From positions 13,945-77,944 of the forward strand of contig CAZHIA010000002.1 in NCBI GenBank assembly GCA_964532425.1: 64,000 nucleotides of DNA, in the 5' to 3' direction. A model generated the notes under the pieces. It did not search any database. It was not told the origin of the DNA and saw only the letters and a program-made list of their open reading frames with translations. Numbering within the stretch: position 1 is the stretch's first letter; the number at the start of each line of letters is the position of its first letter. The position numbers and the translations under genes were made by a program. Below are positions 1 to 64,000 of this stretch, one piece after another. Source of the DNA: an uncultured Candidatus Saccharibacteria bacterium. Its GTDB lineage: Bacteria > Patescibacteriota > Doudnabacteria > UBA920.

Positions 1-204
1 ACTTGCCTGCTTCTCATAAGCGGCACGTTCGTTTCCAGCTTTATCGGCAACGAAATTATCATGACCGGCTTGCGCGGTGAGAAGAAGCTGACCGAAAGGA
101 CTGAGACCGAGATGCGGACCGAAGTCAGTGCCATTGCGGACATTAAGGAAAAACTGGACACGGTCCTGAAGCGATTGGATGAAATAGAAAAAAAGACGAA
201 ATGA
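1..204 (+). CDS. 3' end of an unknown protein (partial, continues upstream of window)
   Basis: Frame 1 is open from pos 1 to TGA at 202-204 (...LDEIEKKTK*); followed by hairpin terminator. Confidence 0.4.
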   Translation, partial: TCLLLISGTFVSSFIGNEIIMTGLRGEKKLTERTETEMRTEVSAIADIKEKLDTVLKRLDEIEKKTK

Positions 205-209
205 TTACG

Positions 210-232
210 CAGCCCGAAAGGGCTGCTTTTAA
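210..232 (+). terminator. intrinsic terminator
   Basis: cagcccgaaagggctg hairpin followed by cttttaaattt. Confidence 0.45.
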
Positions 233-461
233 ATTTACTAAGCCATGAGCCATGCTTATATTAATGTCAAATGACAAATATCAAATTACAAATCAATTTC
301 AAATTATATAATTTCAAATTTGACATTAGGATTTGATTTGAAATTTGATATTTAAAATTTGTCATTTAAGCCTTAAGAAATTACCAGAATTTCCCCTGTC
401 CAACACGGTGTTGACTAAACCTTTTTACTCAGTTATACTGCCCAATCCACAGGAGGAAACT

Positions 462-1178
462 ATGGGATCGCTCGTTATCACCCCCACCGACACAGACATC
501 TTTATCGCGCACAAGAAGCTGTATAGTTCGCTCCGCTACTGGTTGCTCGGGAAGGAGTATCATAATGCCTCCCGCGCCCTGAACTTCGCCGCCAAGTGGC
601 ATAACAAGGTCCGCAAGGACGGCAAGACTCCGGAATTCGACCACCAGCTGCGAATTTGCCACTATATCCGCACCCTGCCGAAGCTGCTGTACCCGGAAGA
701 GACCATCACCACCGGCCTGTTGCATGATGTGGTCGAAGACTATGACGTCACCATCAACCAGATTGCGGATCTGTTCGCTGACCGCGCATTTGCGATGCGG
801 GTCAGTCACTCCACCTGGCTGGTCACCAAAAAGAAAGACGGCGAAGGCAAGTCAGCGCAGTTCTACTACGGGGAAATGTCGTCCGACCCGATCGCTTCAA
901 TAGTCAAAGGCGCGGATCGCGGCCACAATTTCCAGACCATGGTCGAAGTCTTCACGCTCGAAAAGCAACGGGAGTACATCGCAGAAGCAGAAGCCTACAT
1001 TCTGCCGATGCTCAAACGAGCCCGCCGCCTGTTTCCCGAACAGGAACCGGCGTACGAAAACATCAAGCATGTTCTCGTCTCGCAGATCGAGCTGATCCGG
1101 CATATTCATGCCGCTGCAGCTGCCGCCAACCGGCAGCCGCGACAGGCGGTGCGCCGGCCAGCGAAGAAGGCGAAGTAG
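462..1178 (+). CDS. HD-domain phosphohydrolase, RelA/SpoT-type (p)ppGpp hydrolase-like
   Basis: AGGAGG at 451-456 then ATG 462; conserved H...LLHDVVED motif typical of RelA/SpoT HD domains; ORF track 345..1178 starts too early (inside upstream palindrome). Confidence 0.6.
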   Translation: MGSLVITPTDTDIFIAHKKLYSSLRYWLLGKEYHNASRALNFAAKWHNKVRKDGKTPEFDHQLRICHYIRTLPKLLYPEETITTGLLHDVVEDYDVTINQIADLFADRAFAMRVSHSTWLVTKKKDGEGKSAQFYYGEMSSDPIASIVKGADRGHNFQTMVEVFTLEKQREYIAEAEAYILPMLKRARRLFPEQEPAYENIKHVLVSQIELIRHIHAAAAAANRQPRQAVRRPAKKAK

Positions 1179-1280
1179 CAAACAAGCCGTCCCGACGCGT
1201 CTGGACGGCTTTTATCACAAGTATAAACCTCCAACGTCCAGTAGTATGGTAAGATGTAGTTGACTATTAACCGGATACCC

Positions 1281-1883
1281 ATGAACGGAACATTCAACAT
1301 CCTCGCGTTTTGCGGCAGCTTGCGCAAAGGTTCGTACAACATGTCACTCCTGCAAGCCGCACAAAAACTTGCTCCGGAAAATACCAAAATCGAAATATTC
1401 GATATCAGCACCTTCCCTTTGTTTAACCAGGATCTCGAACACAATATGCCTGCACCGGTGCTGGAATTCAAACAGAAAATCAAAGCTGCCGACGCCGTGC
1501 TTATTTCCTCGCCGGAATATAATTACTCAATCCCGGGCGTACTCAAGAATGCCATTGACTGGGCCTCGCGCCCATACGGCGACAGCGCGTTCGAGGACAA
1601 GCCGGTAGCCATTATGAGCACCTCTACCGGCATGCTGGGCGGGTCGCGCGCGCAATACCATCTGCGCCAGGTCTTCGTCTTTTTAAATGCCCACCTGCTC
1701 AACAAGCCGGAGGTCATTGTCCCGAATGCCGCGGAAAAATTCGACGAACAGGGCAGACTGAAAGACCTTAAGACGTGTGACAAAATTTCAGAGCTGCTTA
1801 CAGCCCTCTCTGCCTGGGCCGAACGCCTCCACACCCAGCCCCAGCCAGCCCGCCAGCAACAAAAGCAAACAGAAAAGAAATAA
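1281..1883 (+). CDS. NAD(P)H-dependent FMN reductase family oxidoreductase
   Basis: ILAFCGSLRKGSYN...VLISSPEYNYSIPGVLKNAIDW matches FMN_red family; ORF-track start 1260 is TTG, ATG at 1281 fits family N-terminus. Confidence 0.7.
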   Translation: MNGTFNILAFCGSLRKGSYNMSLLQAAQKLAPENTKIEIFDISTFPLFNQDLEHNMPAPVLEFKQKIKAADAVLISSPEYNYSIPGVLKNAIDWASRPYGDSAFEDKPVAIMSTSTGMLGGSRAQYHLRQVFVFLNAHLLNKPEVIVPNAAEKFDEQGRLKDLKTCDKISELLTALSAWAERLHTQPQPARQQQKQTEKK

Positions 1884-1887
1884 ATAA

Positions 1888-1920
1888 TCCCCTTGAGGAC
1901 GGTCCTCAAGGGGATTTTTG
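1888..1920. terminator. bidirectional intrinsic terminator
   Basis: atccccttgaggacggtcctcaaggggat hairpin + ttttg; convergent genes on both sides. Confidence 0.6.
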
Positions 1921-1928
1921 TATTCAAG

Positions 1929-2417
1929 TCATTGGAAACTTTTCAGCTGCCGTTCGATCTCGAGAATCTGATTCGTGATCGGAAACAGGCAAGCGTCGAC
2001 CAGGCGACGACTGACCATAAGTCCCTTTTGGGCGAACGCGCCGATCATTTCATCCACACAATCAATAGAACGTCCTTTGTACGTAAGACCAAGAGTGTTA
2101 CGGCTGGTCACCGACCAATTTCGTGGCAGTTCGATCGTTACTTTGGCAAAGGTAAGATCGCCACTGTACAGCCAATTAAACTCGAAAGCACAAACCAGAT
2201 AGCAAACACCTTCAAATGTTACCTGATGATCAATTGATCGGATCAGGAAAGGCTTGGCGTGGTACACGACCGGCAACGGATCCGGCTCGCGGGCCCTGGC
2301 CAGCTCCTTGGGCCCAGACACTGCTATGGGTGGCTTGGCAGGGGAAGGCTTTTCACTTATTGTCACTGCCGTCTTCCGATTATCCCTCTTGTCATCGAAC
2401 AACCTGATCAAATCCAT
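1929..2417 (-). CDS. hypothetical protein
   Basis: 162-aa ORF ending at bidirectional terminator; no recognised motif. Confidence 0.4.
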   Translation of the reverse strand: MDLIRLFDDKRDNRKTAVTISEKPSPAKPPIAVSGPKELARAREPDPLPVVYHAKPFLIRSIDHQVTFEGVCYLVCAFEFNWLYSGDLTFAKVTIELPRNWSVTSRNTLGLTYKGRSIDCVDEMIGAFAQKGLMVSRRLVDACLFPITNQILEIERQLKSFQ

Positions 2418-2475
2418 AGCCCCTCCTGTTTAGACTTGGTGTTACCGAAGGCTTGAAGGCAGCCTTCAAGGGGAT

Positions 2476-2856
2476 TCAAATTCCGCAACAAGTTTTCATA
2501 ATGAGAGTATGGATACCCCAAAACACCGATCCTATTCCGCATAACGCACCTCCCAAAGCGATCCCAGGAAACAGAATAGTTGGACTGTTCCAAAGCAAAT
2601 CCTGGAACCCTGACCATATCAGGCAGATCAGACTTTGATCCGGTGAGGCGACCCTCAGTCCATCCCGTCTGCCGTAACCAAAGGCCATAATCGTGAGCAC
2701 GCCATGTATCACCAAAAATAACTCAAGCCACCGGCAGGGAGTAATAGCCACCAACGCGCCCTCGAAAACAATTAACGCAAGATTTTCACGTGCGTACTTA
2801 ACTATGAGAGCAATCATTTTTCTTCTCCCATTTCTCATACTTCCAATGTGCTTCAA
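2476..2856 (-). CDS. hypothetical membrane protein (uncertain, overlaps next ORF)
   Basis: 126-aa hydrophobic ORF; overlaps 2798..3040 ORF in another frame, start uncertain. Confidence 0.25.
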   Translation of the reverse strand: MKHIGSMRNGRRKMIALIVKYARENLALIVFEGALVAITPCRWLELFLVIHGVLTIMAFGYGRRDGLRVASPDQSLICLIWSGFQDLLWNSPTILFPGIALGGALCGIGSVFWGIHTLIMKTCCGI

Positions 2857-3040
2857 TCAAAAATTGTGCACCCGGGAAACCGAACAAAAATACTAGTGCC
2901 AGGATCACAATTCCCAACCCTCCTTGCCGAGCCAGCTGCTTACCCAACTCACCCACTAGCAGCCAAATCACAACTCCAACATAGGCCGCATAAAGAGCCA
3001 ATCCAGCCAGAAGCGGCCTACGGTAATACCAGCGAGACAT
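2798..3040 (-). CDS. small membrane protein
   Basis: 80 aa, two predicted TM helices; AGGAGGAAGT SD immediately upstream of ATG on minus strand. Confidence 0.45.
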   Translation of the reverse strand: MSRWYYRRPLLAGLALYAAYVGVVIWLLVGELGKQLARQGGLGIVILALVFLFGFPGAQFLIEAHWKYEKWEKKNDCSHS

Positions 3041-3065
3041 ACTTCCTCCTCTAGTGTTGAATTTT

Positions 3066-3080
3066 GTTACATACTGTAAC
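3066..3080. promoter_or_regulatory. 15-bp palindrome GTTACAtacTGTAAC upstream of TrmB-family regulator gene (candidate operator)
   Basis: Perfect inverted repeat 120 bp upstream of 3199 start. Confidence 0.25.
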
Positions 3081-3198
3081 TCAGGAGTATATATTGTTGA
3101 TTTATTGTTGTAAATAATGTAGTATATAAAGTGTCAGAATGTACAACACTTTAACTTACCCCTAACCCCTATCTTTAGAAAAGAGAGCAGGATCGAGT

Positions 3199-3936
3199 AT
3201 GAGCATAGAGAACCTTCTCACCAACATCGGGCTTTCCAAGGTAGAATCCCAGGTATATTTGGCAGCTCTGGAACTCGGCACTTCCCTGCCGAAACATCTA
3301 GCCGAAAAGGCCGGCGTAAAACGGCCGACACTCTATGAACTGCTTCCCCGTCTGTTTGAGCATGGGTTATTGTCTGAAACCGTCATAGGCAAACGCAGAT
3401 TTTTAGTTGCAGAGGATCCTGAGGCTTTTCTCGATAAGAAGCAGTCCGAACTGCAACAATTGCAGCAGGCCGTGCCCCAGCTTCAATTATTATTGGCAAC
3501 GGCATCCATCAAGCCCAATATTATCTTTTATGAAGGAGTCGAGGGTTTAAAAAAAATCTATTTGGACAACCTGCGCGTTGGTCAGTCAACACTGGAGCTC
3601 GTCGGCATCGAACAGATCCAGCCGGAGATCGAGCGTTATATTGACCAGTACTACATTCCGCTGCGCGTGAAACGCAGGATCCCGCTCAAAATGCTCATCT
3701 CCGGAGAAGCCAAAACCGGTATTTGGAATTTAAAAAGCAACCCCGCACTGCTCAGGGAAGTTAAAACCATCGGTAAAGATGTTTGCCCGGTACCGCTCGA
3801 CTGCAACATTTATGGCGATAATGTCTCCTTCGCCCTCTACCGAAAGGATAGCGAACCGATTGGACTAATTATCAGGTCCAAAGAAATTGCGACGACCATG
3901 CGGTCTATTTACAATTTCCTCTGGGATAAGTCTTAA
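3199..3936 (+). CDS. TrmB-family transcriptional regulator (paralog 1)
   Basis: N-terminal HTH (VESQVYLAALELGTSLPKHLAEKAGVKRPTLYELLPRLFEHGLL) plus C-terminal TrmB-like domain; paralog at 37064. Confidence 0.65.
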   Translation: MSIENLLTNIGLSKVESQVYLAALELGTSLPKHLAEKAGVKRPTLYELLPRLFEHGLLSETVIGKRRFLVAEDPEAFLDKKQSELQQLQQAVPQLQLLLATASIKPNIIFYEGVEGLKKIYLDNLRVGQSTLELVGIEQIQPEIERYIDQYYIPLRVKRRIPLKMLISGEAKTGIWNLKSNPALLREVKTIGKDVCPVPLDCNIYGDNVSFALYRKDSEPIGLIIRSKEIATTMRSIYNFLWDKS

Positions 3937-4038
3937 ACCTCTCCCGGCGGTCAAAACGCTTGAACTTGATTTTTCCTGTCATTTCCCGTATACTTAACAA
4001 AGTCAATTACTACAGATGTAGGCCACACTCGAAAACAT

Positions 4039-4067
4039 GGCAGGCCACGGGCCTGCACTACATTCAT
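4039..4067. repeat. GGCAGGCCAnGGGCCTGCACTACAT element, copy 1 (hairpin GCAGGCC/GGCCTGC)
   Basis: 29-bp sequence repeated with 2 mismatches at 48619-48647; both ~100 bp upstream of a gene start. Confidence 0.5.
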
Positions 4068-4104
4068 AACGAGTCATTTAAACACATAATTATCGAAGGT
4101 GCGC

Positions 4105-4155
4105 GGTACCCATCAGCGTAATATCAGCGTACCTATCAGCGTTTTATCGGCGGTC
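4105..4155. repeat. four tandem ~11-bp repeats (c)c(c/t)ATCAGCGT(a) directly upstream of infB
   Basis: cccatcagcgta / atatcagcgta / cctatcagcgtt / ttatcggcggt. Confidence 0.5.
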
Positions 4156-4159
4156 ATTT

Positions 4160-6091
4160 ATGAATCTCTCTTCGCTTTCCTCAGAACTCAATATGTCCAT
4201 TCAAGAGCTTCGCTCGCAGGCGCGTGCGAAGGGATTTTTCATTTCCGACAAAGCGAACAAAATTGATAACTACCTTGCCAAAAAAATAGTAGAAGCCTTG
4301 CGGCCGGACGTTGCAGCCCGCCACCAGCCCCAGACCAATGGCAAGCCGAAAAAAGTTAAACTCCCCACTTTTATTAAAGTCCGCGACTTTGCCGTACTCT
4401 TAGAACTTCCCGTTACGAGTGTCATCAAAGTCCTCATCCAGAACGGAGTCATGGCCACCATTAACGAAGAGATCGATTTCGACACTGCCGCGATTGTGGC
4501 CGGCGATCTTGGATTCGAAGTGGAAAGCCAGGCTGACCAGTCTACCCAGGAAATCGGTCTTGGGTACTTGCAAGAAGTACTCAAAGCTGAAAAAGAAGAA
4601 GACCTGCGGCCCCGGCCGCCAATCGTCGCTATTATGGGACACGTCGACCACGGTAAGACCACCCTGCTCGACACCATCCGCAAGACCAATGTGGCGGCAG
4701 GGGAGTCCGGCGGCATTACCCAGCACATTGGTGCCTACCAGGTTAAAAAGAACGGCAAGACCATTACCTTTTTGGATACTCCGGGCCATGAAGCGTTTTC
4801 GGAAATGCGCGCCCGCGGCGCCAACGTGACCGACTTAATCGTATTGGTCGTAGCAGCCGATGACGGCGTGCGCCCGCAAACCCTGGAAGTCATCAATCGC
4901 GCCAAGTTTACCAACACGCCGATGATCGTGGCCATCAACAAGATCGACAAGCCCGAAGCCAACATCATGCGCGTCAAGCAGGAACTGGCCGGCCAGGGCG
5001 TGCTCACCGAAGAATGGGGTGGCAAAACCATCGCAGTGGAAATCTCCGCCAAGCAAGGCATTGGCCTCGACAATCTTTTGGAAATGATCCTGCTTACTGC
5101 CGAAATTGAGAACTTCCGCGCCAATCCACACGGCAAGACCATCGGTACTATCATCGAATCGAAAATGACCCATGGTAAGGGCTCGACTGCGTCCGTTATA
5201 GTCCAGAATGGCACACTCCGCGTGGGAGATATAATTGTAGCCGGCGCAGCCTATGGACGCATTCGCTCGCTCGATGACGAAAACGGCCGCAAGCTTAAGG
5301 AAGCCGGGCCGTCCTGTGCTGCGCAGATCTCGGGTTTTTCCGAAGTTCCGCAAGCGGGCGACATTCTTCAGACCATGCCAACTCTGGATGAAGCTAAACA
5401 AATCGCCATTGCCGCCCAGAAACGCGCCCAGAGCCACCGTTTGCATGCACGCCAAATCCTGCAAGGAGACGCGGAAAGCAAAACCTTGAATTTGATTATC
5501 AAAGCCGATGTCGCCGGTTCTTTGGAAGCCATTAAACAGTCCATTGGAAAACTGAAGAACGACGAAGTAAAGATCAATATCTTAAGCGAAGGCGTTGGTG
5601 AAGTGAACGAGTCGGATATTATGCTGGCAGACAACTCCAAAGCAAGCATTATTGCCTTCCGAAGCAAAGTAAACCCCAAAGCCGCAAATCTCGCCAAGCA
5701 AAAAAATACACTGGTCGACACGTATGATGTCATTTACGAGCTGATCGAAGATGTTACCTCAGCGGTCATTAAGATGTTCACGCCGGAATTGGAAAAGATC
5801 AGTTATGGCACGGCCAAGGTTCTTGCCATTTTCCGCACGGAAAAGAATCAAATGATCATCGGCGGCCGGGTCGAACAGGGCGAACTCCGCAAGAACGGGC
5901 AGATTGGCATCAACCGCGACGGCGCCGAAGTTGGCCGCGGAGAAATTTTAGAACTTCAGCACAGCAAGGTAGTCACCAAGAATGTCCAAAGCGGTGAAGA
6001 ATTCGGCATCAAGATTAAGACCAACGTGAAAATCAAGGAAGGGGACACTCTGGAGAGCTTCGAAGAAAAGATCAAGCAGAAGACACTGTAA
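4160..6091 (+). CDS. infB: translation initiation factor IF-2 (short-N-terminus form)
   Basis: GTP-binding motifs [27 protein letters not shown]; C-terminal IF-2 domains. Confidence 0.9.
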
Positions 6092-6130
6092 GATCACAGA
6101 TGCGCAGATAAGCACTGATTACACTGATTA

Positions 6131-6160
6131 AAAACTACCACCTTAGGTGGTAGTTTTTAA
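6131..6160 (+). terminator. hairpin + T-run after infB (partial terminator/attenuator)
   Basis: aactaccaccttaggtggtagtt + tttaa. Confidence 0.4.
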
Positions 6161-6353
6161 ATATAGACGAACCCTAATGAAAACTTTTCCTGTAGGAAGC
6201 AGATGGTTTCCATTCGTCAGCGATTATTCAGCCTGCCTGCCGGTAGGCAGGCGTACCAGTCAGCGACCCATCAGCGGTCTAGGACTTGCCATACCCGCGT
6301 TTTCCTGCTACACTGGTAAGTCAAATCTAAATTTTGCGTAGTATAATGTAACT

Positions 6354-6716
6354 ATGAAGCAACCAAAGAAAGACATAAACCGCATAGCCAAGGTCAATTC
6401 ACTTATAGAGCACGAGCTCGGACCGATTCTGCACGAACACTTGGAAGGCGAGCCTGGCCTCGTTACCATTTCCAAAGTCGAAACCAGCGGAGATATGCGC
6501 TGGGCTAAGATTTGGATCTCGATTTTCGGCGGGGATGACGAGAAAATCCTTAAGCTGATCCATGACAACATTTACGATATACAAGGTGCGCTCAATGAAC
6601 ATTTCACCACAAAGATTATTCCGCGGCTCCAATTCTTTTTAGATACGACGCCGCGCCATGCCCAGCATATTGACGAGCTGATCAGAGAAATAAAATCGGA
6701 AGACAAACACGACTGA
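6354..6716 (+). CDS. rbfA: ribosome-binding factor A
   Basis: 120 aa, RbfA-like sequence and conserved position after infB. Confidence 0.75.
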   Translation: MKQPKKDINRIAKVNSLIEHELGPILHEHLEGEPGLVTISKVETSGDMRWAKIWISIFGGDDEKILKLIHDNIYDIQGALNEHFTTKIIPRLQFFLDTTPRHAQHIDELIREIKSEDKHD

Positions 6717-6755
6717 GAATAAGAATATATTAAGGAAGCAGTCTTTTAGAATTGT

Positions 6756-7712
6756 ATGGCACTCGAATCCGAATTCCAGCAGGCCCGCGGCATCATTGAT
6801 GCATCCTCCGATATCATCCTCACCATGCATGAACGCATGGACGGCGACGACGGTGGCAGCCTCTTAGCAATGCGGGAGCATCTCACCGCCGCGGGCAAAC
6901 GGGTGACCTGTGTGATCAAGCGGGGAGTGCCGCCGCAGCTGAAATTCCTGCCGAACCATCATGAGATACAGGATGACGCCGACCGGAACGATTTTGACCT
7001 GCTCATCACCTTTGGCTGCGCAACATTGGACCGCACCGGCAGCAGCGCCATTGCCGGCCTTTCCTGCCCCATTCTCAATTTCGACCACCATCCTGACAAC
7101 AGCTACTTCGGCAAGGTTAATGTCGTCGACAAGCGCAAGTCATCGGTTGCAGAGCTCGTGTATGACTTCTTCACCTGGCACCAAATTCCTATAACGAAAA
7201 ATATGGCCGTCTGCCTGCTGACCGGCATCATTACGGACACCGGATCGTTCATGCACAGCAACACATCAGCTTCCACCCTCAAAGCTGCCGCCGAACTGAC
7301 CAAACGGGGAGCATTGGCAGACAAGATCATCAAGGAAACGTTCAAGAACAAAACACCACAGATCCTGCGGGCCTGGGGCCGGGCCATCGAGAACTCGTAT
7401 TACGATGCCGAGCATAAGATTATTTACTCGGTTGTGACTGAGGATGACCTCCACGACCTTGGACAGCTCCCGCCGGCCGCATTCGAAGGGTTTGCGGAAA
7501 CTTTAAATACCGTGCCTGAAGCGAAATTCGTCATGTTCCTTCGCCAGGACGGCAACCTCATTAAAGGAAGCTTGCGCACTGACAGCTTCAAGAATGTCGA
7601 TGTGGCCGCTATTGCCAAAGCTTTCGGCGGCGGGGGACACAAGCAGGCAGCCGGGTTCTCTGTAGCCGGCAAACTGGTCAAAGACGAAAACGGCATGTGG
7701 AGAGCCCAATAA
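6756..7712 (+). CDS. nrnA: DHH-family phosphoesterase (NrnA-like oligoribonuclease/pAp phosphatase)
   Basis: DHH and DHHA1 (GGGH) motifs; conserved infB-rbfA-nrnA order. Confidence 0.75.
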   Translation: MALESEFQQARGIIDASSDIILTMHERMDGDDGGSLLAMREHLTAAGKRVTCVIKRGVPPQLKFLPNHHEIQDDADRNDFDLLITFGCATLDRTGSSAIAGLSCPILNFDHHPDNSYFGKVNVVDKRKSSVAELVYDFFTWHQIPITKNMAVCLLTGIITDTGSFMHSNTSASTLKAAAELTKRGALADKIIKETFKNKTPQILRAWGRAIENSYYDAEHKIIYSVVTEDDLHDLGQLPPAAFEGFAETLNTVPEAKFVMFLRQDGNLIKGSLRTDSFKNVDVAAIAKAFGGGGHKQAAGFSVAGKLVKDENGMWRAQ

Positions 7713-7778
7713 ATATTCTGTCTCCGGCAGTGTGCAATCCGGCCCAGCGCCGGGGGTAGAATGGAGAGACGGATTCTA

Positions 7779-7961
7779 ATGATGATTGACCATGCGGTCC
7801 TGGGAACCGGACTGGGTGTCATGGGAGGTTTGCTGCTCAGCAAATTTTTACCGAAGAACGCGCCTCGCAAACTGCGCAAGGATGAGCTTAACTCCGCCGA
7901 AGATACCGCCAGGCGACAACGGAATGCTTCCGAAAGCATGTTCGATCCGCTCGAAGAGTGA
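7779..7961 (+). CDS. small hypothetical membrane protein
   Basis: GGAGAG SD 10 nt before ATG 7779; hydrophobic N-terminus. Confidence 0.3.
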   Translation: MMIDHAVLGTGLGVMGGLLLSKFLPKNAPRKLRKDELNSAEDTARRQRNASESMFDPLEE

Positions 7962-7983
7962 CATTACATAACCAGGAGGATGT

Positions 7984-8124
7984 ATGATTTGGAAGCTATA
8001 CCGGAAGATTGTCTATACATGTAAAAGTTTTTGGCACCGGCAGCCTTCCGTAGGCGCCCAATACATGCGATACCTGGACTACGAACAATCAAAACGAGTC
8101 GGCTGGACCATGTACCAGCGCTAA
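7984..8124 (+). CDS. small hypothetical protein (46 aa, Cys/Trp/Tyr-rich)
   Basis: AGGAGG SD 4 nt upstream of ATG; followed by terminator 8141-8173. Confidence 0.35.
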   Translation: MIWKLYRKIVYTCKSFWHRQPSVGAQYMRYLDYEQSKRVGWTMYQR

Positions 8125-8140
8125 CAATGAACACTACCGT

Positions 8141-8173
8141 CCTGAGCCCTTAAAGGTTCAGGCGGTTTTTTTA
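8141..8173 (+). terminator. intrinsic terminator
   Basis: cctgagcc/ggttcagg stem then 8-T run. Confidence 0.5.
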
Positions 8174-8320
8174 TGAGTATCAAATACGAGACCACTCTGC
8201 TTGTCCAGCTAAGGCCTATCTACCGGTTTCGACTCCGAGACTGCTCAGGCGCAAGGGGCAGAAGGCGATACAATTATGATAAATTCGGAGTATGCACTAA
8301 AAAAGGACGCGGGTGCGTCC

Positions 8321-8959
8321 TTAGAGGGTGGCCGGTGTGGCCGAGGGTTGGCTGAGTGCGGTATCGGTCTTGGGAGTGATGAATCCTAGCTCCCGAAAAT
8401 ACTGCAACAGCTGGCTGCTCTGGTAGGCGATGCGAACTCGGTAGCCGTGGTCATTGAGCAGATCAGGGCCGCCGGCTTCGCAGTCAAGCAGGGCGATAAT
8501 GGCGGCAATTTTCAATCCGGCAGATTCGGCAAGCTCGCAGATCTGCAGCGATGTAGTGCCGGTGACGATGATGTCTTCCACGAGTAGAACCGTGTCTCCT
8601 GGCTGAAAGTGGCCATCGACGTGGCGATTGTGGCCGTTAAACCCATGCAGGTTAAAACGGATAAGCTGACGGTTGAGGTCGTTGGCCATGAGAGCCGCGA
8701 TCGGCCCGATGCCACTGGAAACTTCGCCGAAGTGCTGAAATTTGATCCCGTTGGCCAGTTGCCAGAATTTGGAGAAGACCAGTTGGGTCGCTCCGGGATC
8801 GCCGAACAATTGGCGGAGATAAAAGTAATGGTCGACAGTGCGGGTATCGTGAGGGCTCAATCTAAACGTTCCCAATTCCAGGCAGCCGGTCGTAAAGATG
8901 GATCTAGCCAGCTGTTTTGAAGCCAGCGTGTGCTCGGAAATCGGCAGAGCAGAACCCAT
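8321..8959 (-). CDS. type I phosphoribosyltransferase (orotate PRTase-like)
   Basis: PRPP-binding motif TVLLVEDIIVTGTTSL. Confidence 0.55.
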   Translation of the reverse strand: MGSALPISEHTLASKQLARSIFTTGCLELGTFRLSPHDTRTVDHYFYLRQLFGDPGATQLVFSKFWQLANGIKFQHFGEVSSGIGPIAALMANDLNRQLIRFNLHGFNGHNRHVDGHFQPGDTVLLVEDIIVTGTTSLQICELAESAGLKIAAIIALLDCEAGGPDLLNDHGYRVRIAYQSSQLLQYFRELGFITPKTDTALSQPSATPATL

Positions 8960-9021
8960 GAAAGCCTCCTTTATTCTCTTGATATCGTACTCTCCCTGAA
9001 ACCAAACTGCAATAGGAGCAC

Positions 9022-9050
9022 TTGAAAAAAATAGCTCTAAGCGGTATAAT
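9022..9050 (+). promoter_or_regulatory. sigma70-like promoter of tRNA-Leu (TTGAAA-17-TATAAT)
   Basis: -35 9022-9027, 17-bp spacer, -10 9045-9050, 20 nt before tRNA. Confidence 0.5.
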
Positions 9051-9070
9051 AGATGAGCATTATATGAAAA

Positions 9071-9157
9071 GCCCGGGTGGCGAAATTGGCAGACGCACTA
9101 CCTTGAGGTGGTAGCGGCCGCAAGGCTGTGGGAGTTCGAATCTCCCCTCGGGCACCA
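9071..9157 (+). tRNA. tRNA-Leu (anticodon GAG), CCA encoded
   Basis: Cloverleaf with long variable arm; anticodon loop TTGAGGT; GTTCGAATC T-arm. Confidence 0.85.
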
Positions 9158-9158
9158 T

Positions 9159-9192
9159 GAAAAATACTCTACCTAAAGGTAGAGTATTTTTC
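9159..9192 (+). terminator. intrinsic terminator after tRNA-Leu
   Basis: aaaaatactctacc taaa ggtagagtattttt. Confidence 0.6.
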
Positions 9193-9266
9193 ATGGTGAG
9201 CAGAGGTTTAATAATTATACTTCCGGCTGTATTGAAAACATCATTTCATATCGCTATACTAGATTC

Positions 9267-9593
9267 ATGTCCACTACATTCAAAAGAACCACAGAAAACT
9301 TCATCTGCGGCAATTGCAAGAAAAAAGTCAAAGGCAACGGGTATACCAACCACTGCCCGTTTTGCCTCTGGAGCAAGCACGTGGACAACCATCCGGGCGA
9401 CCGAGCCAACACCTGCGGCGGCATGATGGAGCCGGTTAGTTATACCCTTGAAAAGAACCAATATCACATCATTTTCCGCTGCCAAAAGTGTGACACCTTC
9501 AAACGTAATAAATTTCAGGAAGGCGATAACTTCGAAGCTCTCTTAAAACTTGCCCAACAAACTGCGGATAAATTTTCAAAAAACACCCCTTGA
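9267..9593 (+). CDS. RNHCP-domain zinc-ribbon protein
   Basis: Y-T-N-H-C-P-F-C motif plus additional CxxC pairs, typical of RNHCP domain. Confidence 0.65.
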   Translation: MSTTFKRTTENFICGNCKKKVKGNGYTNHCPFCLWSKHVDNHPGDRANTCGGMMEPVSYTLEKNQYHIIFRCQKCDTFKRNKFQEGDNFEALLKLAQQTADKFSKNTP

Positions 9594-9611
9594 TGAACGA
9601 GGGGTGTTTTA
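9583..9611. terminator. bidirectional intrinsic terminator
   Basis: aaaaacacccctTGAtgaacgaggggtgtttt; overlaps stop of RNHCP gene. Confidence 0.6.
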
Positions 9612-9623
9612 ATGTACCGCAAG

Positions 9624-9893
9624 CTATTTAATCGTTCCTGGTCGGGTAGAGGGGGAAAGCTGTGGGGGAGCAGATTGCGGGGATGTTCGGTGGAGCATGA
9701 AATATATAACCATCAAAAATCCAACCAGAATACCAATAGCCAGACCGATCTCGATTTTAGAAACGCTCCGCCGGCCAGTGGAAACAGGAAAAACAGTCTG
9801 TTGAATTTGCGGCTGATTGGCCGATCCGGTAAGGATCGACTGGGAATTCCTAAAGTCAGCTGCATTCTCGTCGAATTCCTGGTTAGTGTCCAT
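9624..9893 (-). CDS. hypothetical small membrane protein downstream of pilin
   Basis: 89 aa, one TM helix; 4-nt gap to pilin gene. Confidence 0.4.
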   Translation of the reverse strand: MDTNQEFDENAADFRNSQSILTGSANQPQIQQTVFPVSTGRRSVSKIEIGLAIGILVGFLMVIYFMLHRTSPQSAPPQLSPSTRPGTIK

Positions 9894-9896
9894 ACG

Positions 9897-10499
9897 TTAG
9901 TTGCCCCCAACACAAAGAGTATAATTAGAATTCCAATGCCAACTGGCATTGGCACCAGTATATTTGCCCAAACAATAATTTACTAATGGCCCCAACTCAT
10001 ACCCGCCTGGATAAATGCCGTTAGGATTTGAGAATCTGGAAACATTGGAGTTATCCTCAAAAGCAGAAACCCCAACACCATAATACTGACCATTGCTCGT
10101 GGAAGGATTGTTGTAATAATAGTAACGATTGCTGTCATTGACCGGATCCTTGGGCATCTGGCTCATATATGGCTTGAGGGTATCAGCTAGCCAGCACCAG
10201 CGGTTGCACCAGCCGCATCCAGCCTGGGCAGCCACCACCGCCCCACCGTTAACAACAGGTCCGCCGCACGTGCCCGACCAATCCACGCTGTATGCATCGT
10301 CTGAAAGAGGATAGGTGCCATTATGGTCAGCCGCGTACAATTCCAGAGCCTTCGAGATTTGAGTAATATCCGTTGCACGCTTGGCATCACGGGCTTTCAC
10401 ACGGGCGCTGTTTAAAGCCACCATGACGGTACTCGCAAGTAAACCGATGATGGATATAACCACGAGCAGCTCGATGAGTGTAAAACCCTTTTGGCTCAT
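9897..10499 (-). CDS. type IV pilin (prepilin-type N-terminal cleavage/methylation domain)
   Basis: MSQKGFTLIELLVVISIIGLLA class III signal; Cys pairs in C-terminal part. Confidence 0.8.
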   Translation of the reverse strand: MSQKGFTLIELLVVISIIGLLASTVMVALNSARVKARDAKRATDITQISKALELYAADHNGTYPLSDDAYSVDWSGTCGGPVVNGGAVVAAQAGCGWCNRWCWLADTLKPYMSQMPKDPVNDSNRYYYYNNPSTSNGQYYGVGVSAFEDNSNVSRFSNPNGIYPGGYELGPLVNYCLGKYTGANASWHWNSNYTLCVGGN

Positions 10500-10673
10500 A
10501 AAAATTAGCCTGACATTCTATAAGCCATTATACCATGTAAGACAGTAATAACCGCATAATGTATAGAGTTTTTTACACCGGCCAAACAGTATATAGAGAG
10601 CTATAAAGTGGTTAAATATTACCTTGCTTCAAGTTGAAACGTAAGCCTAATTCCTATGTAATCTTGATCGATA

Positions 10674-10701
10674 TAGAAAAAACATTCCGTAAAGGGATGT
10701 T
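10674..10701 (-). terminator. intrinsic terminator at end of minus-strand tRNA cluster transcript
   Basis: minus strand reads acatccctttacggaatgt + ttttttc. Confidence 0.45.
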
Positions 10702-10709
10702 CTTTCATA

Positions 10710-11130
10710 TGGAGCGGCTAAGGGGAATTCCGCCTTGCGGCCCTGCAGGGCCGCTTCGTTGTCCAGGACAGGGGTACCCCTAAAATGCCTTCGGCATTTT
10801 TGGGGAATCCCCTGGGCAGCGCTGAAGTGCTATCCGTAGCACTTCAGCGGCGTTCGCTGCATCCCGCTCTGCTGAGCAGGATTAGCTCACTGCTGCCCGT
10901 TCGATTCCCCTTGCGCCGTATCAAAAAAGAAATTGCCCCACCCACAAGGGGTGAGGCACTTTCTTTTGGAGCGGCTAAGGGGAATTCATCGCGCTCGGCT
11001 TCTGCTGAAGCCTCACTTGTCCATGGGTTGCCAAAATGCTGCGCTAGCTCGCATTTTGGGTTGCTCGACTGCTACTTTTGCTGCAGCAAGAGTCTTGTCT
11101 CACTTCAACCCAGTTCGATTCCCCTTAGCC
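10710..11130. repeat. array of tRNA-Gly 3'-end fragments in alternating orientation
   Basis: TGGAGCGGCTAAGGGGAAT at 10710-10728 and 10967-10985 (minus sense); GTTCGATTCCCCTT(A/G)(G/C)CC at 10899-10917 and 11112-11130 (plus sense). GC-rich hairpin-laden spacers between them. Confidence 0.7.
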
Positions 11131-11180
11131 TATAATCTATCCAAAGAAAAATACTCCAGACAAGCTGGAGTATTTTTCTT

Positions 11181-11254
11181 TGGAGCGGCTAAGGGGAATC
11201 GAACCCCTATCCTCTCCATGGCAAGGAGAAGTTCTACCATTGAACCATAGCCGC
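11181..11254 (-). tRNA. tRNA-Gly (anticodon GCC), CCA encoded
   Basis: revcomp GCGGCTATGGTTCAATGGTAGAACTTCTCCTTGCCATGGAGAG...GGGGTTCGATTCCCCTTAGCCGCTCCA. Confidence 0.85.
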
Positions 11255-11317
11255 GTAACGTATAGATATTATACCAAATCTCTAAAATTTTACCAGCCTC
11301 ATTCCATGACCGCACGC

Positions 11318-11498
11318 TCGTTCGTGGCATGCCATGTACCTGATCGAAGCGAATGAAGGTGGCAGTGAACCATTCAGCTTTCGGCCTCAGGTACACTGCA
11401 CTCACCACTCACTTCGTTTAAGTACATAGCATTTCTTAAATCGATTGCTTCGGTATGGTTCGTGGCATGCCATGAACCCGAACGAAGTGAGTGGTTCG
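11318..11498. repeat. ~45-bp imperfect direct repeats (GTTCGTGGCATGCCATG(t/a)ACC...) abutting tRNA-Phe
   Basis: R1 11318-11362, R2 11454-11498; inverted CGAAGTGAGTGG segment between. Confidence 0.45.
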
Positions 11499-11573
11499 TG
11501 GTGCCGGAGGTCAGAATCGAACTGACGACACGACGCTCTTCAGGCGTCTGCTCTACCACTGAGCTACTCCGGC
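11499..11573 (-). tRNA. tRNA-Phe (anticodon GAA), CCA encoded
   Basis: revcomp GCCGGAGTAGCTCAGTGGTAGAGCAGACGCCTGAAGAGCGTC...GTTCGATTCTGACCTCCGGCACCA. Confidence 0.85.
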
Positions 11574-11763
11574 AAAATAAGATGAAAATTTGAGGGTGCA
11601 ACTCCAATTGCCCTAATGCTTACACTGCGCAGGGCACTACTCTACTGTCACTAAGCGGAAAACACTCGTTTATAATCACTTAAAGGAGAAGGGTCCTTGC
11701 ACTTCGAAGCCTTGGCGAAGAAGTGGTGGGCGATACAGGAATTTCACCCCGCACCATTTCTCG

Positions 11764-11840
11764 TGGTGGGTCCGACAGGATTCGAACCTGTGACCTCCTC
11801 GGTGTAAACGAGGCGCTCTAACCAGCTGAGCTACGAACCC
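11764..11840 (-). tRNA. tRNA-Val (anticodon TAC), CCA encoded
   Basis: revcomp GGGTTCGTAGCTCAGCTGGTTAGAGCGCCTCGTTTACACCGAGG...GGTTCGAATCCTGTCGGACCCACCA. Confidence 0.85.
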
Positions 11841-11896
11841 GTTTTACATATAATATCAAGCCCGAAGATATTTCACCAGAAATGGTGCAGGGCGGG

Positions 11897-11934
11897 CCTG
11901 TGACCTCCTCGGTGTAAACGAGGCGCTCTAACCA
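11897..11934 (-). pseudogene. 38-nt tRNA-Val fragment (duplicate of T-stem/anticodon-arm/D-loop segment)
   Basis: Identical to 11787-11824; flanks do not form acceptor or T arms. Confidence 0.6.
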
Positions 11935-12105
11935 TCCGCCTCCGCCAACAGGCGGATGGCGGATAACCGCCCAGGAGTCACAAAGGTTAGCTCAAGTACT
12001 ATAACAAAAACTGCCTTTCCTTGCAAGAGCCTATCCAGCCAAAATATGGCAAAAAAACCGCAATTGCGCTACACTAAGCGTAAGGTAAATCTTAATTGAA
12101 ACCAA

Positions 12106-12972
12106 ATGATCACCCAAGAGATGCTCAGCTATATCCGGGAGCAGCGCGCTGCCGGCCATAGCGATGAAGAAATCAGACAGCAACTTATAGCCTCCGGCTG
12201 GCAGCAGGCTGACATTGAGGAGGGTTTAAAAGCCCCGACAGGATCTACCGCCAGTTTCTCCGGTTCTGCCTCAGGTCCACTGCCTGGACTAGGAGCCTTG
12301 TTTTCTGAAGCCTGGCGCCTTTATAACCAAAGGTTTTGGCCTTTGATCGGCACCTACCTGGCTCCCATGCTGGTATTCTTTGGGGTCGGACTCCTCGCTG
12401 GCGCAGGTTTTGTCCTCAATAAAGCCACTGGAAATGTAATCAGCGGACCTATCGCGATCGTAATATTACTCATTGCCGTTGTTGCTGCCATTTATATCGG
12501 AGTCTGGGGGCAGGCCGCCATGCTTATAGCCATCCGGGACAGCAGCGAAAATATCCCAGTCAAGGAAGCATACAAGCGAGCACGTCCATTCATTGGCGCA
12601 TATTTTTCCACCTCGCTTCTGGCTGGACTGGCAGTCCTCGGAGGCTTTATCCTCTTCATTATCCCAGGCATCATTTTTGCCTTGTGGTTCTGCTTCGCCA
12701 CCTATGCCGTGGTCACCGATAACGTCTCCAATACTGCAGCATTAAAGTTCAGCAAATCCATAGTTAAAGGGCAGATGGGAGCGATCTTCTGGAGATTCCT
12801 GTTCATTGGCGTTCTCACTATCATTTTCAGCTGGCTCGTTACCGCCGCAGGCACTTCCATTCACAACGAACAGGTCGGGAGTCTACTCAATTCGATTTTC
12901 TCACTGTTCTGGTCTCCGTTGGCTGCGGTCTATGGCTTCCTTCTGTTCCAGCACGCGAAGAGCAGAAAATAA
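12106..12972 (+). CDS. hypothetical polytopic membrane protein
   Basis: 288 aa, multiple hydrophobic segments; ends at terminator. Confidence 0.5.
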   Translation: MITQEMLSYIREQRAAGHSDEEIRQQLIASGWQQADIEEGLKAPTGSTASFSGSASGPLPGLGALFSEAWRLYNQRFWPLIGTYLAPMLVFFGVGLLAGAGFVLNKATGNVISGPIAIVILLIAVVAAIYIGVWGQAAMLIAIRDSSENIPVKEAYKRARPFIGAYFSTSLLAGLAVLGGFILFIIPGIIFALWFCFATYAVVTDNVSNTAALKFSKSIVKGQMGAIFWRFLFIGVLTIIFSWLVTAAGTSIHNEQVGSLLNSIFSLFWSPLAAVYGFLLFQHAKSRK

Positions 12973-12985
12973 CTCGCTCATTAAC

Positions 12986-13016
12986 AGCCTGGGAAGAAAT
13001 TTCCAGGCTGTTTTTA
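12986..13016 (+). terminator. intrinsic terminator
   Basis: cagcctgg gaagaaattt ccaggctg + ttttt. Confidence 0.6.
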
Positions 13017-13093
13017 AATGGCTTAAATAAGCCATTTGTAAGCCAAAAGAAATTTTTTTTCTTTTATATAAGCAATATTTTGGTAAAACTGTC

Positions 13094-13122
13094 TTGAAAA
13101 AGAATCCAAAAAGAGGTATAAT
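13094..13122 (+). promoter_or_regulatory. consensus-like promoter TTGAAA-17-TATAAT
   Basis: -35 13094-13099, -10 13117-13122; followed at 13133-13155 by hairpin+T6 (agtgc tatttg gcact cttttttc). Confidence 0.4.
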
Positions 13123-13317
13123 TAATACAGAAAGTGCTATTTGGCACTCTTTTTTCATGAGAGGCTCGTAGCAACTTTCTGGTCTGTTAAATAGTATCCT
13201 TGCGTTCCTTAAAAACGAGGATAAAAACTAGCTTTCCTTAAGGTTTTGGCGTCTTCCGCGAAAGCGGGGGGCATAAAACCAGGGGAAGCCAGGGGAGAAA
13301 GGAGTTTTGATTAAATA

Positions 13318-14043
13318 ATGAAAGCTCTTTCACTCCTTCGGTCTGCCATCGATCACGGCACCATTGCTTCTGCAATAGCCTTGGTCTCGCTGGTTTCCGT
13401 GATTTATCCGGAAATCGGTTTAGCTTCTAGCTTACAGACCGGAGAGGAAAATGCTCTAGTTGTTGAAATCAAAGATCCCGCGTCCGTTCTCACACCAAAA
13501 CCTCAAGAAAAACTGGCGGAAATAACCGCCACCACTTCTGATACCAGTCTTACCTACGACCAGGTCATTAATAATGACCCGTTGGTAAACAACCTCCGCG
13601 AATACCTGAATTCCTACGGCTCGCCATTGGCTGTCTATGCCGACCAAATCGTGCAGCAGCCCAATTGGCAGAAAGCCTTGGCCATCAGTTTCGTGGAGAG
13701 CAATATGGGCAAATACTGCGCTGATAATAACTGCAGCGGCATCGGTGTCGCCCCGGGACATCCGTCCTGGCGCAAGTATGACACCAAGCTCGATTGGTTC
13801 AAGGACCTCTGCCAACTGCTCGATAAGCCCATCTACCAAAAGTACAACACTTTTGAAAAGATGAAAGGAGTTTATGTGCAGCCGGGAAGTGCTCAATGGG
13901 TTAATGGCGCAAAGAAAATTTACGCCGAACTCATGACGGTAGAGGAGCAATCCAACCAACAGCGCGTTGCCATGCAGCAACCGCACACGGTCACAATCGC
14001 AGCCGTAGAACAAGAAGCCCAACTTGCGGTTTTGAAGAAATAA
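13318..14043 (+). CDS. hypothetical secreted/membrane-anchored protein
   Basis: AAAGGAG SD; N-terminal hydrophobic signal-like segment; 241 aa. Confidence 0.5.
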   Translation: MKALSLLRSAIDHGTIASAIALVSLVSVIYPEIGLASSLQTGEENALVVEIKDPASVLTPKPQEKLAEITATTSDTSLTYDQVINNDPLVNNLREYLNSYGSPLAVYADQIVQQPNWQKALAISFVESNMGKYCADNNCSGIGVAPGHPSWRKYDTKLDWFKDLCQLLDKPIYQKYNTFEKMKGVYVQPGSAQWVNGAKKIYAELMTVEEQSNQQRVAMQQPHTVTIAAVEQEAQLAVLKK

Positions 14044-14049
14044 AAAAAA

Positions 14050-14082
14050 TCCCTCCGGTAACCCCGGAGGGATTTTTGTTTT
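14050..14082 (+). terminator. intrinsic terminator
   Basis: tccctccgg taacc ccggaggga + tttttgtttt. Confidence 0.65.
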
Positions 14083-14170
14083 ACTAACCTTTGAATTAAC
14101 CTCTGGCTAATCTATCCACGAGAATACAAAATTAAAAATCCCTCTCAATAAGGGATGTGTGTCGAATAAT

Positions 14171-14258
14171 TGGTGCCCAGGGAGGGAATCGAACCCTCAA
14201 TCCCTTGCGGGCGACAGATTTTAAGTCTGTAGCGTATACCAGTTCCGCCACCTGGGCA
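14171..14258 (-). tRNA. tRNA-Leu (anticodon TAA), CCA encoded
   Basis: revcomp GCCCAGGTGGCGGAACTGGTATACGCTACAGACTTAAAATCTGT...long variable arm...GGGTTCGATTCCCTCCCTGGGCACCA. Confidence 0.85.
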
Positions 14259-14324
14259 ATAGAAATCCATCCAGACTTCGCAAAACCTTAGTTGGTGTTA
14301 GCCAGAAGAAGCCTTAGCGAAGCC

Positions 14325-14400
14325 TGGAGGTGCGGGCGGGATTTGCACCCGCGAATGGCGGTTTTGCAGACCGCAGTGTTAGCTACTTCACCACCGCACC
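14325..14400 (-). tRNA. tRNA-Cys (anticodon GCA), CCA encoded
   Basis: revcomp GGTGCGGTGGTGAAGTAGC...CGGTCTGCAAAACCG...GCGGGTGCAAATCCCGCCCGCACCTCCA. Confidence 0.8.
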
Positions 14401-14630
14401 ATAGACAAAAGGTTAGCTTTTATATTTTACTCGGTATCTGCAATTCTGACAACCCCAACCATTATTCACAGCTTCAATGTTTTCTGATTGACAGAACAAG
14501 AACAATCCCTCATACTTACCCCATGAACCAAAAGATCCAATCCAACATTTCCTATTTCTGGCACTACAAGCTTTCTCCGGGAAAGTTGGTTTTGGAAATG
14601 TCCGCATAGTACTCCACTCACATTTCAAAA

Positions 14631-14662
14631 CAGCTTTCTCGGGTCCGAGAAAGCTGTTTTTT
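14631..14662 (+). terminator. intrinsic terminator (plus strand) with no upstream ORF
   Basis: cagctttctcgggtccgagaaagctg + tttttt. Confidence 0.5.
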
Positions 14663-14678
14663 ATTTATATACCATCAC

Positions 14679-14716
14679 CCCTCCATGGTCCCCATCGGGA
14701 TGGGGACCATGGAGGG
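14679..14716. repeat. 38-bp perfect palindrome P1 (CCCTCCATGGTCCCCATC-GG-GATGGGGACCATGGAGGG)
   Basis: Inverted copy at 15695-15732 (centre CC); degenerate copy at 47554-47577. Confidence 0.8.
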
Positions 14717-14845
14717 AACCATATATTATAGATAAACATTAACCATCCGATCATGTCATTCTCCACCCTGCAAAGCCTAAAGTTTTGGTACCGCTCCTCC
14801 TCAGGCACCTGAAGGCTGTTTTCCATTGTTTGTTGGAAATCATAA

Positions 14846-14883
14846 AACGCCCTCCAGGTTCGCCTGGAGGGCGTTTTTGTTTC
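14846..14883 (+). terminator. hairpin + T-run in leader 25 nt upstream of gene 14906 (attenuator-like)
   Basis: aacgccctccaggttcgcctggagggcgtt + tttttgtttcc. Confidence 0.5.
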
Positions 14884-14905
14884 CATCAATTTCAAAGGGG
14901 GAATT

Positions 14906-15685
14906 ATGAATCACGCTCAATACTACGTTCCGCTTCAAAAGAGTCGGGACCTGCTCGCATCACGAAGCGGCCTGCGCCAACAAGTGGAGGACTTCTGGTT
15001 GTCGCGCGGCTGGGGCTTGCCGCCCCAGCAGATCAGTAGGGGACGCAACATTTCCGTGCTTGCCCGACAGCTGGTCACCTTTCGCATGGAGGAAGCTTTG
15101 TTTGTGACAATGAGCAAACAGGCCGGACTCGAACCGGTGCTGGCCGGCTATTCGGCAGACAAGCATAGTTCACAGTCACGACTCAAACAGAGCTACCTGA
15201 GTCCGAAATTCATCGAGGGTCGCAATAAGAACAACGAACTCATTATCCGTCGGGACAAATTAACTGCCAAGAGCTGGCACGGTACTCCGCTCCATTGCAT
15301 CACACTCGACAAGAAAGGCGGTACCAGCCTGGTCGACTACCACCAAAGCATTCTCGACCGGGCCAGTCCGGGAACACTCCGCTGCGATGTCAGCGAATGG
15401 TATACCAATATCCCATGGAACGATCGGTACATAGCCCTCATGTCCTGGTTTATTGCCCACGCCGTGCTTTTCGAGGACTATCACGGAGGGGAATCGGGGC
15501 CCGGACTTTCGGCGCTAACCCGGCAGCGGTTTGAACCGGCCTTTCACCAAGCAACCCGGATGTTCGGTGTTAGCCCAATCATAACCCCGCTTCCATGGTG
15601 GAATGAGTTGTCCTACTACCCCCAAGATGCGGACTGGCAACGCCTTGGTATTATTCCGCAGGAGCTACTGCAAGCGGTCGCGTAG
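14906..15685 (+). CDS. hypothetical protein (no recognised family), bracketed by P1/P2 palindromes
   Basis: AAAGGGGG SD 5 nt before ATG; 259 aa; GC-richer than neighbours. Confidence 0.55.
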   Translation: MNHAQYYVPLQKSRDLLASRSGLRQQVEDFWLSRGWGLPPQQISRGRNISVLARQLVTFRMEEALFVTMSKQAGLEPVLAGYSADKHSSQSRLKQSYLSPKFIEGRNKNNELIIRRDKLTAKSWHGTPLHCITLDKKGGTSLVDYHQSILDRASPGTLRCDVSEWYTNIPWNDRYIALMSWFIAHAVLFEDYHGGESGPGLSALTRQRFEPAFHQATRMFGVSPIITPLPWWNELSYYPQDADWQRLGIIPQELLQAVA

Positions 15686-15694
15686 TAAGTCAAT

Positions 15695-15732
15695 CCCTCC
15701 ATGGTCCCCATCCCGATGGGGACCATGGAGGG
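15695..15732. repeat. 38-bp palindrome P2 (reverse-complement orientation of P1)
   Basis: CCCTCCATGGTCCCCATC-CC-GATGGGGACCATGGAGGG; 10 nt after stop of 14906 gene. Confidence 0.8.
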
Positions 15733-15759
15733 ACACCATTATAAATAATATATCCTCAT

Positions 15760-16719
15760 ATGTTTACAATAGCATCATTCATCAACCAATTGTGCGCCTT
15801 AGGCAGCCGCCAAGGAAAAACAGAAACTTTGGCAAAGAAGCACATCATCAACATTCTCCAAAAAAACTCTGTGCCATTCTTGCTGCAGGAATTTACCACC
15901 CTGATCCCCGACTACAAACATTCACGACTGACAGCAGACAGGAAAACCATTCTGGCAGAACCCTGTTGCTTTACGAGCGGTACCATTACCAACAAAAGCA
16001 ATATAATCAGCTCCCTTATTAGTTCGCAAAAAAATCTTATTGATCCAAATATCAACTTCAATCCAAAATGTGACCTTATATCACGCAGCAATCACTACTT
16101 TGCGCCGGCTTTTGCCATAGCGAGAAGAGATTTGAAAGATATCCTAAATGCAAAACAAGTTACCGGGGTCGTGCGCGTCAAGAAACTCCACCATCGTTCC
16201 GCCAACATCCTTATCGGCAACATCCATAACCCGCGCTCGATTGTTTTTACCCACTATGATTCCCTTGGTCCCGGCGCCTGTGACAATGCTTCGGGGGTGG
16301 CGGCAGTCATAACTGCTATTACGAACCAGCCTCAGCTGCTCGTCACCTCCCTGTTTGTTATTGCAGGAAATGAAGAGATTTCCTTTGATTTCCCAGTCTA
16401 TTGGGGCCATGGTTACCGAATTTTCGAGCAAAAATACAATAACCTGCTTAAGAAAACCAAAAAAATCATTGTCATCGACTCGGTTGGAATAGGGAAAACA
16501 GTCAGAGTGAAGGGAAAAAAGCTGCTTTCATTGGGCTTTCCTCTGGTAGCGATCAAACAATTAGCCCAGAAAACCTCAATGATTACAGGAGATTTTGGTA
16601 AATTAATGGCAGTTTACCACTCGGAAGGCGATATTCCTGAGGTTTTAGACATGAATGAGGTAGATAATGCAGCACAATTCATTATAAAATCCTTGAAATA
16701 CTCAATATCTAAAGGTTAA
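15760..16719 (+). CDS. M28-family zinc peptidase (aminopeptidase-like)
   Basis: Metal-ligand pattern THYDSLGPGACDNASG ... IAGNEEIS ... VIDSVG ... VYHSEGD. Confidence 0.6.
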   Translation: MFTIASFINQLCALGSRQGKTETLAKKHIINILQKNSVPFLLQEFTTLIPDYKHSRLTADRKTILAEPCCFTSGTITNKSNIISSLISSQKNLIDPNINFNPKCDLISRSNHYFAPAFAIARRDLKDILNAKQVTGVVRVKKLHHRSANILIGNIHNPRSIVFTHYDSLGPGACDNASGVAAVITAITNQPQLLVTSLFVIAGNEEISFDFPVYWGHGYRIFEQKYNNLLKKTKKIIVIDSVGIGKTVRVKGKKLLSLGFPLVAIKQLAQKTSMITGDFGKLMAVYHSEGDIPEVLDMNEVDNAAQFIIKSLKYSISKG

Positions 16720-16741
16720 AATGAAAAATCCCTCATAATTC

Positions 16742-16770
16742 TTTACAAATTAATAAAAATATGCTAAAAT
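16742..16770 (+). promoter_or_regulatory. promoter TTTACA-17-TAAAAT for HTH/giant-fibre operon
   Basis: -35 16742-16747, -10 16765-16770; 5'UTR hairpin gaaatcc...ggatttc at 16808-16831 containing TATAGGAT. Confidence 0.45.
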
Positions 16771-16871
16771 ATAAGTATAAAAGTATCGGATAGCCAAAAA
16801 GTATTCGGAAATCCCAAAAATATAGGATTTCTGGCTAATTCGAAACAAAAATCAAAATAAAAATTACATAC

Positions 16872-17123
16872 ATGTCCGAGCAGGAACGGCTGACGTTCCT
16901 GGCTTCTAAAGACCTGCTTTCCATTAGTGAAGCAGCCAAGTTGACCCCGTATTCAGGGGAATATTTAAGTCTTTTAGCCAGAAATGGACGATTGCCGGCC
17001 ATTAAGATCGCAAGAAATTGGCTTACTACGCGTAAGGCCGTTTTGTCGTACCTGCAGGAACAACAACAAAAGCACCAGAATATTGTCGAACAACTCAGAC
17101 AGCTGCAGGAGGAGGTTATATGA
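16872..17123 (+). CDS. excisionase-family helix-turn-helix DNA-binding protein
   Basis: [47 protein letters not shown] resembles HTH_17/excisionase-type DNA-binding domain; stop overlaps next start (ATGA). Confidence 0.55.
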
Positions 17124-20100
17124 AGACCAAATTCCTGTTTGCTTGGATGTGCGGCACGCTGGTTCTCGCCGAACTCTTAGTGTCTTTCAGGGCCGCTCAA
17201 GATCAGCTCGTTACGTTTATTCCCCATGCGGTACACCGGGCGGTGCCGACCATTTTCCAAGATGCATCAAACTTTGTCTCCTTTTCCGAACGGATGGCTG
17301 GAGAAAAAAACCGGTTGTTGGTACAATTAGGATTTACGATTGAAAATGATCTGCAACATACCGGCCTCATAGCCAAATCTTTCCGTAACGATTCGGTTGA
17401 ACCATACCGCGCCATGGCAAATGCCATTCAAACCGGAATTCGGAAGCAAGCAAAAGACATAGAGTATGCTACCAGGTATGGCACGATTACCCTTAAAATG
17501 TGGAAGAGCTTCTTAGCCTGGGAAAACCAAGCAGTGGTAACTGCGGGCAACTGGGCATCATCAGATCTTAGGACTGACATTACGGCGCCATATCAAACCG
17601 GAGCTGTAGCAATCAGGCAAGGGTTATACGAACAGTCCCGGCAGGTTGGTAGGTTCTGGCAGGGAATAGTAGAAAACGCCGGTTCAATCGACATTGCAGT
17701 CAATGGCTTAGGGGAGCAACCGAATTTACCGCAACGGCTTGTTGCTACTAACGTTTTTCATCTCAAAAAACAAACTGAGGCCACAAATTCAACCCCTCAA
17801 CTTTCCCTTAACGCTCAAAACGGAAAAGTCCTTGCAGCCAAAACTTCGACAAACACGAATACTGGCAAACCAGTAGCACAACCTACATACCAGCCGGGCG
17901 ATACCATGGCTATGGTCAACCAGCGATTGGATGAATACACCCAATTCTTAGCTAGCTTTGGGTATGGGGTGAATGGGAATAATGGGTCGAATGGGGTGAA
18001 TACGACCAATCAGGCATCGGGAAATCAAACCACGGTCATCAACAATGTTCCGCTCGTTACCTATGTCCCGTCCAACCAATCGCAGAACTTCTCTGGTGGC
18101 TCCCTGGCCGGCTTTACCCAGCTTGGGGCAGACGGGTTGACCGTTTCCACCGCCAGAATCAACTCCAGTTTAAATCTTTCAGGCCCGGCCACACTCTCAT
18201 CACTGACGGTGAGTGGTTTGTCCTCTCTTGCTACAACTACGGTCACCGGCACCCTGACTGCAGAACATTTTGTCGGCGACGGAAGCGGCCTAACCGGCTT
18301 ACCCAGTGGTTCGCAATGGACCACCAGCGGAAGCGATATTTATTACAACAGCGGGAATGTCAGTATCGGAACAACTACACCGACTGCAAAATTCCAGGTT
18401 GATGGGACCTCTTATCTTGGATCTAATGCATCACAAGTTGCTAGTTATTTATCCGGTTGGGCCACAGCTGAAGCGTTCGTATACGGTCACACTAGCGGTA
18501 CCGATACCAGCTGGTACGAACGAAACGGTTTATATGTAGTAGAAGAAGATCATTCAGTGGATTCAAACACCCCTTATGTATATGGGGCCACCATTCAAGG
18601 AAACGGATATGGAACCGGTGATTATTCGGAAATTGCAGGTTTAAAAGTGTGGGGAACCGTAAACAACTCCACGACAATGTCCAATCAATATAGCAGTTTA
18701 TACGGGATTCAGACTTTTGGTGGAGCATATGACGATTCATCGGTTCAAAACGCTTATGGAGTTTGGTCAACCGGCGTCTACAACGGCAATTCAAATGTGA
18801 ATAACTTGTACGCCATATATTCCAGAAGGGCCGGCTATAGTCCCGGAGGCAAAGTAAATAACAGTTACGGAGTTTATATACAAAATCCAGTAGGGGGTGC
18901 TACTGGTAATAATTATGGATTGTTTTTGGATAACATGTCGGCCGGCACATCGACAAATTTTTCTATATATTCCGCTGGAGGTACCAGTTATTTTGCCGGC
19001 AGCATAGGAGTCGGCACAACTTCTCCTGTCGCGAGTTTGACAATAAAAGGAAGTGGTGGAACAAATCCGTTTGTGATTGCGTCATCGGCCGGGTCGACTT
19101 TATTAGCAGTTACACAGTCCGGCAACGTTGGTATAAACACTTCAACCCCGGCTTTCAAATTGGATGTTAATGGCATAATAAATGCTACTGCCCTGTACGT
19201 GAATGGCTCGCCTTACATTGGCAGCCAGTGGGCCACGAACGGATCGAGTGTCTACTACAATGGCGGCAATGTTGGCATTGGGACGACAACGCCGCAAGCC
19301 AAGCTCGAAGTTGACGCTACCGTAACCCCGACAGGAAGCGAGCTGGTGAGTAACGGTTCGTTCACCGGTGGAACTGCAGGGTGGACGCTTGGGTCCAATG
19401 TCAGTTATGGCACGAATAATGTCGTGAGCACCTACGCTGGCGGTGACCCATCGTTAAGTACGAATTTTAATACGGAAGCTGGTAAAACTTATTTGCTTAC
19501 CTTTACTGTTTCCAATGCCAACGCGAATTCATATTTGTATTTCTACTTGGACAACAACCGGCTTTCTTATAATTCGGGCCAAGTCTCGAATCAGACGTAT
19601 AGCGTGGCTTTTAAAACCGACTTTACCGGAACCGAAACAATACATTTTGACCAATGGAATTACACGAATGGGGAGACGTGGACTTTAGATAATGTATCCA
19701 TTAAGGAAATAAATCCCACAAAACCCTCTCTGCTCGTTAAAAATTATAATGGTGAGACGGTTCTTTCCGCTGGCGGGGATTTATATGGGAATACCGTATT
19801 CGGATCAGCTGCACTGAGCTCAAACACCACCGGTGGTAATAATCTCGCCTTAGGCAATAGAGCATTATTGTCCAATACGTCCGGCTGGGAAAATATAGCG
19901 TTAGGTGCGAATGCTTTATTCGCAAATACAACAGGAACGCATAACATTGCTGTTGGTCCGGCGCTGGCTAGCAACACGACAGGTGATGACAATTATGCGT
20001 TTGGAATCGGTTCCATGGCTAATAACACGAGCGGCAGCGCTAATATTGCCTTGGGACACATGACGCTTAACAGCAATCAAACAGGAAGTTTTAACATAGC

Positions 20101-23100
20101 TGTCGGAGCGGGTTCTTTATGGGATATGACTGGTGGTACCAATGTAACAGGGATTATAACCGGAACCGCGTGGGGACGGTCAGCTTATCCTTTTCCGTCA
20201 ATTTTCCGCGGAACACAAAAACAACTTGACAGTTCAGTACTTATTGGGCCACGAGCAACAACCGGTGTCAACAGCGATTCCGCATCTATGCTTACAAATG
20301 TTGTGGCGATAAACGGTATGGCCACACAGAGCAACCAGGTCGTCATCGGCAATAGCGCTACTCAGCAAATGATATTGTATGGCAATGTCGGGATTGGGAC
20401 CACTACCCCTTCCGCGACTTTGCATATAGAGGGAGCTCAGCCGCAGATTTTATCCAAAGCCACGGACCCGGCACAATCAGCTTCCTGGTCCCTGACAACT
20501 CCCGGCAACAACGTCTCATTCACGGCATACCAATATGGCAGCAGTTATGTCGGTACGTATTTGGGATTGAACGCTACCGGAGTTTCGGTACTTCGCGCCG
20601 CAGGCGGATCGGCAGGCATGGTCATCAACGAAGAATCCAACGCACCTATTTTGTTCGGCACCAGCAACCACGAACAAATGCGCATCGAGGGCGGCGGCAA
20701 TGTAGGCATTGGTATTACCGTACCCCAGGCCAAACTGCATGTATCCGGAGGCAATGTCCTGTTTGAAACCGGTAATGTCAGCATTGGCACCACCACAACA
20801 CCCAGCAAATTATTAGTCCAAGGAGCAACCGTTGACCCCACCGCTCCAGTCTTGAGCGTACTGAACCATTCAGCTGCAAATGTATTGACTGTGCTCGATA
20901 GTGGTAATATCGGTATTGGCACCACCACTCCTTCCCAGCTTTTGACGGTAGGCAATAATAACCAATTTACTGTGAGTACCACTGGTGCTGTAACCGGGCT
21001 TAGCTTTACGGATGTAAATGGTTCGCAAATGGGCGGCGGTGTATTAAATGTAGCCGGAGGAGGCAACGCGACTTATATTAATTCTTCCGGCATCAGTTTG
21101 CAGACCGGCAGCAGTATGAGGATTTTATGGAACGGCCAAAGCGTGGGATTGTCGAGCGGCGCGTCAGGAAAGCTTTATGTTGGTAACGGGACTATTGGTG
21201 ATTATTCGGGAACTTTAATCGCCGGCAACGTCGGCATCGGGACGACATCACCATCACAATTACTTGCGGTGGGAAATAATAATCAGGTCACGGTAGATTC
21301 GAATGGCTTGATTACAATGACAAAACCGAGCAGCGCTTTACCCGCAACGTATTTATATTTTAAAGTGCCAGGTTCCGCGGATTGGGGCGTATCGTTGGGC
21401 GCTGAAACTATTCCGAATTGGTATTTTGGTAGAGCGTCTACCCGCCAGACATCGGACTATTTTTGGAGAGCTAACTGGAATACCGCAGGCGTTGCGGTGA
21501 ACACATTCCAGAATGCGGATTCGGGTAACGGCTACGGTGGGGCTGCACTGACTACTATGAATATTCAAGGCATAACAAATCAGACGGGGGATTTGTTTGC
21601 AATTAGCACTTCCAGCTCGAGCCCAATGGGTAATTTGTTTAAGGTCCAGCAAAACGGGAATGTCGGGATTGGGACGACGAGTCCTATTGTAAAATTAGAT
21701 GTCTGGGGAAATTTGAATGTTGCAACGTCTTCCACATCGACTTTGTATGTAGATGCGGGCACAGGCAGGGTGGGGATTGGGAAGAATAATCCGAGCTATG
21801 CACTGGATGTAACGGGTCCAATACGTTCGACCAGTAATATTTACGGCGGCTGGGCAATGCTCCAACGCTTAGTCGATTCTGACAATAATTCTTATTACGT
21901 TAACCCCGACGCCAACGGCAGTGGATTTTCCGCAGTTTTAGCCGGCAACGTCGGCATTGGCACCACCACACCTAACCAAACTTTGGAAGTTGTTGGTAGT
22001 TTCGGGATTAGCAATGGGAGTAACAATACCAGGGTTGTCATGACTCCGGTATTCGCCAACACGTTGCAATTCAGTTATGGCGGTACGGGGGCTAACATTG
22101 GCAGCCTTACCAATGGTTCCTACTTATTGTTAGGTCCATCGGGCAGCACTACCACTCCGGTATACGCCTTTACCAATGACGCCAATACCGGCATTGGCAC
22201 TGCAGGGAACAGCAGTGACACCATCAGTTTAATTACCGCTGGCTCCAGCAGGGTATTTATTGATGCTCTTGGGAATGTCGGCATCGGGACGACGACACCA
22301 AAGGCAACACTGCATGTGGAGGGATCGCTAAATATAAACAACGGATCAATTACGCACACGACAAGCACCAATTTGACCACTATTGATTATTTACAGGTCG
22401 GGGCGAGCGGGTTTGAGACAGACGCCGGCATGGTGACATGGACAGATATGCCGGTGACGGCAAGCTCTGCCACTACCACGATTTTAAGCTACACCGCTTC
22501 TATGAACGGCGCGCCAGTGTTAACGGTGTATGCCAACGGCGACGGTGCGGGCGGCATCCAGAATGCGGCGGTCGGCATCGGCACCACTACGCCAACCTTA
22601 GGACCCTTAACGGTCAGTAACGGCGCTTATGTTACTGCCGGCGGAACCTGGACCAACTCTTCTGATAGGAATAAGAAAGAGAACTTTACCGATGTAGACC
22701 CGTTCGAGGTCCTGCAAAAAATCAACTTGCTTAGCATTCAACAGTGGAACTACAAGAACGAAACCGCTTCCACTACGCACATCGGCCCGGTCGCACAGGA
22801 CTTTTACGATAAGTTCCACCTGGGCGGCAGCGACCTTTCGATTTCCACTATCGACCCTGCCGGTGTGGCACTCTTAGGCATGCAGGGCTTTAGCAAAATT
22901 TTTGGATTGCAAGGCAACTTAAACGGCAGTTTATCATCCACCACCCCCATAACTATCACCCGCCAAGTTAACTTTGCTGGCGACACCGTGGGTGAGGCTA
23001 AAATTTTAGCCGGCGCAACCTCAGTCAGAGTGAATTTTGACCAGCCGTACGAGTATCAGCCAATTGTTACCCTAACACCTTTGGACTTCGTTGACGGCGC

Positions 23101-23536
23101 ATACCGCGTGACCGCAGCAGATGCCAGTGGCTTTACCATTGAGCTGCAGAAAATCCAAAGCATAGATGCCTCATTTAACTGGCATGCATTCGGCGGCAAA
23201 GGTACGCAGCTAACCGTATCCAACGGCAGCAAATCGAAAATAATTTTGGTGCCTGCAGGCAAAGGCCAAGTCGGCCAAACCAATCCCGCACTTACTGTAA
23301 CAACCGGAAACGGTTCCCCGCAGCCGACTACTACCACAACCGAAAACGAGAATAAAGGCACGGTAGCCGGCGCAAACACCGGAACTGAAGAACAACCGGC
23401 AACCGGAATTACGGAACCTGCAGCGAAGACTGATGGCACCATCACGACTCCGGAGCCGGCAGGAACCTCAACTCCTGACACCGGCACACAGGAAACTGCC
23501 AGCCCGGAAACCCCGACTGGGACGGCGGGGGAATAG
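17120..23536 (+). CDS. giant membrane-anchored fibre protein: tail-fibre-like G-I-G-T-T-T-P repeats, CBM-like module, Hep_Hag-like repeats, C-terminal Peptidase_S74-like intramolecular chaperone domain, Thr/Pro/Glu-rich tail
   Basis: GGAGGAGG SD; N-terminal TM helix; about 14 copies of GNVGIGTT(T/S)PxAKLxV; [12 protein letters not shown] module; SDRNKKENF...[10 protein letters not shown] near C-terminus. Confidence 0.85.
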
Positions 23537-23593
23537 GACTGGTAGGATGAATGGGTGAGATGAGTCCAATAGGGTAGATAAGAATAATAAGAT

Positions 23594-23670
23594 CTATAGG
23601 ATTGATAATTAATATAGGATGAATAGGAAGTATAGGATGTATAGGTCCTATCAAACCTATTTATCTTATA
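23594..23670. repeat. TAGGAT-word repeat tract (7-8-bp periodic)
   Basis: tataggattgataattaatataggatgaataggaagtataggatgtataggtcctat; 14-mer ATAGGATGAATAGG repeated at 24315-24328. Confidence 0.6.
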
Positions 23671-23676
23671 AAGCCT

Positions 23677-24309
23677 ATGGGTGGTTATAGGGATTTAAAA
23701 TCTTTCCAAGGAACGGAGATTATTTTTGATTTGACTGTGGAATTTTTATCCCGCTATATAAAAAATAACCGCAAGCTTTGGGAACAGATGGAAGGAGCCG
23801 CACGGAGCGGCAAGCAAAATTTAGCTGAAGGTTCAAAATACATGAACACTTCCCGCGCCTCTGAAATCAGGTTGATTGAGGTTAACCGTGGCAGCTTGGA
23901 AGAACTCTTGCTTGACTACGAAGATTGTCTGCGCAAGAATCATTTACCCATTTGGAGCATGCAGGACCACCGCGTGACCAAAATCAGGAAACTAGCTTAT
24001 GCTCCCAATAAGTCCTATAAAACCTATTTATCCTATTTGGAAAATCTAGAAACAGCTGCCAATTGTTTAATTACCATCATCAATCAAACTAACTATCTCT
24101 TAGACCGGCAAATGAGAAGCCTGAAAACCGATGTAATTGAAAAGGGCGACATGAGGGAAAGACTGTCACAAGAACGCAATGCATTTAAGAAAACTCAACT
24201 AGCCAACCCCGGACCATCGCTCGACGAATTTCTAAAAGGGTTCGGAATGAAACGTTTAGAAAACGGCCAAGTGATAAAAATTGAGGAATATGATTCAAAG
24301 AAACAATAA
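23677..24309 (+). CDS. four-helix-bundle protein (23S rRNA intervening-sequence protein family), extended C-terminus
   Basis: YRDLKSFQ...QNLAEGSKY...RLIEVNRGSLEEL pattern; paralog at 39760. Confidence 0.5.
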   Translation: MGGYRDLKSFQGTEIIFDLTVEFLSRYIKNNRKLWEQMEGAARSGKQNLAEGSKYMNTSRASEIRLIEVNRGSLEELLLDYEDCLRKNHLPIWSMQDHRVTKIRKLAYAPNKSYKTYLSYLENLETAANCLITIINQTNYLLDRQMRSLKTDVIEKGDMRERLSQERNAFKKTQLANPGPSLDEFLKGFGMKRLENGQVIKIEEYDSKKQ

Positions 24310-24319
24310 GACAAATAGG

Positions 24320-26452
24320 ATGAATAGGTCAGATATGACCAATAAGACCTATAGGACGTATAAGACCTTTATTGCTGCAATGATTGCGGCTGTTTTTCTG
24401 CTGCCCGGTTTTTCTGCCCAGGCTGCAATGATAAAAAAACAGCCGAATAATTTGGGACTGAAAGCTTATTGGAATTTTGACGAAGGCAAGGGGATAAAGG
24501 CTGGGGATTTTAGCGGGAATGGCAACAAAGGAACCCTATCCAACACCACCTGGACTAATGGCAAGCACGGCAAGGCTTTAAATTTTAACGGCAGCAACAG
24601 CGCCATGTCAGTTGCCAGCTACACTAACATGAGCCCAGGCGCCAACAACTTTTCTATAGCTTTTTGGATCAAAACTTCGGGCTATGGCGATTTAATTATA
24701 GGTGCGGACGGCAATGCGGGCACCACGCTGCAAGGCTACGGCCTGGCTATTCCTTTCGGCTGGGGCTGTGCCACACCCGGCCAGCTGTATTTTAATTTTT
24801 CTAATGGCGCTGCACGCGAAGTAGGTTTTTGTTCCAGCAGTATCATTAACGATGGTGGCTGGCATCATGTTTCTATAACTGTCACCCGCGGCGATAAAGT
24901 AAAATTTTACATAGACGGCAACTTGGACAACTCCTTAAACACTACCTTAAACGGTTCCGTACTCCTCCACCATTTCAGCATAGGACAAATTGCCTGGCAA
25001 GGCTGGCTGAACGGATTAATGGATGATATCCGCCTTTATAACCGCGCGTTGTCCGCAAGCGAGGCACTCACCTTATATCAAAGCGGCCAGGAAACCATAG
25101 GTGGCAACCAGGCTGGCCGCGGGACAGACGGTTTAGTAGGGTATTGGTCATTGAATGCCAGTGATGTTTCAGGATCGTCAGCAACCGATGCCAGCGGCAA
25201 AGGCAGAACCTTAACACTATTTAACGGTCCTGCAGCAGCCACTGGACGGTTTGGGCAGGCTTTGTCTTTTAACGGCAGTACGCAGTACGCCAGCACGAGC
25301 AATGCTTTTTCCGAAATCGGCGTGAGCAACCAGGCTTACACGGTTTCAGCCTGGGTCAAAATAGCGCAGGGCAAAACCCAGGGCGATATAATTCATACTT
25401 CCAGTTTGTCAAACGGTTCAGGCTGGTGTTTGGCGCCGCTTAAAATCAACGGCTCAAAAATTGAAACCACCAGCTGGAGTTCCGGTGATGTTACAATTTC
25501 CGGTAATACCACTTTAAAAGCCGATGCTTGGTATTTTTTGGCCGCCACCTGGTCTGCTTCCGGCGGACTACGCGCCTATGTTAATGGAAATTTAGATGCC
25601 TCGACAACTCAGAACACTTATACCGCCAGCGGAGTATCTAATTATATATTTTTGGGCGGGCACGGCGGAGGCTGCGCTTCTGACCGCGGCTATTTTACCG
25701 GAACTATAGATGAACCGCGGGTTTATAGTCGCGCTTTATCACAAACCGAATTAACCGCGCTTTATAATCTTGGCAAAAAAACCGAGAACACCTCACCAAC
25801 ATCGCGCTTAAATGACGGACTCATTGGCTACTGGAACTTTAACGGCGCGAATATGACGGACACACTTGCTTTAGACTCATCCGGTAACGGTTATACCGCC
25901 ACTCTTGCCGGTAACACCGCCAAAGCCATCGGCAAAATAGGGCAAGGGTTATATTTTGACGGCAGCGGCGATTACGTGGCAGTACCTTATACGGCGGCTT
26001 TGGCGCCTGCAAGCGCCATCAGTTATGGCGCTTGGTTTAAATCCTCCGATGTTTCCGCCAATACGCGCATTATTTCCAAAACCGAATTTGGCGGGTTTAA
26101 CCTAGGGCTCAACGACACGGTTTCCGGCATATCCGCCACCGTCAATACAACAAACGGGGGTTATCATTATGTAAATTACCCATCGCCGCAAAACAATCGC
26201 TGGTACCACGCGTTTGTCACCTATGACGGCAGCAATGTGAGTCTGTATGTGGATGGGCAGCTAGCCAGCAGCACGCCAGCTACCGGATTAGCCAACTTCA
26301 CCCGCACCAACCCTTTATGCATCGGGTCAGAACCCAATTCAACAGCGTGCACGTACGGCAACTATTTGACGGGCTTAATTGATGAAGTGCGCATTTATAA
26401 CCGCGCTCTGGCACCGGCTGAGGTTAAACAATTATACATAATGGGAAAATAG
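24320..26452 (+). CDS. secreted protein with three tandem LamG-like (concanavalin A-like lectin) domains
   Basis: Signal peptide ...AAVFLLPGFSAQA; three repeats each ending D(D/E)(I/V/P)R(L/I/V)YNRAL(S/A)..E(L/V)..LY; start ambiguous (24290/24320/24335). Confidence 0.7.
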   Translation: MNRSDMTNKTYRTYKTFIAAMIAAVFLLPGFSAQAAMIKKQPNNLGLKAYWNFDEGKGIKAGDFSGNGNKGTLSNTTWTNGKHGKALNFNGSNSAMSVASYTNMSPGANNFSIAFWIKTSGYGDLIIGADGNAGTTLQGYGLAIPFGWGCATPGQLYFNFSNGAAREVGFCSSSIINDGGWHHVSITVTRGDKVKFYIDGNLDNSLNTTLNGSVLLHHFSIGQIAWQGWLNGLMDDIRLYNRALSASEALTLYQSGQETIGGNQAGRGTDGLVGYWSLNASDVSGSSATDASGKGRTLTLFNGPAAATGRFGQALSFNGSTQYASTSNAFSEIGVSNQAYTVSAWVKIAQGKTQGDIIHTSSLSNGSGWCLAPLKINGSKIETTSWSSGDVTISGNTTLKADAWYFLAATWSASGGLRAYVNGNLDASTTQNTYTASGVSNYIFLGGHGGGCASDRGYFTGTIDEPRVYSRALSQTELTALYNLGKKTENTSPTSRLNDGLIGYWNFNGANMTDTLALDSSGNGYTATLAGNTAKAIGKIGQGLYFDGSGDYVAVPYTAALAPASAISYGAWFKSSDVSANTRIISKTEFGGFNLGLNDTVSGISATVNTTNGGYHYVNYPSPQNNRWYHAFVTYDGSNVSLYVDGQLASSTPATGLANFTRTNPLCIGSEPNSTACTYGNYLTGLIDEVRIYNRALAPAEVKQLYIMGK

Positions 26453-26509
26453 AACTACGAAGCTACAAATAGGGGACACTACAAAAAACTACGAAATCCC
26501 AAACAACGA

Positions 26510-26543
26510 AAACACCCCGACAAAAAGTCGGGGTGTTTTTCTT
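26510..26543. terminator. bidirectional intrinsic terminator (LamG operon / rpsA)
   Basis: acaccccgac aaaaa gtcggggtgt + ttttctt. Confidence 0.65.
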
Positions 26544-26547
26544 AGTT

Positions 26548-27774
26548 TTACGCTGCCGCTTCTTCCGTTTTTTCCTCTACAGCCTTTTCTTCCTTCTCAG
26601 CTTTCTTCGGCGGCTCCTGCAAAGCTTTCAAAGACAGCCCTAAGCGGTGTTCAGCCGGCTCGATGGAGATAACCTTGAAATCGCATTCCTGGCCGGGCTT
26701 TAAGACCTCTTCAGGATTCTTAATAGCCTGGTGGGACAGTTCCATAATGTGGGCAAGGCCCTGAATGTCCTTGTCGAGTTCAACGAAGACTCCGAACGGC
26801 ATGATCTTGGTGACTTTACCATTCACCACCTGGCCGATCTGGTACTTCTTCACGGCTTCCAACCAGGGATCCTGCTGCAATTGCTTGATAGACAGGGAAA
26901 CACGGCCCTTGTCGATGGAAATAATCTTAGCTTGCACTTTCTGGCCGACTTTGACGATATCCTTGGGATTCTCGATGCGCTGCCAGGCCAGTTCACTGAT
27001 GTGGACCAAGCCTTCCAAGTCGCCGAATTTGACGAAAGCACCGAAATCAACCACGCCGGTCACCATACCATCAACCACGTCGCCGATCTTGAGCTTGGAG
27101 AGGCGTTCTTCCACTTCCTTCTCGAAGACAGCCTTTTCGGAAACAATCAGTTTTTCTTCAGTAGAATCAGCGGTGATAATCTGGACATCAAACGGCTGGC
27201 CGACATAGCTCTGCAAGACAGAGAGAATCTTGTTCTTGTCGCCATCTTCCACGCGGGGATAGTGCTCGAGGCTCAACTGGGACACGGGCAAGAAACCCAT
27301 GACATTGTTGATCTCGACCATGAGACCGCCTTTGTTGGCTTCCAAAATCTTGGTGCGGACAACTTCCTTGCTGTCCATCTTGGCCTTGAGGGTCTGCCAG
27401 ACGCGTTCCTGGCCAGCTTGGCGCAGGGACAGTTCGACAATACCTTCCTTGTTCTCGGGCTCAACCACAGAAACAAAGATTTGGTCACCGGGCTTGAGGC
27501 TGGCCAGAGTCGCTTCGTCATCATACAGCTCGCGGCCGCGGACCACGCCGACACCGTAGCCTTCCAGGTCAACATAGACCTCGTTCTTGCCCACGGAAAT
27601 GAGCGTTCCCTCGACCATGTCGCCGGGCTTTAAAACCTTGATCTCAACGCCGGATGACAGTAAATCCTGCATGGTTTCGGCTTTGGCCGCTTCTGCCGGG
27701 ATATTCTGCTGGAGCAGTTGGGTAGGGGTTTGGGGGGTAGTTAATTCTTCCATTGAAATTCCTTTACTAACCAT
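26548..27774 (-). CDS. rpsA: 30S ribosomal protein S1
   Basis: Multiple S1 RNA-binding repeats (GxxVxGxVxxI..fGaFV). Confidence 0.9.
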   Translation of the reverse strand: MVSKGISMEELTTPQTPTQLLQQNIPAEAAKAETMQDLLSSGVEIKVLKPGDMVEGTLISVGKNEVYVDLEGYGVGVVRGRELYDDEATLASLKPGDQIFVSVVEPENKEGIVELSLRQAGQERVWQTLKAKMDSKEVVRTKILEANKGGLMVEINNVMGFLPVSQLSLEHYPRVEDGDKNKILSVLQSYVGQPFDVQIITADSTEEKLIVSEKAVFEKEVEERLSKLKIGDVVDGMVTGVVDFGAFVKFGDLEGLVHISELAWQRIENPKDIVKVGQKVQAKIISIDKGRVSLSIKQLQQDPWLEAVKKYQIGQVVNGKVTKIMPFGVFVELDKDIQGLAHIMELSHQAIKNPEEVLKPGQECDFKVISIEPAEHRLGLSLKALQEPPKKAEKEEKAVEEKTEEAAA

Positions 27775-27968
27775 TAAAGAATCGAGTATAAAAAAACAAC
27801 GATCCTAAATCGCTGTACAACCAGTACTGAGTAGGATATGCGATGATAATGGTTAATTGTTAACAGCGCCTATTACTTGGACCTGCCTGGGATTAATATT
27901 ATTTACTTAAGGCGCTTTACGCCAGACAAGTGGTGCCATTATAGCATTTTCCTTGAATTCTGTCACTG

Positions 27969-27999
27969 TTGACAAAAGTTCTTAAATATTCCATATTAT
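27969..27999 (+). promoter_or_regulatory. promoter-like TTGACA-19-TATTAT upstream of 28025
   Basis: -35 27969-27974; AAGGAGG SD at 28012-28018. Confidence 0.35.
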
Positions 28000-28024
28000 A
28001 CTGATAGATATAAGGAGGCATGTT

Positions 28025-28297
28025 ATGCGAGTTCGCGATAGCGAAGTCTGCCGTGATGGCCAAATCATGGCCTGGATACTACTCTGCTGTGTACCAGCTG
28101 TTTTCATGTTCGAGATCCCTTTCGTAGGCATCGCATGGTTGACCGCTGTAGTCATCATCACCACCCTGATCGGTAACACAGTCGGAGCTTGGGCAGGTAC
28201 GACTTTTTTTATCCTCGCGTACCCACTGACCGTCGTCATCTTCATCGCCTGTATCAAAAAGCCGCTCGCGCGCCGCGAAATCCATCTCTGGAATTAG
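28025..28297 (+). CDS. small membrane protein
   Basis: AAGGAGG SD; two TM helices; 90 aa. Confidence 0.45.
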   Translation: MRVRDSEVCRDGQIMAWILLCCVPAVFMFEIPFVGIAWLTAVVIITTLIGNTVGAWAGTTFFILAYPLTVVIFIACIKKPLARREIHLWN

Positions 28298-28564
28298 AAT
28301 GGACCACATCCACAGAACCCTGGTCTTGCTTGCCGGGGTTTTTTGTTTCCATTGATTTTTGATCGTTAAAATCACGAACGGATAATGTCCGCCCCTATGC
28401 GAAAAAACATCTGAATTATGCGGTAAAATATGGTCTTTTTTGCTGTCTTTTCCTTCACTTTTTGGCCAAAAACATGTATAATTTAAGAACGGATTTAAGA
28501 TTAAAGAATAAGGATTTCAGATAAAAAAACTTAAATCCTCAATCTGAAATCTTCCAACTTTTCC

Positions 28565-29191
28565 ATGCAAATACAATATTTCGGCCTGTCTAGTTTCAAA
28601 ATCACAACCAAGGAAGCGGTAGTTGCCACTGACCCGTTCCATAAGGATTCCGGCCTGGTACCGCCCCGGGGAGCTGCTGATATTATCATCCTGTCTCAAA
28701 AGGAAAAGAACCTTTATTCTGCCGTTTCTGGGTTTTCCGGTGACCCATTTATGATGGATACGCCGGGGGAATACGATGTTAAAGGTGTAACCGTCACCGG
28801 AATTCCGCTTAAGCAAGAGGATAAATATGTCACGGTCGAACTTATCGAAAGCGAGGATATCAGGATCCTGAACCTTTCCCATATCAAGGAATGGAACATG
28901 AAGGAAGACGAAGTGGAAGAATTGGGGGAGATAGACATTCTCATCCTGCCGGTCGGTGGCAACACTGTCCTCTCCGCCGCTGCCGCAGCCAAAGTGGTCA
29001 ACGAAATCGAACCGAAAGTTGTCATTCCCTCGCACTACAAAATGAAAGAATTAATTCTGGACCTCGATCCGCTCGAGAAATTCATCAAGGAAATGGGCGG
29101 TAAGAACGAATCCATGGACAAGCTGACCCTCAAGAAGAAAGACCTGGCCGAAGAGGGGACGAAGGTTGTGGTGTTGGAACCGTTAAGATAG
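28565..29191 (+). CDS. MBL-fold metallo-hydrolase-like protein
   Basis: 208 aa; ...ILILPVGGN...VVIPSHY pattern of metal-dependent hydrolases (beta-lactamase fold). Confidence 0.5.
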   Translation: MQIQYFGLSSFKITTKEAVVATDPFHKDSGLVPPRGAADIIILSQKEKNLYSAVSGFSGDPFMMDTPGEYDVKGVTVTGIPLKQEDKYVTVELIESEDIRILNLSHIKEWNMKEDEVEELGEIDILILPVGGNTVLSAAAAAKVVNEIEPKVVIPSHYKMKELILDLDPLEKFIKEMGGKNESMDKLTLKKKDLAEEGTKVVVLEPLR

Positions 29192-29272
29192 TTAAAAGTT
29201 CAAAGTGAAAAGTTCAAAGTTACTTACAAACCAAGCAATTTTTAATTTTGAATTTTAAATTTTGAATTTACC
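29192..29272. repeat. word-built AT-rich palindromic spacer (TTCAAA words)
   Basis: aagttcaaagtgaaaagttcaaagtt ... aattttgaattttaaattttgaattt. Confidence 0.5.
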
Positions 29273-29482
29273 ATGTCTTGGCTTGAGCGCATTCGGAAAA
29301 AATCACACGATGAAAAAGTTAAACTGATCTGGATCATTTGCGGTTGGACCGCTGCCGTGCTGGTCATTGTCTGGATCGTCTCGGCACATTATGCCAAAAG
29401 ACTCCCGACCGACCCATCCCTGTTTACCACCCTTGGACAAAGTTTCCATGATTTAAAGCAAAACTTTAACAATAACCATTGA
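29273..29482 (+). CDS. small membrane protein
   Basis: 69 aa, one TM helix; flanked by word-palindromes. Confidence 0.35.
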   Translation: MSWLERIRKKSHDEKVKLIWIICGWTAAVLVIVWIVSAHYAKRLPTDPSLFTTLGQSFHDLKQNFNNNH

Positions 29483-29580
29483 CCTTTAACATTTGACATT
29501 TGACAGGGCAGGCCACTGCTTGCTTCGCTGAAGCGAGCCTACACTACGGTCAAAGGTCAAATGTCACATGTTAAATGTAA
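29477..29580. repeat. word-built palindromic spacer (TGACATTT/TTAACA words) upstream of gyrA, contains GGCAGGCCAC motif
   Basis: ccattgacctttaacatttgacatttgaca ... ggtcaaaggtcaaatgtcacatgttaaatgt. Confidence 0.5.
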
Positions 29581-29587
29581 TAACGAA

Positions 29588-32053
29588 ATGCCCAAAGACT
29601 CCAAAACACCCCTCTCAGACAATGTCGGATTGATCCGACCGCGGACCATCGAGTCGGAAATGCAGGAGAGCTACCTGGACTACGCCATGAGTGTGATTGT
29701 CCAGCGCGCCCTGCCTGATGTCCGCGATGGTATCAAGCCAGTACACCGCCGCATCCTCTATGTCATGCATGAGCTCGGCTTGCGCCACAGCGCCAAATTC
29801 CGCAAATCCGCAGCTGTGGTCGGTGACGTGCTTGGTAAATATCACCCGCACGGCGATATTGCCGTATATGATTCCATGGTGCACATGGCGCAGACTTTTG
29901 CCATGCGCTACCCGCTCATCGACGGCCAAGGAAACTTCGGTTCCATGGACGGCGACGGTGCGGCTGCCATGCGGTACACCGAAGCCAGAATGTCGGCCCT
30001 CGCCGAAGAACTATTGACGGATATCGACAAAGACACCATCGACTGGCGCGATAACTACGATGCTACCCGGAAAGAACCTATTGTCCTGCCCGGCAAAGTT
30101 CCAAATCTGCTCCTCAACGGTACGCTCGGCATTGCCGTCGGTATGGCGACTGACATCCCGCCCCATAATTTGAGCGAGCTTTGCGATGCCATCGTCGCGC
30201 TTATTGAAGACCCGGATGTGACCGTGGAAGATTTATTGCAGTTCATCAAAGGGCCGGATTTCCCGACTGGCGGCATTATTTATGATATCAACGCCATCAA
30301 GAACGCCTATGCGACCGGCAAGGGTAGTATTGTTATGCGCGCCAAGACCGAAATTGTCGAGACCAAGACCGGCGCCTTCCAGATCCTCATCCATGAAATC
30401 CCGTACCGCGTCAACAAGGCCACCTTGCTCGAAAAGATTGCCGAACTGGTACGGGACAAAAAACTCGAAGGCATCCGCGACGTGCGCGACGAATCAGACA
30501 AGGACGGCGTCCGCGTGGTTGTCGACCTCAAGAAGGAAGCACTGCCGAACAAAATCCTCAACCAACTCTTCTCCTACACCCAGCTGCAGGAAACCTTCCA
30601 CATGAACATGTTGGCCCTGGTGGACGGCATCGAACCGCACGTACTGAACCTCAAGACCGTGCTGGAAAAGTATTTGGAACACCGCCAGATCGTCGTCCGC
30701 CGCCGCACCGAGTACGAACTCAGGAAAGCCAAGGAACGCGCCCACATTTTGGAAGGCTTGTCCAAGGCGCTCGACCACATCGACGAGATCATCAACACCA
30801 TCAAGAAAAGTCCGACCAAGGAAGAAGCCAAGGTCAACTTGATGAAGAAGTTCAAGTTTACCGAGATTCAGACTGACGCCATTTTAGAAATGCGCCTGCA
30901 GACCCTGGCTGGTTTGGAACGCAAGAAGATCGAGGACGAGTTGAAGGAAAAGAAAGCTCTCATCGCCGAACTCGAAGGCATTCTGCAGTCCAAGAAGAAG
31001 ATCCTTGGCATCATCAAAAAAGAAGTGACCGACCTTAAGGACCGCTTCGGCGACGAACGCCGCACGGCCGTGGTCAAGAACGCAGTCGGCACCTTCTCGG
31101 CTGAAGACCTGATTCCGGAAGAAAGTGTTATTATCACCATCACCAAGTCCGGCTACGTCAAGCGCCTCGCTCCGGACACCTACCGTTTGCAAAGCCGCGG
31201 CGGCAAAGGTGTTATTGGCCAGACCCTCAAGGAAGAGGATGCGGTGGACAAGCTGCTCTCGGCCAACACCCACGATGATATCCTGTTCTTTACCAACAAA
31301 GGCCGCGTCTTCCAGACCAAGGTGTATGAACTGCCCGAAGGCAGCCGCACCAGCCGCGGCCAGGCCCTGGTCAACTTCCTCCAGCTCGGGGCAGGGGAAA
31401 TCGCCACTTCGGTCCTGACCTTAGGTAAGAAAGACGACGCCAAATTCCTGGTCATGGCCACCAGAAACGGCCTTATCAAGAAGACGCCTCGCGAAGAGTT
31501 CACGAAGGTCCGCCGCTCCGGCATGATTGCCATCACCCTCAAGTCCGACGATGAACTCAAGTGGGTAGAATGCTCGGCCGGCGACGACCAGATTATACTC
31601 TCGACCGAAAATGGCCAGGCTATCCGCTTCAAGGAAAAGGATGTTCGCCCCATGGGCAGGAACGCCTCCGGTGTGACCGGTATGCGCCTTAAAAAAGACG
31701 ACAAGATCATCAGCATGGACGTTATCCGCAAGGATGTCGATGTGAAGAACCTGGAAGTGCTGGTTATTACCGAAAATGGCCTTGGCAAGAAGACCGACTT
31801 GTCCTTCTACAAAATCCAGAATCGCGCCGGCAGCGGCATCAAGACGCTGAAGGTCACCCCGAAGACCGGGCGCATCGTGTCCATGTACATCCTCGACAGC
31901 AAAGAAGAACACGACCTGGTCATGATCAGCAAGGCCGGCCAGACCATCCGCACCCCGCTCAACTCCGTTTCCACTTTGGGCCGGGCTACGCAAGGAGTCA
32001 GGGTTATGAGACTCGACGATGGAGACAAGGTTGCCAGTGCCACGATCATCTAA
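29588..32053 (+). CDS. gyrA: DNA gyrase subunit A
   Basis: [27 protein letters not shown], active-site Tyr region (AAMRYTE), C-terminal beta-pinwheel repeats; ATG 29588 chosen over 29561 (which lies in the palindrome). Confidence 0.9.
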
Positions 32054-32062
32054 TGTTTTCTC

Positions 32063-32099
32063 GTAGGGGACGGTCGCGACCGTCCCCTACATTTTTTTA
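32063..32099 (+). terminator. intrinsic terminator after gyrA
   Basis: gtaggggacggtcgcgaccgtcccctac + atttttttat. Confidence 0.7.
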
Positions 32100-32103
32100 T
32101 CAC

Positions 32104-32697
32104 ATGATCACTACCATCATTTTCGACTTCGGCGGCGTCATCGCCACAGACACCATCGATTTATTCGAACAAAAGTTTCAATTCAACCGCTTACCGCCGA
32201 AAAAACGCGTCATATATGAGAATGCTGTCAAACAGTGCGAGCTCGGCCGTATCAGTAGGCAAGGGTTATTTGTAGTTATGCGGGAAATATTTACTCCCCA
32301 TCTCAGTACAACAGAAATAGAACGCTGGTTGCTCGACCATGCCAAAACCCTTCCTCCCTACCGACTAATCGGCAAGCTGCGCAAAAACTACCGCATCATG
32401 ATCATTTCCAACAACTTCAAACATTGGCCGGCCAAAATGTGCAAAAGCTTAGACATCACACTTACCGGCATCCCGTTCGTCAACTCCGCCCTTATTGGCA
32501 GCCGCAAACAGGATGGTGCTGCCTTCCGCTATGCGATAAAAGAATACAAACTGGACCCCTCATCCTGTGTATTCATCGACGACCGGCCGTACAACATAAA
32601 ACCGGCCAAACATTTGGAGTTTAAAACCATTTTATATAAAGGCAATATTACTGATCTCAAATCCCAACTTAAAAAAGCCGGAATTACAACCCTTTAA
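32104..32697 (+). CDS. HAD-superfamily hydrolase
   Basis: IIFDFGGVI motif I (DxG) at N-terminus; start placed after terminator. Confidence 0.55.
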   Translation: MITTIIFDFGGVIATDTIDLFEQKFQFNRLPPKKRVIYENAVKQCELGRISRQGLFVVMREIFTPHLSTTEIERWLLDHAKTLPPYRLIGKLRKNYRIMIISNNFKHWPAKMCKSLDITLTGIPFVNSALIGSRKQDGAAFRYAIKEYKLDPSSCVFIDDRPYNIKPAKHLEFKTILYKGNITDLKSQLKKAGITTL

Positions 32698-32733
32698 AAG
32701 AACCGGGGAATGTTTTATAATACCCTAAGCTAT

Positions 32734-32809
32734 GGGCGTATAGCTCAGTTGGTAGAGCGGACGTCTTATACACGTCTGGTCCTAGGTTCGAGTCCTAGTA
32801 CGCCCACCA
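32734..32809 (+). tRNA. tRNA with anticodon TAT (tRNA-Ile UAU, AUA-decoding), CCA encoded
   Basis: GGGCGTATAGCTCAGTTGGTAGAGCGGACGTCTTATACACGTCTGGTCCTAGGTTCGAGTCCTAGTACGCCCACCA; anticodon loop CTTATAC. Confidence 0.8.
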
Positions 32810-32825
32810 CTGACAAACCTTGTAA

Positions 32826-32849
32826 ACTCCCCTGAAGGGGAGTTTTTTG
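32826..32849 (+). terminator. intrinsic terminator after tRNA
   Basis: actcccc tgaa ggggagt + tttttg. Confidence 0.65.
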
Positions 32850-32886
32850 GTATAATATAAATGTCAAAACACTGATAGAAACAAAA

Positions 32887-34503
32887 ATGCCTCTGAAAAA
32901 GAATTTAAGTATTGCGGTACTTATTTTGGTGGCGGCCATGCTGGTCGCCAGCGTTTTTGCGTTCAAAGGAAGCCAGCAACCACCGATCCAACAACCACTG
33001 TCACAGGACGAGGTCGCCAAACTGGTCAAGCCTTCCGTGGTCCGCATTATCAGCCACATTACCGGGCATGTCACCATACCCGCGTTTGATTTTAACACCT
33101 CCGACCTATCCTTCGCTCCTATTCCCGGCAAAACCTTCAAAGATGAAGATGTGAATGAGTATTACTCAGGGAGCGGGTTCATTGTCAATCCTGACGGCTA
33201 CATCGTAACCAACTCCCACGTGGTCTCATTGGAAACCCTAAAAAACGACTACATTGAACAGATTGGGGAGAAAGTTATTGATGACAAAACAAAAGACCTG
33301 ACCGACGCCCAGCTGTTGGAGATTTTCAAGGACCGGGAGACGGCGTTTGACTTCCAGAACCGGCTGGTAGCGTTCGTCAAAAGCCGCAGCACGTTCAAAC
33401 TCACTTCAACCATAACCGTTCTCAACCCCACTTCCCAATACGAATCCCTTAAAGACCTTATCGCATTTGGCTTTCCCGCCACCACAGTCAGCGTAAACGA
33501 CAATTATTGGGATGATGAAAAAGATGTGGCATTGATCCACATCAACCAAAAAGACTTGCCAGCCATGGCGATCGGTGATTCGGCAGCTGCCAATGTCGGC
33601 GAACGCATTGTCGTGTTCGGTTTCCCGGCCACGGCGGAATTCAACAGCAGAAACCCGCTTGAATCGACCTTTACCCAGGGGATTATTAGCGCGAGCAAAT
33701 ATTCGGAAGGCAAGGACTTTTCCATTCTCCAGACCGACGCAAAAATATCAGAAGGCTCAAGCGGCGGCCCGTTACTGGACAATACAGGCAACGCCATCGG
33801 CATCATCACGTTTCAAACCGGGTCCGGAAACCGGGACGCAGGCGATAATTTTGCCTTTGCCCTGCCCACACAGCTGATTACCACCATGCTGGACAAAAAC
33901 GGCGTTACAAACCAGCCGGGCAGCTACTATCAGCATTTTCAGCAAGGCCTGTTCCTCTACCACGCAGGCATGTGCCAGGAAGCATTGAAAGAACTCGCCG
34001 CAGCCGCGGCCAATTCCGCCTTTGGGGCGGACCGAGCTACCAAGCCGTATGTCGAAAAATGCGGGCAACTGATCGCGAGCGGAAAATCCGTAGATACGAC
34101 ATGGCAGCGCAATTTAAGCAAACTCAAGACAGTCAACGGATTCGCCTGGTTTGTCATACTCGGCAGACTACTGTTGGTTGCCATCGGCATGTGGTGCATC
34201 ACTATCTTGGTCAAACAAATGAACCGAGATGAGCAGGAGATCACTGTCATTTCAGAAAGTCTGGCGGAAGAAAAGCGGCTCGCCGCGCGTTTATTGGAAG
34301 AGCTGGGCAAGCGGGGCATTATACTTCCCGTGCCCGATGAAGAAATCCACGCCGAGCACCGGATAGCCCTGGATATCCCTCACCCCCACCTCCAGGAATT
34401 CGTTCAGGAAGCCAGGTCAGTTGGATTAAAAGATGAGCAGATCGCGGAAGAATTGAAGAAGGTCAGTTGGGATCCCGGTGAGATTGCCGCCGCCTTAAAA
34501 TAG
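32887..34503 (+). CDS. trypsin-like serine protease (S1 family) with C-terminal TM/extra domain
   Basis: N-terminal signal anchor; catalytic triad contexts TNSHVV, DVALI, SEGSSGGPLL. Confidence 0.75.
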   Translation: MPLKKNLSIAVLILVAAMLVASVFAFKGSQQPPIQQPLSQDEVAKLVKPSVVRIISHITGHVTIPAFDFNTSDLSFAPIPGKTFKDEDVNEYYSGSGFIVNPDGYIVTNSHVVSLETLKNDYIEQIGEKVIDDKTKDLTDAQLLEIFKDRETAFDFQNRLVAFVKSRSTFKLTSTITVLNPTSQYESLKDLIAFGFPATTVSVNDNYWDDEKDVALIHINQKDLPAMAIGDSAAANVGERIVVFGFPATAEFNSRNPLESTFTQGIISASKYSEGKDFSILQTDAKISEGSSGGPLLDNTGNAIGIITFQTGSGNRDAGDNFAFALPTQLITTMLDKNGVTNQPGSYYQHFQQGLFLYHAGMCQEALKELAAAAANSAFGADRATKPYVEKCGQLIASGKSVDTTWQRNLSKLKTVNGFAWFVILGRLLLVAIGMWCITILVKQMNRDEQEITVISESLAEEKRLAARLLEELGKRGIILPVPDEEIHAEHRIALDIPHPHLQEFVQEARSVGLKDEQIAEELKKVSWDPGEIAAALK

Positions 34504-34518
34504 CAGTATACTACCCGC

Positions 34519-34710
34519 ATGCCTGCAGGAGGATCGTTCGTTCTTAAGCTGGACACCATTGCCGCCGCCGCTGCCCAGCTGCTGCAGTGGCTTGATTCCG
34601 CCTACCGGATGCTATCACCAATGGCCTGGGAACTCATTCTCACGCTCTTTGCCCTCTTAGCATACCTGGTCTACCAAAGCTACCGGAACCCTTCGGATGA
34701 AGAAACCTAA
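34519..34710 (+). CDS. small membrane protein
   Basis: 63 aa, one TM helix; 16 nt after protease stop. Confidence 0.35.
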   Translation: MPAGGSFVLKLDTIAAAAAQLLQWLDSAYRMLSPMAWELILTLFALLAYLVYQSYRNPSDEET

Positions 34711-34752
34711 AAACTGGACACCTGATCCTGTTAAGAACACCTCATAACCTTT

Positions 34753-34786
34753 CCCCGCCACCTCGCACGGTGGCGGGGTTTTATAT
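34753..34786 (+). terminator. intrinsic terminator
   Basis: ccccgccacc tcgcac ggtggcgggg + ttttatat. Confidence 0.7.
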
Positions 34787-34790
34787 ATTA

Positions 34791-34870
34791 TTCCTACGAA
34801 CTTACGAATTACTCGAACTGCGAATAACGCACTAGTTCGTATCTCGCTTTTGTTCGTAAGTTCGTAGGAA
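34791..34870. repeat. word-built palindrome (TACGAA/TTCGTA words)
   Basis: ttcctacgaacttacgaattactcgaa ... ttcgtaagttcgtaggaa. Confidence 0.55.
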
Positions 34871-35013
34871 CTGAGCCATCCATTTCAGATAAAAGATACT
34901 CTTATGACTTTATTATCTCCTTATAGGCCAAGTTGACATCGAAACGGATTAAGATTATCCTGACCTGTAGCGCAAAAACGGTTAGACCGTCAGTAAATAT
35001 GTAAGGAGGGATA

Positions 35014-35442
35014 ATGAAACAGATCGCATTAATGGCACTGGTCGTACTCGGTTCCTGCTCGGCGATTTCATGCATAGCCTGGCATTCAGGGCCGGTCCAC
35101 GGCGGAGCAGGAGGCATTGCCGTTCCAGGAAAGATATGGCGGACGAAGAAAGACACCCTAAATCTTCAGACCGTCGAAGGGGTGGTGACCAAAGCCGAAC
35201 CCATGCTGCTTACCACCACGCTCACCGACCTAAGCGGAGCAGCCGCCACCAGCCAGAACGTCAGCCCGCCGCTCGACGCCGTTCGACTCACTTTTGAAGA
35301 CAACACGACCATGGTCTTTGTCGGGGCCGAAGCCCGTATATTCGAACCTAAAAAGTACCACGAGATCGAGTTTGTAACAGAAGGAACCATAAACCGCATC
35401 CGCGGTCTCGCGATTGAAGGGAAGGAGATAAAACTCCGCTGA
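35014..35442 (+). CDS. hypothetical secreted protein
   Basis: AAGGAGGG SD; signal peptide with Cys (lipoprotein-like LGSCSA). Confidence 0.5.
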   Translation: MKQIALMALVVLGSCSAISCIAWHSGPVHGGAGGIAVPGKIWRTKKDTLNLQTVEGVVTKAEPMLLTTTLTDLSGAAATSQNVSPPLDAVRLTFEDNTTMVFVGAEARIFEPKKYHEIEFVTEGTINRIRGLAIEGKEIKLR

Positions 35443-35466
35443 CCACCTCCGGGTGGTCTTTTTATA
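35441..35466 (+). terminator. intrinsic terminator
   Basis: gaccacc tccg ggtggtc + tttttat. Confidence 0.6.
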
Positions 35467-35589
35467 TAGATGAGAATTGAAGAACGTAGATCAGGAGCGG
35501 ACCGAAATATAGTCCATTAAAAATATAATTTTGGCCAGGAACATCCGTCTGTTGTACTGCAACTCTTAATTACAAGGAGCTTCCCATAT

Positions 35590-36114
35590 ATGCCTAATGT
35601 TGTCGGTGTTTTCCGCGATACCCATGCGGCTGAGCAGGCGATTACCCAGCTGCGTGAAAACGGGGTGGCGGATAAGAATATTTCGTTTGCATTTATTAAC
35701 AAAGAAGGAAAAACCGAAACCCAAACCGCAACCGGGGAACATGTGGCCTCAGGAGCCGCATCCGGCATCGGCACCGGAGCTATTATCGGGGCGATTGCCG
35801 GCCTGGCGGTGGCAAACGGGATCCTGCCAGGACTTGGAACAATTTTTGTAGGCGGTGCGCTCGCCACCAGCCTAGGCCTCACCGGCGCAGCAGCCACCAC
35901 CGCAGCCGGAGCCATTACCGGCGCAGCAGCAGGCGGGGTTATTGGCGCATTTACCGGCCTGGGCATGAAAGATGAAGATGCCCGTCGCTATGAAGAACGG
36001 GTAAAAAACGGTGACGTGGTCGTCATTGCCCACACGGATGATCCGGATGCAAAAACCGTTATGGAACAGCATGGTGCCGAAGATGTCAATGAATATGAAA
36101 CTACAACTGCATAA
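35590..36114 (+). CDS. general stress protein 17M-like / glycine-zipper membrane protein
   Basis: AAGGAG SD; N-terminal VGVFRDTHAAEQAITQL domain, Gly/Ala-rich zipper, acidic C-terminus. Confidence 0.45.
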   Translation: MPNVVGVFRDTHAAEQAITQLRENGVADKNISFAFINKEGKTETQTATGEHVASGAASGIGTGAIIGAIAGLAVANGILPGLGTIFVGGALATSLGLTGAAATTAAGAITGAAAGGVIGAFTGLGMKDEDARRYEERVKNGDVVVIAHTDDPDAKTVMEQHGAEDVNEYETTTA

Positions 36115-36115
36115 A

Positions 36116-36148
36116 AAACGGCTACCTGGTTCCAGGTAGCCGTTTTGT
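36116..36148. terminator. bidirectional intrinsic terminator
   Basis: acggctacctgg ttcc aggtagccgt + tttg. Confidence 0.6.
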
Positions 36149-36612
36149 CATTTGATGCCGCCATTTCGGCGGCTCTCAATTTCCATGAACCTGGCAATGA
36201 CCTGGTAATGGGAAAATCCCACATCAGCCGGATTAAGTTCGCGTGGCCGTACCAGTGCAATTCCATGCACCTCAGTTGGATTTGGCCGAAGAGCAGGCCA
36301 CGAAGCGAGGCGGAGCACATACACCTGCGAAATATGCCTACCCGGGCGAGGATCGAGATTTTCAAGCTCCATAAAGAACTCTAAATCTCCCTGATCGGAC
36401 ACCAGTAGTCCAAGCTCTTCGCGCAACTCGCGGCAGCACGCGCTCTCAAAAGTCAGATCACCCGGTTCCACGTGGCCGCCCGGCAATACCAACTTGTCGA
36501 GGAACGGCTCTGTCCCGCGCCGTATCAGCAGCACGCGGCCATCCGGAACCACAATCAAGCAATCCACCGTGTGCACAATGGGAGCTGTGGCGTTATAAGA
36601 ACGAGACATCAA
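36148..36612 (-). CDS. NUDIX hydrolase
   Basis: Nudix box GGHVEPGDLTFESACCRELREELGL. Confidence 0.75.
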   Translation of the reverse strand: MMSRSYNATAPIVHTVDCLIVVPDGRVLLIRRGTEPFLDKLVLPGGHVEPGDLTFESACCRELREELGLLVSDQGDLEFFMELENLDPRPGRHISQVYVLRLASWPALRPNPTEVHGIALVRPRELNPADVGFSHYQVIARFMEIESRRNGGIK

Positions 36613-36905
36613 CCACCCCTCCTTTCCATGAGATCATTCTGCTCTTTTTTCTTCTTCATCTCCCAAGGCGTAATGCCAATTTGCCATTCAGGATACAACA
36701 GCTGCCCGCAACTCGGGCACCGCAGGGAGTAGTGCCACTGGCCGTCACAATCCTCGCGCATGACAATGTCATCCAGAGTGATCTCAATAACTGCAAAACA
36801 GCCATCCACCCGGTTGAGCCCTCCAGCCCAGGCACAGACCGGGTGGGCGCAGCGCACCTTTACAGTCCAGGGAGCAGGGGACTTGCCTTCCAGTATCGTT
36901 GCCAT
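36609..36905 (-). CDS. hypothetical Cys-rich zinc-ribbon protein
   Basis: 98 aa with CxxC...CPSCG; 4-nt overlap (ATGA) with NUDIX gene. Confidence 0.45.
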   Translation of the reverse strand: MATILEGKSPAPWTVKVRCAHPVCAWAGGLNRVDGCFAVIEITLDDIVMREDCDGQWHYSLRCPSCGQLLYPEWQIGITPWEMKKKKEQNDLMERRGG

Positions 36906-37041
36906 AATCCTCCTTTACTCTTTTAATGAGCCTCACATTTGCAGTATTGCACAGGTGGGGAATAAAAGTGGATAACTTTTCGGTGTTTGTTTGCAAGAAA
37001 ATATTAAAACCTTTAAAGTAAAAGGGTAATTGAGTGTAAAT

Positions 37042-37062
37042 TATTACGAAATTTTTCGTAAT
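37042..37062. promoter_or_regulatory. perfect palindrome ATTACGAAAtTTTCGTAAT immediately upstream of TrmB paralog 2 (candidate operator)
   Basis: ends 2 nt before ATG 37064; same TACGAA word as palindrome 34791-34870. Confidence 0.35.
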
Positions 37063-37063
37063 T

Positions 37064-37831
37064 ATGGTAGATTTCTCTCAAAACAAGGAGATCTCAGAGG
37101 TACTGGCTGGCTTTGGTCTGCATGATACAGACCAGCGGGTATATCTCGCTGCGCTTCCACTCGGACAAACCAATCTGGTTCCTCTGGCCCAAGCTGCATC
37201 ACTGCCGCTGACCACCGTCCAATCCATCGCCCAACGCCTGGAAAGACGGGGATTTTTCCTCGTAAGCAAAAAAGGATCACGCTCTACTTACGAGGCGGCC
37301 GACCCCGCCATGCTCGAACAGATCTTGTCGCGGCAAACCCGGGATCTCAAAGCCATAACCCCGCTGCTGGCCAGCCTAAAAGAACACAAAGGTGGGGAGG
37401 CGGGCATCCGCGTCTACCGCGGCGAGCGCATGCGCGATATTTTTTATGAGATTTTAAACAGCCGGGAAAAAATAGTTTATGAGATAGTCTCAGCCAAGGA
37501 CATCCAGGCTATCATGGGGGAAAAATTGCACTTCAGCAGACGGCGGGTTGAAAAGGGTATCCACTTAAAGAGCCTGCGTATTGAAAACAAGGAGATTAAG
37601 AAATACTCGCCCCGCATCCACGCCAAAGAACTGCGCGAGGCGCGCTTTCTGCCTAAGGAATTGGCTTTTAAGACCTCAATCATCCTTTGGGGAACCAGTA
37701 TTGCCTACTTTACTACCTACGAAGAAGGCCTGGCCTGGACCGTGCAGAGCAATGCCATGGCCGAGAGTTTCAAGCAACTGTTCAACCTGTTATGGATGAT
37801 CAGCCGACCAATGATCACCCTGAAAGAATAA
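37064..37831 (+). CDS. TrmB-family transcriptional regulator (paralog 2)
   Basis: HTH (DQRVYLAALPLGQTNLVPLAQAASLPLTTVQSIAQRLERRGFF) and TrmB C-domain; similar to 3199 gene. Confidence 0.65.
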   Translation: MVDFSQNKEISEVLAGFGLHDTDQRVYLAALPLGQTNLVPLAQAASLPLTTVQSIAQRLERRGFFLVSKKGSRSTYEAADPAMLEQILSRQTRDLKAITPLLASLKEHKGGEAGIRVYRGERMRDIFYEILNSREKIVYEIVSAKDIQAIMGEKLHFSRRRVEKGIHLKSLRIENKEIKKYSPRIHAKELREARFLPKELAFKTSIILWGTSIAYFTTYEEGLAWTVQSNAMAESFKQLFNLLWMISRPMITLKE

Positions 37832-37856
37832 TCTTAAGAATTTTTTTTTTGCTCTT

Positions 37857-37894
37857 TGTGGGGAAGCACTCACAATTGTGAGTGCTTCCCCACA
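37857..37894. repeat. 38-bp perfect palindrome TGTGGGGAAGCACTCACAA|TTGTGAGTGCTTCCCCACA
   Basis: preceded by T10 run, followed by AAAA; not a canonical terminator on either strand. Confidence 0.7.
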
Positions 37895-38025
37895 AAATTC
37901 AATCGCATATTATTTGTTATAAGATGCACTTATACAACCCCCTCTAAAAGCAAACTGAAATTGTATGCCCCATAATAAAAAGCCTACTAAAGCCAAAAAA
38001 GGCTCGTTCGGCGAAGATTGAGGTG

Positions 38026-38259
38026 CTACTGGCGGGTAAATACGGCCAGACCGAGCAAGGTGCAGCCAGCAAGTCTCGCGGAGAGATTGTAGGCGCCTGG
38101 CAGAAATAGACCTGTGCTCACACAGATTAAAGCAAGGCCTATATAACCCAGGGCAACATACATCCTATGCGGCTCATGCAGATGGTCGTACCACATCCAT
38201 ATCTTTTTCATATAGCCTCCTTCCAGAGACAGCATACCGACACCAAAAAAAGTCCGCAA
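38026..38259 (-). CDS. small membrane protein
   Basis: 77 aa, two TM helices. Confidence 0.35.
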   Translation of the reverse strand: MRTFFGVGMLSLEGGYMKKIWMWYDHLHEPHRMYVALGYIGLALICVSTGLFLPGAYNLSARLAGCTLLGLAVFTRQ

Positions 38260-38262
38260 GCC

Positions 38263-38291
38263 TAGACAACCTCTGAAAAATTTGCTATAAT
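38263..38291 (+). promoter_or_regulatory. promoter TAGACA-17-(TG)cTATAAT
   Basis: -35 38263-38268, extended -10 38284-38291. Confidence 0.4.
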
Positions 38292-38297
38292 ATATAT

Positions 38298-38525
38298 AGA
38301 AAAGTTCCTTTCACTCTGCTGCCAACTAGGTAACAGGGCGGAAACAAAAATCAAATAGCAAAATCCACCACTTATCCAATGTAGTCCCGACATTTTGTCG
38401 GGATGACCTTATTGCCCCACTGTACCGGGGCAAAGAGTTGACCAGTGTTTTTGGCTCAATTCACAGTTGTTCTTAGAACTTTTCTATAAAAACCCCCTCC
38501 GCACTTTCCGGGGGTTTTTAATTTT
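38298..38525 (+). ncRNA. candidate small non-coding RNA (promoter to intrinsic terminator, no ORF longer than 12 aa)
   Basis: hairpins gtcccgacattttgtcgggat and ttgccccactgtaccggggcaa, then terminator. Confidence 0.3.
38491..38525 (+). terminator. intrinsic terminator
   Basis: ccccc...ggggg stem + tttttaatttt. Confidence 0.55.
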
Positions 38526-38599
38526 GTTGATTTGGTATAAAATATAAAAGCTTAAAAATTAATATGCAAATCAACAGATTAGAACAAATTTACAAATAA

Positions 38600-38658
38600 C
38601 TACAGATCAAAATCCATCTGTAGATATCTGTATTTCTACATCCATCTGCATATCTGTT
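38600..38658. repeat. word-built palindrome (CTACAGAT/ATCTGTAG words)
   Basis: ctacagatcaaaatccatctgtagatatctgtatttctacatccatctgcatatctgtt. Confidence 0.5.
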
Positions 38659-38664
38659 AACCAT

Positions 38665-38943
38665 ATGGACCAAGAAGACATCAAAGACCTGTTTGAAGAG
38701 AAGTACGAAGATCGCATCGGAATGAACTACCAGGAATGGCTGGAACAGGGACCGCAAAATGAAGCCGAAGCCTACGCCCGCCTGCAGGAAATTGACGACG
38801 AGCTGACCAGCACCTATGAAGAATGGTATGAAGCTGTCGGCGAAAAGAAAGACGAGATGGAAGAACACCGGGACCGGTTAAAAGCCGAGTATGATCTAAT
38901 CGAAGAATCGTTCGGACTTGAGGCAGGGGATAAGGGATGGTAA
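38665..38943 (+). CDS. hypothetical acidic protein
   Basis: 92 aa, Glu/Asp-rich, helical-looking. Confidence 0.45.
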   Translation: MDQEDIKDLFEEKYEDRIGMNYQEWLEQGPQNEAEAYARLQEIDDELTSTYEEWYEAVGEKKDEMEEHRDRLKAEYDLIEESFGLEAGDKGW

Positions 38944-38947
38944 GTTA

Positions 38948-39050
38948 AATGACAAAAATTAAAAAAATGACATAATTGACAAAATGTAAACACCCGACTG
39001 CTATCTATTTTTTGTCAATTTTGTTCAATTATGTCATTTATGTCAATTAC
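38948..39050. repeat. TTGACAAAA-family ~100-bp inverted-repeat element, copy A
   Basis: aaatgacaaaaattaaaaaaatgacataattgacaaaatg ... ttttttgtcaattttgttcaattatgtcatttatgtcaatt. Confidence 0.65.
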
Positions 39051-39053
39051 CCT

Positions 39054-39719
39054 ATGCTCTACGTTTTAGCTACTCCAATTGGAAACTTAAAAGATATCAC
39101 CCTTCGCGCAATTGAAACCTTGAAAAGTTGTGATTTTGTGATTGCCGAAAATCCCAGCTATACCAAGCGCTTGCTGGACCACTTTGAGATCGGCCAAAAA
39201 AAGACCATGCAATTCGCCGAGCATAATGAGCAGAAAGTGCTGCCAGGACTTATTGGCTTGCTGGAAAAGCAGAACGGCTGCCTGCTGACTGATGCGGGTA
39301 CGCCGGGAATTTCCGATCCAGGCTTCCGGCTCGTGCGGGAATGCGTGCAGGAAAATATCCAAGTAGTTCCCATCCCCGGGGCTAGCGCAGCCATTACCGC
39401 GCTGTGTGCATCAGGCCTGCCGACCGACAAATTCCTGTTCTTCGGCTTTTTACCCAAAACCGAGATCAAAGTCATGAAAGCCATGGTCGAAGCCAAGACC
39501 ATCGAAGCCACGGCAGTGTTCTACGAATCCCCTGAACGTATTATAAAAACGATTAGTTTTGTAAAAAAAGCCTACCCCGGATGCAATGTCGTCATTGCGC
39601 GAGAGCTGACTAAAATGCATGAAGAGTTTATCCGCGGAACAGCCACAGAAGTCTTGGGAATTCTCCAGAAAAAAGGTAAAGTGAAGGGGGAGATTGTGGT
39701 GCTCGTTTCATTTAAATGA
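39054..39719 (+). CDS. rsmI: 16S rRNA (cytidine1402-2'-O)-methyltransferase
   Basis: LYVLATPIGNLKDITLRAIETLKSCDFVIAEN tetrapyrrole-methylase-family RsmI N-terminus; ORF-track start 38976 lies inside repeat. Confidence 0.8.
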   Translation: MLYVLATPIGNLKDITLRAIETLKSCDFVIAENPSYTKRLLDHFEIGQKKTMQFAEHNEQKVLPGLIGLLEKQNGCLLTDAGTPGISDPGFRLVRECVQENIQVVPIPGASAAITALCASGLPTDKFLFFGFLPKTEIKVMKAMVEAKTIEATAVFYESPERIIKTISFVKKAYPGCNVVIARELTKMHEEFIRGTATEVLGILQKKGKVKGEIVVLVSFK

Positions 39720-40158
39720 TTTAAATGATTGACACGATTTAAATGAATAGCACAAACAAATGGACCACAATGATTTAACGAAACGAACAAAAAATTTCGC
39801 TGTTAAGATCATCGAGCTGGCAAAATATCTAGAAGAGTATTGTGGCAACACTGGGAGAAAAATAGGAGATCAATTACTACGATCAGGTACGAGAGTTTAT
39901 GCCAACTATAGGGCCGCTTGCAGATGCAAGTCGGCAAAAGATTTTATCTCTAAAATAGGAACAGTGGTAGAAGAATCTGATGAATCACTAGGGTGGCTAG
40001 AGTTAATTGACGCAGCTAATTTAATTCCTCATTATATGCTTGAAGAACTGCTAAGAGAAACAAATGAGATCACTGCTATAATGAACGCCTCAAAAACAAC
40101 TGCGATCAGAAATGTAAAGCGTGACAGACCTTAATCATGTCAATCATTTAAATCATTT
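39714..40158. mobile_element. 445-bp cassette with perfect 21-bp terminal inverted repeats carrying a 4HB gene
   Basis: AAATGATTTAAATGATTGACA (39714-39734) and exact reverse complement TGTCAATCATTTAAATCATTT (40138-40158); left TIR overlaps rsmI stop codon. Confidence 0.45.
39760..40134 (+). CDS. four-helix-bundle protein (23S rRNA intervening-sequence protein family)
   Basis: FAVKIIELAKYL...GDQLLRSGTRVYANYRAA...AKDFISKIGTVVEESDESLGWLELI matches family pattern. Confidence 0.7.
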   Translation: MDHNDLTKRTKNFAVKIIELAKYLEEYCGNTGRKIGDQLLRSGTRVYANYRAACRCKSAKDFISKIGTVVEESDESLGWLELIDAANLIPHYMLEELLRETNEITAIMNASKTTAIRNVKRDRP

Positions 40159-40176
40159 AATTCTTGTCAATCTTTT

Positions 40177-40887
40177 ATGTCCGGACATTCCAAATGGGCC
40201 CAAATCAAACGAACAAAAGGCGTACTCGACCAGAAGCGCGGGCTTTTGTTTTCCAAACTTTCGAAAAAGATCAGTATTGCGGTCAAGGAAGGCGGCAGCC
40301 CGGACCCGGGTGTTAATTACAAACTGAAAAGTGCTATTGAATACGCCAAAGGCCAGGGGATGCCGAACGATAATATTGAACGGGCGATCAAGAACACAGC
40401 CAATGCCGGCGAGATCAAAGAAGTGGCCTACGAAGGTTACGGCCCGTACGGTACCGCTTTTTTGGTGGAAGCAGCCACTGACAACCCGAATCGCACCACA
40501 AATAACGTCAAGCATATTTTTTCCAAACATGGAGGTAATATGGGCGCCCAAGGCTCTGTAGCCTGGCAGTTCACCACCAAAGGACAAATTCTTGTTGAAC
40601 GTGACGAAAAGATTTCTGATATCGAAATGGCAGCCATCGACGCCGGAGCTGACGATGTACGCGAATCGGCGGAAGGTCTGGAAGTGTATACTGCACCGAA
40701 CGACCTGATCAAGGTTAAAGAAGCGCTCATTGCAGCCGGGGCTAAAGTAGCCCAGGCCGATATTATCAAAGAATCCAGCCAGGGTACTGACCTCACCGAA
40801 GACCAAAAACCGAAGGTTGACGCTCTGTTTGCCGAGCTCGAGAATGATGAGGATGTGATCGCCGTCCATACGAGCGCTAACCTTTAA
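40177..40887 (+). CDS. yebC: YebC/PmpR-family DNA-binding transcriptional regulator
   Basis: MSGHSKWAQIKRTKG N-terminus and full-length family similarity. Confidence 0.85.
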   Translation: MSGHSKWAQIKRTKGVLDQKRGLLFSKLSKKISIAVKEGGSPDPGVNYKLKSAIEYAKGQGMPNDNIERAIKNTANAGEIKEVAYEGYGPYGTAFLVEAATDNPNRTTNNVKHIFSKHGGNMGAQGSVAWQFTTKGQILVERDEKISDIEMAAIDAGADDVRESAEGLEVYTAPNDLIKVKEALIAAGAKVAQADIIKESSQGTDLTEDQKPKVDALFAELENDEDVIAVHTSANL

Positions 40888-40895
40888 TCAGGTAG

Positions 40896-40975
40896 TACAT
40901 TTGACCATTAACCATTAACAATTAAACAGGCCATTGCCATCCGGTCAAAAGTCAATGGTTAATTGTTAAATGTTT
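40896..40975. repeat. word-built AT-rich spacer (TTGACC/TTAACA words)
   Basis: catttgaccattaaccattaacaattaaac ... ggtcaaaagtcaatggttaattgttaaatg. Confidence 0.45.
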
Positions 40976-40977
40976 AT

Positions 40978-41493
40978 ATGAACATTCTTGGCATCGACCC
41001 AGGGACCGCAACAACCGGATATGGCGTGATTACCCCCACCAAGCGGATGGGGGAGTTTGGGTTAGTTGATTTCGGAGTCGTGGAAACCGATAAGCACCTG
41101 ACCGATGCCGAGCGGCTCGCCATGCTGGCTGAAGATTTGGAAATTTTGATCAAAAAATACAAACCTGCCTGCGTAGGCGTGGAAAAATTATACTTTGAGA
41201 CCAACCAGAAAACAGCCATGACCGTGTCCCAAGCCAGGGGAGTTGTACTGCTCACCGCGCAGCGCGCTATGATTCCTATTTTAGAATTCACACCGCTTCA
41301 AGTAAAAAATTTCATTTGCGGGTACGGCAAGGCGGAAAAGAAACAGGTGCAATTTATCATACAAAGAACTTTTAAACTGAAAATAGCTCCCAAGCCGGAT
41401 GACGCCGCGGATGCGCTGGCGATTGCGCTCTATGCGGGACACATGTTTGCAAAAAAAGAACTGTTTGACCCCATACAGAAGAAGCGTGTATAA
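40978..41493 (+). CDS. ruvC: crossover junction endodeoxyribonuclease RuvC
   Basis: ILGIDPGTATTGYGV..., catalytic D/E residues, DAADALAIA C-terminal motif. Confidence 0.85.
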   Translation: MNILGIDPGTATTGYGVITPTKRMGEFGLVDFGVVETDKHLTDAERLAMLAEDLEILIKKYKPACVGVEKLYFETNQKTAMTVSQARGVVLLTAQRAMIPILEFTPLQVKNFICGYGKAEKKQVQFIIQRTFKLKIAPKPDDAADALAIALYAGHMFAKKELFDPIQKKRV

Positions 41494-41732
41494 ATTCTTT
41501 TGAAAGAATTTCCACAACTTTGACTAGACACAAAAAATCCTCATTGTTATAATGCGCTTACAGCTGCCTTTCGGGCAGCTTCACCCAAGCACCAATGTTT
41601 TTGAATACTTGATGAGTTTCATTGGCGGATAGCCAGTCATCCCTCATCACTCCATTTAAAAATTTTGGTACCCGGGTAAAAAACTAAAATTCAACCCTCA
41701 ATCTGAAAGATCGAGGCAAGGAGAATATACCC

Positions 41733-41864
41733 ATGTTCATGGATGATGAAGATACCAATACTGGTGTCGACGGCGGCATGCCTGCTGATGATACTACTCC
41801 CGAAGAAACCGCTCCTGAAGCCGGCGCAGAAGAAGCTCCTCACGAGCCCGAGCCGGGAATGTAA
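41733..41864 (+). CDS. small acidic peptide (43 aa)
   Basis: AAGGAGA SD 8 nt upstream; MFMDDEDTNTGVDGGMPADDTTPEE...; terminator immediately after. Confidence 0.3.
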   Translation: MFMDDEDTNTGVDGGMPADDTTPEETAPEAGAEEAPHEPEPGM

Positions 41865-41880
41865 TCTCGTTGCAATAGAA

Positions 41881-41915
41881 AACCCCCTCTTACGAGGGGG
41901 TTTTGTTTATTTTTG
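41881..41915. terminator. bidirectional intrinsic terminator
   Basis: ccccctc ttac gaggggg + ttttgtttatttttg; tyrS converges from opposite strand. Confidence 0.7.
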
Positions 41916-41978
41916 CGGGCAGCCAATGGCTGCCCCTACACAATTCACCGAATACAGGATTTATTTTTTCACTTCATA

Positions 41979-43160
41979 TTATTTGATCCGTACGAATCGG
42001 CGCTTGCCGACTTGGATCAGATATTCCATCTTGCCATCAAGCTCGATCGTATGATCCTGAGCAGTCCGCTCGTTAACCTTTACACCATTCTGCTGCAAGA
42101 GCCTCCGACTTTCCGATTTACTGGCAGCGAGGCTGACAACCACTAATAGCTCTGAAAGTTGGTAACTGCCGGATTTCATTTTCTTGAGCGGAATATCCTG
42201 CGGCAACTCGCCTTTGCTGAATTGGGAAACAAAAGCGTCGCGCGCCGCGGCTGCCGCTTTCTCGCCGTGATACAGTTTGGCAATCTCAAGGGCCAGTTCC
42301 AATTTTTGATCGCGCGGATTGGCATGACTCGCAATCACCTCGTCGATGCGCGACAATGGCACGCGGGTAGCAAGCAGAAAATACTTCTTGATCAGATTAT
42401 CCGGAATACTCATGGCCTTGCCGAACATATCAGTGGGGGAGTCGGTCAGATTAATGACATTACCCCAGGAAGATGACATCTTGCGGCCGTCAGTACCTTC
42501 AAGCAAGGTCATGGTCAACACGTCCTGCTGTTCCATTTTATAGGCCTTCTGAATAGACCGGCCTGCCAGTAGGTTAAAGCGCTGGTCAGTGCCGCCCAGC
42601 TCCACATCCGCTTTAATAGCTACGGAATCATACCCTTGCATTAAAGGATATAACAGTTCGCGCAACGAAACCCTCTTTCCTTCCTTCATGCGCTTACTGA
42701 TATTCTCGCGTGCTTCGAATTCGTGCAAGCCAAACAAATCAGCCAATCTGCCAATTTCCGCAAAGCCGAGCTTCTTAAGCCATTTGGAATTATAATGGGT
42801 TTCTGTTTTGGTCTTATCCAAAATCTTGAACGCCTGAGCGAAGTAGCTCTTCAGGTTTTTCTTGATCGTCGCCTCGTCAAGCATTGGACGTTCCGAATCC
42901 TTGTCCGAGGTATCGCCAATTTGTCCGGTAAAATCACCTACAATAAACACCACCTTGTGCCCAAGTTCCTGGAACGTACGGAGTTTCCAAAGGACAACAG
43001 CCCGCCCGATATGAATATTCGGACTGGTTGGGTCTATCCCCAGCTTGACCCGCAGCTTCTTTTTAGAACGCAGGGCGGCAGCCAGGTGATCACGGTCAAT
43101 AACCTCCTCGACCCCGCGGGTAAGTAATTCTTCAATTTGCTGGTCACTTATTTTAATCAT
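41979..43160 (-). CDS. tyrS: tyrosine--tRNA ligase
   Basis: HIGH-type motif (PNIHIGRAV), KMSSS motif, C-terminal S4 domain. Confidence 0.85.
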   Translation of the reverse strand: MIKISDQQIEELLTRGVEEVIDRDHLAAALRSKKKLRVKLGIDPTSPNIHIGRAVVLWKLRTFQELGHKVVFIVGDFTGQIGDTSDKDSERPMLDEATIKKNLKSYFAQAFKILDKTKTETHYNSKWLKKLGFAEIGRLADLFGLHEFEARENISKRMKEGKRVSLRELLYPLMQGYDSVAIKADVELGGTDQRFNLLAGRSIQKAYKMEQQDVLTMTLLEGTDGRKMSSSWGNVINLTDSPTDMFGKAMSIPDNLIKKYFLLATRVPLSRIDEVIASHANPRDQKLELALEIAKLYHGEKAAAAARDAFVSQFSKGELPQDIPLKKMKSGSYQLSELLVVVSLAASKSESRRLLQQNGVKVNERTAQDHTIELDGKMEYLIQVGKRRFVRIK

Positions 43161-43374
43161 ATTCGTATTATATCAGGATTTGACGTATGGGTAATCTTAA
43201 ATACATTGTATTAGATATAATCCGAATCTACAAATGATATCCCTGCCTACCGGCAGGCAGGCATATACCCCGAATCGAATGCGGGGGCATTCGGGGCATA
43301 TGGATTGTTTATATTCGGGTCATTAGGATTATTTTATACTAGTCTTTCCGCCATAAAAAAGGTATAATGTCAAT

Positions 43375-46230
43375 ATGAAAATCTACAATTACGAAACTCG
43401 GCCTGCCGTAAAATCACGGGCCAAAAGGCATTTTTTTCACTTTCCAAAATTCCTGCCGAATAATTTTCGAGGGTGGATGACACTCATTGTTCGCATCGCT
43501 GCTGTTGGAATTGTGGTCGCCGCGGCATTATTCCTGTATTACAGCCGAGGATTACCCGATCCAAACAAGCTTCTTGAGCGGAATGTTCCGGAATCTACCA
43601 AAATCCTCGCCCGCGACGGCAGTCTGTTGTATGAGATCCATGGCGAAATTAAACGCACCCAGGTAACACTGGACCAGATCTCTCCGTTCCTGCCCCAAGC
43701 CACCATAGCCATTGAAGACAAGGATTTCTACCGCCACAAGGGTATTTCAGTAACCGGTATAGCCCGCTCTGCCTTGATAGACTTGATCACGCTGCATAAA
43801 TCCCAAGGTGCCAGTACCATTACCCAACAACTGGTCAAGAACGCGATTCTCACCAAAGACAAGTCTTGGGACCGCAAGATCCGCGAAGCCATCCTCGCTG
43901 TTGCACTTGATGCCCGCTACTCGAAAAATGAGATTCTCCAGATGTACCTGAATGAGATTCCCTACGGCCGAAATGCCTATGGAGTGGAGGCCGCCGCGCA
44001 ATCCTATTTCGGCAAGCCGGCCAAGGACCTGGATTTGGCGGAAAGCGCTTACCTAGCTTCCCTCCCGCAAGCGACAACCTACTACAACCCGTACGGATCC
44101 CACCGTGACGCCCTTGATGCGCGCAAGAACACCGTGCTGACCAAAATGCGTGAACAAGGATACATTACCGCGGACCAGGAACAAAAAGCCAAGGCTGAGA
44201 AAGTCGACTTCAAACAGACAACGACCGGCATTATTGCTCCACACTTTGTCATGTACGTCCAGGATTATCTTGCCGAACGTTATGGTGAAAAAACCCTCGA
44301 GGAGGGTGGTTTGAAAGTAACCACCACACTGGATCCCAAATTGCAGCAAATTGCCGAACAGGCGGTAAAAGACAATATGGACAAGGATGCCACCAAGTAT
44401 AACGCGCACAATGCAGCACTGGTAGCGATAGACCCCAAAACCGGGCAAATTTTGGCTATGGTGGGAAGCAAGGACTACTTCGGCGATCCAGAGCCGGCCG
44501 GTTGCACCCCGGGGAAAAATTGCTTATTCGAACCAAACTTTAATGTCGCTGATTCCGAACGCCAACCCGGTTCTAGTTTTAAACCTTATGTCTATGTAAC
44601 TGCCTTCAAAAAAGATTTCAAATATTCCCCCGCATCCCTGCTCATGGATGTCACGACTGACTTTGGTACCTATGGCGGCAAAGATTACACCCCGCACAAC
44701 TATAACGGACAAAGCTACGGGCCGGTATCCATGCGTAAAGCCCTGGCCGGCAGCTTGAACGTTCCGGCTGTCAAAACTTTGGCGTTGGTCGGCGTCGACA
44801 ACGCCACACAAACCGCACACGACCTTGGTATCACCTCGCCGCTACAGGATTGCGGATTATCCCTCGTGCTGGGTGGATGCGAGGTCAAATTAGTTGACCA
44901 TGTCAGCGCTTTTTCTGCCATTGCCAACGAGGGTTTGCGCAACGATAAAACCGCTATTTTAAAAGTGGAGGATCGCAACGGAAAAGCTTTGGAAGAATAC
45001 CAGGACAACCCACACCAAGTACTCGATCCACAGGCGGCATATGAGCTAATCAGCATCATGACCGATAACAATGCTCGCAGTTATATCTTCGGCTCCAATT
45101 CGCCGCTTATTCTGCCTGATCGCGTCGTAGCTGCTAAGACCGGTACTACCCAGAACTGGCACGATGGCTGGACTGTGGGCTTCACCCCGTCTTTAGCTGC
45201 AGGCGTCTGGGCGGGCAACAACGACGGCACCCTGCTCAAAAAGGGAGCGGATGGTGTGTTTGTGGCTGCTCCGATCTGGAATGAATTCATGAAGAATGCC
45301 CTCAAAGGAACCCCAGCCGAAGAATTCAAAGTGCCTGATGGGATCCAAAAAGTCACGGTAGATGAAGTCTCAGGAAAACTGCCTACTCAGTTCACTCCAT
45401 CAACCAAAGTTGAAACATTCGCCAGTTATTCGGTACCGACCGATTACGACCCGGTACACATTACGGTCGCCATGGATTCCCAAACCAACCTGCCGGCTGA
45501 TTCTTCTACGCCGCCGGACCGCATCGTAAACAAAATTTATACGGTCTTCCATAGCGAGCGGCCGAATAGCCCGAATTGGGAAGATCCAGTCGTCGCCTGG
45601 GCCCAGGCTAATGGCTATGAGTATCCCACCGGGACCATCACCGTGCCCCCGCCACAACCGAGCAATGGCGGGGATAGTGGTGTAACAACGGACATTGTTT
45701 CCCCGAACGACGGATCATTCATTTCTGTGTTCCCATTCCAATTGGTTGCAGTTGCTGATTCTCCCAACACCATAGCCCGACTCGATCTGTCCATTGATGG
45801 GCAATTTTACAAGACTGTTACCGGGCAGCCTTACACCTTTACTATTGATAAGCAGTTGCCAGACGGCCCGCACACCCTGGCTATCCGGGCCACGGACAAA
45901 TCCGGCTATACGAACGACACCAGCATTACCATCACGGTCACCACTACCAAACCCGCTTTGAACCTTACCGAGCCATCAGGAACCATTACCGGTTTTCCCA
46001 CTACACTGACCGCAGAGAGCAACAATTTGTATAGCCAGGTTATGTTCTACTACCAGCCGGATAAAGGCCAGCCAAAACTGCTCGGGCAAGCCTCCAATGT
46101 CAGCCACTTCGGCGACACCTATCAATACCAACTGCTTTGGTCCGAACGCCCGGCACCGGGTAACTACCGAGTGTATGCGCAGACTGACCAAGGAGTGACA
46201 TCGTCGAAAGTAAAAGTGACAGTTCCGTAA
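43375..46230 (+). CDS. class A penicillin-binding protein (transglycosylase + transpeptidase) with C-terminal Ig-like domains
   Basis: GT51 motifs (EDKDFYRHKG, QGASTITQQL), transpeptidase SSFKP, KTGTT; N-terminal TM anchor. Confidence 0.9.
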   Translation: MKIYNYETRPAVKSRAKRHFFHFPKFLPNNFRGWMTLIVRIAAVGIVVAAALFLYYSRGLPDPNKLLERNVPESTKILARDGSLLYEIHGEIKRTQVTLDQISPFLPQATIAIEDKDFYRHKGISVTGIARSALIDLITLHKSQGASTITQQLVKNAILTKDKSWDRKIREAILAVALDARYSKNEILQMYLNEIPYGRNAYGVEAAAQSYFGKPAKDLDLAESAYLASLPQATTYYNPYGSHRDALDARKNTVLTKMREQGYITADQEQKAKAEKVDFKQTTTGIIAPHFVMYVQDYLAERYGEKTLEEGGLKVTTTLDPKLQQIAEQAVKDNMDKDATKYNAHNAALVAIDPKTGQILAMVGSKDYFGDPEPAGCTPGKNCLFEPNFNVADSERQPGSSFKPYVYVTAFKKDFKYSPASLLMDVTTDFGTYGGKDYTPHNYNGQSYGPVSMRKALAGSLNVPAVKTLALVGVDNATQTAHDLGITSPLQDCGLSLVLGGCEVKLVDHVSAFSAIANEGLRNDKTAILKVEDRNGKALEEYQDNPHQVLDPQAAYELISIMTDNNARSYIFGSNSPLILPDRVVAAKTGTTQNWHDGWTVGFTPSLAAGVWAGNNDGTLLKKGADGVFVAAPIWNEFMKNALKGTPAEEFKVPDGIQKVTVDEVSGKLPTQFTPSTKVETFASYSVPTDYDPVHITVAMDSQTNLPADSSTPPDRIVNKIYTVFHSERPNSPNWEDPVVAWAQANGYEYPTGTITVPPPQPSNGGDSGVTTDIVSPNDGSFISVFPFQLVAVADSPNTIARLDLSIDGQFYKTVTGQPYTFTIDKQLPDGPHTLAIRATDKSGYTNDTSITITVTTTKPALNLTEPSGTITGFPTTLTAESNNLYSQVMFYYQPDKGQPKLLGQASNVSHFGDTYQYQLLWSERPAPGNYRVYAQTDQGVTSSKVKVTVP

Positions 46231-46335
46231 TTAATTGACAAAAATGACAAAATTGATCAAAATTGACAAAATTATACTGCAATCCTGTTCTCCATTTTTG
46301 TCAATTTTGTCAATTTTTTAAATTTTGTTCAATTC
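46231..46335. repeat. TTGACAAAA-family inverted-repeat element, copy B
   Basis: aattgacaaaaatgacaaaattgatcaaaattgacaaaatt ... atttttgtcaattttgtcaattttttaaattttgttcaatt. Confidence 0.7.
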
Positions 46336-46339
46336 TACT

Positions 46340-47521
46340 ATGCCTTTCCTCCTCATCCTCACTTTCCTCCTTACTCCTGCCTACGCGGCGCGTTTTAGCG
46401 TGTTTGGCTTGCCGACCGATGTGCTCATGGTATGGGTCGGTGTCTTCTGGATCGCGGCCATTGCCTGGTTTACAACCAGAAAATTGTGGGGGGAATTCTT
46501 TGCTTTTCTGAAAACATTCGAACGGCCAATTCTCCTGCCAATCCTGCTATTCTCTCTGGCAGGAGTTTTCGCGCTCGATGTTCACGGGTTTGACCTCAAG
46601 AAGACAGGGCAGTTTTTAGTGCTCTTCTTACAACCAGTTTCTGTCTTTTTTATTTCCTCTTTCATATTTCGAAAGACCCCAAAGGCCAAACATACATTCC
46701 TAACCGCCTGTTCCATACTCCTAGCGGTTATGGGGCTGTTCGCTATCCTGCAATACTTCACCCGTATTGGACTGCCGGCCGCGTATTGGGGTAATAGCAT
46801 AGAACCAAAGCGCGCCTTGGGATTCTTTGGCCACCCGAACTTCTATGCGTTATTCGCAGCGCCGCTATTGGCACTATTGTTACCGGATGTACGATTAAAA
46901 CTACAAGAGGCAAGGAAACACAGCGCTCCGATCATTATGTGGGTTATTGGAGTGGTTGGACTGCTACTGTCCCTATCCCGTGCCGGCTGGCTGGGCTTGG
47001 GAGTAACTGTTCTACTGTATGCGATCATAGCAGGGGACAAGCGGATCCGAAGCGGTCTCGGTATTATCGCGCTAGTCGGAATATTAATCGTTAGCCTCAA
47101 TACCAACCTTCGATGGAGAATCCTTCTACCGCTGCATGGAGAAAAATCAGCCGTCTCGCGCATTTCGTTATGGAATACGGGATGGAAGGGGGTTAAGGAA
47201 GCGCCCATCAGCGGGCTTGGCCTGGCTGGTTTTTCCCGGCAATGGCCTATACTCAACACTGACCCCAACCTCGATACCCATAATTACCCGCACAATATCT
47301 TTCTCGATGTCTGGGTAGAGACCGGGTTGCTAGGGTTGATAAGTTTTATTTGGCTGCTTGGTGTTTTCCTCTGGCGTGGATATTCCAACCGAAACGACCT
47401 ATGGAAATTTTCAGTGGCTTTGTTTTTGACCGCTCTGCTCGTACAAGGACAGGTTGATAATCCATACTTTAAAAATGATTTGGCGATGGTCTTTTGGATG
47501 ATGTTAGCCCTGGCTGTATAA
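46340..47521 (+). CDS. O-antigen ligase/polymerase-family membrane protein
   Basis: Polytopic; SLSRAGWLGLGVTVLLY Wzy_C-like segment; ATG 46340 preferred over TTG 46325 inside repeat. Confidence 0.65.
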   Translation: MPFLLILTFLLTPAYAARFSVFGLPTDVLMVWVGVFWIAAIAWFTTRKLWGEFFAFLKTFERPILLPILLFSLAGVFALDVHGFDLKKTGQFLVLFLQPVSVFFISSFIFRKTPKAKHTFLTACSILLAVMGLFAILQYFTRIGLPAAYWGNSIEPKRALGFFGHPNFYALFAAPLLALLLPDVRLKLQEARKHSAPIIMWVIGVVGLLLSLSRAGWLGLGVTVLLYAIIAGDKRIRSGLGIIALVGILIVSLNTNLRWRILLPLHGEKSAVSRISLWNTGWKGVKEAPISGLGLAGFSRQWPILNTDPNLDTHNYPHNIFLDVWVETGLLGLISFIWLLGVFLWRGYSNRNDLWKFSVALFLTALLVQGQVDNPYFKNDLAMVFWMMLALAV

Positions 47522-47553
47522 CCACAGCACCCAAAGCGCTGCTGAGGAAGGCT

Positions 47554-47577
47554 CCCTCCATGGTCCCCATGGGGGGA
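47554..47577. repeat. degenerate copy (P3) of the P1/P2 palindrome
   Basis: CCCTCCATGGTCCCCATGGGGGGA, shares first 17 nt with P1. Confidence 0.6.
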
Positions 47578-47621
47578 ATTTGATATTTGGCTTATTTATT
47601 ATTGCTGTTTATACTATAGGT

Positions 47622-48479
47622 ATGAACAAACCACTTTTTTCCAAATTAGCCAAAGTCACGCTTTTGATCGTTTTTTGGGTTGTAGTCGTATTTATCGGCT
47701 GGCAGGCCATGAAAAAACCGGCTTTGACCGGCGACTGGCAGCCCCAATTGGCAGTGCCTTCTACCGCCGAATTTCACGACGACTTGGTGACTATCCACAA
47801 CGTACGCAATTTCCGCTACGGACCGGGAAAAGAATCAGACACTCATCCTGCGTATTATGATAAAACCTATGACCTGCGGAAAATCAAACAGATTTGGTAT
47901 GTGACCGAACCATTTAACGAAAATAAGACGGCCGCTCACACCTTCCTGTCGTTCGAATTTAATAATGGAGATTTTTTAGCGATCACAATTGAAGCCCGCA
48001 AGACCAAAGACCAAACCTATAGTATTTGGAAGGGGATGCTCCACACGTATCCGCTCATGTATATTGCGGCGGACGAGCGTGATGTGGTTCTGGTTCGGGC
48101 CAATTTACGCAAAGACAATGTCTACGCGTACCCAGTCAAACTCAGCAAGCCGGAAAATGCCCGGGTACTACTGGTTGATATGTTGGAGCGCATGAATAAT
48201 CTCTTAGTCCACCCAACCTGGTACAACACCTTCTGGGCCAATTGTACGTCCAGTATTGCTTACCATGTTAACCGCATCACCCCGCACCGTATTTCCATGT
48301 GGTCATGGCAATTGTGGCTGACCGCTTCGGCTGATGAACTGGCTTTAAAACATGGGTTATTGGATACCAACCTTCCTATAGAACAAGCCCGGCAACAATA
48401 CTTTATTACTGAACGCTCGCAAAAAGTCGGGGATGTGGAAGGATATTCGAAGTTGATCAGGGAGTTTGAGAAGAAATAG
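47622..48479 (+). CDS. DUF4105/Lnb-N-terminal-domain-like membrane-anchored protein
   Basis: N-terminal TM; AHTFLSFEF...YSIWKGMLHTYPLMYIAADERD pattern; family assignment from memory. Confidence 0.5.
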   Translation: MNKPLFSKLAKVTLLIVFWVVVVFIGWQAMKKPALTGDWQPQLAVPSTAEFHDDLVTIHNVRNFRYGPGKESDTHPAYYDKTYDLRKIKQIWYVTEPFNENKTAAHTFLSFEFNNGDFLAITIEARKTKDQTYSIWKGMLHTYPLMYIAADERDVVLVRANLRKDNVYAYPVKLSKPENARVLLVDMLERMNNLLVHPTWYNTFWANCTSSIAYHVNRITPHRISMWSWQLWLTASADELALKHGLLDTNLPIEQARQQYFITERSQKVGDVEGYSKLIREFEKK

Positions 48480-48618
48480 AAAAATAAAAAAATAGAAAAT
48501 TCAAAAATTCAGATCTTCGAAGGTGTAGGGGCGGCCAGCGGCCGCCCGATAACCAAAAGCTAGTAGTTTCCCTTACAAAATTTTAAAATCTTTCTATTTT
48601 TTTATCTTTTTATTTATT

Positions 48619-48647
48619 GGCAGGCCAAGGGCCTGCACTACATGCAT
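48619..48647. repeat. GGCAGGCCAnGGGCCTGCACTACAT element, copy 2
   Basis: matches 4039-4067 at 27/29 positions. Confidence 0.5.
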
Positions 48648-48649
48648 CC

Positions 48650-49204
48650 ATGCCTCCACTTATCATAAATCTCCCCCTCCCCGAATATACCATCGAAACA
48701 CAACCTAATTACCAGACTATCGGAAAAAAGATCGATGACACTCTCGAAAAGAACTTCTTTGGTAAACAAATTGCCATTCGCGCACTCAGTCTCACTGACC
48801 ATCCACAGTTAACTATGGATGAATTCGTTGATATCATCGTCAAGACTGGTACGGATAAGTACGATCCCAGCCGTAAAGGAGTAGGGAATGAAGACTTTGA
48901 GCCGTATAATGTCGACTTGCAAGCCGGTTTTGGCACGGTGGGAAAAGATCTGGCCGGAGAGGGAGCCGATATTATCCAAAAGTTCTACGAAAACGCATTA
49001 CTCGATCGCGGTTACCGACTCAGGATCGATCTTTTGGTGGTATACGATCTCAACCAGCTCACCAAGGCAGAAAAAGTTGATCTTTCAAAACCCGGTGTCC
49101 ACCCTCGCCTAGAGCCGTACCTGTTCCGGTTCAAGGACCCTGAGCACAGACCCGAAGCGTTGCTTGGTATTATAAAACTACTAAGTAAAACACCTGCTTT
49201 CTAG
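48650..49204 (+). CDS. hypothetical protein
   Basis: In-frame ATG after the repeat (ORF track starts at TTG 48617); 184 aa; terminator overlaps stop. Confidence 0.45.
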   Translation: MPPLIINLPLPEYTIETQPNYQTIGKKIDDTLEKNFFGKQIAIRALSLTDHPQLTMDEFVDIIVKTGTDKYDPSRKGVGNEDFEPYNVDLQAGFGTVGKDLAGEGADIIQKFYENALLDRGYRLRIDLLVVYDLNQLTKAEKVDLSKPGVHPRLEPYLFRFKDPEHRPEALLGIIKLLSKTPAF

Positions 49205-49216
49205 CAGGTGTTTTAT
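49190..49216 (+). terminator. intrinsic terminator
   Basis: acacctgc tttcta gcaggtgt + tttat. Confidence 0.5.
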
Positions 49217-49249
49217 GTGTAGAGAACAGTAGATTGTGGATTACTTAGG

Positions 49250-49549
49250 TTAATGTATATGTTCGAATAACTCAGGCAAGGTAAGATGTATTCCTAATAA
49301 TTCAGGATCATTATAAATATCCAATCTTTTGCCAAAGGCCTGTTTAGTTGCCTGGAAAATATACTCCCTCACACCGCTTTGCAGCTGTTTGGCTTCGCGG
49401 CATATGGCAGCATATTTCGAGATGTCTTCCTGATTCTTTAAGACCCCTTCTTGTACATATGCCTCCACAAGCTGACGAAACGGGCCGGTGAACGGAGAAA
49501 GATCAAGCACCGGCTCGTTTTCCCGTGTAGGCGAAAAGGTTTCAGCCAT
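49250..49549 (-). CDS. hypothetical protein
   Basis: 99-aa ORF, 12 nt downstream of peroxiredoxin gene on same strand. Confidence 0.4.
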   Translation of the reverse strand: MAETFSPTRENEPVLDLSPFTGPFRQLVEAYVQEGVLKNQEDISKYAAICREAKQLQSGVREYIFQATKQAFGKRLDIYNDPELLGIHLTLPELFEHIH

Positions 49550-49561
49550 AGAGAATGGTGA

Positions 49562-50146
49562 TTAAATCTTCCCCACTAACTCATCGCTTTTCTTTAATGC
49601 CGCCTTATCAGGCGTCCAACTGGCCGGACAGACTTCGCCATTATGACTGGCTACATACTGGGCTGCCTGAATTTTGCGGAGGAGTTCCTGGGCCGAACGG
49701 CCAATACTGTTATCGTTTACCTCCACGGCCTTAATCACACCTTCTGGGTCGACGATGAATGTACCGCGCAGCGCCTGGCCTTCTTCCTCAATATACACCC
49801 CGAGTGTCTTTGACAGCTTGCCGTTCGTGTCCGCGGCCATGGGGAATTCCACCGTCTTGATGGCAGGCGACATATCATGCCAGGCCATATGGGCATACGC
49901 GGTATCCGTACTCACACTTACCACTTCAGCACCTATCTTTTGGAACTCTCCATACATGGAAGCTAATTCCTGCAGCTCAGTCGGGCAAACAAAAGTGAAA
50001 TCTGCCGGATAGAAGAACAATACCAGCCATTTGCCGCGAAGGCTGGAAAGTTTGAGTAGCCCTAATTTTCCACTATGGTACATATTAAGTTCAACATCCG
50101 GCAACTGGCTACCGACGAGCGGAGTGGGATAAAATGATTGATCCAT
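49562..50146 (-). CDS. 2-Cys peroxiredoxin (AhpC/Prx1 family)
   Basis: Peroxidatic Cys motif FTFVCPTEL; resolving Cys near C-terminus (GEVCPASW). Confidence 0.85.
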   Translation of the reverse strand: MDQSFYPTPLVGSQLPDVELNMYHSGKLGLLKLSSLRGKWLVLFFYPADFTFVCPTELQELASMYGEFQKIGAEVVSVSTDTAYAHMAWHDMSPAIKTVEFPMAADTNGKLSKTLGVYIEEEGQALRGTFIVDPEGVIKAVEVNDNSIGRSAQELLRKIQAAQYVASHNGEVCPASWTPDKAALKKSDELVGKI

Positions 50147-50308
50147 ATTGTTTTCTAATTTAAGATTAAATTATTTTAAATTATAGATTTGGTATAAAAA
50201 GGCGTCATTCTGAGGGAGTGCAGCCGACCGAAGAATCTCATTTGAGATCCTTCGTCCCTCAGATGCATTCGGGACTCAGGATGACGCCGGGAAAAGTGTT
50301 AATTATTT

Positions 50309-50779
50309 CTATTTTCTCAACCGAATCACGATCTTCCGGTGCGGTTCATGGCCAATGCTTTCCGTGTACACTTCCGGGTTATGTTCTTGTAAGTAGGCGT
50401 GTATAAAGCGGCGCTCGTAGTTCGGCATGGATTCTAAACTGACGCTCTTCCCAGTCCGTTTGACCTGCTCAGCTGCCTGTTTGGCGGTCTCCTTCAAATA
50501 CCACTCTCGCTTGCGCTTGTAATCATCCACATCCAGGCTGAAACGGAACTGTTGGTCAGGCGGCAACTGGCGGGCGACAACACCCTGCACCACCACCTGC
50601 AAGGCGTGAAGCGTGGCACCCTGCCTGCCAATAAGCAGGTAGGAATCAGGTGAAGAAATGTTAAAAATCAAACCCTTGGTAATGCTATCTTCGAATTCAA
50701 CTTCGCCCGGAACGCCTATCTTTCCAAGCACGTCAATAATTAAAGCTTTTACTTTATCGATTTTTTCGTAGTCGGTCAT
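50309..50779 (-). CDS. khpB: Jag/KhpB RNA-binding protein (KH + R3H domains)
   Basis: R3H motif ERRFIHAYL; conserved position after yidC. Confidence 0.7.
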   Translation of the reverse strand: MTDYEKIDKVKALIIDVLGKIGVPGEVEFEDSITKGLIFNISSPDSYLLIGRQGATLHALQVVVQGVVARQLPPDQQFRFSLDVDDYKRKREWYLKETAKQAAEQVKRTGKSVSLESMPNYERRFIHAYLQEHNPEVYTESIGHEPHRKIVIRLRK

Positions 50780-50780
50780 G

Positions 50781-50845
50781 ATTGTAACATTTAACAGTTA
50801 ACATTTGATCCGCCGCGGCGGATCAATTGTCAAAGGTCAATTGTT
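50781..50845. repeat. word-built palindromic spacer with 20-bp perfect core TGATCCGCCGCGGCGGATCA
   Basis: taacatttaacagttaacatttgatccgccgcggcggatcaattgtcaaaggtcaattgtt between yidC stop and jag start. Confidence 0.6.
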
Positions 50846-51577
50846 GGTCGATGAGGGTTGCTTTCTCATCATATAGTATTGCTGGGCGACGGCAAAAAGT
50901 GTAGTTACGATCCAGTACAGCGGCAAACCAGCCGGTAATTTCAAAGCCACAAAAACGCTTACCAGCGGCAGGACATAGGTGGTTTGTATGCGCATAGCCG
51001 CAGCGGTCGCATCTTGTCCTGGTTGCGCCGGCATCATCATTTTGGATTGCCAGAACTGTGCAAAGCCGGCTAGGAGGGCAAAAATCAGGCTCGGGATATA
51101 GAATTTACCCCCGGCAAGCAGCGCGGGTTTGGAAAGATCGACGATATGGAGGAAATAAGGACTGATTGATCCAGGGTTGGGTACGAAGGAATATAATCCG
51201 GTAATATCATGGCTGCCAAGGGCCAGCCTGAACACTTGAAAAAGAGCTAGTAGGATAGGAATTTGGATCAAAACCGGCAGACAAGAAGAAAAAGGGTTAA
51301 TCTTATGCTCTTTATAAAGTTCCATCATCGCCCGAGCCTGCCCTTCCTTGTCGTCCTTGTATTTTTCTTTGACAGCATTTAATTTCGGCTGCAAGTCATT
51401 CATAGCCTTTTGGCTTTTGAGTGACTTATGAAAACTAGGAGCTAAAATCAAACGAATAACAATCGTTAGGAGAATAATAACAATTCCAATATCATGCCCG
51501 GGAATAACACGGTAAAATCCGATAAGTAAGTTTAGGAGCGGCCGGTAAATTATCTCGTGATACAAAAATGTGATCAT
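50837..51577 (-). CDS. yidC: membrane protein insertase YidC (short form)
   Basis: 5 TM-type YidC/Oxa1 core; conserved rnpA-yidD-yidC order. Confidence 0.8.
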   Translation of the reverse strand: MITFLYHEIIYRPLLNLLIGFYRVIPGHDIGIVIILLTIVIRLILAPSFHKSLKSQKAMNDLQPKLNAVKEKYKDDKEGQARAMMELYKEHKINPFSSCLPVLIQIPILLALFQVFRLALGSHDITGLYSFVPNPGSISPYFLHIVDLSKPALLAGGKFYIPSLIFALLAGFAQFWQSKMMMPAQPGQDATAAAMRIQTTYVLPLVSVFVALKLPAGLPLYWIVTTLFAVAQQYYMMRKQPSSTNN

Positions 51578-51635
51578 AATAAGTAGTTTTCAATTTTCGT
51601 TGTTTACACCCCCTCATTCCTGTCAGTGACTGGGC

Positions 51636-51893
51636 CTAGGGCACCAAATCAACCGATGGTTGTGCGAAAGGATTACATTTAATAACTCTTTTTAAAGAAA
51701 GTAAAAACCCCTTGCCTAATCCATGCTTTTTCAAAGCTTGTTTGGAATATTCACTGCAGGTGGGGTAATACCGGCAATACCCATGCGGATACCTACCTTT
51801 CAACCAACCATGGTCAGGGGAGAGGGTGTGCTGGTATAGGGTAATCATGCCAACAAATAGCGTGGTTGGCAATCTTTTTAGGATATTCCACAT
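51636..51893 (-). CDS. yidD: membrane protein insertion efficiency factor YidD
   Basis: YQHTLSPD...CRYYPTCSEYSKQAL...CNPF family signature. Confidence 0.8.
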   Translation of the reverse strand: MWNILKRLPTTLFVGMITLYQHTLSPDHGWLKGRYPHGYCRYYPTCSEYSKQALKKHGLGKGFLLSLKRVIKCNPFAQPSVDLVP

Positions 51894-51896
51894 GTG

Positions 51897-52232
51897 TTAA
51901 CGTATTAATTTCGAGTTGTGTATAAGTTGTGTAAAAGCGGATAACAACTCGTTTTTCCCCAATTTTGAAGCATTCGGCTTCACAATAACCGCATAGTCTC
52001 CATGGTTTAAACCGTCAAAGTTGATGCGAATATATTCCCGAAGAGTCCTTTTAAACCAATTTCGCTTTACCGCGCTTTTGGAAACTTTGGTGGAAACTAT
52101 TACCGTAAACCGCTTTATTTCAGGGTTAAACCGATATTTTATTGTTAAATAAGGGTTAAAAAAACCCCGCCCCCTGGCAAACACAGCTTTAATGTCCTTG
52201 CTCTTAGCGAGACGGTGAGTTTTTTTCAACAT
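51897..52232 (-). CDS. rnpA: ribonuclease P protein component
   Basis: 111 aa basic protein with RnpA-like RNR motif region (KRNWFKRTLRE); position after rpmH. Confidence 0.8.
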   Translation of the reverse strand: MLKKTHRLAKSKDIKAVFARGRGFFNPYLTIKYRFNPEIKRFTVIVSTKVSKSAVKRNWFKRTLREYIRINFDGLNHGDYAVIVKPNASKLGKNELLSAFTQLIHNSKLIR

Positions 52233-52238
52233 ATTCGT

Positions 52239-52373
52239 TTAAACAGTGAGTTTTTTTCTGCCTTTAAGACGTCTGTTAGCCAGGACGTTTCTACCGCCTT
52301 TAGTCTGCATGCGTGTGCGAAATCCATGCCTTCTGCTGCGTCTCTGGGCTTTGGGTTGGTAGGTTCTCTTCAT
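52239..52373 (-). CDS. rpmH: 50S ribosomal protein L34
   Basis: Hand translation of minus strand: [44 protein letters not shown]; not in ORF track (<60 aa). Confidence 0.85.
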
Positions 52374-52487
52374 GGTCTTTCCTATATATCAATTTAGTTA
52401 ATATTCTCGGCTAATTATACTAAAAAAAACTACCATAGTCAACTCTTCATAACAATATAAACCAGGTATCCAATCATTAAACACACA

Positions 52488-52601
52488 TTATCCACAACAT
52501 ATAAACAGCTAAGTCAATTATCCTTATATCTATGAGGTTTTTTAGTGCATTTACATGTTGATAACTCCCTGTTAGAATGAGGTATCGATAGGATATCCAC
52601 A
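52488..52601. promoter_or_regulatory. DnaA boxes upstream of dnaA
   Basis: TTATCCACA 52488-52496 (perfect), TTATCCTTA 52518-52526, TTATCAACA (minus) 52556-52564, ATATCCACA 52593-52601. Confidence 0.55.
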
Positions 52602-52655
52602 AGTTATTTCGAATTTTTCAAAGGAAACCCAAATTCAATTGCAAATTTTGCCTGT

Positions 52656-54026
52656 ATGAACAACCAACAACTCTGGCAAGCCATTCTGGGAAGTCTTGAA
52701 GTCTCGTTAAGCAAGGCTAATTTTAACACATGGTTTAAAAATACCAATATTGTTCAACGAGGGGATGATTATATTATTATTGGCGTACCAAGTGCTTTTA
52801 ACCGCGACTGGATTGCCGCCAAATACCACCATGAGATGTTAAAAGCACTAAAAACTATTGCCCCAGAGATAAAGGAAATTAGATACCAATTAGGAAACCA
52901 AACCCCCACCCCTCAAGCACAACCCACCGTTCAGCAAAATCGGCCACCCCAACACCCAGAGCAATCCACTCAACCGTACCGGTCCGGCGAGCAAGCTGTT
53001 ATTCCCACAACCGGTTTAAACCCCAAATATACATTTGAGACCCTTATTATAGGCAAAAACAACGAACTCGCCCACGCCGCATGTGTGGCGGTCGCTAAAA
53101 ACCCTGGGACCCAGTATAACCCTTTATTTATTTATGGTGGGGTGGGATTAGGTAAAACCCACATGATGCAGGCCGTCGGCCATAGACTGCTTCAGACGAG
53201 CAGCCGAACCAGGATCTTGTATGTAACGAGTGAAAAATTCACAAACGACTACATTACCGCGATCAGCCAAAAACGCTTCGAGGAATTCAAGAAAAATTAC
53301 CGCGATGTTGATGCGTTATTAGTTGACGATATTCAATTTTTAGCTGGGAAAGAAGGAATTCAAGAGGAGTTTTTCCACACCTTTAACGAACTTCGGGATA
53401 AAGGTAAGCAAATCATTCTCACTTCAGACCGTCCACCAAAAGAAATCCCTTCTATTGAACAACGGCTTATCTCCCGGTTTGAATGGGGGATGGTAGCTGA
53501 TATTCAAGCCCCTGACTTGGAAACCAGGATGGCGATTTTACGCACCAAAATGGAAAAGCGAGGTGTGGTTATTAGCGAGGATATTCTTTTCTATATAGCG
53601 GAGAATATTCAAAGCAATGTCCGTGAATTGGAAGGTGCATTAAACCGCCTCGCTGTCTACCAGCAAATGGAAAATCGCGGATTAGTTCTTGAACAAGCCA
53701 AAAATATCCTTGCCAGTATTGTTGGCGCAAAGAAAAAAGTTACCTCCATTAAAAAAATAGCTGAATCTGTTGCGGAATTTTACAACATTACCATGGAAGA
53801 TTTGGTTAAACAGTCCAGAAAAAAGGAATTTGTAAAACCAAGGCAGATTGCCATGTATTTGATCAGAAAAGAATTGGATAATTCCTTCCCATCTATTGGA
53901 GACTTCTTTGGTGGCAGGGACCACACTACTGTCATGCATGCAGTGGAAAAAATCGAGTTGATGGTGAATCAGAAGGATTCATTCAAACAAGAAGTGGATT
54001 TAATTCTGGATAAACTGTATACATAG
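52656..54026 (+). CDS. dnaA: chromosomal replication initiator protein DnaA
   Basis: AAA+ Walker A GGVGLGKTHM, sensor motifs, C-terminal DNA-binding domain. Confidence 0.9.
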   Translation: MNNQQLWQAILGSLEVSLSKANFNTWFKNTNIVQRGDDYIIIGVPSAFNRDWIAAKYHHEMLKALKTIAPEIKEIRYQLGNQTPTPQAQPTVQQNRPPQHPEQSTQPYRSGEQAVIPTTGLNPKYTFETLIIGKNNELAHAACVAVAKNPGTQYNPLFIYGGVGLGKTHMMQAVGHRLLQTSSRTRILYVTSEKFTNDYITAISQKRFEEFKKNYRDVDALLVDDIQFLAGKEGIQEEFFHTFNELRDKGKQIILTSDRPPKEIPSIEQRLISRFEWGMVADIQAPDLETRMAILRTKMEKRGVVISEDILFYIAENIQSNVRELEGALNRLAVYQQMENRGLVLEQAKNILASIVGAKKKVTSIKKIAESVAEFYNITMEDLVKQSRKKEFVKPRQIAMYLIRKELDNSFPSIGDFFGGRDHTTVMHAVEKIELMVNQKDSFKQEVDLILDKLYT

Positions 54027-54284
54027 CATGGGAAAAGTGGTTGATAGGCATGGAATAAAAGTTGGATAAGTTGTGTGAAAAACTTCAAACAAACCGCCTC
54101 TAGCAGGATACACACTAAGATACCCACAACCAGTACCAAGTTATCCACGGAAAAACACAGACTTATCTACAGGATTACTTTTAAAATCATGTGATGAATA
54201 CGGATAAAACCAACTATTCCACAAATCAACAAGGCTTATTATCACTATTGTTATGTATTTAAATTATTTATTTATAAATAATAT
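54027..54284. promoter_or_regulatory. candidate oriC: DnaA-box cluster plus AT-rich unwinding element in dnaA-dnaN spacer
   Basis: TTATCCACG 54141-54149, TTATCTACA 54164-54172, TTATCCAAC (minus) 54062-54070, TATTCCACA 54215-54223, aTACCCACA 54120-54128; AT-rich 54241-54284. Confidence 0.55.
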
Positions 54285-55385
54285 ATGAAAGTAATCTGCA
54301 CCCAAGAAAACCTAAAAGGAGGTTTGGCAGTGGTGGGGAGAATTATCTCTCCAAGCAACACACTCCCTATCTTGAACAATATATTGATCAAGACAGAGAA
54401 TGGGATGTTGAAAATTTCTTCAACCAACCTTGAGGTGGCGATTACTACACAAATTAGATGCAAGGTGGAAGAAGATGGTGAAGTAACAGTCTTTGCCAAA
54501 ACCATCACTGATTTGGTGAATAATCTTCCGAATAAGAATATTACCTTAGAAACAGAGAATCTAAATCTGCATATCGAAGCAGATAATTTTCACACCTCAA
54601 TAAAAACCTTACCAGCTGAGGAGTTTCCTCTCATTCCACAAATTGAAGGGAGGGAAACATTTAAAATCCCTGCCCAGGCTTTGAAACGGTCTATAGACCA
54701 AGTTGTGTTCGCAGCATCAACTAATCAAACTCAACCAGAGATTTCCGGGGTGTTTTTAGGAACTCAGGACAATGAGTTGCGTCTCGTAGCAACTGATCGG
54801 TACCGTTTGGCTGAAAAAAGGCTAGCTCTCGCCCAAAAAACCAATCATCCCACTGAAGTGATAGTGCCGCAAAAAACCATTGCCGAACTAGCTCGAATTA
54901 TCGGAAACCAGGAAGGTGAGGTAGAGATTACCCTTGCTGATACTCAGATTTCCATGGTTTTTAACCAAACTCAAATCATTAGCCGCCTGATTGACGGCCA
55001 ATATCCCCCCTATCAACAGATTATCCCCGAGCAATTTATTACCACTGTTGCCACCCAAAAACAACCACTTATTAATGCGTTAAAAGCTGGAAGTATTTTC
55101 AGCCAGAATAATAACAGTATTTTTATCGAGTATGGTACAAATGAGCAGAATTTACGGATTACTGCCGAATCTCAGGAATTAGGTAAGAGTGTTGTGGATC
55201 TTCCTTCCAAGGTTGAAGGAGAGTCTGGTAAACTCATATTAAACCATCGGTATGTGTTAGATTGCCTTTCCGCAATCGAGAGCCAAGAGGTGGTGGTTAA
55301 AATGATTAATGATAGTTCCCCAGCGATTATCGTACCAGAAGACCAGTCGAATTATACATACCTTGTAATGCCAATTAAAAGTTAA
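54285..55385 (+). CDS. dnaN: DNA polymerase III subunit beta
   Basis: 366 aa, three-domain beta-clamp pattern; follows dnaA. Confidence 0.9.
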   Translation: MKVICTQENLKGGLAVVGRIISPSNTLPILNNILIKTENGMLKISSTNLEVAITTQIRCKVEEDGEVTVFAKTITDLVNNLPNKNITLETENLNLHIEADNFHTSIKTLPAEEFPLIPQIEGRETFKIPAQALKRSIDQVVFAASTNQTQPEISGVFLGTQDNELRLVATDRYRLAEKRLALAQKTNHPTEVIVPQKTIAELARIIGNQEGEVEITLADTQISMVFNQTQIISRLIDGQYPPYQQIIPEQFITTVATQKQPLINALKAGSIFSQNNNSIFIEYGTNEQNLRITAESQELGKSVVDLPSKVEGESGKLILNHRYVLDCLSAIESQEVVVKMINDSSPAIIVPEDQSNYTYLVMPIKS

Positions 55386-55486
55386 TCAACATAATTCGAA
55401 TTCCCCGAATGAATACAATCCGAATGATCCAAATATAATCATTTGGGGCATTCGGAAGGAATTCGTAGATTCGGATTATATACCTT
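55386..55486. repeat. word-built palindrome (CGAAT/ATTCG words)
   Basis: aattcgaattccccgaatgaatacaatccgaatgatcc ... ggggcattcggaaggaattcgtagattcggatt. Confidence 0.55.
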
Positions 55487-56569
55487 ATGAAGATTAAGAA
55501 TATCCAGATTAAGAATTTTCGCAATTACCCGAACCTTAACATTGATATCACCAGTGATGTGGTGGTGCTTTCCGGTCCGAATGCTGTGGGGAAAACCAAC
55601 CTACTTGAATCAATTTATTTTGCCTCGTTATTCAAATCATTCCGCGATGATACGGAATTTATCTTCTTGAAAGACTTTACGAGCGCTGAAATAAGAGTCA
55701 AGCTCGATAAAAAACAAGAAGATCATATTTTGGAGATCTTTTTGGAAAAACGCGACAAAATTTACGCCAATTTTGTGATTGATGGTGTTAAAATGAAGCG
55801 CCGTGAAGCACAGGGTTATGTGAGTGTGGTTATTTTTGACCCAACTGATGTTGATATGTTCAGTAAAACACCTGAAACCAGGCGTAAGTATTTAAACATG
55901 GTGCTGTCCCAAAAGGATTTGAAGTACCTTGAGAATATAACCCAGTATAAAAAAATCCTGTATCAGAAGAATAAACTGCTTGGTGATATGCGAGCTGGCC
56001 GTTCCACTGGTAGTGATTTGCAATCCTGGAACGAACAATTGGTAGCGGTTGGTAGCGAGATAGTGTTAAGCCGGCGCCAGTTCATCAACTACCTTAATAA
56101 CAATATTGCGGAAGTATACACTACTATTTCCGGCTTCCACCGTCCGGTGGAAGTGCAATATGAAAGTTACGAAGGTGAGACGGTTGCTGAAATTGCTGAA
56201 AATATGCAACATAAACTCGCCACTTATTCCGAAAAAGAACGGCTTATTGCCACTTGTTTGGTTGGGCCACACCGTGATGATTTCTTCCTAAAAAGCGATG
56301 GATTGTATTTGTCACCATTTTCTTCTCGTGGTGAACTGCGCAGTCAAGTGTTGGCTTTGAAGATTTTAGAGCTTGAATATCTCAGTCGTGGCGACGACAA
56401 ACCGATACTACTCTTGGATGATGTGTTGTCTGAATTGGATGAGACCCGTAGAACTTTCCTGCTCCGTTACCTGCAGGGAAAGTTTCAAACCTTTATTACG
56501 ACCACACACCCGCTTGAGATGCCAGCCCAGCATATTACACTGACGCCTGCCGTAGCTGAAGAAGAGTAA
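55487..56569 (+). CDS. recF: DNA replication/repair protein RecF
   Basis: Walker A GPNAVGKTNLLE; SMC-like signature LLLDDVLSELD. Confidence 0.9.
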   Translation: MKIKNIQIKNFRNYPNLNIDITSDVVVLSGPNAVGKTNLLESIYFASLFKSFRDDTEFIFLKDFTSAEIRVKLDKKQEDHILEIFLEKRDKIYANFVIDGVKMKRREAQGYVSVVIFDPTDVDMFSKTPETRRKYLNMVLSQKDLKYLENITQYKKILYQKNKLLGDMRAGRSTGSDLQSWNEQLVAVGSEIVLSRRQFINYLNNNIAEVYTTISGFHRPVEVQYESYEGETVAEIAENMQHKLATYSEKERLIATCLVGPHRDDFFLKSDGLYLSPFSSRGELRSQVLALKILELEYLSRGDDKPILLLDDVLSELDETRRTFLLRYLQGKFQTFITTTHPLEMPAQHITLTPAVAEEE

Positions 56570-56668
56570 ATATATCGAATCAACGAATTAACCGAATCTA
56601 CGAAGGGCTACAAATTCGAAATTTCATAGTTATTCGTTGATTCGTACCTTTCGCAGATTCGATATATT
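56570..56668. repeat. word-built palindrome (CGAAT words)
   Basis: atatatcgaatcaacgaattaaccgaatctacgaa ... ttcgttgattcgtacctttcgcagattcgatatatt. Confidence 0.6.
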
Positions 56669-56702
56669 ACGATACCTTTAAAATATTTACAAAAAAACAG
56701 AA

Positions 56703-57008
56703 ATGAAAAAGTTTTATGACTTCAATACGGTTGGGGACTTGATTCCCAAAATGCTGCAAGAACGGCATTTAGGGGAAATTGTAGAAGAACAACGGGTATT
56801 AAGGACTTGGGAGCGGGTGGCCCCTGGTTTTTTAACCGAATCAACTGAACAAACAAAAGCTATTGAATTCAAAAAGGGGAGACTGGTTATTGCTTGTTTA
56901 TCCGATGAATTGGCTCGAAAAATCATTGGACTTGTAGAACAGATTACCCAGGCAATCAATGAGGTGCTTGGTAAGAAAATGGTTTTTGTGATTCATGTAG
57001 AATACTAA
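56703..57008 (+). CDS. DUF721-domain protein (DciA-like position after recF)
   Basis: 101 aa; RVLRTWERVAPGFLTE pattern and conserved synteny. Confidence 0.55.
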   Translation: MKKFYDFNTVGDLIPKMLQERHLGEIVEEQRVLRTWERVAPGFLTESTEQTKAIEFKKGRLVIACLSDELARKIIGLVEQITQAINEVLGKKMVFVIHVEY

Positions 57009-57745
57009 TGTCTTATTTTCTCAGTCCAGAAAAAATTACCATCAACGGCCAATTGTCATTTTCCGGGGATGAAGCGGATCATATCCTGCTCTCACGGAGA
57101 CTGAAGACAGGGGAACGATTTTATCTGCAGGATCCGGCTGGACAGCGCTTTTTAGTCGAATTAGTCGCATCAGACAAAAAATCGCTCACTGTCAGGGCGC
57201 TCAAGCAAATACCAGTACCTCAGGAGTTACCGTATGTGTTAGTGTTATACCAGGCATTAGTTGCAGAAAAGGCGTGGGACTTTATCCTTCAGAAGGAAAC
57301 TGAGCTGGGTGTTTCTGAGATTGTTCTGTTTAACGCAAAAAATACCGCCACCAAGCTGCGTAAGGAGCAGTTCCAACAGAAGTTACCACGTTGGAACAAA
57401 ATCCTTTGGGAAGCGGCAAAACAGTGCGACCGGGCCAAAATTCCAACCCTGCAGTATGTCGAAAATCTGGAGGGTGTACTGGTACAAAGTGTGGAATGCG
57501 GCCAATTACTGGTCTTGGATTCTACAGGAACACGCTTGCATGCTGGTATGTATGATTCCCCGCTGTCTAAAATCGGTATTGTAGTCGGCCCGGAGGGAGG
57601 GTTTGCAGAAGATGAGGTTCAATCTCTCACTAAACAGAAAAATTCACGGTGTGTTTCGGTGGCACCGTTCGTGCTTCGAGCAGAGACTGCGGCTGTGGCC
57701 GGTATCGCCGCGGTGGAAAATATCATACCGCAGCACCGTGAATAA
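57008..57745 (+). CDS. rsmE: 16S rRNA (uracil1498-N3)-methyltransferase
   Basis: PUA-like N-terminus, SPOUT C-terminus with VVGPEGGFAEDEV. Confidence 0.75.
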   Translation: MSYFLSPEKITINGQLSFSGDEADHILLSRRLKTGERFYLQDPAGQRFLVELVASDKKSLTVRALKQIPVPQELPYVLVLYQALVAEKAWDFILQKETELGVSEIVLFNAKNTATKLRKEQFQQKLPRWNKILWEAAKQCDRAKIPTLQYVENLEGVLVQSVECGQLLVLDSTGTRLHAGMYDSPLSKIGIVVGPEGGFAEDEVQSLTKQKNSRCVSVAPFVLRAETAAVAGIAAVENIIPQHRE

Positions 57746-57861
57746 AATGAATTTTACAAACCCCCGCTCATATATGAGCGGGGGTTCTTTGTAACAGTTT
57801 TCTTGTTGAACTTCGTCAAAAAAATATAGAGTAGAAATATAAATTTGGCCGGAGAATAATT

Positions 57862-58758
57862 ATGGGAAAATTCTCAATTGTTAAAAAACTATTATTAGGT
57901 TTGGTGGCAGGGATGGTGTTTGTTTCAGTAAGTGGCGGATCTGTTCGTTATAATACACCCCACGCAGCCGCAAATAATTTTTCTGGAGCATATATTCTTC
58001 TTTCAGAGTATTATCGGCTCCCAGGACAATCATTTACGGTCTTTGGACACGGATTTCCCGTCCATGAAGTGGTTTCTGTAAGTTTTGCTGGAACAAACCA
58101 AAATGTAACCACATCGGGTTCGGGTGATTTTTCTACAAGTTTTACCGTCCCGTTCAGTGAAATTAATTCCACTGCAGCGGTTGTGGTACGCGGGGACTCT
58201 TCCGGAGCCCGTTCAGCGAACTTATCGGTGGGTAATTTCTACCCCAATGTGAGCCCGAATACATACAATGTGCTTCCTGGTGGGCAGGTGTTTTTTTCCG
58301 GAAACGGGTTTGCACCAAACGAGCCAGTAATCATTACCGGAGGGGATGGAATGAATGCGTCAACTACCGCGGACAGTGGTGGAAATATTGTAACCTCTCC
58401 CATTACCCTTCCATACCAGGGAGGTAAACAAGTGTTTGTCTTTACTGGCCAGTTGAGTCGGGTGGTAACTCGTGTTGAAATAGATGTCAGAGATTTACAT
58501 CCTTGGATAGATCTCGCCCCGTATTATAGTGTCGCGGGTGCCACTCTCACCGTACAAGGCCATGGGTTTGGGGCCAGTGAGCCGGTGGTGGTAATGTTTG
58601 AAGGAGTGGTCAAGAATACGTATACGACAAACAACACAGGAGATTTTACCGGTTCATTTGTCGTGCCATCTGGAAGTCCGGGATTCAAAACAATCAGCGC
58701 CAGTGGAGCCTCAACTCATACCGGTGCCACCCAGCAGTTTACTCAGGCAGTGAAATGA
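57862..58758 (+). CDS. secreted protein with three tandem ~90-aa Ig-like repeats
   Basis: Signal anchor; repeated pattern GHGF..E.V.V.F.G....T...GDF(T/S).SF.VP three times. Confidence 0.5.
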   Translation: MGKFSIVKKLLLGLVAGMVFVSVSGGSVRYNTPHAAANNFSGAYILLSEYYRLPGQSFTVFGHGFPVHEVVSVSFAGTNQNVTTSGSGDFSTSFTVPFSEINSTAAVVVRGDSSGARSANLSVGNFYPNVSPNTYNVLPGGQVFFSGNGFAPNEPVIITGGDGMNASTTADSGGNIVTSPITLPYQGGKQVFVFTGQLSRVVTRVEIDVRDLHPWIDLAPYYSVAGATLTVQGHGFGASEPVVVMFEGVVKNTYTTNNTGDFTGSFVVPSGSPGFKTISASGASTHTGATQQFTQAVK

Positions 58759-58759
58759 T

Positions 58760-58787
58760 AAAAAAACCCGCTTCGGCGGGTTTTTTA
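58760..58787. terminator. bidirectional intrinsic terminator
   Basis: aaaaaaa cccgc ttcg gcggg tttttt. Confidence 0.75.
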
Positions 58788-58800
58788 AGGCTTTGGTTTA

Positions 58801-59229
58801 TTAGGAGCTGCTTTTGACTTTTTTGACTAATTCGCTTGAACTTTGAATTTTGCCGCTGTGTCCAATATTGAATTCCATTTTGATACCCAAGCGGTTACAT
58901 AGTTCATACTCGGGAATATTGTCCGCTTTGCGGTCCCCACCGTTGGCGAAAATATCAGGTTTCAGCTTTTCCAATTCCGCACACACTGACATGTCTGAAG
59001 TGTTTTCCGGGTGGTTGGTGATGATGACTTCGTCAACGTACCGGATTGCCGAAACAATAATAGCCCGTTCGTTTTCACCCATGAATACAAACCCTTTTTT
59101 CTTTCGGAGCCAATTATCGTTATTCATGATTACAATAAGGCGATCACCAAGAGCTTTGGCTTCCTTCATCATCTCGACATGGCCGATGTGGATTGGATCA
59201 AACCCTCCAGAAACAGCGACAGTAGTCAT
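58801..59229 (-). CDS. cytidylyltransferase-like nucleotidyltransferase (RfaE domain II/TagD-like)
   Basis: VSGGFDPIHIGHVEM (H/T)IGH motif; 142 aa. Confidence 0.6.
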   Translation of the reverse strand: MTTVAVSGGFDPIHIGHVEMMKEAKALGDRLIVIMNNDNWLRKKKGFVFMGENERAIIVSAIRYVDEVIITNHPENTSDMSVCAELEKLKPDIFANGGDRKADNIPEYELCNRLGIKMEFNIGHSGKIQSSSELVKKVKSSS

Positions 59230-59240
59230 AAAGATATAAG

Positions 59241-59807
59241 TTATTGGTGCGTTAAGTGTGTTGGGTTACTTAAGTTTCCTTCCTTGGCAAAATTGGAATT
59301 CTTTTCATACAGATCAAGCACTTGCTTTTCGATCCTGCCCGGGTGGGGAACGTTCTCGAATTCAAACCGTTCCTGGGTACCCGCAGTCTGGATATAGACG
59401 TTTCCATAGTCAAACAAGGTCCCAAAAATACCAGTGGTTTCACTGGTGACATCTTCGATCTTGTCGATATGGAGCTCAGAGATGGTGTGGGAAAATAACC
59501 CAACCTGGTAAATATCAACGACGCGTAGGCTGGTAATGATCTGAATATTGAGGTAGTACATGATCCAGATAAGGAACACGCTCAACATGAGGCACATGGT
59601 GTACAACTGGGTGCATAAAGTGGTGACAACACCGATTTGGCCATCGAACAATCCCGGCAGGTTTACCGGGGCTTTCCATTCAAAAACCACTAACGCCACG
59701 GCAAAGACCGCCCAAATTAACAATTTGAGCATCAGGCGAATCCAGTGTTCGCGGACTACCAGATAGATTTCCTCCTCGTCTAGCTGGCTGGGGAATAGTT
59801 TGCGCAT
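59241..59807 (-). CDS. membrane protein with bacterial PH-like domain (YdbS/YdbT-like)
   Basis: Two TM helices followed by ~100-aa soluble domain; family assignment tentative. Confidence 0.45.
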   Translation of the reverse strand: MRKLFPSQLDEEEIYLVVREHWIRLMLKLLIWAVFAVALVVFEWKAPVNLPGLFDGQIGVVTTLCTQLYTMCLMLSVFLIWIMYYLNIQIITSLRVVDIYQVGLFSHTISELHIDKIEDVTSETTGIFGTLFDYGNVYIQTAGTQERFEFENVPHPGRIEKQVLDLYEKNSNFAKEGNLSNPTHLTHQ

Positions 59808-59813
59808 ATAAAA

Positions 59814-60026
59814 TTAGGAACCAATAGTATGTAGCGTAATATACGACTGCTGAAGCAGTCCCAAAAAAATAATCCCATAGAACACTGCCACCACCAAACT
59901 TACCATGGGGCTTCTCCCATAGCGGAGCAAAATGTACACGGCGAACAAGGAGAAAAATGTTAGTATCCCTGTAATGGCATAATAAATGCCGGCGATGATG
60001 AGTATGGCTGGGTTGGAATAGTCCAT
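59814..60026 (-). CDS. small membrane protein
   Basis: 70 aa, two TM helices; 6-nt gap to downstream gene. Confidence 0.4.
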   Translation of the reverse strand: MDYSNPAILIIAGIYYAITGILTFFSLFAVYILLRYGRSPMVSLVVAVFYGIIFLGLLQQSYITLHTIGS

Positions 60027-60030
60027 AGGT

Positions 60031-60127
60031 TAATTGACAAAATTGATATAATTGACAAAAATGAGCAAAAATTTGGGCCCATTAATTTTGTCAATTTTGT
60101 TCAATTTTTTAAATTTTGTTCAATTAC
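60031..60127. repeat. TTGACAAAA-family inverted-repeat element, copy C
   Basis: taattgacaaaattgatataattgacaaaaatgagcaaaaattt ggg ccc attaattttgtcaattttgttcaattttttaaattttgttcaattac; right arm near-identical to copy B right arm. Confidence 0.7.
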
Positions 60128-61179
60128 AAAAGTGTTTTTTGTTTTCCCGGGTACTCTTTCCCTAAATGCTGGTAGGCTAGTTCAGTGGCTTCCCGTCCTT
60201 TGGGGGTGCGGGAAATAAAGCCGAGGCGGATAAGAAACGGCTCTAGGACATCTGTGATGGTGTCTTCTTCTTCACCGGTGGCAGCCGCTAGGGTATTGAG
60301 TCCGACCGGGCCACCTTTGAATTTATCGATGAGGGTTTCGAGAATACGACGGTCGTTTTTATCAAGTCCTAACGGATCGACTCCAAGCAGGTTGAGAGCC
60401 TCTCGGGCGGTATCTGCTTCAATTGTATCATGGCCATTCACTTGGGCAAAATCACGGACGCGTTTTAGTAGCCGGTTGGCGATGCGAGGGGTGAACCTGC
60501 TGCGGCGGGCTAGCTCGCGACTGGCCTCTTCCGTAATTTTGGCCCGTAAAATTGCACTGCTTCTGGTAATGATCTTAGTCAGGTCGTCTTCTGTATAGTA
60601 TTCCAGGCGGTACAGCGCGCCAAAACGATCGCGGAGCGGAGAGGATATTAATCCAACGCGGGTAGTGGCGCCGATAAGGGTGAACTTTGGCAGTTCCATG
60701 CGAATAGAGCGGGCTCCTGGGCCTTTGCCAAGCACAATATCAAGAACATAATCCTCCATGGCAGGATAGAGGACCTCTTCAACTACCTTGTTGAGCCGGT
60801 GAATCTCGTCAATAAAGAGTACGTCTCCTTCGCTGAGGTTGGTAAGCAGGGAAGCCAGGTCGCCGGCCCGCTCGATAGCTGGGCCTGAGGTGACTTTGAT
60901 GTTGACACCCATCTCACGGGAAATAATGAAAGCCAATGTGGTTTTACCGAGTCCTGGTGGCCCGTACAGCAGGAGGTGCTCCAGGTATTCATTGCGTTGT
61001 TTGGCGGCTTGAATGAGAATATTCAAGTTTTGCTTTATCTCGTCCTGGCCGACATATTCAGATAGCGTTGCGGGCCGGAGGTTTTGGTCGAAAATCCGGT
61101 CTTCAGCACTGCTTGCTGAGGCGTCGACCGGGGAAAGCTCTTCGCTGTTATTTTCTTGTGGGGTGGTGGATTTGATCAT
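60124..61179 (-). CDS. ruvB: Holliday junction branch migration DNA helicase RuvB
   Basis: Walker [15 protein letters not shown], Walker [10 protein letters not shown], sensor motifs. Confidence 0.9.
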
Positions 61180-61285
61180 AATCTACAGAACTACGGATAA
61201 TGCGAATCTACGGATAACTACGGAAAAATGGCTCCTTCTGTAGTTTTTTGTAGCGGACCCTTTCCGTAGTTTGTGTAGTTGTATT
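61180..61285. repeat. word-built palindrome (CTACGGA/TCCGTAG words)
   Basis: atctacagaactacggataatgcgaatctacggataactacggaaaaatgg ... ctgtagttttttgtagcggaccctttccgtagtttgtgtag. Confidence 0.55.
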
Positions 61286-61355
61286 TTACTATATTCCAGT
61301 AATTGACGCGAGGGAAAAACAGCCGTAAGATAAGGTTAAATCAAGTAATTATTTT

Positions 61356-62870
61356 ATGAAAAAATATCACTACCTCATCTTTACCTTGCTTTTTTTAGCC
61401 GCGGGATGCAGCAGGCACGCTCAAGTGCCATCGAGTGGTACCGGGAGCCAAGTTACTCCTACTTCTACCTCATCAACCACCCAAGACATTGTTGGTTGGA
61501 AGTCGTACAACAACACTGTTTATGGATTTGAATTTAAATATCCCTCCACATGGGAAGTCCAGAATAGTAGTGAGACTGGGATTAATGTAGTTGATCCGCA
61601 GCATCGCGATACAGAGTTGGTTTCGGTCTCTGTAACCGGAGCTGATCCTGAAAATTCTTTGCGGGCGCAGAATCAGATTACCAGCAGTACAACAATCCAA
61701 ATACAAGGGGAAACAGCTAAAAAATTCAGCGGTGAAAGCGCGGTGAGTGGACGACAAGCGGTCTTCGTGGCCATTCCCCATAATGGCATGTACTACACTA
61801 TTGTTGCCCCTTCTGATACGGCCAGTCAATTTATATCGAGTTTTTCCTTCATTCCCGCAGTGAGCCAGGCTGGTTGGGTATATGAGAACCGGTATGTGAA
61901 AGTCATGATCCCTACCGGGTGGGCAGCGAAAGAGGCGAGTCAGGTGATCGATTATAATAACTGTGCCACCAAACAGAACTGTTCCCCTTCGATAAAAACC
62001 GGGCCGAACCCAGCCGCAGTGAATATCACCAAAGGGAAATATATTCTCTACGTCAATACCCGCGCGAGCCAGGCGAGCGGGGTAGAGGGTGGGAGATTTG
62101 AGGAGTTTGCAGGCGGGGCGCCGAGCGTGGATGCATTAATTGTCGATCATCCAGGTGGTCCATGTGGTACGCCGACAACCGCCACGGTCACCGTGAACGG
62201 TCAAACTATGAATCGGGTGGATTACTATATTTCCTCCGATGAGCAGAATGGGACTTGCCGAAAGATAGCCTCCAAAAAGCCGGTGTGGTATTTCTCTGTG
62301 GTTGGCGGAGGTATAAACTATTACAATATCCCACATCTTACCGGACCAGACGGTTGGGTAGTGACCATGGCGTATGATAGTAAGGATCCTAAATCCTTTC
62401 CGGCACAAAATGACCCCAGCCTTGAGACTGCTTTATCGGAAATGTCTGGGATCTTAAAAACTCTGACCATCAAAGCTCCAACCCCTTACATTCCCGACGT
62501 GTCTCAATCAATGAGTGATTTGAAGAATACGTATTGGTCAGAAGGGTTTTATGAGGGGTTGAACTCGCCGATTGTGAATTGCACGGAGAGTCTTGTTATC
62601 AAGAAAGATAAGGTGCATGCAACCTTTTACATGGAAACGTCCAGTTCAGACGGAAAGGCTGCCTATTCCCCATCAGAGCTGAGTAACCGCATTGAAGCTC
62701 TTCAAAATATCTTAAGCTCCCATGGCTGGTCAAAATGCAACAGTGCGGTGCCGAATGGGATTAGTATGACTGATGTATATAAAAAAGGGAATGAGCTGGT
62801 AAATCTCAATAAACCGATTAATCCCAGCGCTTTCCCTGGCGTTGATCTCTATTTCTTTCAGCTCGAGTAA
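61356..62870 (+). CDS. hypothetical lipoprotein
   Basis: Lipobox LFLAAGC at residues 13-19; 504 aa; Ser/Thr-rich linker. Confidence 0.55.
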   Translation: MKKYHYLIFTLLFLAAGCSRHAQVPSSGTGSQVTPTSTSSTTQDIVGWKSYNNTVYGFEFKYPSTWEVQNSSETGINVVDPQHRDTELVSVSVTGADPENSLRAQNQITSSTTIQIQGETAKKFSGESAVSGRQAVFVAIPHNGMYYTIVAPSDTASQFISSFSFIPAVSQAGWVYENRYVKVMIPTGWAAKEASQVIDYNNCATKQNCSPSIKTGPNPAAVNITKGKYILYVNTRASQASGVEGGRFEEFAGGAPSVDALIVDHPGGPCGTPTTATVTVNGQTMNRVDYYISSDEQNGTCRKIASKKPVWYFSVVGGGINYYNIPHLTGPDGWVVTMAYDSKDPKSFPAQNDPSLETALSEMSGILKTLTIKAPTPYIPDVSQSMSDLKNTYWSEGFYEGLNSPIVNCTESLVIKKDKVHATFYMETSSSDGKAAYSPSELSNRIEALQNILSSHGWSKCNSAVPNGISMTDVYKKGNELVNLNKPINPSAFPGVDLYFFQLE

Positions 62871-62888
62871 TTGGGGAGATGGTTTAAA

Positions 62889-62916
62889 AACCCGAGAACA
62901 AGTCTCGGGTTTTTAT
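62889..62916. terminator. bidirectional intrinsic terminator
   Basis: aaaaa cccgaga acaag tctcggg ttttt. Confidence 0.7.
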
Positions 62917-62925
62917 TATGCAGCT

Positions 62926-64000
62926 TTAGTTTGCTTTGATGGTTTGAGTGTTGGTTTGAGGTGTCGCTGTGGGTGGGGTAGTGGGGTTTGAAGTTTGTGT
63001 TGCGGCGGCTTGAGTGGAGGAAGCGAAACCTTCTTCCTTGTGGAAGAGTGCTGGTGGCAGGTAAACGGAGTTGAATGTCGAAGTTGCGGCAGTTCCATCT
63101 TTAATTACCACCCTGGTCCAACTGGCTTTCATGGAGCCGTCGGCCTTGCGATCCCATTGTTTGGGTTTTTCCAAATTGACCTGGCGGCTATCTTTGGTTC
63201 CGTAGAAATCAAAAACCAGTGTGTTGGTGTCTTTAAGATATGGCCAGACCAGAATGGAGCCGGGTGTGTCGTTAACAAATTTTAAATCAACCACTCCTGG
63301 GTAGATGGTCGCATCTGTTCCTTGGGGTGCATAGTAGGAAACAGCATAAGCATGGTTGCGACGCTGGGTAATAGGGAGGCCGGCCTGCATGGCTGCCCGG
63401 AACGTAGTCGAAGAGACCTGGCATAATCCACCGCCAAATTCCGGAACTGTTCCGGATTTTTTTATGACCAGTTCCGGCAGGAAGTCATGTTCTCCATCAA
63501 CTGGACCGAGATATTTATTGAAACTAAATTCCTGTCCTGGAGCAATAATAACACCGGTCATTTTTTGCACTCCGACTTTAATATTGTGCCTGCGGTTGCT
63601 GGGACTGCCTTTAAAGTTTGATTCGCCGCGCGCAATGAGTTCCGTAATGCCGAGATTGTTGGTGTCCGCGAGCAAGGTATGCGGGGTAGATGTATTCACG
63701 GAAAGCGGGCTTGAAGTGGCTCCTGCATCCAAGGCGGCCAATGCCTGGAAAGTGGAAGTGTATGCGTCCACCATCATCCCGTCCTGGGGAGGAGCAAACG
63801 AAGCGGCGCGACCATCTTCAATCACGAGGCGAGGTTCTATCGCTGGTACATCAATTTGATTGGCGAGGCCTCGAATAAACGAGTAGACCAAGGCTGGCTG
63901 GTAGCGGTAAGTTTGGCCTGTTTGGCTGCTTGTGTTGACAGGGCTGCCTAAGTACTGGCTGAGCAGGTTCTGGGGTGAAAATTCCAGCGAAGCAACAAGG
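62926..64000 (-). CDS. VanW-domain protein (partial; N-terminus beyond window end)
   Basis: GQEFSFNKYLGP...GGGLCQVSSTTFRAAMQAGLPITQRRNHAY VanW signature; Thr/Pro-rich C-terminal tail. Confidence 0.65.
   Translation of the reverse strand, partial: LVASLEFSPQNLLSQYLGSPVNTSSQTGQTYRYQPALVYSFIRGLANQIDVPAIEPRLVIEDGRAASFAPPQDGMMVDAYTSTFQALAALDAGATSSPLSVNTSTPHTLLADTNNLGITELIARGESNFKGSPSNRRHNIKVGVQKMTGVIIAPGQEFSFNKYLGPVDGEHDFLPELVIKKSGTVPEFGGGLCQVSSTTFRAAMQAGLPITQRRNHAYAVSYYAPQGTDATIYPGVVDLKFVNDTPGSILVWPYLKDTNTLVFDFYGTKDSRQVNLEKPKQWDRKADGSMKASWTRVVIKDGTAATSTFNSVYLPPALFHKEEGFASSTQAAATQTSNPTTPPTATPQTNTQTIKAN

Follow-up and report, generated by a model that had tools for sequence, protein, structure and literature searches.

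The four consecutive genes that occupy the plus strand between positions 16742 and 26540 of the window, the 64,000-nucleotide stretch of DNA analysed here, raise the question of whether they form one fixed surface-attachment system, as the earlier note proposed, or whether the functional unit is smaller. Read from their ORFs, they encode an 83-aa HTH protein (16872-17123), a 2138-aa giant fibre protein (17120-23536), a 210-aa 4HB protein (23677-24309), and a LamG protein that ends at 26452 and has 710 aa if started at ATG 24320 or 723 aa if started at TTG 24281. The order and orientation of the genes are as first reported, HMM searches bore out all four domain guesses (HTH_17, Peptidase_S74, 4HB, and LamG in three copies), and the source indeed belongs to the Patescibacteria and has a small genome. 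Housekeeping genes surround the block, among them those for GyrA, ribosomal protein S1, tRNAs, and an M28-like peptidase, and dnaA lies ~30 kb from the locus. Altogether, we consider it reasonably probable that the core of the locus is a two-gene, probably self-regulated module made up of the HTH protein and the giant fibre, the products of which likely serve cell-surface attachment, while the downstream 4HB and LamG genes look like looser passengers and not like parts of a fixed four-gene system.

Support for a two-gene core comes from related loci, which were gathered through the HTH, so that the sample covers giant genes that accompany an HTH. The neighbourhood comparison retains the HTH and the giant alone: 29 of 34 standalone HTH genes precede an ORF that either reaches 500 aa or is cut by the contig end, usually with an overlap of 4 or 1 nt, and the giants that are paired with an ~83-aa HTH in the tiny-celled Patescibacteria measure 900 to >3300 aa and are TM or secreted proteins. 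In the window, the coupling signal (17108-17123, plus strand) consists of the Shine-Dalgarno sequence GGAGGAGG at 17108-17115 within the last HTH codons, about one base from the position implied before, and an ATGA stop/start overlap at 17120-17123. Elsewhere, 20 loci show an overlap of -4 and five loci one of -1, and a GGAG-type Shine-Dalgarno sequence is found in 23 of 28 related loci. The claim of tight translational coupling is upheld; the overlap and the strong embedded Shine-Dalgarno sequence would couple the two genes, and regulator output would therefore track fibre synthesis. Because the frame offsets between HTH and giant differ between loci (-4, -1, -8), there is no conserved frameshift fusion.

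In at least 24 other loci of Patescibacteria, the two proteins are a single polypeptide in which the HTH is followed by a linker of 50-200 aa, a single TM helix, and a large ectodomain; these fused proteins contain one to three HTH copies and ectodomains of up to 6890 aa. A length above 1000 aa is seen in 27 of the best 150 representative clusters; 24 of these 27 have one predicted TM at residue ~90-300, and the HTH motif lies N-terminal to the TM in all 14 large clusters in which the motif was detected. Moreover, the N-terminus of the window fibre is homologous to the region that follows the HTH in the fused proteins of loci L006, L015, and L030. Judged by sequence, the window HTH is the detached cytoplasmic head of an HTH-TM-giant protein family, and HTH and fibre make up the two halves of a single unit. 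Any physical contact between these halves is lost in the window because the fibre has only ~4 cytoplasmic residues.

The fibre protein, as read from its sequence (17120-23536, plus strand), begins with a TM or signal segment (aa ~5-27) and a juxtamembrane region (aa 30-330) that matched no family. Eleven repeats span aa 412-1718, a beta-sandwich insert lies at aa ~728-868, an S74 intramolecular chaperone occupies aa 1848-1896 (nt 22661-22807), and a conserved C-terminal domain (aa ~1961-2050) precedes a T/P/G-rich tail. In agreement with the original description of a fibre-like giant, the repeats are accompanied by a Pfam Peptidase_S74 match (2.4e-10, 41 bits against a cut-off of 22) with an intact Ser-Lys dyad (S1848 and K1853 within an SDRNKK motif) and by a match to the PHROG tail-fibre family phrog_9942 (2e-12). 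The proposed CBM-like module is weakly supported, and CBM_4_9 gave no match: Pfam matches to the insert are sub-threshold (Mann_GBD_bact, E = 0.0075; DUF642, 0.039), as are those of the fibre to galactose-binding-like domains and H_lectin, the single-sequence AF2 model of the insert has a pLDDT of 62, and Foldseek matched this model to CBM6, CBM36, CBM4-2, and toxin receptor-binding domains with E values of about 1e-2. We suggest that the giant protein is exported via its N-terminal TM or signal segment and forms a tail-fibre-like repeat shaft, and that S74 (S1848/K1853) would cleave itself off after folding, freeing the last 291 residues.

The S74 domain above cut-off, the Ser-x4-Lys dyad, the shaft repeats, and the PHROG match are features that the window fibre shares with phage tail fibres and tailspikes that have an intramolecular chaperone at their C-terminus, such as the endosialidase of K1F and the T5 L-shaped fibre. 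In contrast to these proteins, it is encoded on a chromosome among housekeeping genes, its TM or signal segment replaces the virion-attachment domain, and an extra ~240 aa follow S74. Only three phage fibres matched the giant, all weakly (31-33% identity), and, given these matches and the housekeeping neighbours, we rejected a phage tail fibre that acts as a virion component. A search of 2.9 million viral contigs returned no relative of the HTH, and neither an integrase nor a reverse transcriptase is present among the window ORFs scanned or read. The view of the locus as an excisionase gene joined to a domesticated phage module is not supported, given the viral-contig search, these ORFs, the housekeeping context, and the weak phage matches.

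The 4HB gene is part of a cassette delimited by HMM and repeat searches (23532-24371, plus strand), in which degenerate 9-nt arrays of the ATAGGAT/ATAAGAC type (23532-23676 and 24305-24371) and inverted arms (23623-23669 and 24306-24352) enclose the ORF and a further copy of the cassette word lies internally (24005-24039). Flanking sequences of 80 4HB homologues show a 32-fold enrichment of this word, the flank-to-flank RNA duplex has a z of -6, and the arrays of the 9-nt ATAGGAC word serve in addition as coding sequence for an internal N(R/K)SYKTY peptide, a double use for which we found no description in the literature. The protein scores above the cut-off of NCBIfam model TIGR04258 (49.4 bits versus 40) and below threshold for PF05635 (Pfam 23S_rRNA_IVP) and TIGR02436, and is 50-60% identical to proteins named 'four helix bundle suffix'. 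It thereby resembles the 4HB proteins of 23S rRNA intervening sequences (PF05635, TIGR02436, TIGR04258) in matching the suffix HMM, and the inverted repeats that bracket its ORF could pair into a stem like that of rRNA intervening sequences; the window cassette differs in that it lies inside a protein-coding operon, not in rRNA, and, compared with both rRNA intervening sequences and Avd, in that it carries family-specific word arrays. At least 3972 proteins belong to the 4HB-suffix family, and their gene contexts are mixed; one of them is encoded between hsdR and hsdM in a type I R-M operon. The 4HB gene is, in our reading, a separate, promiscuous, IVS-like cassette.

A likeness to Avd also raises the possibility that the locus is the remnant of a prophage or DGR, with the 4HB protein as an Avd-like factor of a retroelement that mutates the fibre or LamG protein. 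Surface lectin-like proteins are the usual DGR targets, and the S74 and LamG domains match phage protein families. PF05635 proteins resemble Avd (PMC10053308). However, no reverse transcriptase accompanies the window 4HB gene or was found among the ORFs examined, the window ORFs scanned or read include no integrase, the window direct repeats contain no pair resembling a template and a variable repeat, and the neighbours are housekeeping genes. Given the ORFs and direct repeats examined, we rejected a DGR accessory Avd as an identity for the 4HB protein and regard a prophage or DGR remnant as highly improbable.

The last gene of the block encodes a protein with three stretches matching Pfam Laminin_G_3 (4e-78, 261 bits) and, as had been noted, a signal-peptide-like N-terminus, MNRSDMTNKTYRTYKTFIAAMIAAVFLLPGFSAQA. 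Its start is probably ATG 24320 and not TTG 24281, since an independent gene caller used 24320; the TTG start would overlap the 4HB stop. An identity as TafC fimbrial protein (NF052521) was rejected (104 bits versus a cut-off of 410). The triple-LamG gene is lineage-specific and encodes a secreted lectin-like protein. It is followed by a bidirectional intrinsic terminator (26508-26540, both strands, pattern scan) with a 14-bp stem, seven GC pairs, and T-runs on both strands, which it shares with the convergent gene for S1 ribosomal protein (26548-27774, minus strand, recognised by its S1 domains). This is the only strong terminator, in line with the earlier claim that the first good one lies near the end of the unit; the plus strand inside the unit has seven weak terminator-like patterns of 5-7 bp, and such patterns occur at chance level (17 found versus 14.2 expected). 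The part of the earlier note that holds is that the layout is compatible with a single transcript ending at 26508-26540, inside which the 140-nt array spacer and the 4HB cassette would lie, and the 4HB and LamG genes are probably read through from the HTH promoter to this terminator; the part that does not hold is a fixed four-gene system.

Such a system would be a dedicated attachment apparatus derived from a phage receptor-binding module, with the excisionase-like HTH protein as regulator and the 4HB and LamG proteins as obligatory partners. The co-oriented block of four domains closed by a single strong terminator agrees with this idea, as do the recurrence of the order giant, 4HB, triple LamG, 4HB in L088 and L089, the adjacency of 4HB and LamG genes in L100, L102, and L113, and the position of a 4HB-suffix gene after an S74 giant in L021 and after a homologous giant in L087. 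On a wider scale, 4HB-suffix genes adjoin giant or LamG genes in eight of ten sampled CPR lineages, a count that takes in the window and L021. Yet the genes 3' of the giant change from locus to locus: a LamG homologue occurs in none of the 81 HTH loci and a 4HB-suffix gene in only one, such a gene follows the giant in one of the ~12 loci with a visible giant end, and the contexts of the 4HB-suffix family are mixed. The results of the viral-contig, phage-fibre, and integrase searches likewise speak against a phage-derived system. We hold such a phage-derived four-gene attachment system to be improbable. The looser tie of 4HB cassettes to surface-protein genes is real because the adjacency recurs across CPR lineages, and the label of "mere passenger" may understate a functional tie of the 4HB gene.

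If HTH and giant are the core, what does the HTH protein do? According to HMM and AF2 model, it is a MerR/excisionase-type winged HTH with a long C-terminal helix (16872-17123, plus strand). It matches Pfam HTH_17 (PF12728) over residues 15-64 just above the cut-off (28.2 versus 27 bits, E = 2.4e-6) and no solved structures by sequence. In its AF2 model (pLDDT 93), an H-E-H-H-E-E order is followed by a helix at residues 54-82, and Foldseek matches at ~2 A rmsd include TraN, BldC, RacA, RdfS, and the N-terminal domains of MerR proteins such as HiNmlR and CarH; model and matches thus display the winged HTH and dimerisation-type helix of the MerR family. The residues P26, Y27, Y31, L32, S33, R37, K45, R48, W50, T52, and T53 are invariant, and so is the recognition surface across phyla. 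BldC, TraN of pIP501, RacA, and Xis/RdfS are likewise small and have a C-terminal helix, and the common fold extends over ~50 residues, but the sequence similarity of the window protein to such small MerR/excisionase binders is marginal. TraN and BldC bind specific repeats at promoters. A functional Xis was rejected (TIGR01764, 23.5 bits versus a cut-off of 28.8; no integrase among the window ORFs scanned or read), and in contrast to the Xis and TraN types, no integrase, attachment site, or conjugation genes lie near the window HTH gene. A classical MerR regulator was also rejected: MerR operators lie inside a spacer of 19-20 nt, whereas here the spacer has 17 nt, the candidate operator lies past the -10 element, and the protein ends after the helix without an effector-binding domain.

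This candidate operator is found just downstream of the promoter-like site noted before, for which a pattern scan of the plus strand gives -35 TTTACA at 16742-16747, a 17-nt spacer, -10 TAAAAT at 16765-16770, and, in addition, an upstream TG at 16762-16763. A second promoter-like site (10/12) lies at 16693-16722. Because the region has 22 such sites against 18.4 +/- 4.2 in shuffles, no excess, the pattern by itself proves nothing; the 16742-16770 site gains weight because an extended -10 followed after 10-14 nt by a conserved box recurs in ~30 related loci. Transcription would start near 16777 from this sigma-70-type promoter. The box in the window, box A (GTATCGGATAGCC, 16783-16795, plus strand), was recognised by enrichment as a putative HTH operator and is the sole exact copy there; its core TATCGGATA (16784-16792) is a 9-bp near-palindrome 13 nt past the -10 element and would fall within the first transcribed bases.

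The related loci, 1.18 Mb in all, contain 131 TATCGGATA copies, of which 114 lie within -300 to +150 of the start of an HTH-domain gene, and the density at such starts, 2.8/kb versus 0.015/kb, amounts to a 189-fold enrichment. The box is found at 32 of 38 split genes, at 18 of 24 fused genes, and at all 24 Fic-HTH genes, those of archaea and Chloroflexi included. Palindromic or direct pairs of boxes, arranged as TATCCGATA-N3-TATCGGATA, as TATCGGATA-N15-TATCCGATA, or as direct repeats, occur at fused and Fic-HTH genes; L005, L011, L043, and L046 have direct repeats. Downstream of the box, a minimum-free-energy fold of the leader (z = -3.5) yields a hairpin at 16802-16837 on the plus strand (arms 16802-16814 and 16825-16837, loop CAAAAATATA at 16815-16824) and an outer helix that pairs 16786-16796 with 16831-16843 and so includes part of the box. 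In 29 leaders, this hairpin covaries, with differing stem sequences and a loop that is often CAAAAYNN, and its stem averages 8.6 bp versus 4.3 +/- 2.2 in shuffles; it matched no Rfam family. The TATAGGAT word reported in the hairpin is real (16821-16828, in the loop and 3' arm) and is one of six copies in the window against 2.4 expected. The other five lie within the 4HB cassette, and we judge the leader copy to be unrelated to them and an incidental part of the hairpin, not a link. A motif count further identified an A-rich leader box, GAAACAAAAATCAAAA (16842-16857, plus strand): 17 of the 18 copies of GAAACAAAAA[CT]AAAA in the 1.18 Mb lie 25-31 nt upstream of an HTH start. The HTH gene leader has no GGAGG Shine-Dalgarno sequence. 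The enriched box, with a covarying hairpin and then an A-rich leader behind it, argues for a dedicated autoregulator and not an excisionase.

These same elements could be read as a cis-acting RNA leader, a new kind of 5'UTR element that controls translation or stability and is recognised by ribosomal protein S1, another factor, or the HTH protein as an RNA binder, with no DNA operator involved. The covarying hairpin, the invariant A-rich tract before a gene without Shine-Dalgarno sequence, and the potential of inverted box pairs to fold as RNA hairpins are in keeping with this explanation, and an RNA-level role for the box may be entertained because at split loci it is single, always on the sense (+) strand, transcribed, 10-14 nt past the -10 element, and in part base-paired within the outer helix. 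The box arms, however, are invariant where an RNA stem would be expected to covary, direct repeats exist, the Fic-HTH genes have single or lone copies on either strand, and the protein has a DNA-binding fold. The invariant arms and direct repeats favour protein recognition of DNA, and we regard a purely RNA-based leader as quite unlikely. The two readings are compatible, and the hairpin and A-rich tract may act as RNA elements alongside a DNA operator. We conclude, from sequence comparison, that TATCGGATA is probably the operator of the HTH protein, which would bind the box through its modelled fold and throttle its own operon.

The fused relatives suggest another role, in which the HTH is mainly a cytoplasmic tether that holds the giant-gene promoter DNA or the nucleoid at the membrane and is not a regulator; transcription, translation, and Sec export of a very long polypeptide would then be coupled in space, or a mechanical link would join the fibre to the chromosome, and the split form would be a relic. 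Consistently, the HTH of the fused proteins is covalently tethered to the membrane and the same box is still kept in front, the recognition surface is invariant across phyla, and the top structural matches include RacA, a protein that anchors the chromosome at the cell pole. Against this, the HTH is a free 83-aa protein in the window and in ~30 other loci, the same HTH and box serve soluble Fic proteins, for which toxin-style autoregulation fits better, and a position just past the -10 element is typical of repression. Tethering as the main function is, in our estimate, unlikely. The fused proteins also resemble the membrane-tethered one-component regulators ToxR, TcpP, and CadC in that one TM helix joins a cytoplasmic DNA-binding domain at the N-terminus to an extracytoplasmic domain, and in that their own promoter carries a putative binding motif. 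They differ in that the fold is of the MerR/excisionase and not the OmpR type, the ectodomains are giant fibres of 1000-6890 aa instead of small sensor domains, and the predicted regulon seems confined to the gene itself; in the window, the single-polypeptide feature is absent and two separate, translationally coupled genes take its place.

The HTH-giant loci L005, L008-L012, L014, and L024 lie within a conserved cluster of small secreted proteins, which is a candidate counterpart of the Pam pilus operon; the window differs in having no such neighbours. In CPR genomes, a tail fibre-like gene is consistently found beside pam operons (bioRxiv 10.64898/2026.03.03.709456), and a term search of that preprint returned no mention of an HTH, a comparable regulator, or transcription. 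It is tempting to speculate, tentatively and with limited confidence, that the invariant HTH and its invariant 9-bp operator are a portable self-regulation unit of CPR, Chloroflexi, and DPANN archaea that has been wired via a TM to giant fibres in hundreds of Patescibacteria lineages. If so, giant adhesins would be tethered to the membrane and at the same time bind and hold the DNA of their own promoter, so that a single protein would connect host contact, or the load, cleavage, or loss of the fibre, with transcription in organisms with almost no two-component systems, and the window would represent the split, translationally coupled version of this portable HTH-operator circuit.

The relatives collected for comparison point to a module found phylum-wide: giant surface-fibre genes come paired with an HTH protein, or fused to it, and this HTH appears to recognise a box conserved at the promoter of its own gene. 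We drew 486 genomic relatives of the HTH protein from species-representative genomes and used the best 79 loci of the 486 (L-numbered below); the closest relatives lie in Patescibacteria MAGs, several of them labelled Doudnabacteria. In 29 of 34 places the ORF after a standalone HTH gene (~80-136 aa) is 500 aa or longer, or is cut by the contig end, and in one additional place (L008) the giant is apparently frameshifted. Complete giants following standalone HTH genes range from 903 to 2894 aa, the two genes overlap by 4 nt in 20 places and by 1 nt in five, and a GGAG-type Shine-Dalgarno lies inside the last HTH codons in 23 of 28 loci. The giants vary, some having the repeats, S74 module and C-terminal domain of the window fibre and others no phmmer-detectable similarity to it, and the flanking genes vary as well. 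The earlier note had proposed a fixed four-gene attachment system, HTH-fibre-4HB-LamG; the neighbourhood check argues against this arrangement, given that a LamG homologue follows the giant in no HTH locus and a 4HB-suffix gene in one (L021). Because the pairing is kept while the giants' neighbours and downstream genes vary, the conserved unit is the HTH plus the giant, not four genes. In some genomes a second leader and HTH unit stands right after the first giant (L021 18938-20225; L029 16627-17031). In L021, a GxxExxY-type (PD-(D/E)XK) gene fragment lies between this second unit and the TM-protein gene that comes next; the second HTH of L029 is an orphan, with several TATCGGTTA copies ahead of it.

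The two partners form one protein in 24 further loci, with the HTH followed by a linker of 50-200 aa, one TM helix and a large ectodomain. An exhaustive HTH profile search returned 3592 clusters at 50% identity, 1195 of them with E <= 1e-10. Among the best 150 of the 3592 clusters, 27 proteins exceed 1000 aa, the longest reaching 6890 aa; 24 of these 27 have one predicted TM helix at residue ~90-300, and many have two to three matched HTH stretches. The N-terminal TM and juxtamembrane region of the window fibre aligns with what follows the HTH in the fused proteins of L006, L015 and L030, which makes the window pair the split version of a single protein family. Fusion of HTH and fibre by frameshifting was considered and rejected, as the overlaps differ by locus (-4, -1, -8) with no common frame offset. 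In a third architecture, Fic proteins of ~310 aa with an HPFxDGNGR motif carry the same HTH C-terminally; they come from DPANN archaea, Chloroflexi and others (L035, L037-L039, L041, L044, L045, L049, L051, L057, L058, L060, L061, L063, L066-L069, L073, L074, L076-L078, L080).

All three architectures share a DNA element. Upstream of standalone HTH genes, an extended -10 is followed after 10-14 nt by AAAGTATCGG(A/T)TAGC, a hairpin and the tract GAAACAAAAA(C/T)AAAA, which lies 22-31 nt ahead of the HTH start codon, the HTH gene having no Shine-Dalgarno. The 9-mer TATCGG[AT]TA or its complement, which we call the box, occurs in 131 copies in 1.18 Mb of related loci, 114 of them within -300 to +150 of an HTH-ORF start (2.8/kb vs 0.015/kb). 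Among split genes 32 of 38 have it, among fused genes 18 of 24, and among Fic-HTH genes 24 of 24; its presence at the start of all 24 Fic-HTH genes indicates that HTH and box travel together across domains of life. Fic genes typically carry a box pair, TATCGGATA-N15-TATCCGATA, fused genes a 21-bp palindrome, TATCCGATA-N3-TATCGGATA, or direct repeats of the box, and split genes one copy; the window contains the box just once, at 16784-92. Based on the invariant half-site, the palindromic and direct arrangements and the DNA-binding fold of the HTH, we read the box as the predicted operator of a dedicated autoregulator, to which the HTH would bind.

The leader hairpin is conserved as a structure. 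Because MAFFT misaligned its variable stems, the hairpin was tested sequence by sequence against shuffles: the mean stem length over 29 leaders is 8.6 bp vs 4.3 +/- 2.2 in shuffles, and the mean per-sequence z is -3.5. At least four pair types occur at every stem position, and the loop is often CAAAAYNN. Against Rfam, the leader matched no family at the gathering or E-value threshold. The word TATAGGAT, placed in the 5'UTR hairpin by the earlier note, is indeed there, shared between loop and 3' arm. The idea that this word ties the 5'UTR to the 4HB arrays was discarded: the leader holds one copy, the word count is near chance, and it is absent from leaders of loci without 4HB genes.

In the window, the unit comprises four plus-strand ORFs: HTH (16872-17123, 83 aa), fibre (17120-23536, 2138 aa), 4HB-suffix (23677-24309, 210 aa) and LamG x3 (24281-26452, 723 aa from TTG, or 710 aa from ATG 24320 with an independent gene caller). 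This layout, the ATGA stop/start overlap of HTH and fibre (17120-23, +) and the embedded Shine-Dalgarno GGAGGAGG (17108-15, +) are all present in the sequence as first described. The promoter-like site that had been proposed, TTTACA-17-TAAAAT with TG (16742-70, +), exists, as does a second, 10/12 match at 16693-722; such sites are no more frequent than in shuffles (22 vs 18.4). As claimed, there is one strong terminator, a bidirectional 14-bp hairpin (26508-40, both strands) common to the unit and the convergent S1 ribosomal protein gene, and weaker terminator-like patterns within the unit are at chance level (17 vs 14.2).

HMM searches bore out the domains guessed for the four proteins. The HTH protein matches HTH_17 (28.2 bits, cut-off 27), the fibre matches Peptidase_S74 over aa 1848-96 (E = 2.4e-10), the 4HB protein matches TIGR04258, a four-helix-bundle suffix domain (49.4 bits vs a cut-off of 40), and weakly 23S_rRNA_IVP, and the LamG protein has Laminin_G_3 in three copies (4e-78). 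An AF2 model of the HTH protein (pLDDT 93) shows a winged HTH and then a long helix, and superposes at ~2 A on TraN, BldC, RacA and RdfS and on N-terminal domains of MerR; searching solved structures with its sequence returned noise alone. The fibre has a hydrophobic N-terminal segment, 11 sequence repeats, an intact S1848/K1853 dyad and a tail rich in T/P/G. The CBM-like module suggested within it (aa ~728-868) fared less well: its Pfam matches, to galactose-binding-like families, are sub-threshold, and a beta-sandwich model matches CBM6, CBM36 and CBM4-2 at E about 1e-2. A search with this segment as query returned no homologues, so that the model had one sequence to build on and its confidence is low. 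The fibre domain following S74 (22808-23269, aa 1897-2050) recurs C-terminally in the giants of L007, L017, L019, L021, L022, L028, L032 and L087 and has a sub-threshold H-type lectin match (E = 0.014); it would belong to the fragment freed by S74 autocleavage.

What the earlier note observed is borne out, and its interpretation in part. The earlier note took the module for a domesticated phage receptor-binding module. A PHROG tail-fibre family does match the fibre (2e-12), and its S74/repeat architecture is tail-fibre-like, yet it has the look of a cellular gene family of long standing. Phage origin is poorly supported: no HTH relatives were found in 2.9 million viral contigs, only three phage-fibre proteins match the fibre, at 31-33% identity, and the context is not that of a phage. 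The window is an ordinary small-genome chromosome, with IF-2, RbfA, GyrA, RuvC, TyrS, PBP1A and a type IV pilin-like protein among the translations read, seven tRNAs, ribosomal protein S1 and RuvB. It probably spans the replication origin, with the fibre operon about 30 kb away, as indicated by dnaA, dnaN and a recF-like gene at 52656-56569 and a cumulative GC skew minimum at about 52-56 kb. A DGR or prophage was rejected, with no integrase or reverse transcriptase among the window ORFs examined and no template/variable repeat pair found, and PADLOC returned nothing significant for a defence system. Directly upstream of the HTH unit, a near-identical pair of 39-nt GC-rich perfect palindromes, CCCTCCATGGTCCCCATCGGGATGGGGACCATGGAGGGA (14679-14717 and 15694-15733), flanks a 259-aa ORF without Pfam match (14906-15685), which looks like a hairpin-bounded inserted cassette. 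Within tRNA-Val (11764-11840, -), an internal 38-nt stretch (11787-11824) is repeated exactly 110 nt off (11897-11934), a partial tRNA duplication of the kind that integration events leave.

The third gene is a cassette. 4HB genes of the 23S-IVS type are flanked by arrays of words specific to each gene and act like cassettes within operons, of which we found no description in the literature. In the window, degenerate 9-nt arrays lie beside the 4HB-suffix gene (23532-676 and 24305-371), inverted arms bracket it (23623-69 and 24306-52), and the flank-to-flank RNA duplex has z = -6. The word ATAGGAC/ATAAGAC or its complement also occurs at homologues 50-60% identical in other lineages, and is 32-fold enriched within the 150-nt flanks of 80 metagenomic homologues, for which an alignment query succeeded and the 4HB protein alone returned nothing. 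This word is the DNA encoding the conserved internal peptide N(R/K)SYKTY of the 4HB-suffix family (A2 alignment; window 24005-24039; L088 6637-6760; L021 18678-18880). In some homologues there are expansions at the N-terminus, at the C-terminus or inside (NKSYKTY.., NRTDRTDRTN..), and L088 has a perfect (GACTTATAC) x8 array; the repeat seems to expand both within and outside the ORF. The family has at least 3972 members in mixed contexts. In L092 (3479-9007) a 4HB-suffix gene separates hsdR from hsdM in a type I restriction-modification operon and overlaps the hsdR stop, and this placement may explain one source's label 'restriction system protein' for 4HB-suffix proteins. In 8 of 10 CPR lineages sampled, the window and L021 counted, a 4HB-suffix gene is the neighbour of a giant or LamG gene, and L088 has the order giant, 4HB, LamG x3, 4HB; these cassettes do have an affinity for operons of surface proteins.

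A second, plain 4HB gene (39760-40134; PF05635, 5.8e-12) sits between rsmI-like and ruvC-side genes. Its 9-nt arrays (39707-40177) use a different word, TTTAAATGA upstream and the complement downstream, and its 28-nt arms are 96% complementary. Several intergenic regions (263-369; 29190-29269; 29479-29578; 38947-39049; 46233-46334; 56569-56668; 60032-60125) contain pairs of mutually inverted arrays that are built of degenerate 7-9-nt units and enclose no ORF, for example AATTGACAA x4.4 opposite TTTTGTCAA x4.2, with TTGACA within many units. Such pairs could be 'empty' versions of the arrays that bracket 4HB genes, clustered promoters, or terminators working in both directions.

We suggest that, once the promoter fires, the HTH would bind the box just past the -10 element and set the level of its own operon. 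Ribosomes ending the HTH gene would reinitiate on the fibre gene via the embedded Shine-Dalgarno; the fibre would be exported and fold into a repeat shaft, and its S74 module would cut itself off, while transcription would run on across the 4HB cassette with its bracketing stems and the LamG x3 gene and end at the terminator. What the analysis shows are the sequence features and how far they are conserved, the protein folds and the statistics of enrichment; the binding of DNA and its direction, a common transcript, the cleavage, anchoring as against secretion, and a role in adhesion are inferences. Autoregulated operons and membrane-tethered regulators are known kinds akin to this module.

A tail fibre-like gene consistently adjoins pam operons in CPR, according to a 2026 preprint on the Pam pilus (bioRxiv 10.64898/2026.03.03.709456), in which a term search found no mention of an HTH. 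In one subfamily of our HTH-giant loci (L005, L008-L012, L014 and L024; about 6000-20000 in each), the giants start ...AAFNxxINYQGKLTN... and the pairs lie within a conserved cluster of signal-peptide proteins (about 331, 267 and 445 aa upstream and about 200, 370 and 350 aa downstream). The tail fibre-like gene of the preprint may correspond to these loci, and their cluster may be the Pam pilus operon. Literature searches for HTH_17, S74, giant proteins and excisionase in Patescibacteria returned nothing specific, and no description of the HTH-giant pairing, the box or the leader was found.

Giant surface proteins are prime suspects in the host attachment of episymbiotic Patescibacteria. We know of no work on their control, and our literature search found none. 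The hypothesis offered here is at the level of a family and has three parts, an 83-aa protein, a 9-bp DNA site and a 95-nt leader, which recur ahead of giant-fibre genes phylum-wide, with the regulator fused to the fibre through the membrane in many lineages. Box and leader are thus usable as a sequence tag for candidate attachment genes in uncultured genomes.

Follow-up and report, generated by a model that had tools for sequence, protein, structure and literature searches.

A giant gene of a Doudnabacteria-like bacterium probably encodes a cell-surface fibre assembled from phage tail-fibre modules

An open reading frame (ORF) of 2,138 aa, found within the 64,000-nt stretch of DNA analysed here (the window; contig CAZHIA010000002.1), probably specifies a fibre on the surface of an ultrasmall bacterium of the Patescibacteria (CPR; Doudnabacteria-like), with modules of phage tail fibres as its building blocks (Table 1). 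Its homologues are mostly 1,200-3,600 aa in length, and several, from Patescibacteria, Paceibacterota, Taylorbacteria and Bdellovibrionota, are annotated as "tail fiber domain-containing protein". A sequence-only reading had proposed an extracellular, phage-tail-fibre-like fibre, and this is upheld by profile matches in the PDB that are confined to the Bdellovibrio fibres described below, by the matching of PHROG tail-fibre and tail-spike families to four segments of the fibre body, and by a terminal Peptidase_S74 domain. In tblastn searches the protein also matched genes for phage tail fibres and tail spikes; AlphaFold2 monomer models were moderate (mean pLDDT 66). We found no report of S74 fibres in CPR bacteria in the literature and the functional assignment is therefore drawn by analogy from Bdellovibrio and phages, an analogy by which the fibre is probably a surface adhesin directed toward a host cell.

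Table 1. Features of the fibre locus (nucleotide positions in the window)
Feature	Position	Strand	Basis or remarks
HTH_17 gene, 83 aa	16872..17123	+	Pfam HTH_17
Giant fibre gene, 2,138 aa	17120..23536	+	one ORF; 93 homologues
Predicted signal-anchor transmembrane helix, aa 4-23, conserved acidic E18	17129..17188	+	sole strongly hydrophobic segment
Juxtamembrane region, aa 24-229, lineage-specific	17189..17806	+	homology searches
Conserved stalk base, aa 230-411	17807..18352	+	matches near the N-termini of 35 cluster representatives
Fibre body with 14 capping-loop motifs (...-x-A-K-L-x-V)	18353..22606	+	motif positions, profile matches
Motif starts 1-7	18353, 18998, 19121, 19265, 20381, 20696, 20771	+	
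Motif starts 8-14	20903, 21224, 21656, 21764, 21944, 22271, 22565	+	
Six N-x-Y-G-[IV]-x repeats, aa 528-633, period 15-19 aa, beta-rich block	18701..19018	+	regex listing
CBM-like beta-sandwich insert, aa ~741-864	19340..19711	+	AlphaFold2, Foldseek
Seven 16/17-aa repeats, aa 891-1008, beta-solenoid module of phage tail-spike type	19790..20143	+	repeat listing, PHROGs
Peptidase_S74 intramolecular chaperone/autoprotease, aa 1848-1896	22661..22807	+	Pfam PF13884, PHROGs
Post-S74 region: beta-rich module, aa ~1897-2045, then T/P/G/E-rich low-complexity tail, aa ~2046-2138	22808..23533	+	
Secreted protein with three Laminin_G_3 domains	24320..26452	+	Pfam 4e-78, three stretches

Capping loops of the fibre body

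The fibre body is marked by a recurring motif of which about 14 copies had been claimed and 14 were counted, the G-N-V-G-I-G equivalents beginning at aa 412, 627, 668, 716, 1088, 1193, 1218, 1262, 1369, 1513, 1549, 1609, 1718 and 1816; one additional degenerate copy lies near aa 1688. The back-translated pattern GGNAAYGTNGGNATHGGNACNAC gave 10 matches with at most 2 mismatches, all of them on the + strand of the fibre ORF, against an expectation of 0.00 from 100 shuffles. A 22-mer given earlier as an example of near-identical peptide and nucleotide repeats never occurs exactly, its best match bearing one mismatch (at 19266), but the positions listed for it agree with those found when up to 3 mismatches are allowed (19266, 20382, 21225, 21657, 21945 and 22272). 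The motif copies are only 60-90% identical at the DNA level and are thus conserved as a peptide, not products of recent DNA duplication; the conservation of the peptide stands, and that of the nucleotides had been overstated.

When a profile built from the 14 copies of the motif was compared with the whole PDB, the only matches were to crystal structures of the mosaic adhesive trimer (MAT) fibres of Bdellovibrio, namely 8OND (Bd2133; E 5.3e-16), 8OL4 (Bd2439; E 1.3e-8), 8OJN (Bd3182; E 2.9e-7), and 8OML and 8ON4 (Bd1334). The full-length fibre sequence by itself also matches 8OND, and the motif agrees with the published alignment of MAT capping loops (for example, LVGIGTATPAAPLH). Judged by its sequence, the repeated motif is the "capping loop" of these proteins. 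PHROG families 9942 and 18345, both tail fibre, match the fibre body as well. The MAT proteins are surface-displayed adhesins that recognise prey, one of which binds prey glycans (PMC10769870). While the capping loop is common to both, the N-terminal domain that defines MAT proteins is missing from the fibre protein and a transmembrane anchor stands in its place, for which reason it is not a strict MAT. We infer that the fibre protein forms trimers.

C-terminal chaperone

The Peptidase_S74 domain scored 41-44.7 bits against PF13884 (cut-off 22) and was matched by PHROG families 1980 and 6921, both tail fibre. It opens on S1848-D-R-N-K-K1853, an instance of SDxxxK, the catalytic motif of S74 (PMC10769870). 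The domain begins, at nt 22661, 21 nt past the end of the feature as it was delimited in the sequence-only reading. The post-S74 region has no sequence relative in the PDB; its beta-rich module gave a weak H_lectin match (E 0.046, below threshold), and the alignment to P0001, a distant relative, extends into it as far as aa 2075. This region is predicted to be released together with the chaperone.

Modules inserted in the fibre

Two peptides of 12 and 25 residues, noted earlier as part of a CBM_4_9-like module, were located at aa 745-756 and 791-815. The resemblance holds at the level of fold: across aa ~774-864, 10-residue blocks of AlphaFold2 model m01103c604668 have a mean pLDDT of 74-91, Foldseek matched the module to CBM16 (2ZEX), CBM22 (4XUO), CBM4 (1GUI) and CBM35 structures in the PDB (E 1.6e-4 to 1e-3; target-normalised TM-scores (TMt) 0.41-0.60), and "Carbohydrate-binding, CenC-like" phage/viral proteins in BFVD matched it at E 3e-6. 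It does not extend to the Pfam CBM_4_9 family itself, which gave no match, Mann_GBD_bact (E 0.011) and DUF642 appearing only below threshold. Since no Pfam CBM or lectin family rose above threshold in the fibre protein, it is the modelled fold that suggests glycan binding. The module, envisaged earlier as a glycan-binding knob, is a lateral insert in the middle of the fibre and not its tip, and it travels with the 17-aa repeats as a cassette (in P0094, P0099, P0113, P0169 and P0061). The Y-G repeats, which were absent from the earlier account, have no specific family match in Pfam or PHROGs, and a block resembling them occurs duplicated in the relative L165.

These modules could also belong to an enzyme-bearing trimeric beta-helix tailspike that breaks down polysaccharide of the host capsule or cell wall, its CBM-like module targeting the substrate and its role being parasitic access beyond adhesion alone. 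Endosialidases were the first described carriers of S74 chaperones, glycoside hydrolases are the usual companions of CBM4/16/22-type modules, and the Y-G block could be a beta-helix. GH87 and arabinanase entries are indeed among the top Foldseek rows, but with a TM of 0.15-0.21 and an rmsd of ~27 Å the GH87 entries represent no real fold match, and the arabinanase match is limited to a CBM-sized part (~140 columns). With no catalytic-domain HMM of Pfam, NCBIfam or PHROGs matching, such an enzyme is unlikely.

N-terminal anchor, partner gene and genomic context

On the Kyte-Doolittle scale, taken over the whole protein, the 19-mer mean of the N-terminal helix is 1.97, compared to 1.19 for the runner-up, and its E18 is kept in L165, L166 and P0215. 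The equivalent helix is internal in 11 homologues, where it follows a cytoplasmic HTH domain, and the in-frame fusion of an HTH domain ahead of the helix is displayed by P0001, P0076, P0240, P0220, P0048, P0025, P0090 and P0021; the N-terminal transmembrane anchor claimed from the sequence is supported by this arrangement and by the hydrophobicity of the helix. The juxtamembrane region gave no Pfam or PHROG match, HMMER, run exhaustively against 1.84 billion representatives, returned only a few matches extending into aa 122-200, and a metagenome scan returned no relatives of aa 1-345. The motif at aa 346-430 is common in metagenomes, identity to P0001 is 33% over aa 250-430, and the stalk base terminates in a ...W..IYY pattern directly ahead of the first capping loop.

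The HTH_17 gene (28.2 bits against a Pfam cut-off of 27; E 2.4e-6), which the sequence-only reading did not include, overlaps the fibre ATG with its TGA stop (ATGA), and a Shine-Dalgarno sequence, GGAGGAGG, lies at 17108-17115 ahead of the fibre start. In L164-L167 a giant downstream gene is overlapped by 4 nt in the same way, and standalone homologues form more than 40 clusters, mostly of exactly 83 aa; it is the domain of this gene that other lineages carry fused to the fibre. The HTH protein of L165 is 100% identical, the 14 nucleotide changes in its gene being all synonymous; the L165 fibre is 50% and 45% identical, with aa 643-1147 replaced by different modules, and P0001 aligns to the fibre protein only at aa 250-430 and 1077-2075. 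Like phage receptor-binding proteins, the fibre gene diverges rapidly and exchanges modules as it evolves.

The neighbours of the fibre gene include IF-2, tRNAs, an M28 peptidase, S1, GyrA (with 83-88% identity to that of Doudnabacteria and other Patescibacteria MAGs), TyrRS and PBP1. The locus is chromosomal, in a Doudnabacteria-like genome, and the fibre homologues are also located in chromosomal contexts. The downstream Laminin_G_3 protein has a signal-peptide-like N-terminus, a co-linear homologue of it (32% identity, E 3e-65) directly follows P0001 in a different genomic context, and beyond the fibre gene the sole strong hairpin resembling a terminator lies downstream at 26508-26540; this protein is a candidate member of the fibre system.

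This context bears on whether the protein might instead be the tail fibre of a virion, tailocin or contractile injection system, left by an integrated or degraded mobile element and not anchored to the cell. Every fibre module matches families of phage tail fibres or spikes, the S74 chaperone is a classical mark of phage tail fibres, and the fibre gene diverges abruptly against its conserved flank, as in phage receptor-binding genes. The scanned ORFs on either side, however, are all housekeeping, and domains of capsid, tail, baseplate, sheath, integrase or terminase are absent from them; a membrane anchor begins the protein, and homologues combine it with a cytoplasmic HTH domain; the HTH-fibre pair follows the M28 peptidase at the same chromosomal place in independent assemblies; and PHROGs matched nothing in aa 1-430, where a phage N-terminal attachment domain was not detected. 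A mobile-element origin is consequently quite improbable.

The 17-aa repeat solenoid

The repeats follow the consensus N-[ILYT]-[AV]-x-G-x-x-[AS]-[LM]-x-[SAN]-N-[TQ]-[TS]-G and start at aa 891, 908, 925, 942, 958, 975 and 992, a measured period of 17 aa, with one of 16, that corrects the 15-16 aa first given. Two affinities had been suggested for them, and that to phage tail-fibre beta-solenoids is borne out by PHROG families 6002 (4.4e-23), 4636 ("tail spike protein"; 6.7e-17) and 23837 (1.1e-16), and by tblastn matches of 35-52% identity to tail fibre/spike genes of Pelagibacter, Flavobacterium, Roseobacter and Bacillus SPO1-like phages. The repeats have more than 2,300 homologues, mostly proteins of 400-640 aa with a C-terminal Peptidase_S74, and AlphaFold2 folds the repeats into a short-strand solenoid (pLDDT ~70-83). 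The other affinity, to Hep_Hag/YadA heads, was not sustained, as neither Pfam YadA_head/Hep_Hag in the fibre protein nor PDB profile and fold searches with the repeats gave a match to such a head. It is accordingly very hard to credit that the protein is an adhesin of the trimeric autotransporter type whose head resembles that of YadA. JGI does label many repeat-module homologues "trimeric autotransporter adhesin", and true Pfam YadA_head repeats occur elsewhere in the distant relatives P0001, P0035 and P0067, to which hhalign joins the 17-aa profile with a probability of 79%, at the price of three gapped residues in every repeat. Yet the period is 17 aa against 14, matches to YadA_head, stalk and anchor are all absent from the fibre protein, which ends in S74 and not a beta-barrel, a PDB search with the repeat profile at E up to 10 brings up no autotransporter head, the fold search yields no significant match but only generic solenoids (E 0.07 or worse), and CPR bacteria are not known to have an outer membrane in which a type Vc barrel could sit.

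Working model

For the cell-anchored fibre favoured here, the N-terminal helix would direct Sec export and persist as an uncleaved signal anchor (aa 4-23), as its homology to the internal helices suggests, holding the N-terminus in the cytoplasmic membrane, and the juxtamembrane region and stalk base would lead the chain outward through the envelope. There would then follow ~1,450 aa of beta-structured fibre units, presumably trimeric and bounded by the 14 capping loops, with three cassettes in the fibre body: the Y-G block, the CBM-like beta-sandwich, which may be displayed laterally in three copies per trimer, and the seven-turn solenoid of 17-aa repeats. The C-terminal Peptidase_S74 would nucleate trimer folding and subsequently cut at S1848 using K1853, a cleavage proposed from K1F endosialidase, T5 pb1 and Bd3182 that would free the last ~290 aa, so that the distal beta-helix (aa ~1720-1847) would form the exposed tip. 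The fibre gene would be co-transcribed and translationally coupled with the strictly conserved 83-aa HTH_17 gene, and it is linked to the secreted LamG-repeat protein. Scaled from MAT fibres, the mature fibre would measure roughly 70-130 nm, in place of the "several tens of nm" first supposed, and the lifestyle of the organism, the function of MAT proteins and the CBM-like fold together suggest that it binds surface glycans of the host bacterium that carries the episymbiont. We regard the fibre protein as a candidate factor for host recognition and not as a novel type of machine.

The fibre protein and its membrane anchor

The architecture of the window fibre is of a known kind, that of the S74 tail-fibre-domain proteins, and its closest characterised relatives are MAT-like fibres, the mosaic adhesive trimers (MATs) of Bdellovibrio. 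The gene is a single open reading frame (Table) and its product is composed to 44% of Gly, Thr, Ser and Asn, with one cysteine. Database homologues are mostly 1,200-3,600 aa in length, and several, in Patescibacteria, Paceibacterota, Taylorbacteria, Bdellovibrio, Pseudobdellovibrio and Halobacteriovorax, carry the name 'tail fiber domain-containing protein'. The features that the sequence-only reading observed in this gene are confirmed, with small corrections. The N-terminal hydrophobic stretch that it described is the sole segment of transmembrane-grade hydrophobicity in the chain, with a Kyte-Doolittle mean over 19 aa of 1.97 against 1.19 for the next best segment. Since an HTH_17 domain precedes the transmembrane (TM) helix in fused homologues (see below), this helix is best read as an N-in signal anchor and not as a cleaved signal peptide. 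An acidic residue, E18, lies inside the helix (A-E/T-E) and is kept at the related loci L165 and L166 and in the homologues P0215 and P0076, a conservation that hints at an intramembrane partner.

Judged by homology searches, aa 24-229 are nearly an orphan stretch. When aa 1-380 were put through an exhaustive HMMER search, 35 representatives were returned, almost all of which match aa ~230-380 only, at positions close to their own N-termini, and a metagenome scan with aa 1-430 for close N-terminal relatives returned only the ubiquitous motif at aa 346-430. The whole protein has no match in NCBIfam. Looked up by exact match, the 2,138-aa product had no record in the searched collection, from which the GyrA and LamG sequences are likewise absent; the collection represents the source genome at least in part, via the 83-aa HTH protein. 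A beta-rich N-x-Y-G-[IV]-x block, overlooked by the sequence-only reading, is duplicated in the relative at L165.

Table. Features of the fibre protein and of the surrounding window
Feature	Residues (aa)	Window position (nt)	Strand	Remarks
Type IV pilin-like gene		9897-10499	-	N_methyl motif, T2SSG; ~7 kb upstream of the fibre gene
HTH_17 ORF	83 aa	16872-17123	+	passes the Pfam HTH_17 threshold
Fibre ORF	2,138 aa	17120-23536	+	
Anchor helix	4-23			hydrophobic
E18 of the anchor helix	18	17171-17173		acidic
Capping-loop motif	412 to 1816			14 copies
N-x-Y-G-[IV]-x block	528-633	18701-19018		six repeats, period 15-19 aa
CBM-like strings	745-815			
N-x-A-x-G repeats	starts at 891-992			seven units, period 17 aa (one 16)
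Peptidase_S74 domain	1848-1896			PF13884
Region after S74	1897-2138	22808-23533		beta-rich module, then T/P/G/E-rich tail
ORF between fibre and LamG genes	210 aa	23677-24309	+	weak below-threshold 23S_rRNA_IVP match
LamG gene		24320-26452	+	secreted protein, three Laminin_G_3 domains (Pfam)
Sole strong terminator-like hairpin after the fibre gene		26508-26540		from a scan, weak evidence
tRNA-Ile		32734-32809	+	TAT (UAU) anticodon

The capping-loop body and its kinship to MAT fibres

The repeated peptide noted in the fibre body, which ends in x-A-K-L-x-V, was borne out by the analysis. A back-translated degenerate pattern of this capping-loop motif gave 10 matches, all within the fibre ORF and on its coding strand, against a shuffle expectation of 0.00. 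The copies are only 60-90% identical as DNA, which argues that the peptide is under constraint and that the copies are not fresh duplications. The full-length protein matches PDB entry 8OND (Bd2133) via the motif region, and a profile of the 14 internal units matched only five distinct sequences in the PDB: 8OND (E 5.3e-16), 8OL4/8ONF (E 1.3e-8), 8OJN/8ONB/8ONC (E 2.9e-7), 8OML (E 3.7e-5) and 8ON4 (E 0.003). These entries are the Bdellovibrio MAT fibres Bd2133, Bd2439, Bd3182 and Bd1334. In the crystal structures of MATs, which are trimers, this motif makes up the 'capping loops' along the edges of intertwined beta-helices (PMC10769870). The published capping-loop alignment (LVGIGTATPAAPLH, AVGIGTTNPSGILH and MyRF RVGINTDRPDEALV) is in register with the fibre copies, and the fibre motif agrees with it in the form V-G-x-G/N-small-x-x-P-x-x-x-L.

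Besides this motif, the window fibre has in common with the S74 group of MATs (e.g. Bd3182 and Bd2133; Caulton et al. 2024, PMC10769870) a long beta-helix body built of modules that are exchanged in mosaic fashion, a terminal Peptidase_S74 domain with SDxxxK, and a chromosomal gene in a bacterium living on other bacteria. All 21 MATs bear a conserved ~130-aa beta-rich domain right after the signal peptide (PMC10769870), and the retrieved Bdellovibrionota homologues have such an N-terminal domain in common (E 1e-27 to 1e-113), whereas it was not found when fibre aa 1-400 were compared with the Bdellovibrionota homologues (best E 2.1). The window fibre is therefore not a strict MAT, but a MAT-type body and C-terminus set on a different base, namely a signal-anchor TM helix and a lineage-specific region where MATs have a cleaved signal peptide. 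It further differs from MATs in being about twice their usual length, in its internal CBM-like insert and 17-aa repeat solenoid, and in its coupling to an HTH_17 gene. Phylum and envelope differ as well, the window organism being a CPR bacterium, a group not known to have an outer membrane. Among the homologues, P0072 (Halobacteriovorax, 1,915 aa) equals in length a listed MAT of Halobacteriovorax marinus.

The C-terminal Peptidase_S74 domain

Just outside the range of the sequence-only reading sits a Peptidase_S74 domain, which scores 41 bits in the whole protein and 44.7 bits in the isolated segment against a Pfam cut-off of 22. The stretch S1848-D-R-N-K-K1853, as read from the sequence, fits the S-D-x-x-x-K motif by which the catalytic Ser-Lys dyad of S74 is defined (PMC10769870). 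The S74 domains of K1F endosialidase, T5 pb1 and Bd3182 act as chaperones for the folding trimer and are afterwards removed by self-cleavage at the serine (PMC10769870). If the window fibre behaves likewise, aa 1847 would be the last residue of its mature form, a product to which the 'body' of the sequence-only reading (to nt 22640) would be essentially equal, and the piece cleaved off would comprise S74, the beta-rich module and the T/P/G/E-rich tail. The beta-rich module matches H_lectin in Pfam at a non-significant E of 0.046, and the region after S74 gave chance-level matches only against PDB sequences. Such chance-level matches, here and in the CBM-plus-repeat and repeat searches described below, were to a gamma-carbonic-anhydrase-like protein and to antibody J-regions.

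A CBM-like module inserted in mid-chain

The strings that had been likened to a CBM_4_9 carbohydrate-binding module are present; the fold assignment was upheld by Foldseek, while family membership was not, since Pfam CBM_4_9 (PF02018) gave no match on the fibre, the sole matches being sub-threshold ones to the related galactose-binding-like families Mann_GBD_bact (E 0.011) and DUF642 (E 0.05). An AlphaFold2 model of aa 725-1090, built on a 22-sequence alignment, has a block-mean pLDDT of 74-91 over aa ~774-864; like all structure models of the fibre, it is of the monomer only. Foldseek searches of the CBM-like model against the PDB returned members of CBM16, CBM22, CBM4 and CBM35 (E 1.6e-4 to 1e-3, probability 1.0, TMt 0.41-0.60), with entries 2ZEX, 4XUO, 1GUI and 2Y6K at E 1.6e-4 to 6e-4 and TMt 0.41-0.58, and searches against viral models returned 'Carbohydrate-binding, CenC-like' proteins of Caudovirales at E 3e-6. 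These PDB and viral fold matches support the CBM fold call, and a predicted beta-jelly-roll fold of the CBM4/16/22 type is thus supported for the module at the level of the model.

The likeness to CBM_4_9-type modules (CBM4, CBM16, CBM22) lies in this predicted fold, and the N-terminal signature of the module, 'L-[IV]-x-N-G-x-F...GW', can be aligned to a GH10 CBM at an E of 0.57 only. Unlike those modules, the fibre module fails the Pfam model, has no assignable binding residues, and is inserted in a fibre where CBMs are appended to an enzyme. Its mid-chain position makes it a lateral insert and not a distal tip. A profile of the CBM-like module plus the adjoining repeats gave chance-level matches only against PDB sequences.

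Seventeen-residue repeats of phage tail-spike type

The N-x-A-x-G repeats were likewise found, with a period longer than the 15-16 aa first read for them, and two kinships had been offered: YadA-head/Hep_Hag repeats or, as a second option, a phage tail-fibre solenoid. The second is the one that PHROG and tblastn matches favour. The module matches PHROG 6002 (E 4.4e-23) and 4636, 'tail spike protein' (E 6.7e-17), and also 23837, and tblastn gives it 35-52% identity with genes annotated as tail fibre or spike in Pelagibacter, Flavobacterium, Roseobacter and Bacillus SPO1-like phages. Its homologues number >2,300, mostly proteins of 400-640 aa with a terminal S74, and in several proteins it occurs together with the CBM-like module as a cassette. 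These sequence comparisons support the assignment of the repeats as a phage tail-spike-type module.

With trimeric autotransporter adhesins, the owners of YadA heads, the fibre shares short G/A/N/S/T-rich repeats, a predicted two-strand-per-turn solenoid, weak profile-profile similarity and, by analogy, a putative trimeric state. The repeat period is 17 aa in the window fibre versus 14 in the adhesins, and neither a Pfam match, a beta-barrel anchor nor a fold match to solved heads was found. Pfam YadA_head and Hep_Hag (PF05658) gave no match, even to the isolated repeat segment at E up to 10, and the repeat profile retrieved no autotransporter head from the PDB. An AlphaFold2 model made for the repeats, which have a pLDDT of ~70-80 in it, gave nothing better than E 0.07 in a Foldseek search of the PDB, with generic solenoids and no YadA head among the matches listed. 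True YadA_head repeats, of a 14-aa S-x-A-x-G type, do occur in the distant relatives P0001, P0035 and P0067; hhalign aligned the 17-aa repeats with them at only 79% probability and with a gap in every repeat. The C-terminal YadA_anchor beta-barrel has no Pfam match in the fibre, which ends with S74 and then a low-complexity tail.

The HTH_17 partner and the divergence of the fibre

The sequence-only reading missed a small HTH_17 gene whose TGA stop overlaps the fibre ATG (ATGA), with the sequence GGAGGAGG just 5' of the junction; through this overlap the two genes would be translationally coupled. An HTH_17 domain forms the first ~80 aa of the fibre homologues P0001 (59% identity), P0076, P0240, P0220, P0048, P0025, P0090 and P0021, each of which continues with a TM helix and then a giant extracellular chain; in many CPR lineages one polypeptide runs from a cytoplasmic HTH_17 DNA-binding domain through a lone TM helix into a giant S74 fibre outside the cell. 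Standalone HTH_17 homologues form >40 clusters, mostly of exactly 83 aa, and both in two further assemblies and in a related species (there GTGA) the HTH gene likewise overlaps a giant gene downstream of it by 4 nt. A frameshift artefact as the source of the split between the two genes is ruled out by the recurrence of the 83-aa length and 4-nt overlap in independent assemblies and in a related species. In a related Doudnabacteria MAG (L083 5995-6015), the ORFs for the HTH protein and for the fibre (P0040) lie in different frames with a run of 10 G between them, which may reflect either a switch for phase variation by strand slippage or an error of assembly at the homopolymer.

At L165 the HTH protein is 100% identical to that of the window, with 14 nucleotide changes, all synonymous. 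Right after the junction, the fibre is 50% identical over aa 1-642 and 45% over aa 1148-1993, and aa 643-1147, including the CBM-like module and 17-aa repeats, are swapped for other modules. P0001 can be aligned to the fibre over aa 250-430 and 1077-2075 only. These two comparisons depict a mosaic, fast-evolving fibre beside a strongly constrained partner. It is conceivable, but in our estimation improbable, that fibre and HTH_17 protein form one contact-sensing unit, a proposal whose sole basis is the 'Rosetta stone' pattern of gene fusion.

Downstream genes and genomic setting

Downstream of the fibre gene, the LamG gene has a co-linear homologue (L081 18237-20258; 32% identity, E 3e-65) directly after P0001, in an otherwise different neighbourhood, which suggests that fibre and LamG genes may be a conserved pair. 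Elsewhere, a DGR-like pair of bAvd and reverse transcriptase genes (L082 7441-9315) adjoins the fibre homologue P0076. This pair and the 23S_rRNA_IVP-like ORF of the window prompted the idea that the fibre is a DGR target, which was ruled out: tblastn with the P0076-adjacent reverse transcriptase and Avd found no homologue in the window, and a search for a template/variable repeat pair found no long repeat pair in the fibre gene.

The genes of the window include those for IF-2, a DHH phosphoesterase, the pilin-like protein, seven tRNAs, an M28 peptidase, ribosomal protein S1, GyrA, TyrRS and a class A PBP, and the neighbours scanned (housekeeping genes and tRNAs) showed no domains of phage structural proteins, integrases or contractile systems. 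GyrA is 83-88% identical to those of MAGs titled Candidatus Doudnabacteria, Patescibacteria group and 'uncultured Saccharibacteria'. From these neighbours and the GyrA identity, the fibre gene is a chromosomal gene of a Patescibacteria (CPR) bacterium. Most bacteria read AUA by a lysidine-modified CAU tRNA in place of a tRNA-Ile such as that of the window. The pilin-like gene is of the type IV kind, and type IV pili are the best-studied host-attachment organelles of CPR.

Overall, the fibre protein matches PHROG families 9942, 18345, 4636, 6002, 1980 and 6921, and the tail-fibre families 9942 and 18345 match segments of its body. It resembles phage tail fibres and tailspikes with a C-terminal chaperone (K1F endosialidase, the T5 pb1 L-shaped fibre, SPO1 gp2.52-type) in its S74 domain, its PHROG-matched body and its fast, modular evolution, whereas it is encoded outside a phage genome or prophage, has a membrane anchor in place of a virion-attachment N-terminus and is 2-4x longer than typical. 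Very large surface-targeted proteins of Absconditicoccaceae, which are CPR episymbionts, have been proposed as host-recognition candidates (PMC13059738). The window fibre resembles them in its length of >1,500 aa, its TM/signal segment and its adhesion-type domains, but theirs are of FN3, integrin, ConA and fibrinogen type, and no architecture of the tail-fibre or S74 kind turned up when the text of that paper was searched (PMC13059738). Literature searches returned no paper on S74/tail-fibre-like proteins in CPR.

Proposed assembly and biological significance

The anchor has homologues, and the protein would plausibly be exported by the Sec pathway, retained by this N-terminal anchor and projected outward on its lineage-specific base. 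The S74 domain, with its motif, would nucleate trimer folding and then cleave itself at S1848, to leave a mature fibre of ~1,820 aa with three lateral CBM-like domains, a tail-spike-type solenoid and a distal beta-helix tip bared by the cleavage. Its length may be roughly 70-130 nm as scaled from MATs, of which Bd3182 measures ~55 nm for ~780 aa and the Bd2133 tip 15 nm for 370 aa (PMC10769870). MATs are displayed on the surface, and one of them binds prey glycans (PMC10769870), and this, together with the episymbiotic lifestyle of CPR, is consistent with adhesion of the fibre to the surface glycans of a host bacterium. The papers searched give no description of these variations on the architecture: a membrane anchor replacing the MAT N-domain, a coupling or fusion to an HTH_17 domain, a CBM-like mid-fibre insert, or an occurrence in CPR.

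In terms of annotation the protein still falls into a class that databases recognise, the S74 'tail fiber domain-containing protein'. Its architecture extends the MAT type of fibre from predatory Bdellovibrionota to CPR, with a different solution to anchoring, and points to a connection, undescribed as yet, of giant surface fibres with a small HTH protein. In Patescibacteria (CPR) episymbionts, study of host-attachment candidates has so far centred on type IV pili, and the fibre locus offers a concrete alternative for how these bacteria may find and hold a host: a phage-style receptor-binding fibre, possibly ~100 nm long, in the membrane of an ultrasmall cell only a few hundred nanometres across. 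This fibre diverges and swaps modules between close relatives while the neighbouring HTH gene stays identical. If the two did form one contact-sensing unit, binding or tension at the hypervariable fibre would be passed through the membrane to act on gene expression, in the manner of ToxR-like regulators. Ultrasmall episymbionts would thereby gain a signal that directly reports 'attached to host', and the fibre would serve as a phage-like determinant of host range.

What the first reader, a model, noticed from the sequence alone, without database searches (positions are those of the whole stretch)
22640..23536. C-terminal Peptidase_S74-like self-cleaving intramolecular chaperone domain followed by a Thr/Pro/Glu-rich low-complexity tail
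Seen in sequence: ...[58 protein letters not shown]... (S-D-R at nt 22661-22669).

From memory: the endosialidase/tail-spike C-terminal intramolecular chaperone domain (Peptidase_S74) carries a conserved Ser-Lys dyad in an S-D-x-R-x-K-x-N-I context, followed by a ...(H)IG(F/P)iAQE... block. Here Ser and Lys(+5) and the HIGPVAQD block are all present. That domain folds the trimeric fibre and then autoproteolytically releases itself.

In this protein the domain is followed by about 180 more residues, ending in a [12 protein letters not shown]...[29 protein letters not shown] tail. This is unusual: in phage proteins the CIMCD is normally at the extreme C-terminus.

Inference: the released C-terminal fragment (S74 domain plus T/P/E tail) may itself have a function, or the tail may be a glycosylated linker.
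Basis: partly seen in the sequence, partly recalled or inferred. Interest (0 to 1): 0.65.

Follow-up and report, generated by a model that had tools for sequence, protein, structure and literature searches.

The report
Self-cleaving fibre cap plus lectin-like knob
The end of a giant surface-fibre protein of an ultra-small (Patescibacteria) bacterium carries a genuine phage-type self-cleaving folding domain followed by a conserved lectin-like knob and an acidic floppy tail, a three-part ending that recurs in thousands of uncharacterised bacterial proteins but was not found in the phage collections searched.

Summary
ORF 17120-23536 (+) encodes 2138 aa. It has a Peptidase_S74 hit above Pfam's threshold starting exactly at Ser1848 (nt 22661), with Lys1853 at +5 and the HIGPVAQD block. 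The dyad aligns with solved S74 domains.

The gene is not from a phage: it lies among rpsA, gyrA, infB and tRNAs of a Ca. Doudnabacteria-like genome, and the protein has an N-terminal hydrophobic anchor.

The roughly 205 residues after the S74 domain are not just a tail. They contain a conserved β-sandwich (aa ~1953-2045) with an H-type-lectin / tailspike-tip fold, followed by a 93-aa acidic Thr/Pro/Glu/Gly tail.

The β-domain matches 3035 clusters at 50% identity, always near the C-terminus of proteins up to 5397 aa. Of 164 members examined, 129 carry an S74 domain upstream and 149 a tail of at least 40 aa. All 121 scorable members keep Ser-x4-Lys. No relative turned up in the phage collections.

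Best reading: a trimeric cell-surface fibre like the Bdellovibrio MAT fibres. Its C-terminal cassette nucleates trimerisation, then cuts itself off before Ser1848 as a ~30 kDa fragment. Cleavage and the role of the knob are inferred, not shown.

This is a new variant of a known kind, of moderate interest.

The parts
17120..23536 (+). Gene for a 2138-aa (221 kDa) giant surface-fibre protein, stop codon included
   Evidence: ORF list. It is the only S74 / β-domain gene in the window's six-frame translation. Rich in G/T/S/N, with a single Cys.
17120..17188 (+). N-terminal hydrophobic signal peptide or signal anchor (aa 1-23, [23 protein letters not shown])
   Evidence: The best 19-residue Kyte-Doolittle window starts at aa 5 with a mean of 1.97. 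Among full-length family members, 69 of 82 have such a segment within the first 220 aa.
18998..22660 (+). Fibre shaft with nine spaced copies of the G-[NS]-[VI]-G-[IV]-[GN]-T motif, mostly GNVGIGTT[TS]P, at aa 627-1718, plus [15 protein letters not shown] just before the S74 domain
   Evidence: Motif scan. PHROG 9942 'tail fiber protein' hit at aa 1676-1810, E 2e-12. In the family profile this motif aligns with the stalk of MyRF (7dc3) and, weakly, with Bdellovibrio MAT fibre structures 8oml/8ol4/8ojn/8on4. It resembles the V-G-G/N-π-x-x-P-x-x-x-L capping loop described in PMC10769870.
22661..22918 (+). Peptidase_S74 intramolecular chaperone / autocleavage (ICA) domain, aa 1848-1933. Ser1848 = nt 22661-22663, Lys1853 = nt 22676-22678, HIGPVAQD = nt 22778-22801. 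Predicted scissile bond Ser1847|Ser1848 (nt 22660|22661).
   Evidence: Pfam PF13884, 41 bits against a gathering score of 22. The dyad aligns with solved S74 domains. The cut N-terminal to the Ser is inferred from T5 pb1 Thr1263|Ser1264 (PMC4690869) and from 3gud starting at SDERHK. A helix is predicted at aa ~1913-1931, at low confidence.
22919..22975 (+). Ser/Thr-rich linker (aa 1934-1952, [19 protein letters not shown])
   Evidence: Variable in length and sequence across the family alignment. pLDDT below 50.
22976..23254 (+). Conserved post-S74 β-sandwich with an H-type-lectin / tailspike-tip-like fold (aa 1953-2045: [13 protein letters not shown]...SGFTIEL...FNWHAFG...[17 protein letters not shown])
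   Evidence: Invariant columns D, V-G, S, F, Y, P, G-F, F-x-W-x-x-F, V-S. Sub-threshold Pfam H_lectin hits in 12 of 19 members. The AF2 core has pLDDT 82-93. Top Foldseek hits are Helix pomatia agglutinin, cyanophage Pam1 tailspike, SLL-2, R2 pyocin fibre and Sf6 tailspike, and phage tail-fibre C-termini in BFVD. The family profile matches 3035 clusters at 50% identity at E<=1e-3.
23255..23533 (+). Acidic, Lys/Arg-poor Thr/Gly/Pro/Glu/Ala-rich disordered tail (aa 2046-2138, pI 4.1)
   Evidence: Composition and pI. pLDDT below 50. Of 164 family members, 149 have a tail of at least 40 aa with the same kind of composition (P 15.6, S 14.7, T 12.7, A 11.8, E 9.8 %; K+R 0.8 %), and I saw no shared motif among their C-terminal ends.

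Best explanation
The gene encodes a trimeric, phage-tail-fibre-like surface fibre of a Patescibacteria (Ca. Doudnabacteria-like) cell. The fibre is held at, or exported through, the membrane by its N-terminal hydrophobic segment, so the C-terminus is the distal end and the last part to emerge.

The final 291 residues form a conserved three-part cassette:
- an ~86-aa S74 intramolecular chaperone / autocleavage domain with an intact Ser1848/Lys1853 dyad;
- an ~93-aa β-sandwich with an H-type-lectin fold, a fold that is trimeric in its known members;
- an acidic disordered tail.

Proposed mechanism (inferred). Outside the cell, where there is no ATP or general chaperone, the lectin-like domain and the S74 helix bring three chains into register at their C-termini. 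The fibre then zips up from C to N, as in phage fibres. Once the trimer has formed, the S74 dyad cuts the Ser1847|Ser1848 bond. This leaves the mature fibre (aa ~24-1847) on the cell and discards or sheds a trimeric ~30 kDa fragment (S74 + knob + tail). On this reading the tail keeps the late-emerging end soluble and charge-repelled; it is not a linker.

Shown: domain identities, dyad conservation, cassette recurrence, cellular context. Inferred: trimerisation, cleavage, direction of folding, fate of the fragment.
For: All 121 scorable family members that combine S74 with the β-domain keep Ser-x4-Lys, and 101 keep SDxxxK (the 20 non-SDxxxK sequences printed there were checked by eye). This argues that catalysis is retained even though the domain is internal.

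In cellular fibres S74 does cleave: Bdellovibrio Bd3182 cuts at S782 and S782A blocks it (PMC10769870). An internal ICA also cleaves in MyRF (PMC3742443, PMC8326128).

The cassette behaves as a constant module. The β-domain follows several divergent S74 subtypes and very different shafts, for example a pectate-lyase-like β-helix in L005. It is the best conserved segment: mean pairwise identity is 47%, against 33% for S74 and 24% for the 120 aa upstream (the set was selected with the β-domain profile, so this is biased). That pattern is the opposite of what a hypervariable receptor-binding tip would show.

The H-type lectin fold is supported. In ETEC CofB the same fold acts as a trimeric assembly initiator and does not bind GalNAc (PMC6048534). 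N-terminal hydrophobic segments occur in 69 of 82 full-length members. The genes sit in housekeeping neighbourhoods and occur in several copies per genome. Tails are near-universal, acidic and almost free of K/R.
Against: No cleavage, trimerisation or localisation data exist for any member. The AF2 monomer model of the S74 part is poor (pLDDT 35-69), and no trimer model could be made.

The stalk Arg that helps catalysis in endoNF (Arg897) and T5 pb1 (Arg1250) has no counterpart: there is no Arg or Lys in the 60 aa upstream of Ser1848. MyRF, however, does without stalk residues (PMC8326128).

Discarding an extra folded domain and a 90-230-aa tail is costly for a reduced genome, which hints that the fragment has a function of its own. 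The fold's nearest structural neighbours are receptor-binding tips. The conservation comparison is biased by how the set was collected.
Confidence: 0.5

Rival explanations
1. The lectin-like knob is the working adhesin tip. Either the S74 domain serves only as a trimerisation clamp and does not cut here, or it cuts but the fragment stays non-covalently attached as a cap. The fibre would then present a trimeric carbohydrate- or peptide-binding knob to the host cell on which the epibiont lives.
For: The best structural matches are lectins and distal receptor-binding domains: HPA, SLL-2, Pam1 tailspike RBD, R2 pyocin fibre, Sf6 tailspike C-terminus, and tail-fibre C-termini in BFVD. Bdellovibrio NS74 MAT fibres end in lectin-type tips (PMC10769870). 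H-lectin domains occur on eCIS fibres (PMC12923769). The conserved W-H aligns with HPA Trp83-His84 in hhalign. A downstream neighbour is another secreted lectin-fold (3x LamG) protein.
Against: The dyad is kept in 121 of 121 members, so cleavage appears to be selected. In the phage and MyRF precedents the two products separate (PMC4690869, PMC8326128). The knob is strongly conserved across Saccharibacteria, Doudnabacteria and Acidobacteriota, unlike host-specific tips. The hhalign match to HPA has only 18% probability and places the GalNAc ligands Asp26 and Arg63 in deletions (the residue roles are from my memory of the HPA structure). A tip would not normally be followed by a 90-230-aa disordered tail.
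Confidence: 0.25
2. Programmed shedding or release, as in MyRF. The point of the internal S74 is to separate two functional products. The cut would liberate a soluble trimeric lectin-like protein with a mucin-like acidic tail (a secreted effector, decoy or matrix component). Alternatively, the C-terminal cassette holds the fibre on the cell's own envelope until cleavage releases it.
For: MyRF shows that an internal ICA can act as a release switch (PMC3742443). The fragment is a conserved, folded, sizeable unit of 30.4 kDa and pI 4.7, and its conservation exceeds that of the S74 domain itself. About a third of the S74 relatives lacking this β-domain also carry 154-399 aa after the Ser, so material after S74 is common in cellular proteins.
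Against: There is no anchor motif, hydrophobic segment or positive charge in the tails. The membrane anchor is N-terminal in most members, so C-terminal retention is unlikely. No ligand or activity is known for the fragment, and no experimental data exist.
Confidence: 0.15
3. Prophage or phage-derived tail-fibre gene. On this reading the C-terminal extension is an idiosyncratic, possibly degenerate appendage.
For: There is an S74 domain, a PHROG tail-fibre hit, and NCBI names relatives 'tail fiber domain-containing protein'.
Against: Among the window genes scanned, none matched a phage structural or replication family. The neighbours are rpsA, gyrA, infB, HtrA, a pilin and tRNAs. The protein has an N-terminal hydrophobic export or anchor segment. 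Homologous loci sit between IMPDH and GMP synthase. The β-domain has no relative in 50,697 phage records or in the IMG/VR pattern scan. The extension is conserved in thousands of clusters.
Confidence: 0.03

Closest known systems
Bdellovibrio bacteriovorus MAT (mosaic adhesive trimer) fibres (Caulton et al. 2024, PMC10769870)
   Same: Both are cell-encoded, exported, roughly 1000-aa-plus trimeric fibres of phage-fibre type carried by a bacterium that lives on other bacteria. Both have repeated V-G-x-x-x-x-P-x-x-x-L-type loops, occur in several paralogues per genome, and have an S74 domain with SDxxxK near the C-terminus. The family profile weakly hits MAT structures 8oml/8ol4/8ojn/8on4.
   Different: MATs end either in S74 (13 of them) or in a lectin-type tip that replaces S74 (8 of them). 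Here S74 and a lectin-fold domain are in tandem and are followed by an acidic tail. MATs share a ~130-aa β-rich N-terminal domain that I did not look for here. The phylum and envelope type also differ.
Phage C-terminal intramolecular chaperone domains (K1F endoNF, T5 pb1, GA-1 gp12, S16 gp37; MEROPS S74 / Pfam PF13884)
   Same: Same Pfam family, same Ser-x4-Lys dyad and G-x-[IV]-A-Q-[ED] block. Both follow a trimeric fibre or β-helix.
   Different: The phage domains span about 113-155 aa from the Ser to the stop (PMC4690869), and some have long β-hairpin 'tentacles'. Here the S74 part is only ~86 aa and is followed by 205 more residues. No stalk Arg is present. The host protein is cellular and N-terminally anchored.
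MyRF / MrfA intramolecular chaperone autocleavage (ICA) domain
   Same: It is the best solved-structure match to the family profile (7dc3, E 2.7e-7), and the match includes the G-x-V-G-I-x-T-x-x-P loop before the Ser. The ICA is internal, and catalysis does not need stalk residues (PMC8326128).
   Different: In MyRF the ICA is followed by a transmembrane helix and a lumenal domain, and cleavage frees an N-terminal transcription factor. Here the membrane segment is N-terminal and what follows the ICA is a soluble β-sandwich plus a tail.
H-type lectin domains (Helix pomatia agglutinin, discoidin, SLL-2; CofB minor pilin tip, PMC6048534)
   Same: The fold is the top Foldseek PDB match, and 12 of 19 members give sub-threshold Pfam H_lectin hits. 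The domain sits at the distal end of a bacterial filament. In CofB the fold acts as a trimeric assembly initiator.
   Different: The hits are below Pfam's gathering score. TM-scores are only 0.40-0.46 to HPA. The GalNAc-binding residues Asp26 and Arg63 apparently have no counterpart (low confidence). No trimer or ligand has been shown.

Membership tests
Peptidase_S74 / CIMCD / ICA domain (Pfam PF13884) | Profile match above the curated gathering score | tested here: met
   41 bits on the whole protein and 44.3 bits on the C-terminal fragment, against a gathering score of 22; E 2.4e-10; aa 1848-1896 = profile positions 1-50 of 58.
Peptidase_S74 / CIMCD / ICA domain (Pfam PF13884) | Catalytic Ser and Lys at +5 (S-D-x-x-x-K) in register with the dyad of solved members | tested here: met
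   S1848-D-R-N-K-K1853. The family profile aligns it with SDERHK (3gud, first residue of the released domain), SDRRIK (6f45) and the S587/K592 position of MyRF 7dc3. The dyad is kept in 121 of 121 family members.
Peptidase_S74 / CIMCD / ICA domain (Pfam PF13884) | Conserved G-x-[IV]-A-Q-[ED] block about 40 residues after the Ser | tested here: met
   HIGPVAQD at aa 1887-1894. G, A and Q are invariant in the family alignment.
Peptidase_S74 / CIMCD / ICA domain (Pfam PF13884) | C-terminal helix forming a trimeric coiled coil that drives trimerisation | tested here: inconclusive
   A helix is predicted at aa ~1913-1931 ([21 protein letters not shown]), but the monomer model has pLDDT 35-45 there. 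No trimer prediction was possible.
Peptidase_S74 / CIMCD / ICA domain (Pfam PF13884) | Stalk Arg from a neighbouring chain stabilising the oxyanion (endoNF Arg897, T5 Arg1250) | tested here: not met
   There is no Arg or Lys in the 60 aa upstream of Ser1848. This is not a universal feature: MyRF uses no stalk residues (PMC8326128).
Peptidase_S74 / CIMCD / ICA domain (Pfam PF13884) | Autoproteolysis at the Ser after trimer formation | not testable with these tools
   This needs expression of wild type against S1848A/K1853A, or proteomics.
Phage-type terminal CIMCD (domain ends the protein) | Roughly 110-155 aa from the catalytic Ser to the stop codon | tested here: not met
   There are 291 aa from Ser1848 to the end. 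In phage Mwe-JY25 the distance is ~113 aa, and in T5 pb1 it is 133 aa (PMC4690869).
H-type lectin (Pfam PF09458) | Profile match above the gathering score | tested here: not met
   13.9-15.7 bits against a gathering score of 24 for the window protein. Of 19 relatives, 12 hit below threshold (best E 1.4e-4). A further relative reaches 22.2 bits.
H-type lectin (Pfam PF09458) | Six-stranded antiparallel β-sandwich fold of HPA / discoidin | tested here: inconclusive
H-type lectin (Pfam PF09458) | GalNAc-binding residues at the trimer interface (HPA Asp26, Arg63, Tyr89, Trp83/His84; residue list from memory) | tested here: inconclusive
   In hhalign of the family against HPA (probability 18%), the conserved W-H aligns with Trp83-His84, but Asp26 and Arg63 fall in deletions.
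Bdellovibrio MAT fibre superfamily | Exported trimeric β-helical fibre with V-G-G/N-π-x-x-P-x-x-x-L capping loops | tested here: inconclusive
   There are nine [14 protein letters not shown] motifs. Profile hits to MAT structures 8oml/8ol4/8ojn/8on4 are weak, at E 0.015-0.075. Trimerisation was not testable.
Bdellovibrio MAT fibre superfamily | Conserved ~130-aa β-rich domain right after the signal peptide | not tested
   The N-terminal hydrophobic segment was confirmed, but the following domain was not compared with MAT proteins.
Bdellovibrio MAT fibre superfamily | C-terminus is either S74 or an alternative tip domain | tested here: not met
   Both are present in tandem, with an added tail.

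The most novel reading that the evidence does not exclude
The S74 / lectin-fold / acidic-tail cassette is a dedicated extracellular, energy-independent assembly and shedding device of giant surface proteins in Patescibacteria and some Acidobacteriota. The lectin-fold domain nucleates the trimer. The S74 dyad then releases it, so that every fibre built also sheds one soluble trimeric lectin-like particle with a mucin-like tail. That particle would have its own role, such as coating or conditioning the host-cell surface, acting as a decoy, or building matrix. This would be a bacterial counterpart of the two-product logic of MyRF.
Probability: 0.15. Interest if true: 0.6.

Novelty: new variant of a known kind. 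Interest (0 to 1): 0.4.

Why it matters
Patescibacteria make up a large share of uncultured bacterial diversity, and the cultivated members live attached to other microbes. How they build their surface apparatus and recognise hosts is largely unknown. I found no paper linking S74 fibres to this group.

If the reading is right, these cells use phage-style self-processing fibres, as Bdellovibrio does, but with an extra conserved module that no Pfam, NCBIfam or PHROG model describes. A profile for this module would annotate the C-terminus of thousands of giant 'hypothetical' proteins. It would also give a simple, testable handle: one Ser-to-Ala mutant and one ~30 kDa fragment.

In itself, though, the S74 hit is a routine annotation, and the function of the extra module is still conjecture.

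Tried and rejected
- A single-sequence PDB search of the C-terminal 338 aa returned only spurious antibody heavy-chain hits driven by the S/T/P-rich part. I replaced it with profile searches.
- The β-domain profile had no significant sequence match in the PDB (best E 0.27).
- NCBIfam gave nothing for the giant protein. PHROGs gave nothing for the β-domain plus tail.
- No exact copy of the 2138-aa product is on record.
- The IMG/VR pattern scan found no relative of the β-domain. INPHARED tblastn matched only the S74 part, in two Microcystis phages.
- Apparent stand-alone β-domain genes (P0040, P0057) are artefacts. P0040 comes from an in-frame TGA at LQG*LTGN in L012. P0057 comes from a frameshift in an A-run in L013, where the continuous reading matches P0205.
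- I rejected the idea that the module is a sorting signal or cell-wall anchor. The tails have no hydrophobic stretch, almost no K/R, and no shared end motif that I could see.
- I had judged by eye that other post-S74 extensions looked like T9SS C-terminal domains (P0048/51/58) or an FGE-sulfatase-like domain (P0022). Neither Pfam nor NCBIfam confirmed this, so I do not rely on it.
- The whole-fragment AF2 model (mean pLDDT 54) was too poor in the S74 part to use.
Full report
**1.
Window 22640-23536 (+) translates to the quoted peptide and ends at a stop codon. Nucleotides 22661-22687 read SDRNKKENF. The stretch is the C-terminus of one long ORF, 17120-23536 (+), 2138 aa and 221 kDa.

Pfam's Peptidase_S74 model (PF13884) matches aa 1848-1896 at 41 bits, against a gathering score of 22, with E 2.4e-10. 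Profile position 1 falls on Ser1848. Lys1853 is at +5, and HIGPVAQD lies at aa 1887-1894.

A profile of the family aligns this S-D-x-x-x-K with three solved S74 domains:
- SDERHK at the very first residue of the released GA-1 chaperone (3gud);
- SDRRIK of phage S16 gp37 (6f45);
- the Ser587/Lys592 position of the MyRF ICA domain (7dc3, E 2.7e-7).

The tail is also as described: the last 78 aa contain T24, G11, P9, E9 and A8.

**2. The gene is cellular, not phage.**
Among the window genes scanned, none matched a phage structural or replication family. The neighbours are:
- ribosomal protein S1, GyrA and an HtrA-type protease;
- IF-2, a DHH phosphoesterase, a type IV pilin-like protein and an M28 peptidase;
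- seven tRNAs.

GyrA is 100% identical to a protein on a 310-kb NCBI contig. It is 84-86% identical to sequences named Ca. Doudnabacteria or Patescibacteria group bacterium.

The protein starts with a hydrophobic segment (aa 5-23). Among full-length relatives, 69 of 82 have such a segment within the first 220 aa. The shaft carries nine spaced GNVGIGTT[TS]P-type motifs. These align with the stalk loop before the MyRF ICA and, weakly, with Bdellovibrio MAT fibre structures. They resemble the V-G-G/N-π-x-x-P-x-x-x-L capping loop reported for S74 fibres (PMC10769870).

**3. What follows the S74 domain.**
Homologues show more (alignment A1):
- The S74 part is short, about 86 aa, and ends in a predicted helix ([11 protein letters not shown]......LQG).
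- It is followed by a variable Ser/Thr linker.
- Next comes a well-conserved ~93-aa domain: F-[SA]-G-D-[ST][28 protein letters not shown] ... [ST]-G-F-T-I ... F-[DN]-W-H-[SA]-F ... L-T-V-S-[DN]-G.
- Only then does the low-complexity tail begin.

Evidence on the fold of the conserved domain:
- Twelve of 19 members give sub-threshold Pfam H_lectin hits (best E 1.4e-4). The window protein reaches 15.7 bits against a gathering score of 24.
- An AF2 model of the domain is confident in its core (pLDDT 82-93).
- Its best PDB matches are Helix pomatia and Helix aspersa agglutinins, the coral H-type lectin SLL-2, the cyanophage Pam1 tailspike receptor-binding domain (28% identity, rmsd 2.4 Å), the R2 pyocin fibre and the Sf6 tailspike C-terminal domain.
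- In the viral structure library it matches C-termini of tail fibres and 'H-type lectin domain' proteins.

The fold is therefore the H-type-lectin / fibre-tip β-sandwich. Formal Pfam membership is not met.

A low-confidence hhalign to HPA (18% probability) puts the conserved W-H on HPA Trp83-His84. It places the GalNAc ligands Asp26 and Arg63 in deletions (the HPA sequence was verified; the residue roles are from memory). Sugar binding is thus unproven.

**4. The cassette is common and modular.**
- A profile of the β-domain finds 3035 clusters at 50% identity at E<=1e-3, 783 at <=1e-10 and 98 at <=1e-30. Among the 150 listed, the proteins reach 5397 aa and the domain always lies near the C-terminus.
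- Of the 164 members in hand, 129 have an S74-type domain upstream, with a median of 96 aa from the start of S74 to the start of the β-domain. The median tail after the β-domain is 91 aa.
- Of the 164, 149 have a tail of at least 40 aa with a shared composition: P 15.6, S 14.7, T 12.7, A 11.8, E 9.8 %, and K+R only 0.8 %. I saw no shared motif among their C-terminal ends.
- The β-domain follows several divergent S74 subtypes. In a minority of members it follows other, unannotated modules or coiled coils.
- Apparent stand-alone β-domain genes are artefacts of an in-frame TGA and a frameshift.

Genome loci with the cassette come from Saccharibacteria, Doudnabacteria and unclassified Patescibacteria, with two to three copies in single MAGs. 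They also come from Acidobacteriota (Bryobacterales, Terracidiphilus). There the gene sits between ordinary genes such as IMPDH and GMP synthase, and the shafts differ; one contains a pectate-lyase-like β-helix.

No relative of the β-domain was found in 50,697 phage records or in the IMG/VR pattern scan. The one phage S74 I looked at ends its protein about 113 aa after the start of the match.

Among S74 relatives without this β-domain, 27 of 42 have 65-141 aa from the Ser to the end, and 15 have 154-399 aa.

**5. How it most likely works.**
Established knowledge:
- S74 domains trimerise, template the upstream fibre, and then cut immediately N-terminal to the catalytic Ser using a Ser/Lys(+5) dyad. 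This is shown for T5 pb1, with the Thr1263|Ser1264 bond and a 133-aa chaperone (PMC4690869), for endoNF, and for MyRF (PMC3742443, PMC8326128).
- A cellular fibre, Bdellovibrio Bd3182, does the same (PMC10769870).

In the present family every one of 121 scorable members keeps Ser-x4-Lys, and 101 keep SDxxxK. I therefore infer that cleavage is retained. In this protein it would separate a ~190 kDa fibre (to Ser1847) from a 291-aa fragment of 30.4 kDa and pI 4.7.

The β-domain is the most conserved segment of these proteins: 47% mean pairwise identity, against 33% for S74 and 24% for the preceding 120 aa. The caveat is that the set was chosen with the β-domain profile. The β-domain is also combined with many different shafts. 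That pattern fits a constant assembly module better than a host-specific tip.

H-type lectin folds are trimeric in the known cases. In the ETEC minor pilin CofB the fold serves as a trimeric assembly initiator and does not bind GalNAc (PMC6048534).

My preferred model is therefore as follows. The knob and the S74 helix nucleate the trimer at the last-exported end of three N-terminally anchored chains. The fibre folds from C to N. The cassette then removes itself. The K/R-free acidic tail acts as a solubilising, non-sticky end.

I give the whole model a confidence of about 0.5. The domain assignments and the cellular-fibre context are close to certain. Cleavage is likely. The role of the knob and tail is the weakest step.

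**6. Rivals.**
(a) The knob is the functional adhesin tip, either uncleaved or retained as a cap. This is supported by the nature of its structural neighbours and by MAT and eCIS precedents (PMC10769870, PMC12923769). It is weakened by the universally conserved dyad, the high conservation of the knob, and the trailing tail.

(b) MyRF-like two-product logic, in which the shed trimeric fragment has its own role. This is attractive because discarding about 200 conserved residues seems costly, but there is no evidence for any activity.

(c) A prophage tail fibre. This is effectively excluded by the context and the N-terminal anchor.

Glycosylation of the tail itself remains untested.

**7. Comparison with known systems, and novelty.**
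The closest known system is the Bdellovibrio MAT fibre family. There, fibres end either in S74 or in a lectin-type tip that substitutes for it (PMC10769870). Here the two are fused in series and capped by an acidic tail.

The closest solved relative of the S74 part is the MyRF ICA. MyRF shares the internal position but has the opposite membrane topology.

I found no paper linking S74 fibres, or this cassette, to Patescibacteria. No Pfam, NCBIfam or PHROG model covers the β-domain.

I rate this a new variant of a known kind. It is a routine S74 annotation on a MAT-like cellular fibre, plus an undescribed, very widespread post-S74 module whose function is open. Interest is moderate, at 0.4.

Noticed in passing
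window 23533-23650 and 24305-24368: There are clusters of ATAGGA-type short repeats (TATAGGATG x3.7; an 18-nt unit AATAAGACAAATAGGACG x3.4) on both sides of the 'four helix bundle protein' gene (23677-24309; TIGR04258 suffix domain). Six of the 16 plus-strand ATAGGA copies in the 64 kb lie in these two stretches (four within ~100 nt, two in the second), plus one at 23646 on the other strand. The second array encodes the K/N/T/R-rich N-terminus of the next ORF. Its meaning is unknown.
   Followed up: partly
window 24281-26452 (+): The gene immediately downstream encodes a 723-aa exported protein with three Laminin_G_3 / concanavalin-like lectin domains (E 4e-78) and a partial match to the TafC fimbrial family. 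It is a second surface lectin-fold protein next to the fibre gene.
   Followed up: partly
L001 6326-10693 and L005 5516-10720 (homologous fibre genes): Some family members begin with a cytoplasmic helix-turn-helix (HTH_17-like, E 5.6e-4) followed by a transmembrane segment and then the extracellular fibre. Thirteen of 82 full-length members have this N-terminus. A DNA-binding-type domain on the inner end of an S74 fibre recalls MyRF, but here S74 cleavage could not release it.
   Followed up: partly
proteins P0114, P0150, P0188, P0190, P0196, P0201 (relatives): In about ten representatives the β-domain is preceded by a different conserved module rather than by S74 (…ALAGR[VI]PVKV..ENG.I..GDYL.SS..G.AMKA…G.ALE…), sometimes with a long coiled coil. 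Pfam has no model for it. It could be another kind of C-terminal folding module.
   Followed up: partly
L012 3240-3290: An in-frame TGA interrupts a homologous cassette exactly at a conserved position (LQG*LTGNAT...). It could be a sequencing error, a pseudogene, or a lineage that reads UGA as Gly (code 25).
   Followed up: partly
proteins P0014-P0017, P0022, P0025, P0030, P0037, P0048, P0051, P0058: Close relatives of this S74 domain carry other, unannotated extensions of 150-400 aa after it. One group has a small Cys-containing domain plus a Pro/Thr/Glu/Ala-rich tail. My by-eye impression of T9SS-CTD-like and FGE-sulfatase-like ends was not confirmed by Pfam or NCBIfam.
   Followed up: partly
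L005 5516-10720 and 11907-12857: The Terracidiphilus homologue has a pectate-lyase / rhamnogalacturonase-like β-helix in its shaft (E 3.2e-5), like a phage depolymerase tailspike. A tyrosine integrase gene lies about 1.2 kb downstream.
   Followed up: no
window 32734-32809 (+): A tRNA-Ile with anticodon TAT is predicted. Most bacteria decode AUA with a modified CAT-anticodon tRNA instead.
   Followed up: no
window 9897-10499 (-): This is a type IV pilin-like gene (N-terminal methylation motif, T2SSG-like) in the same neighbourhood. It fits the pilus-rich surface expected of Patescibacteria.
   Followed up: no
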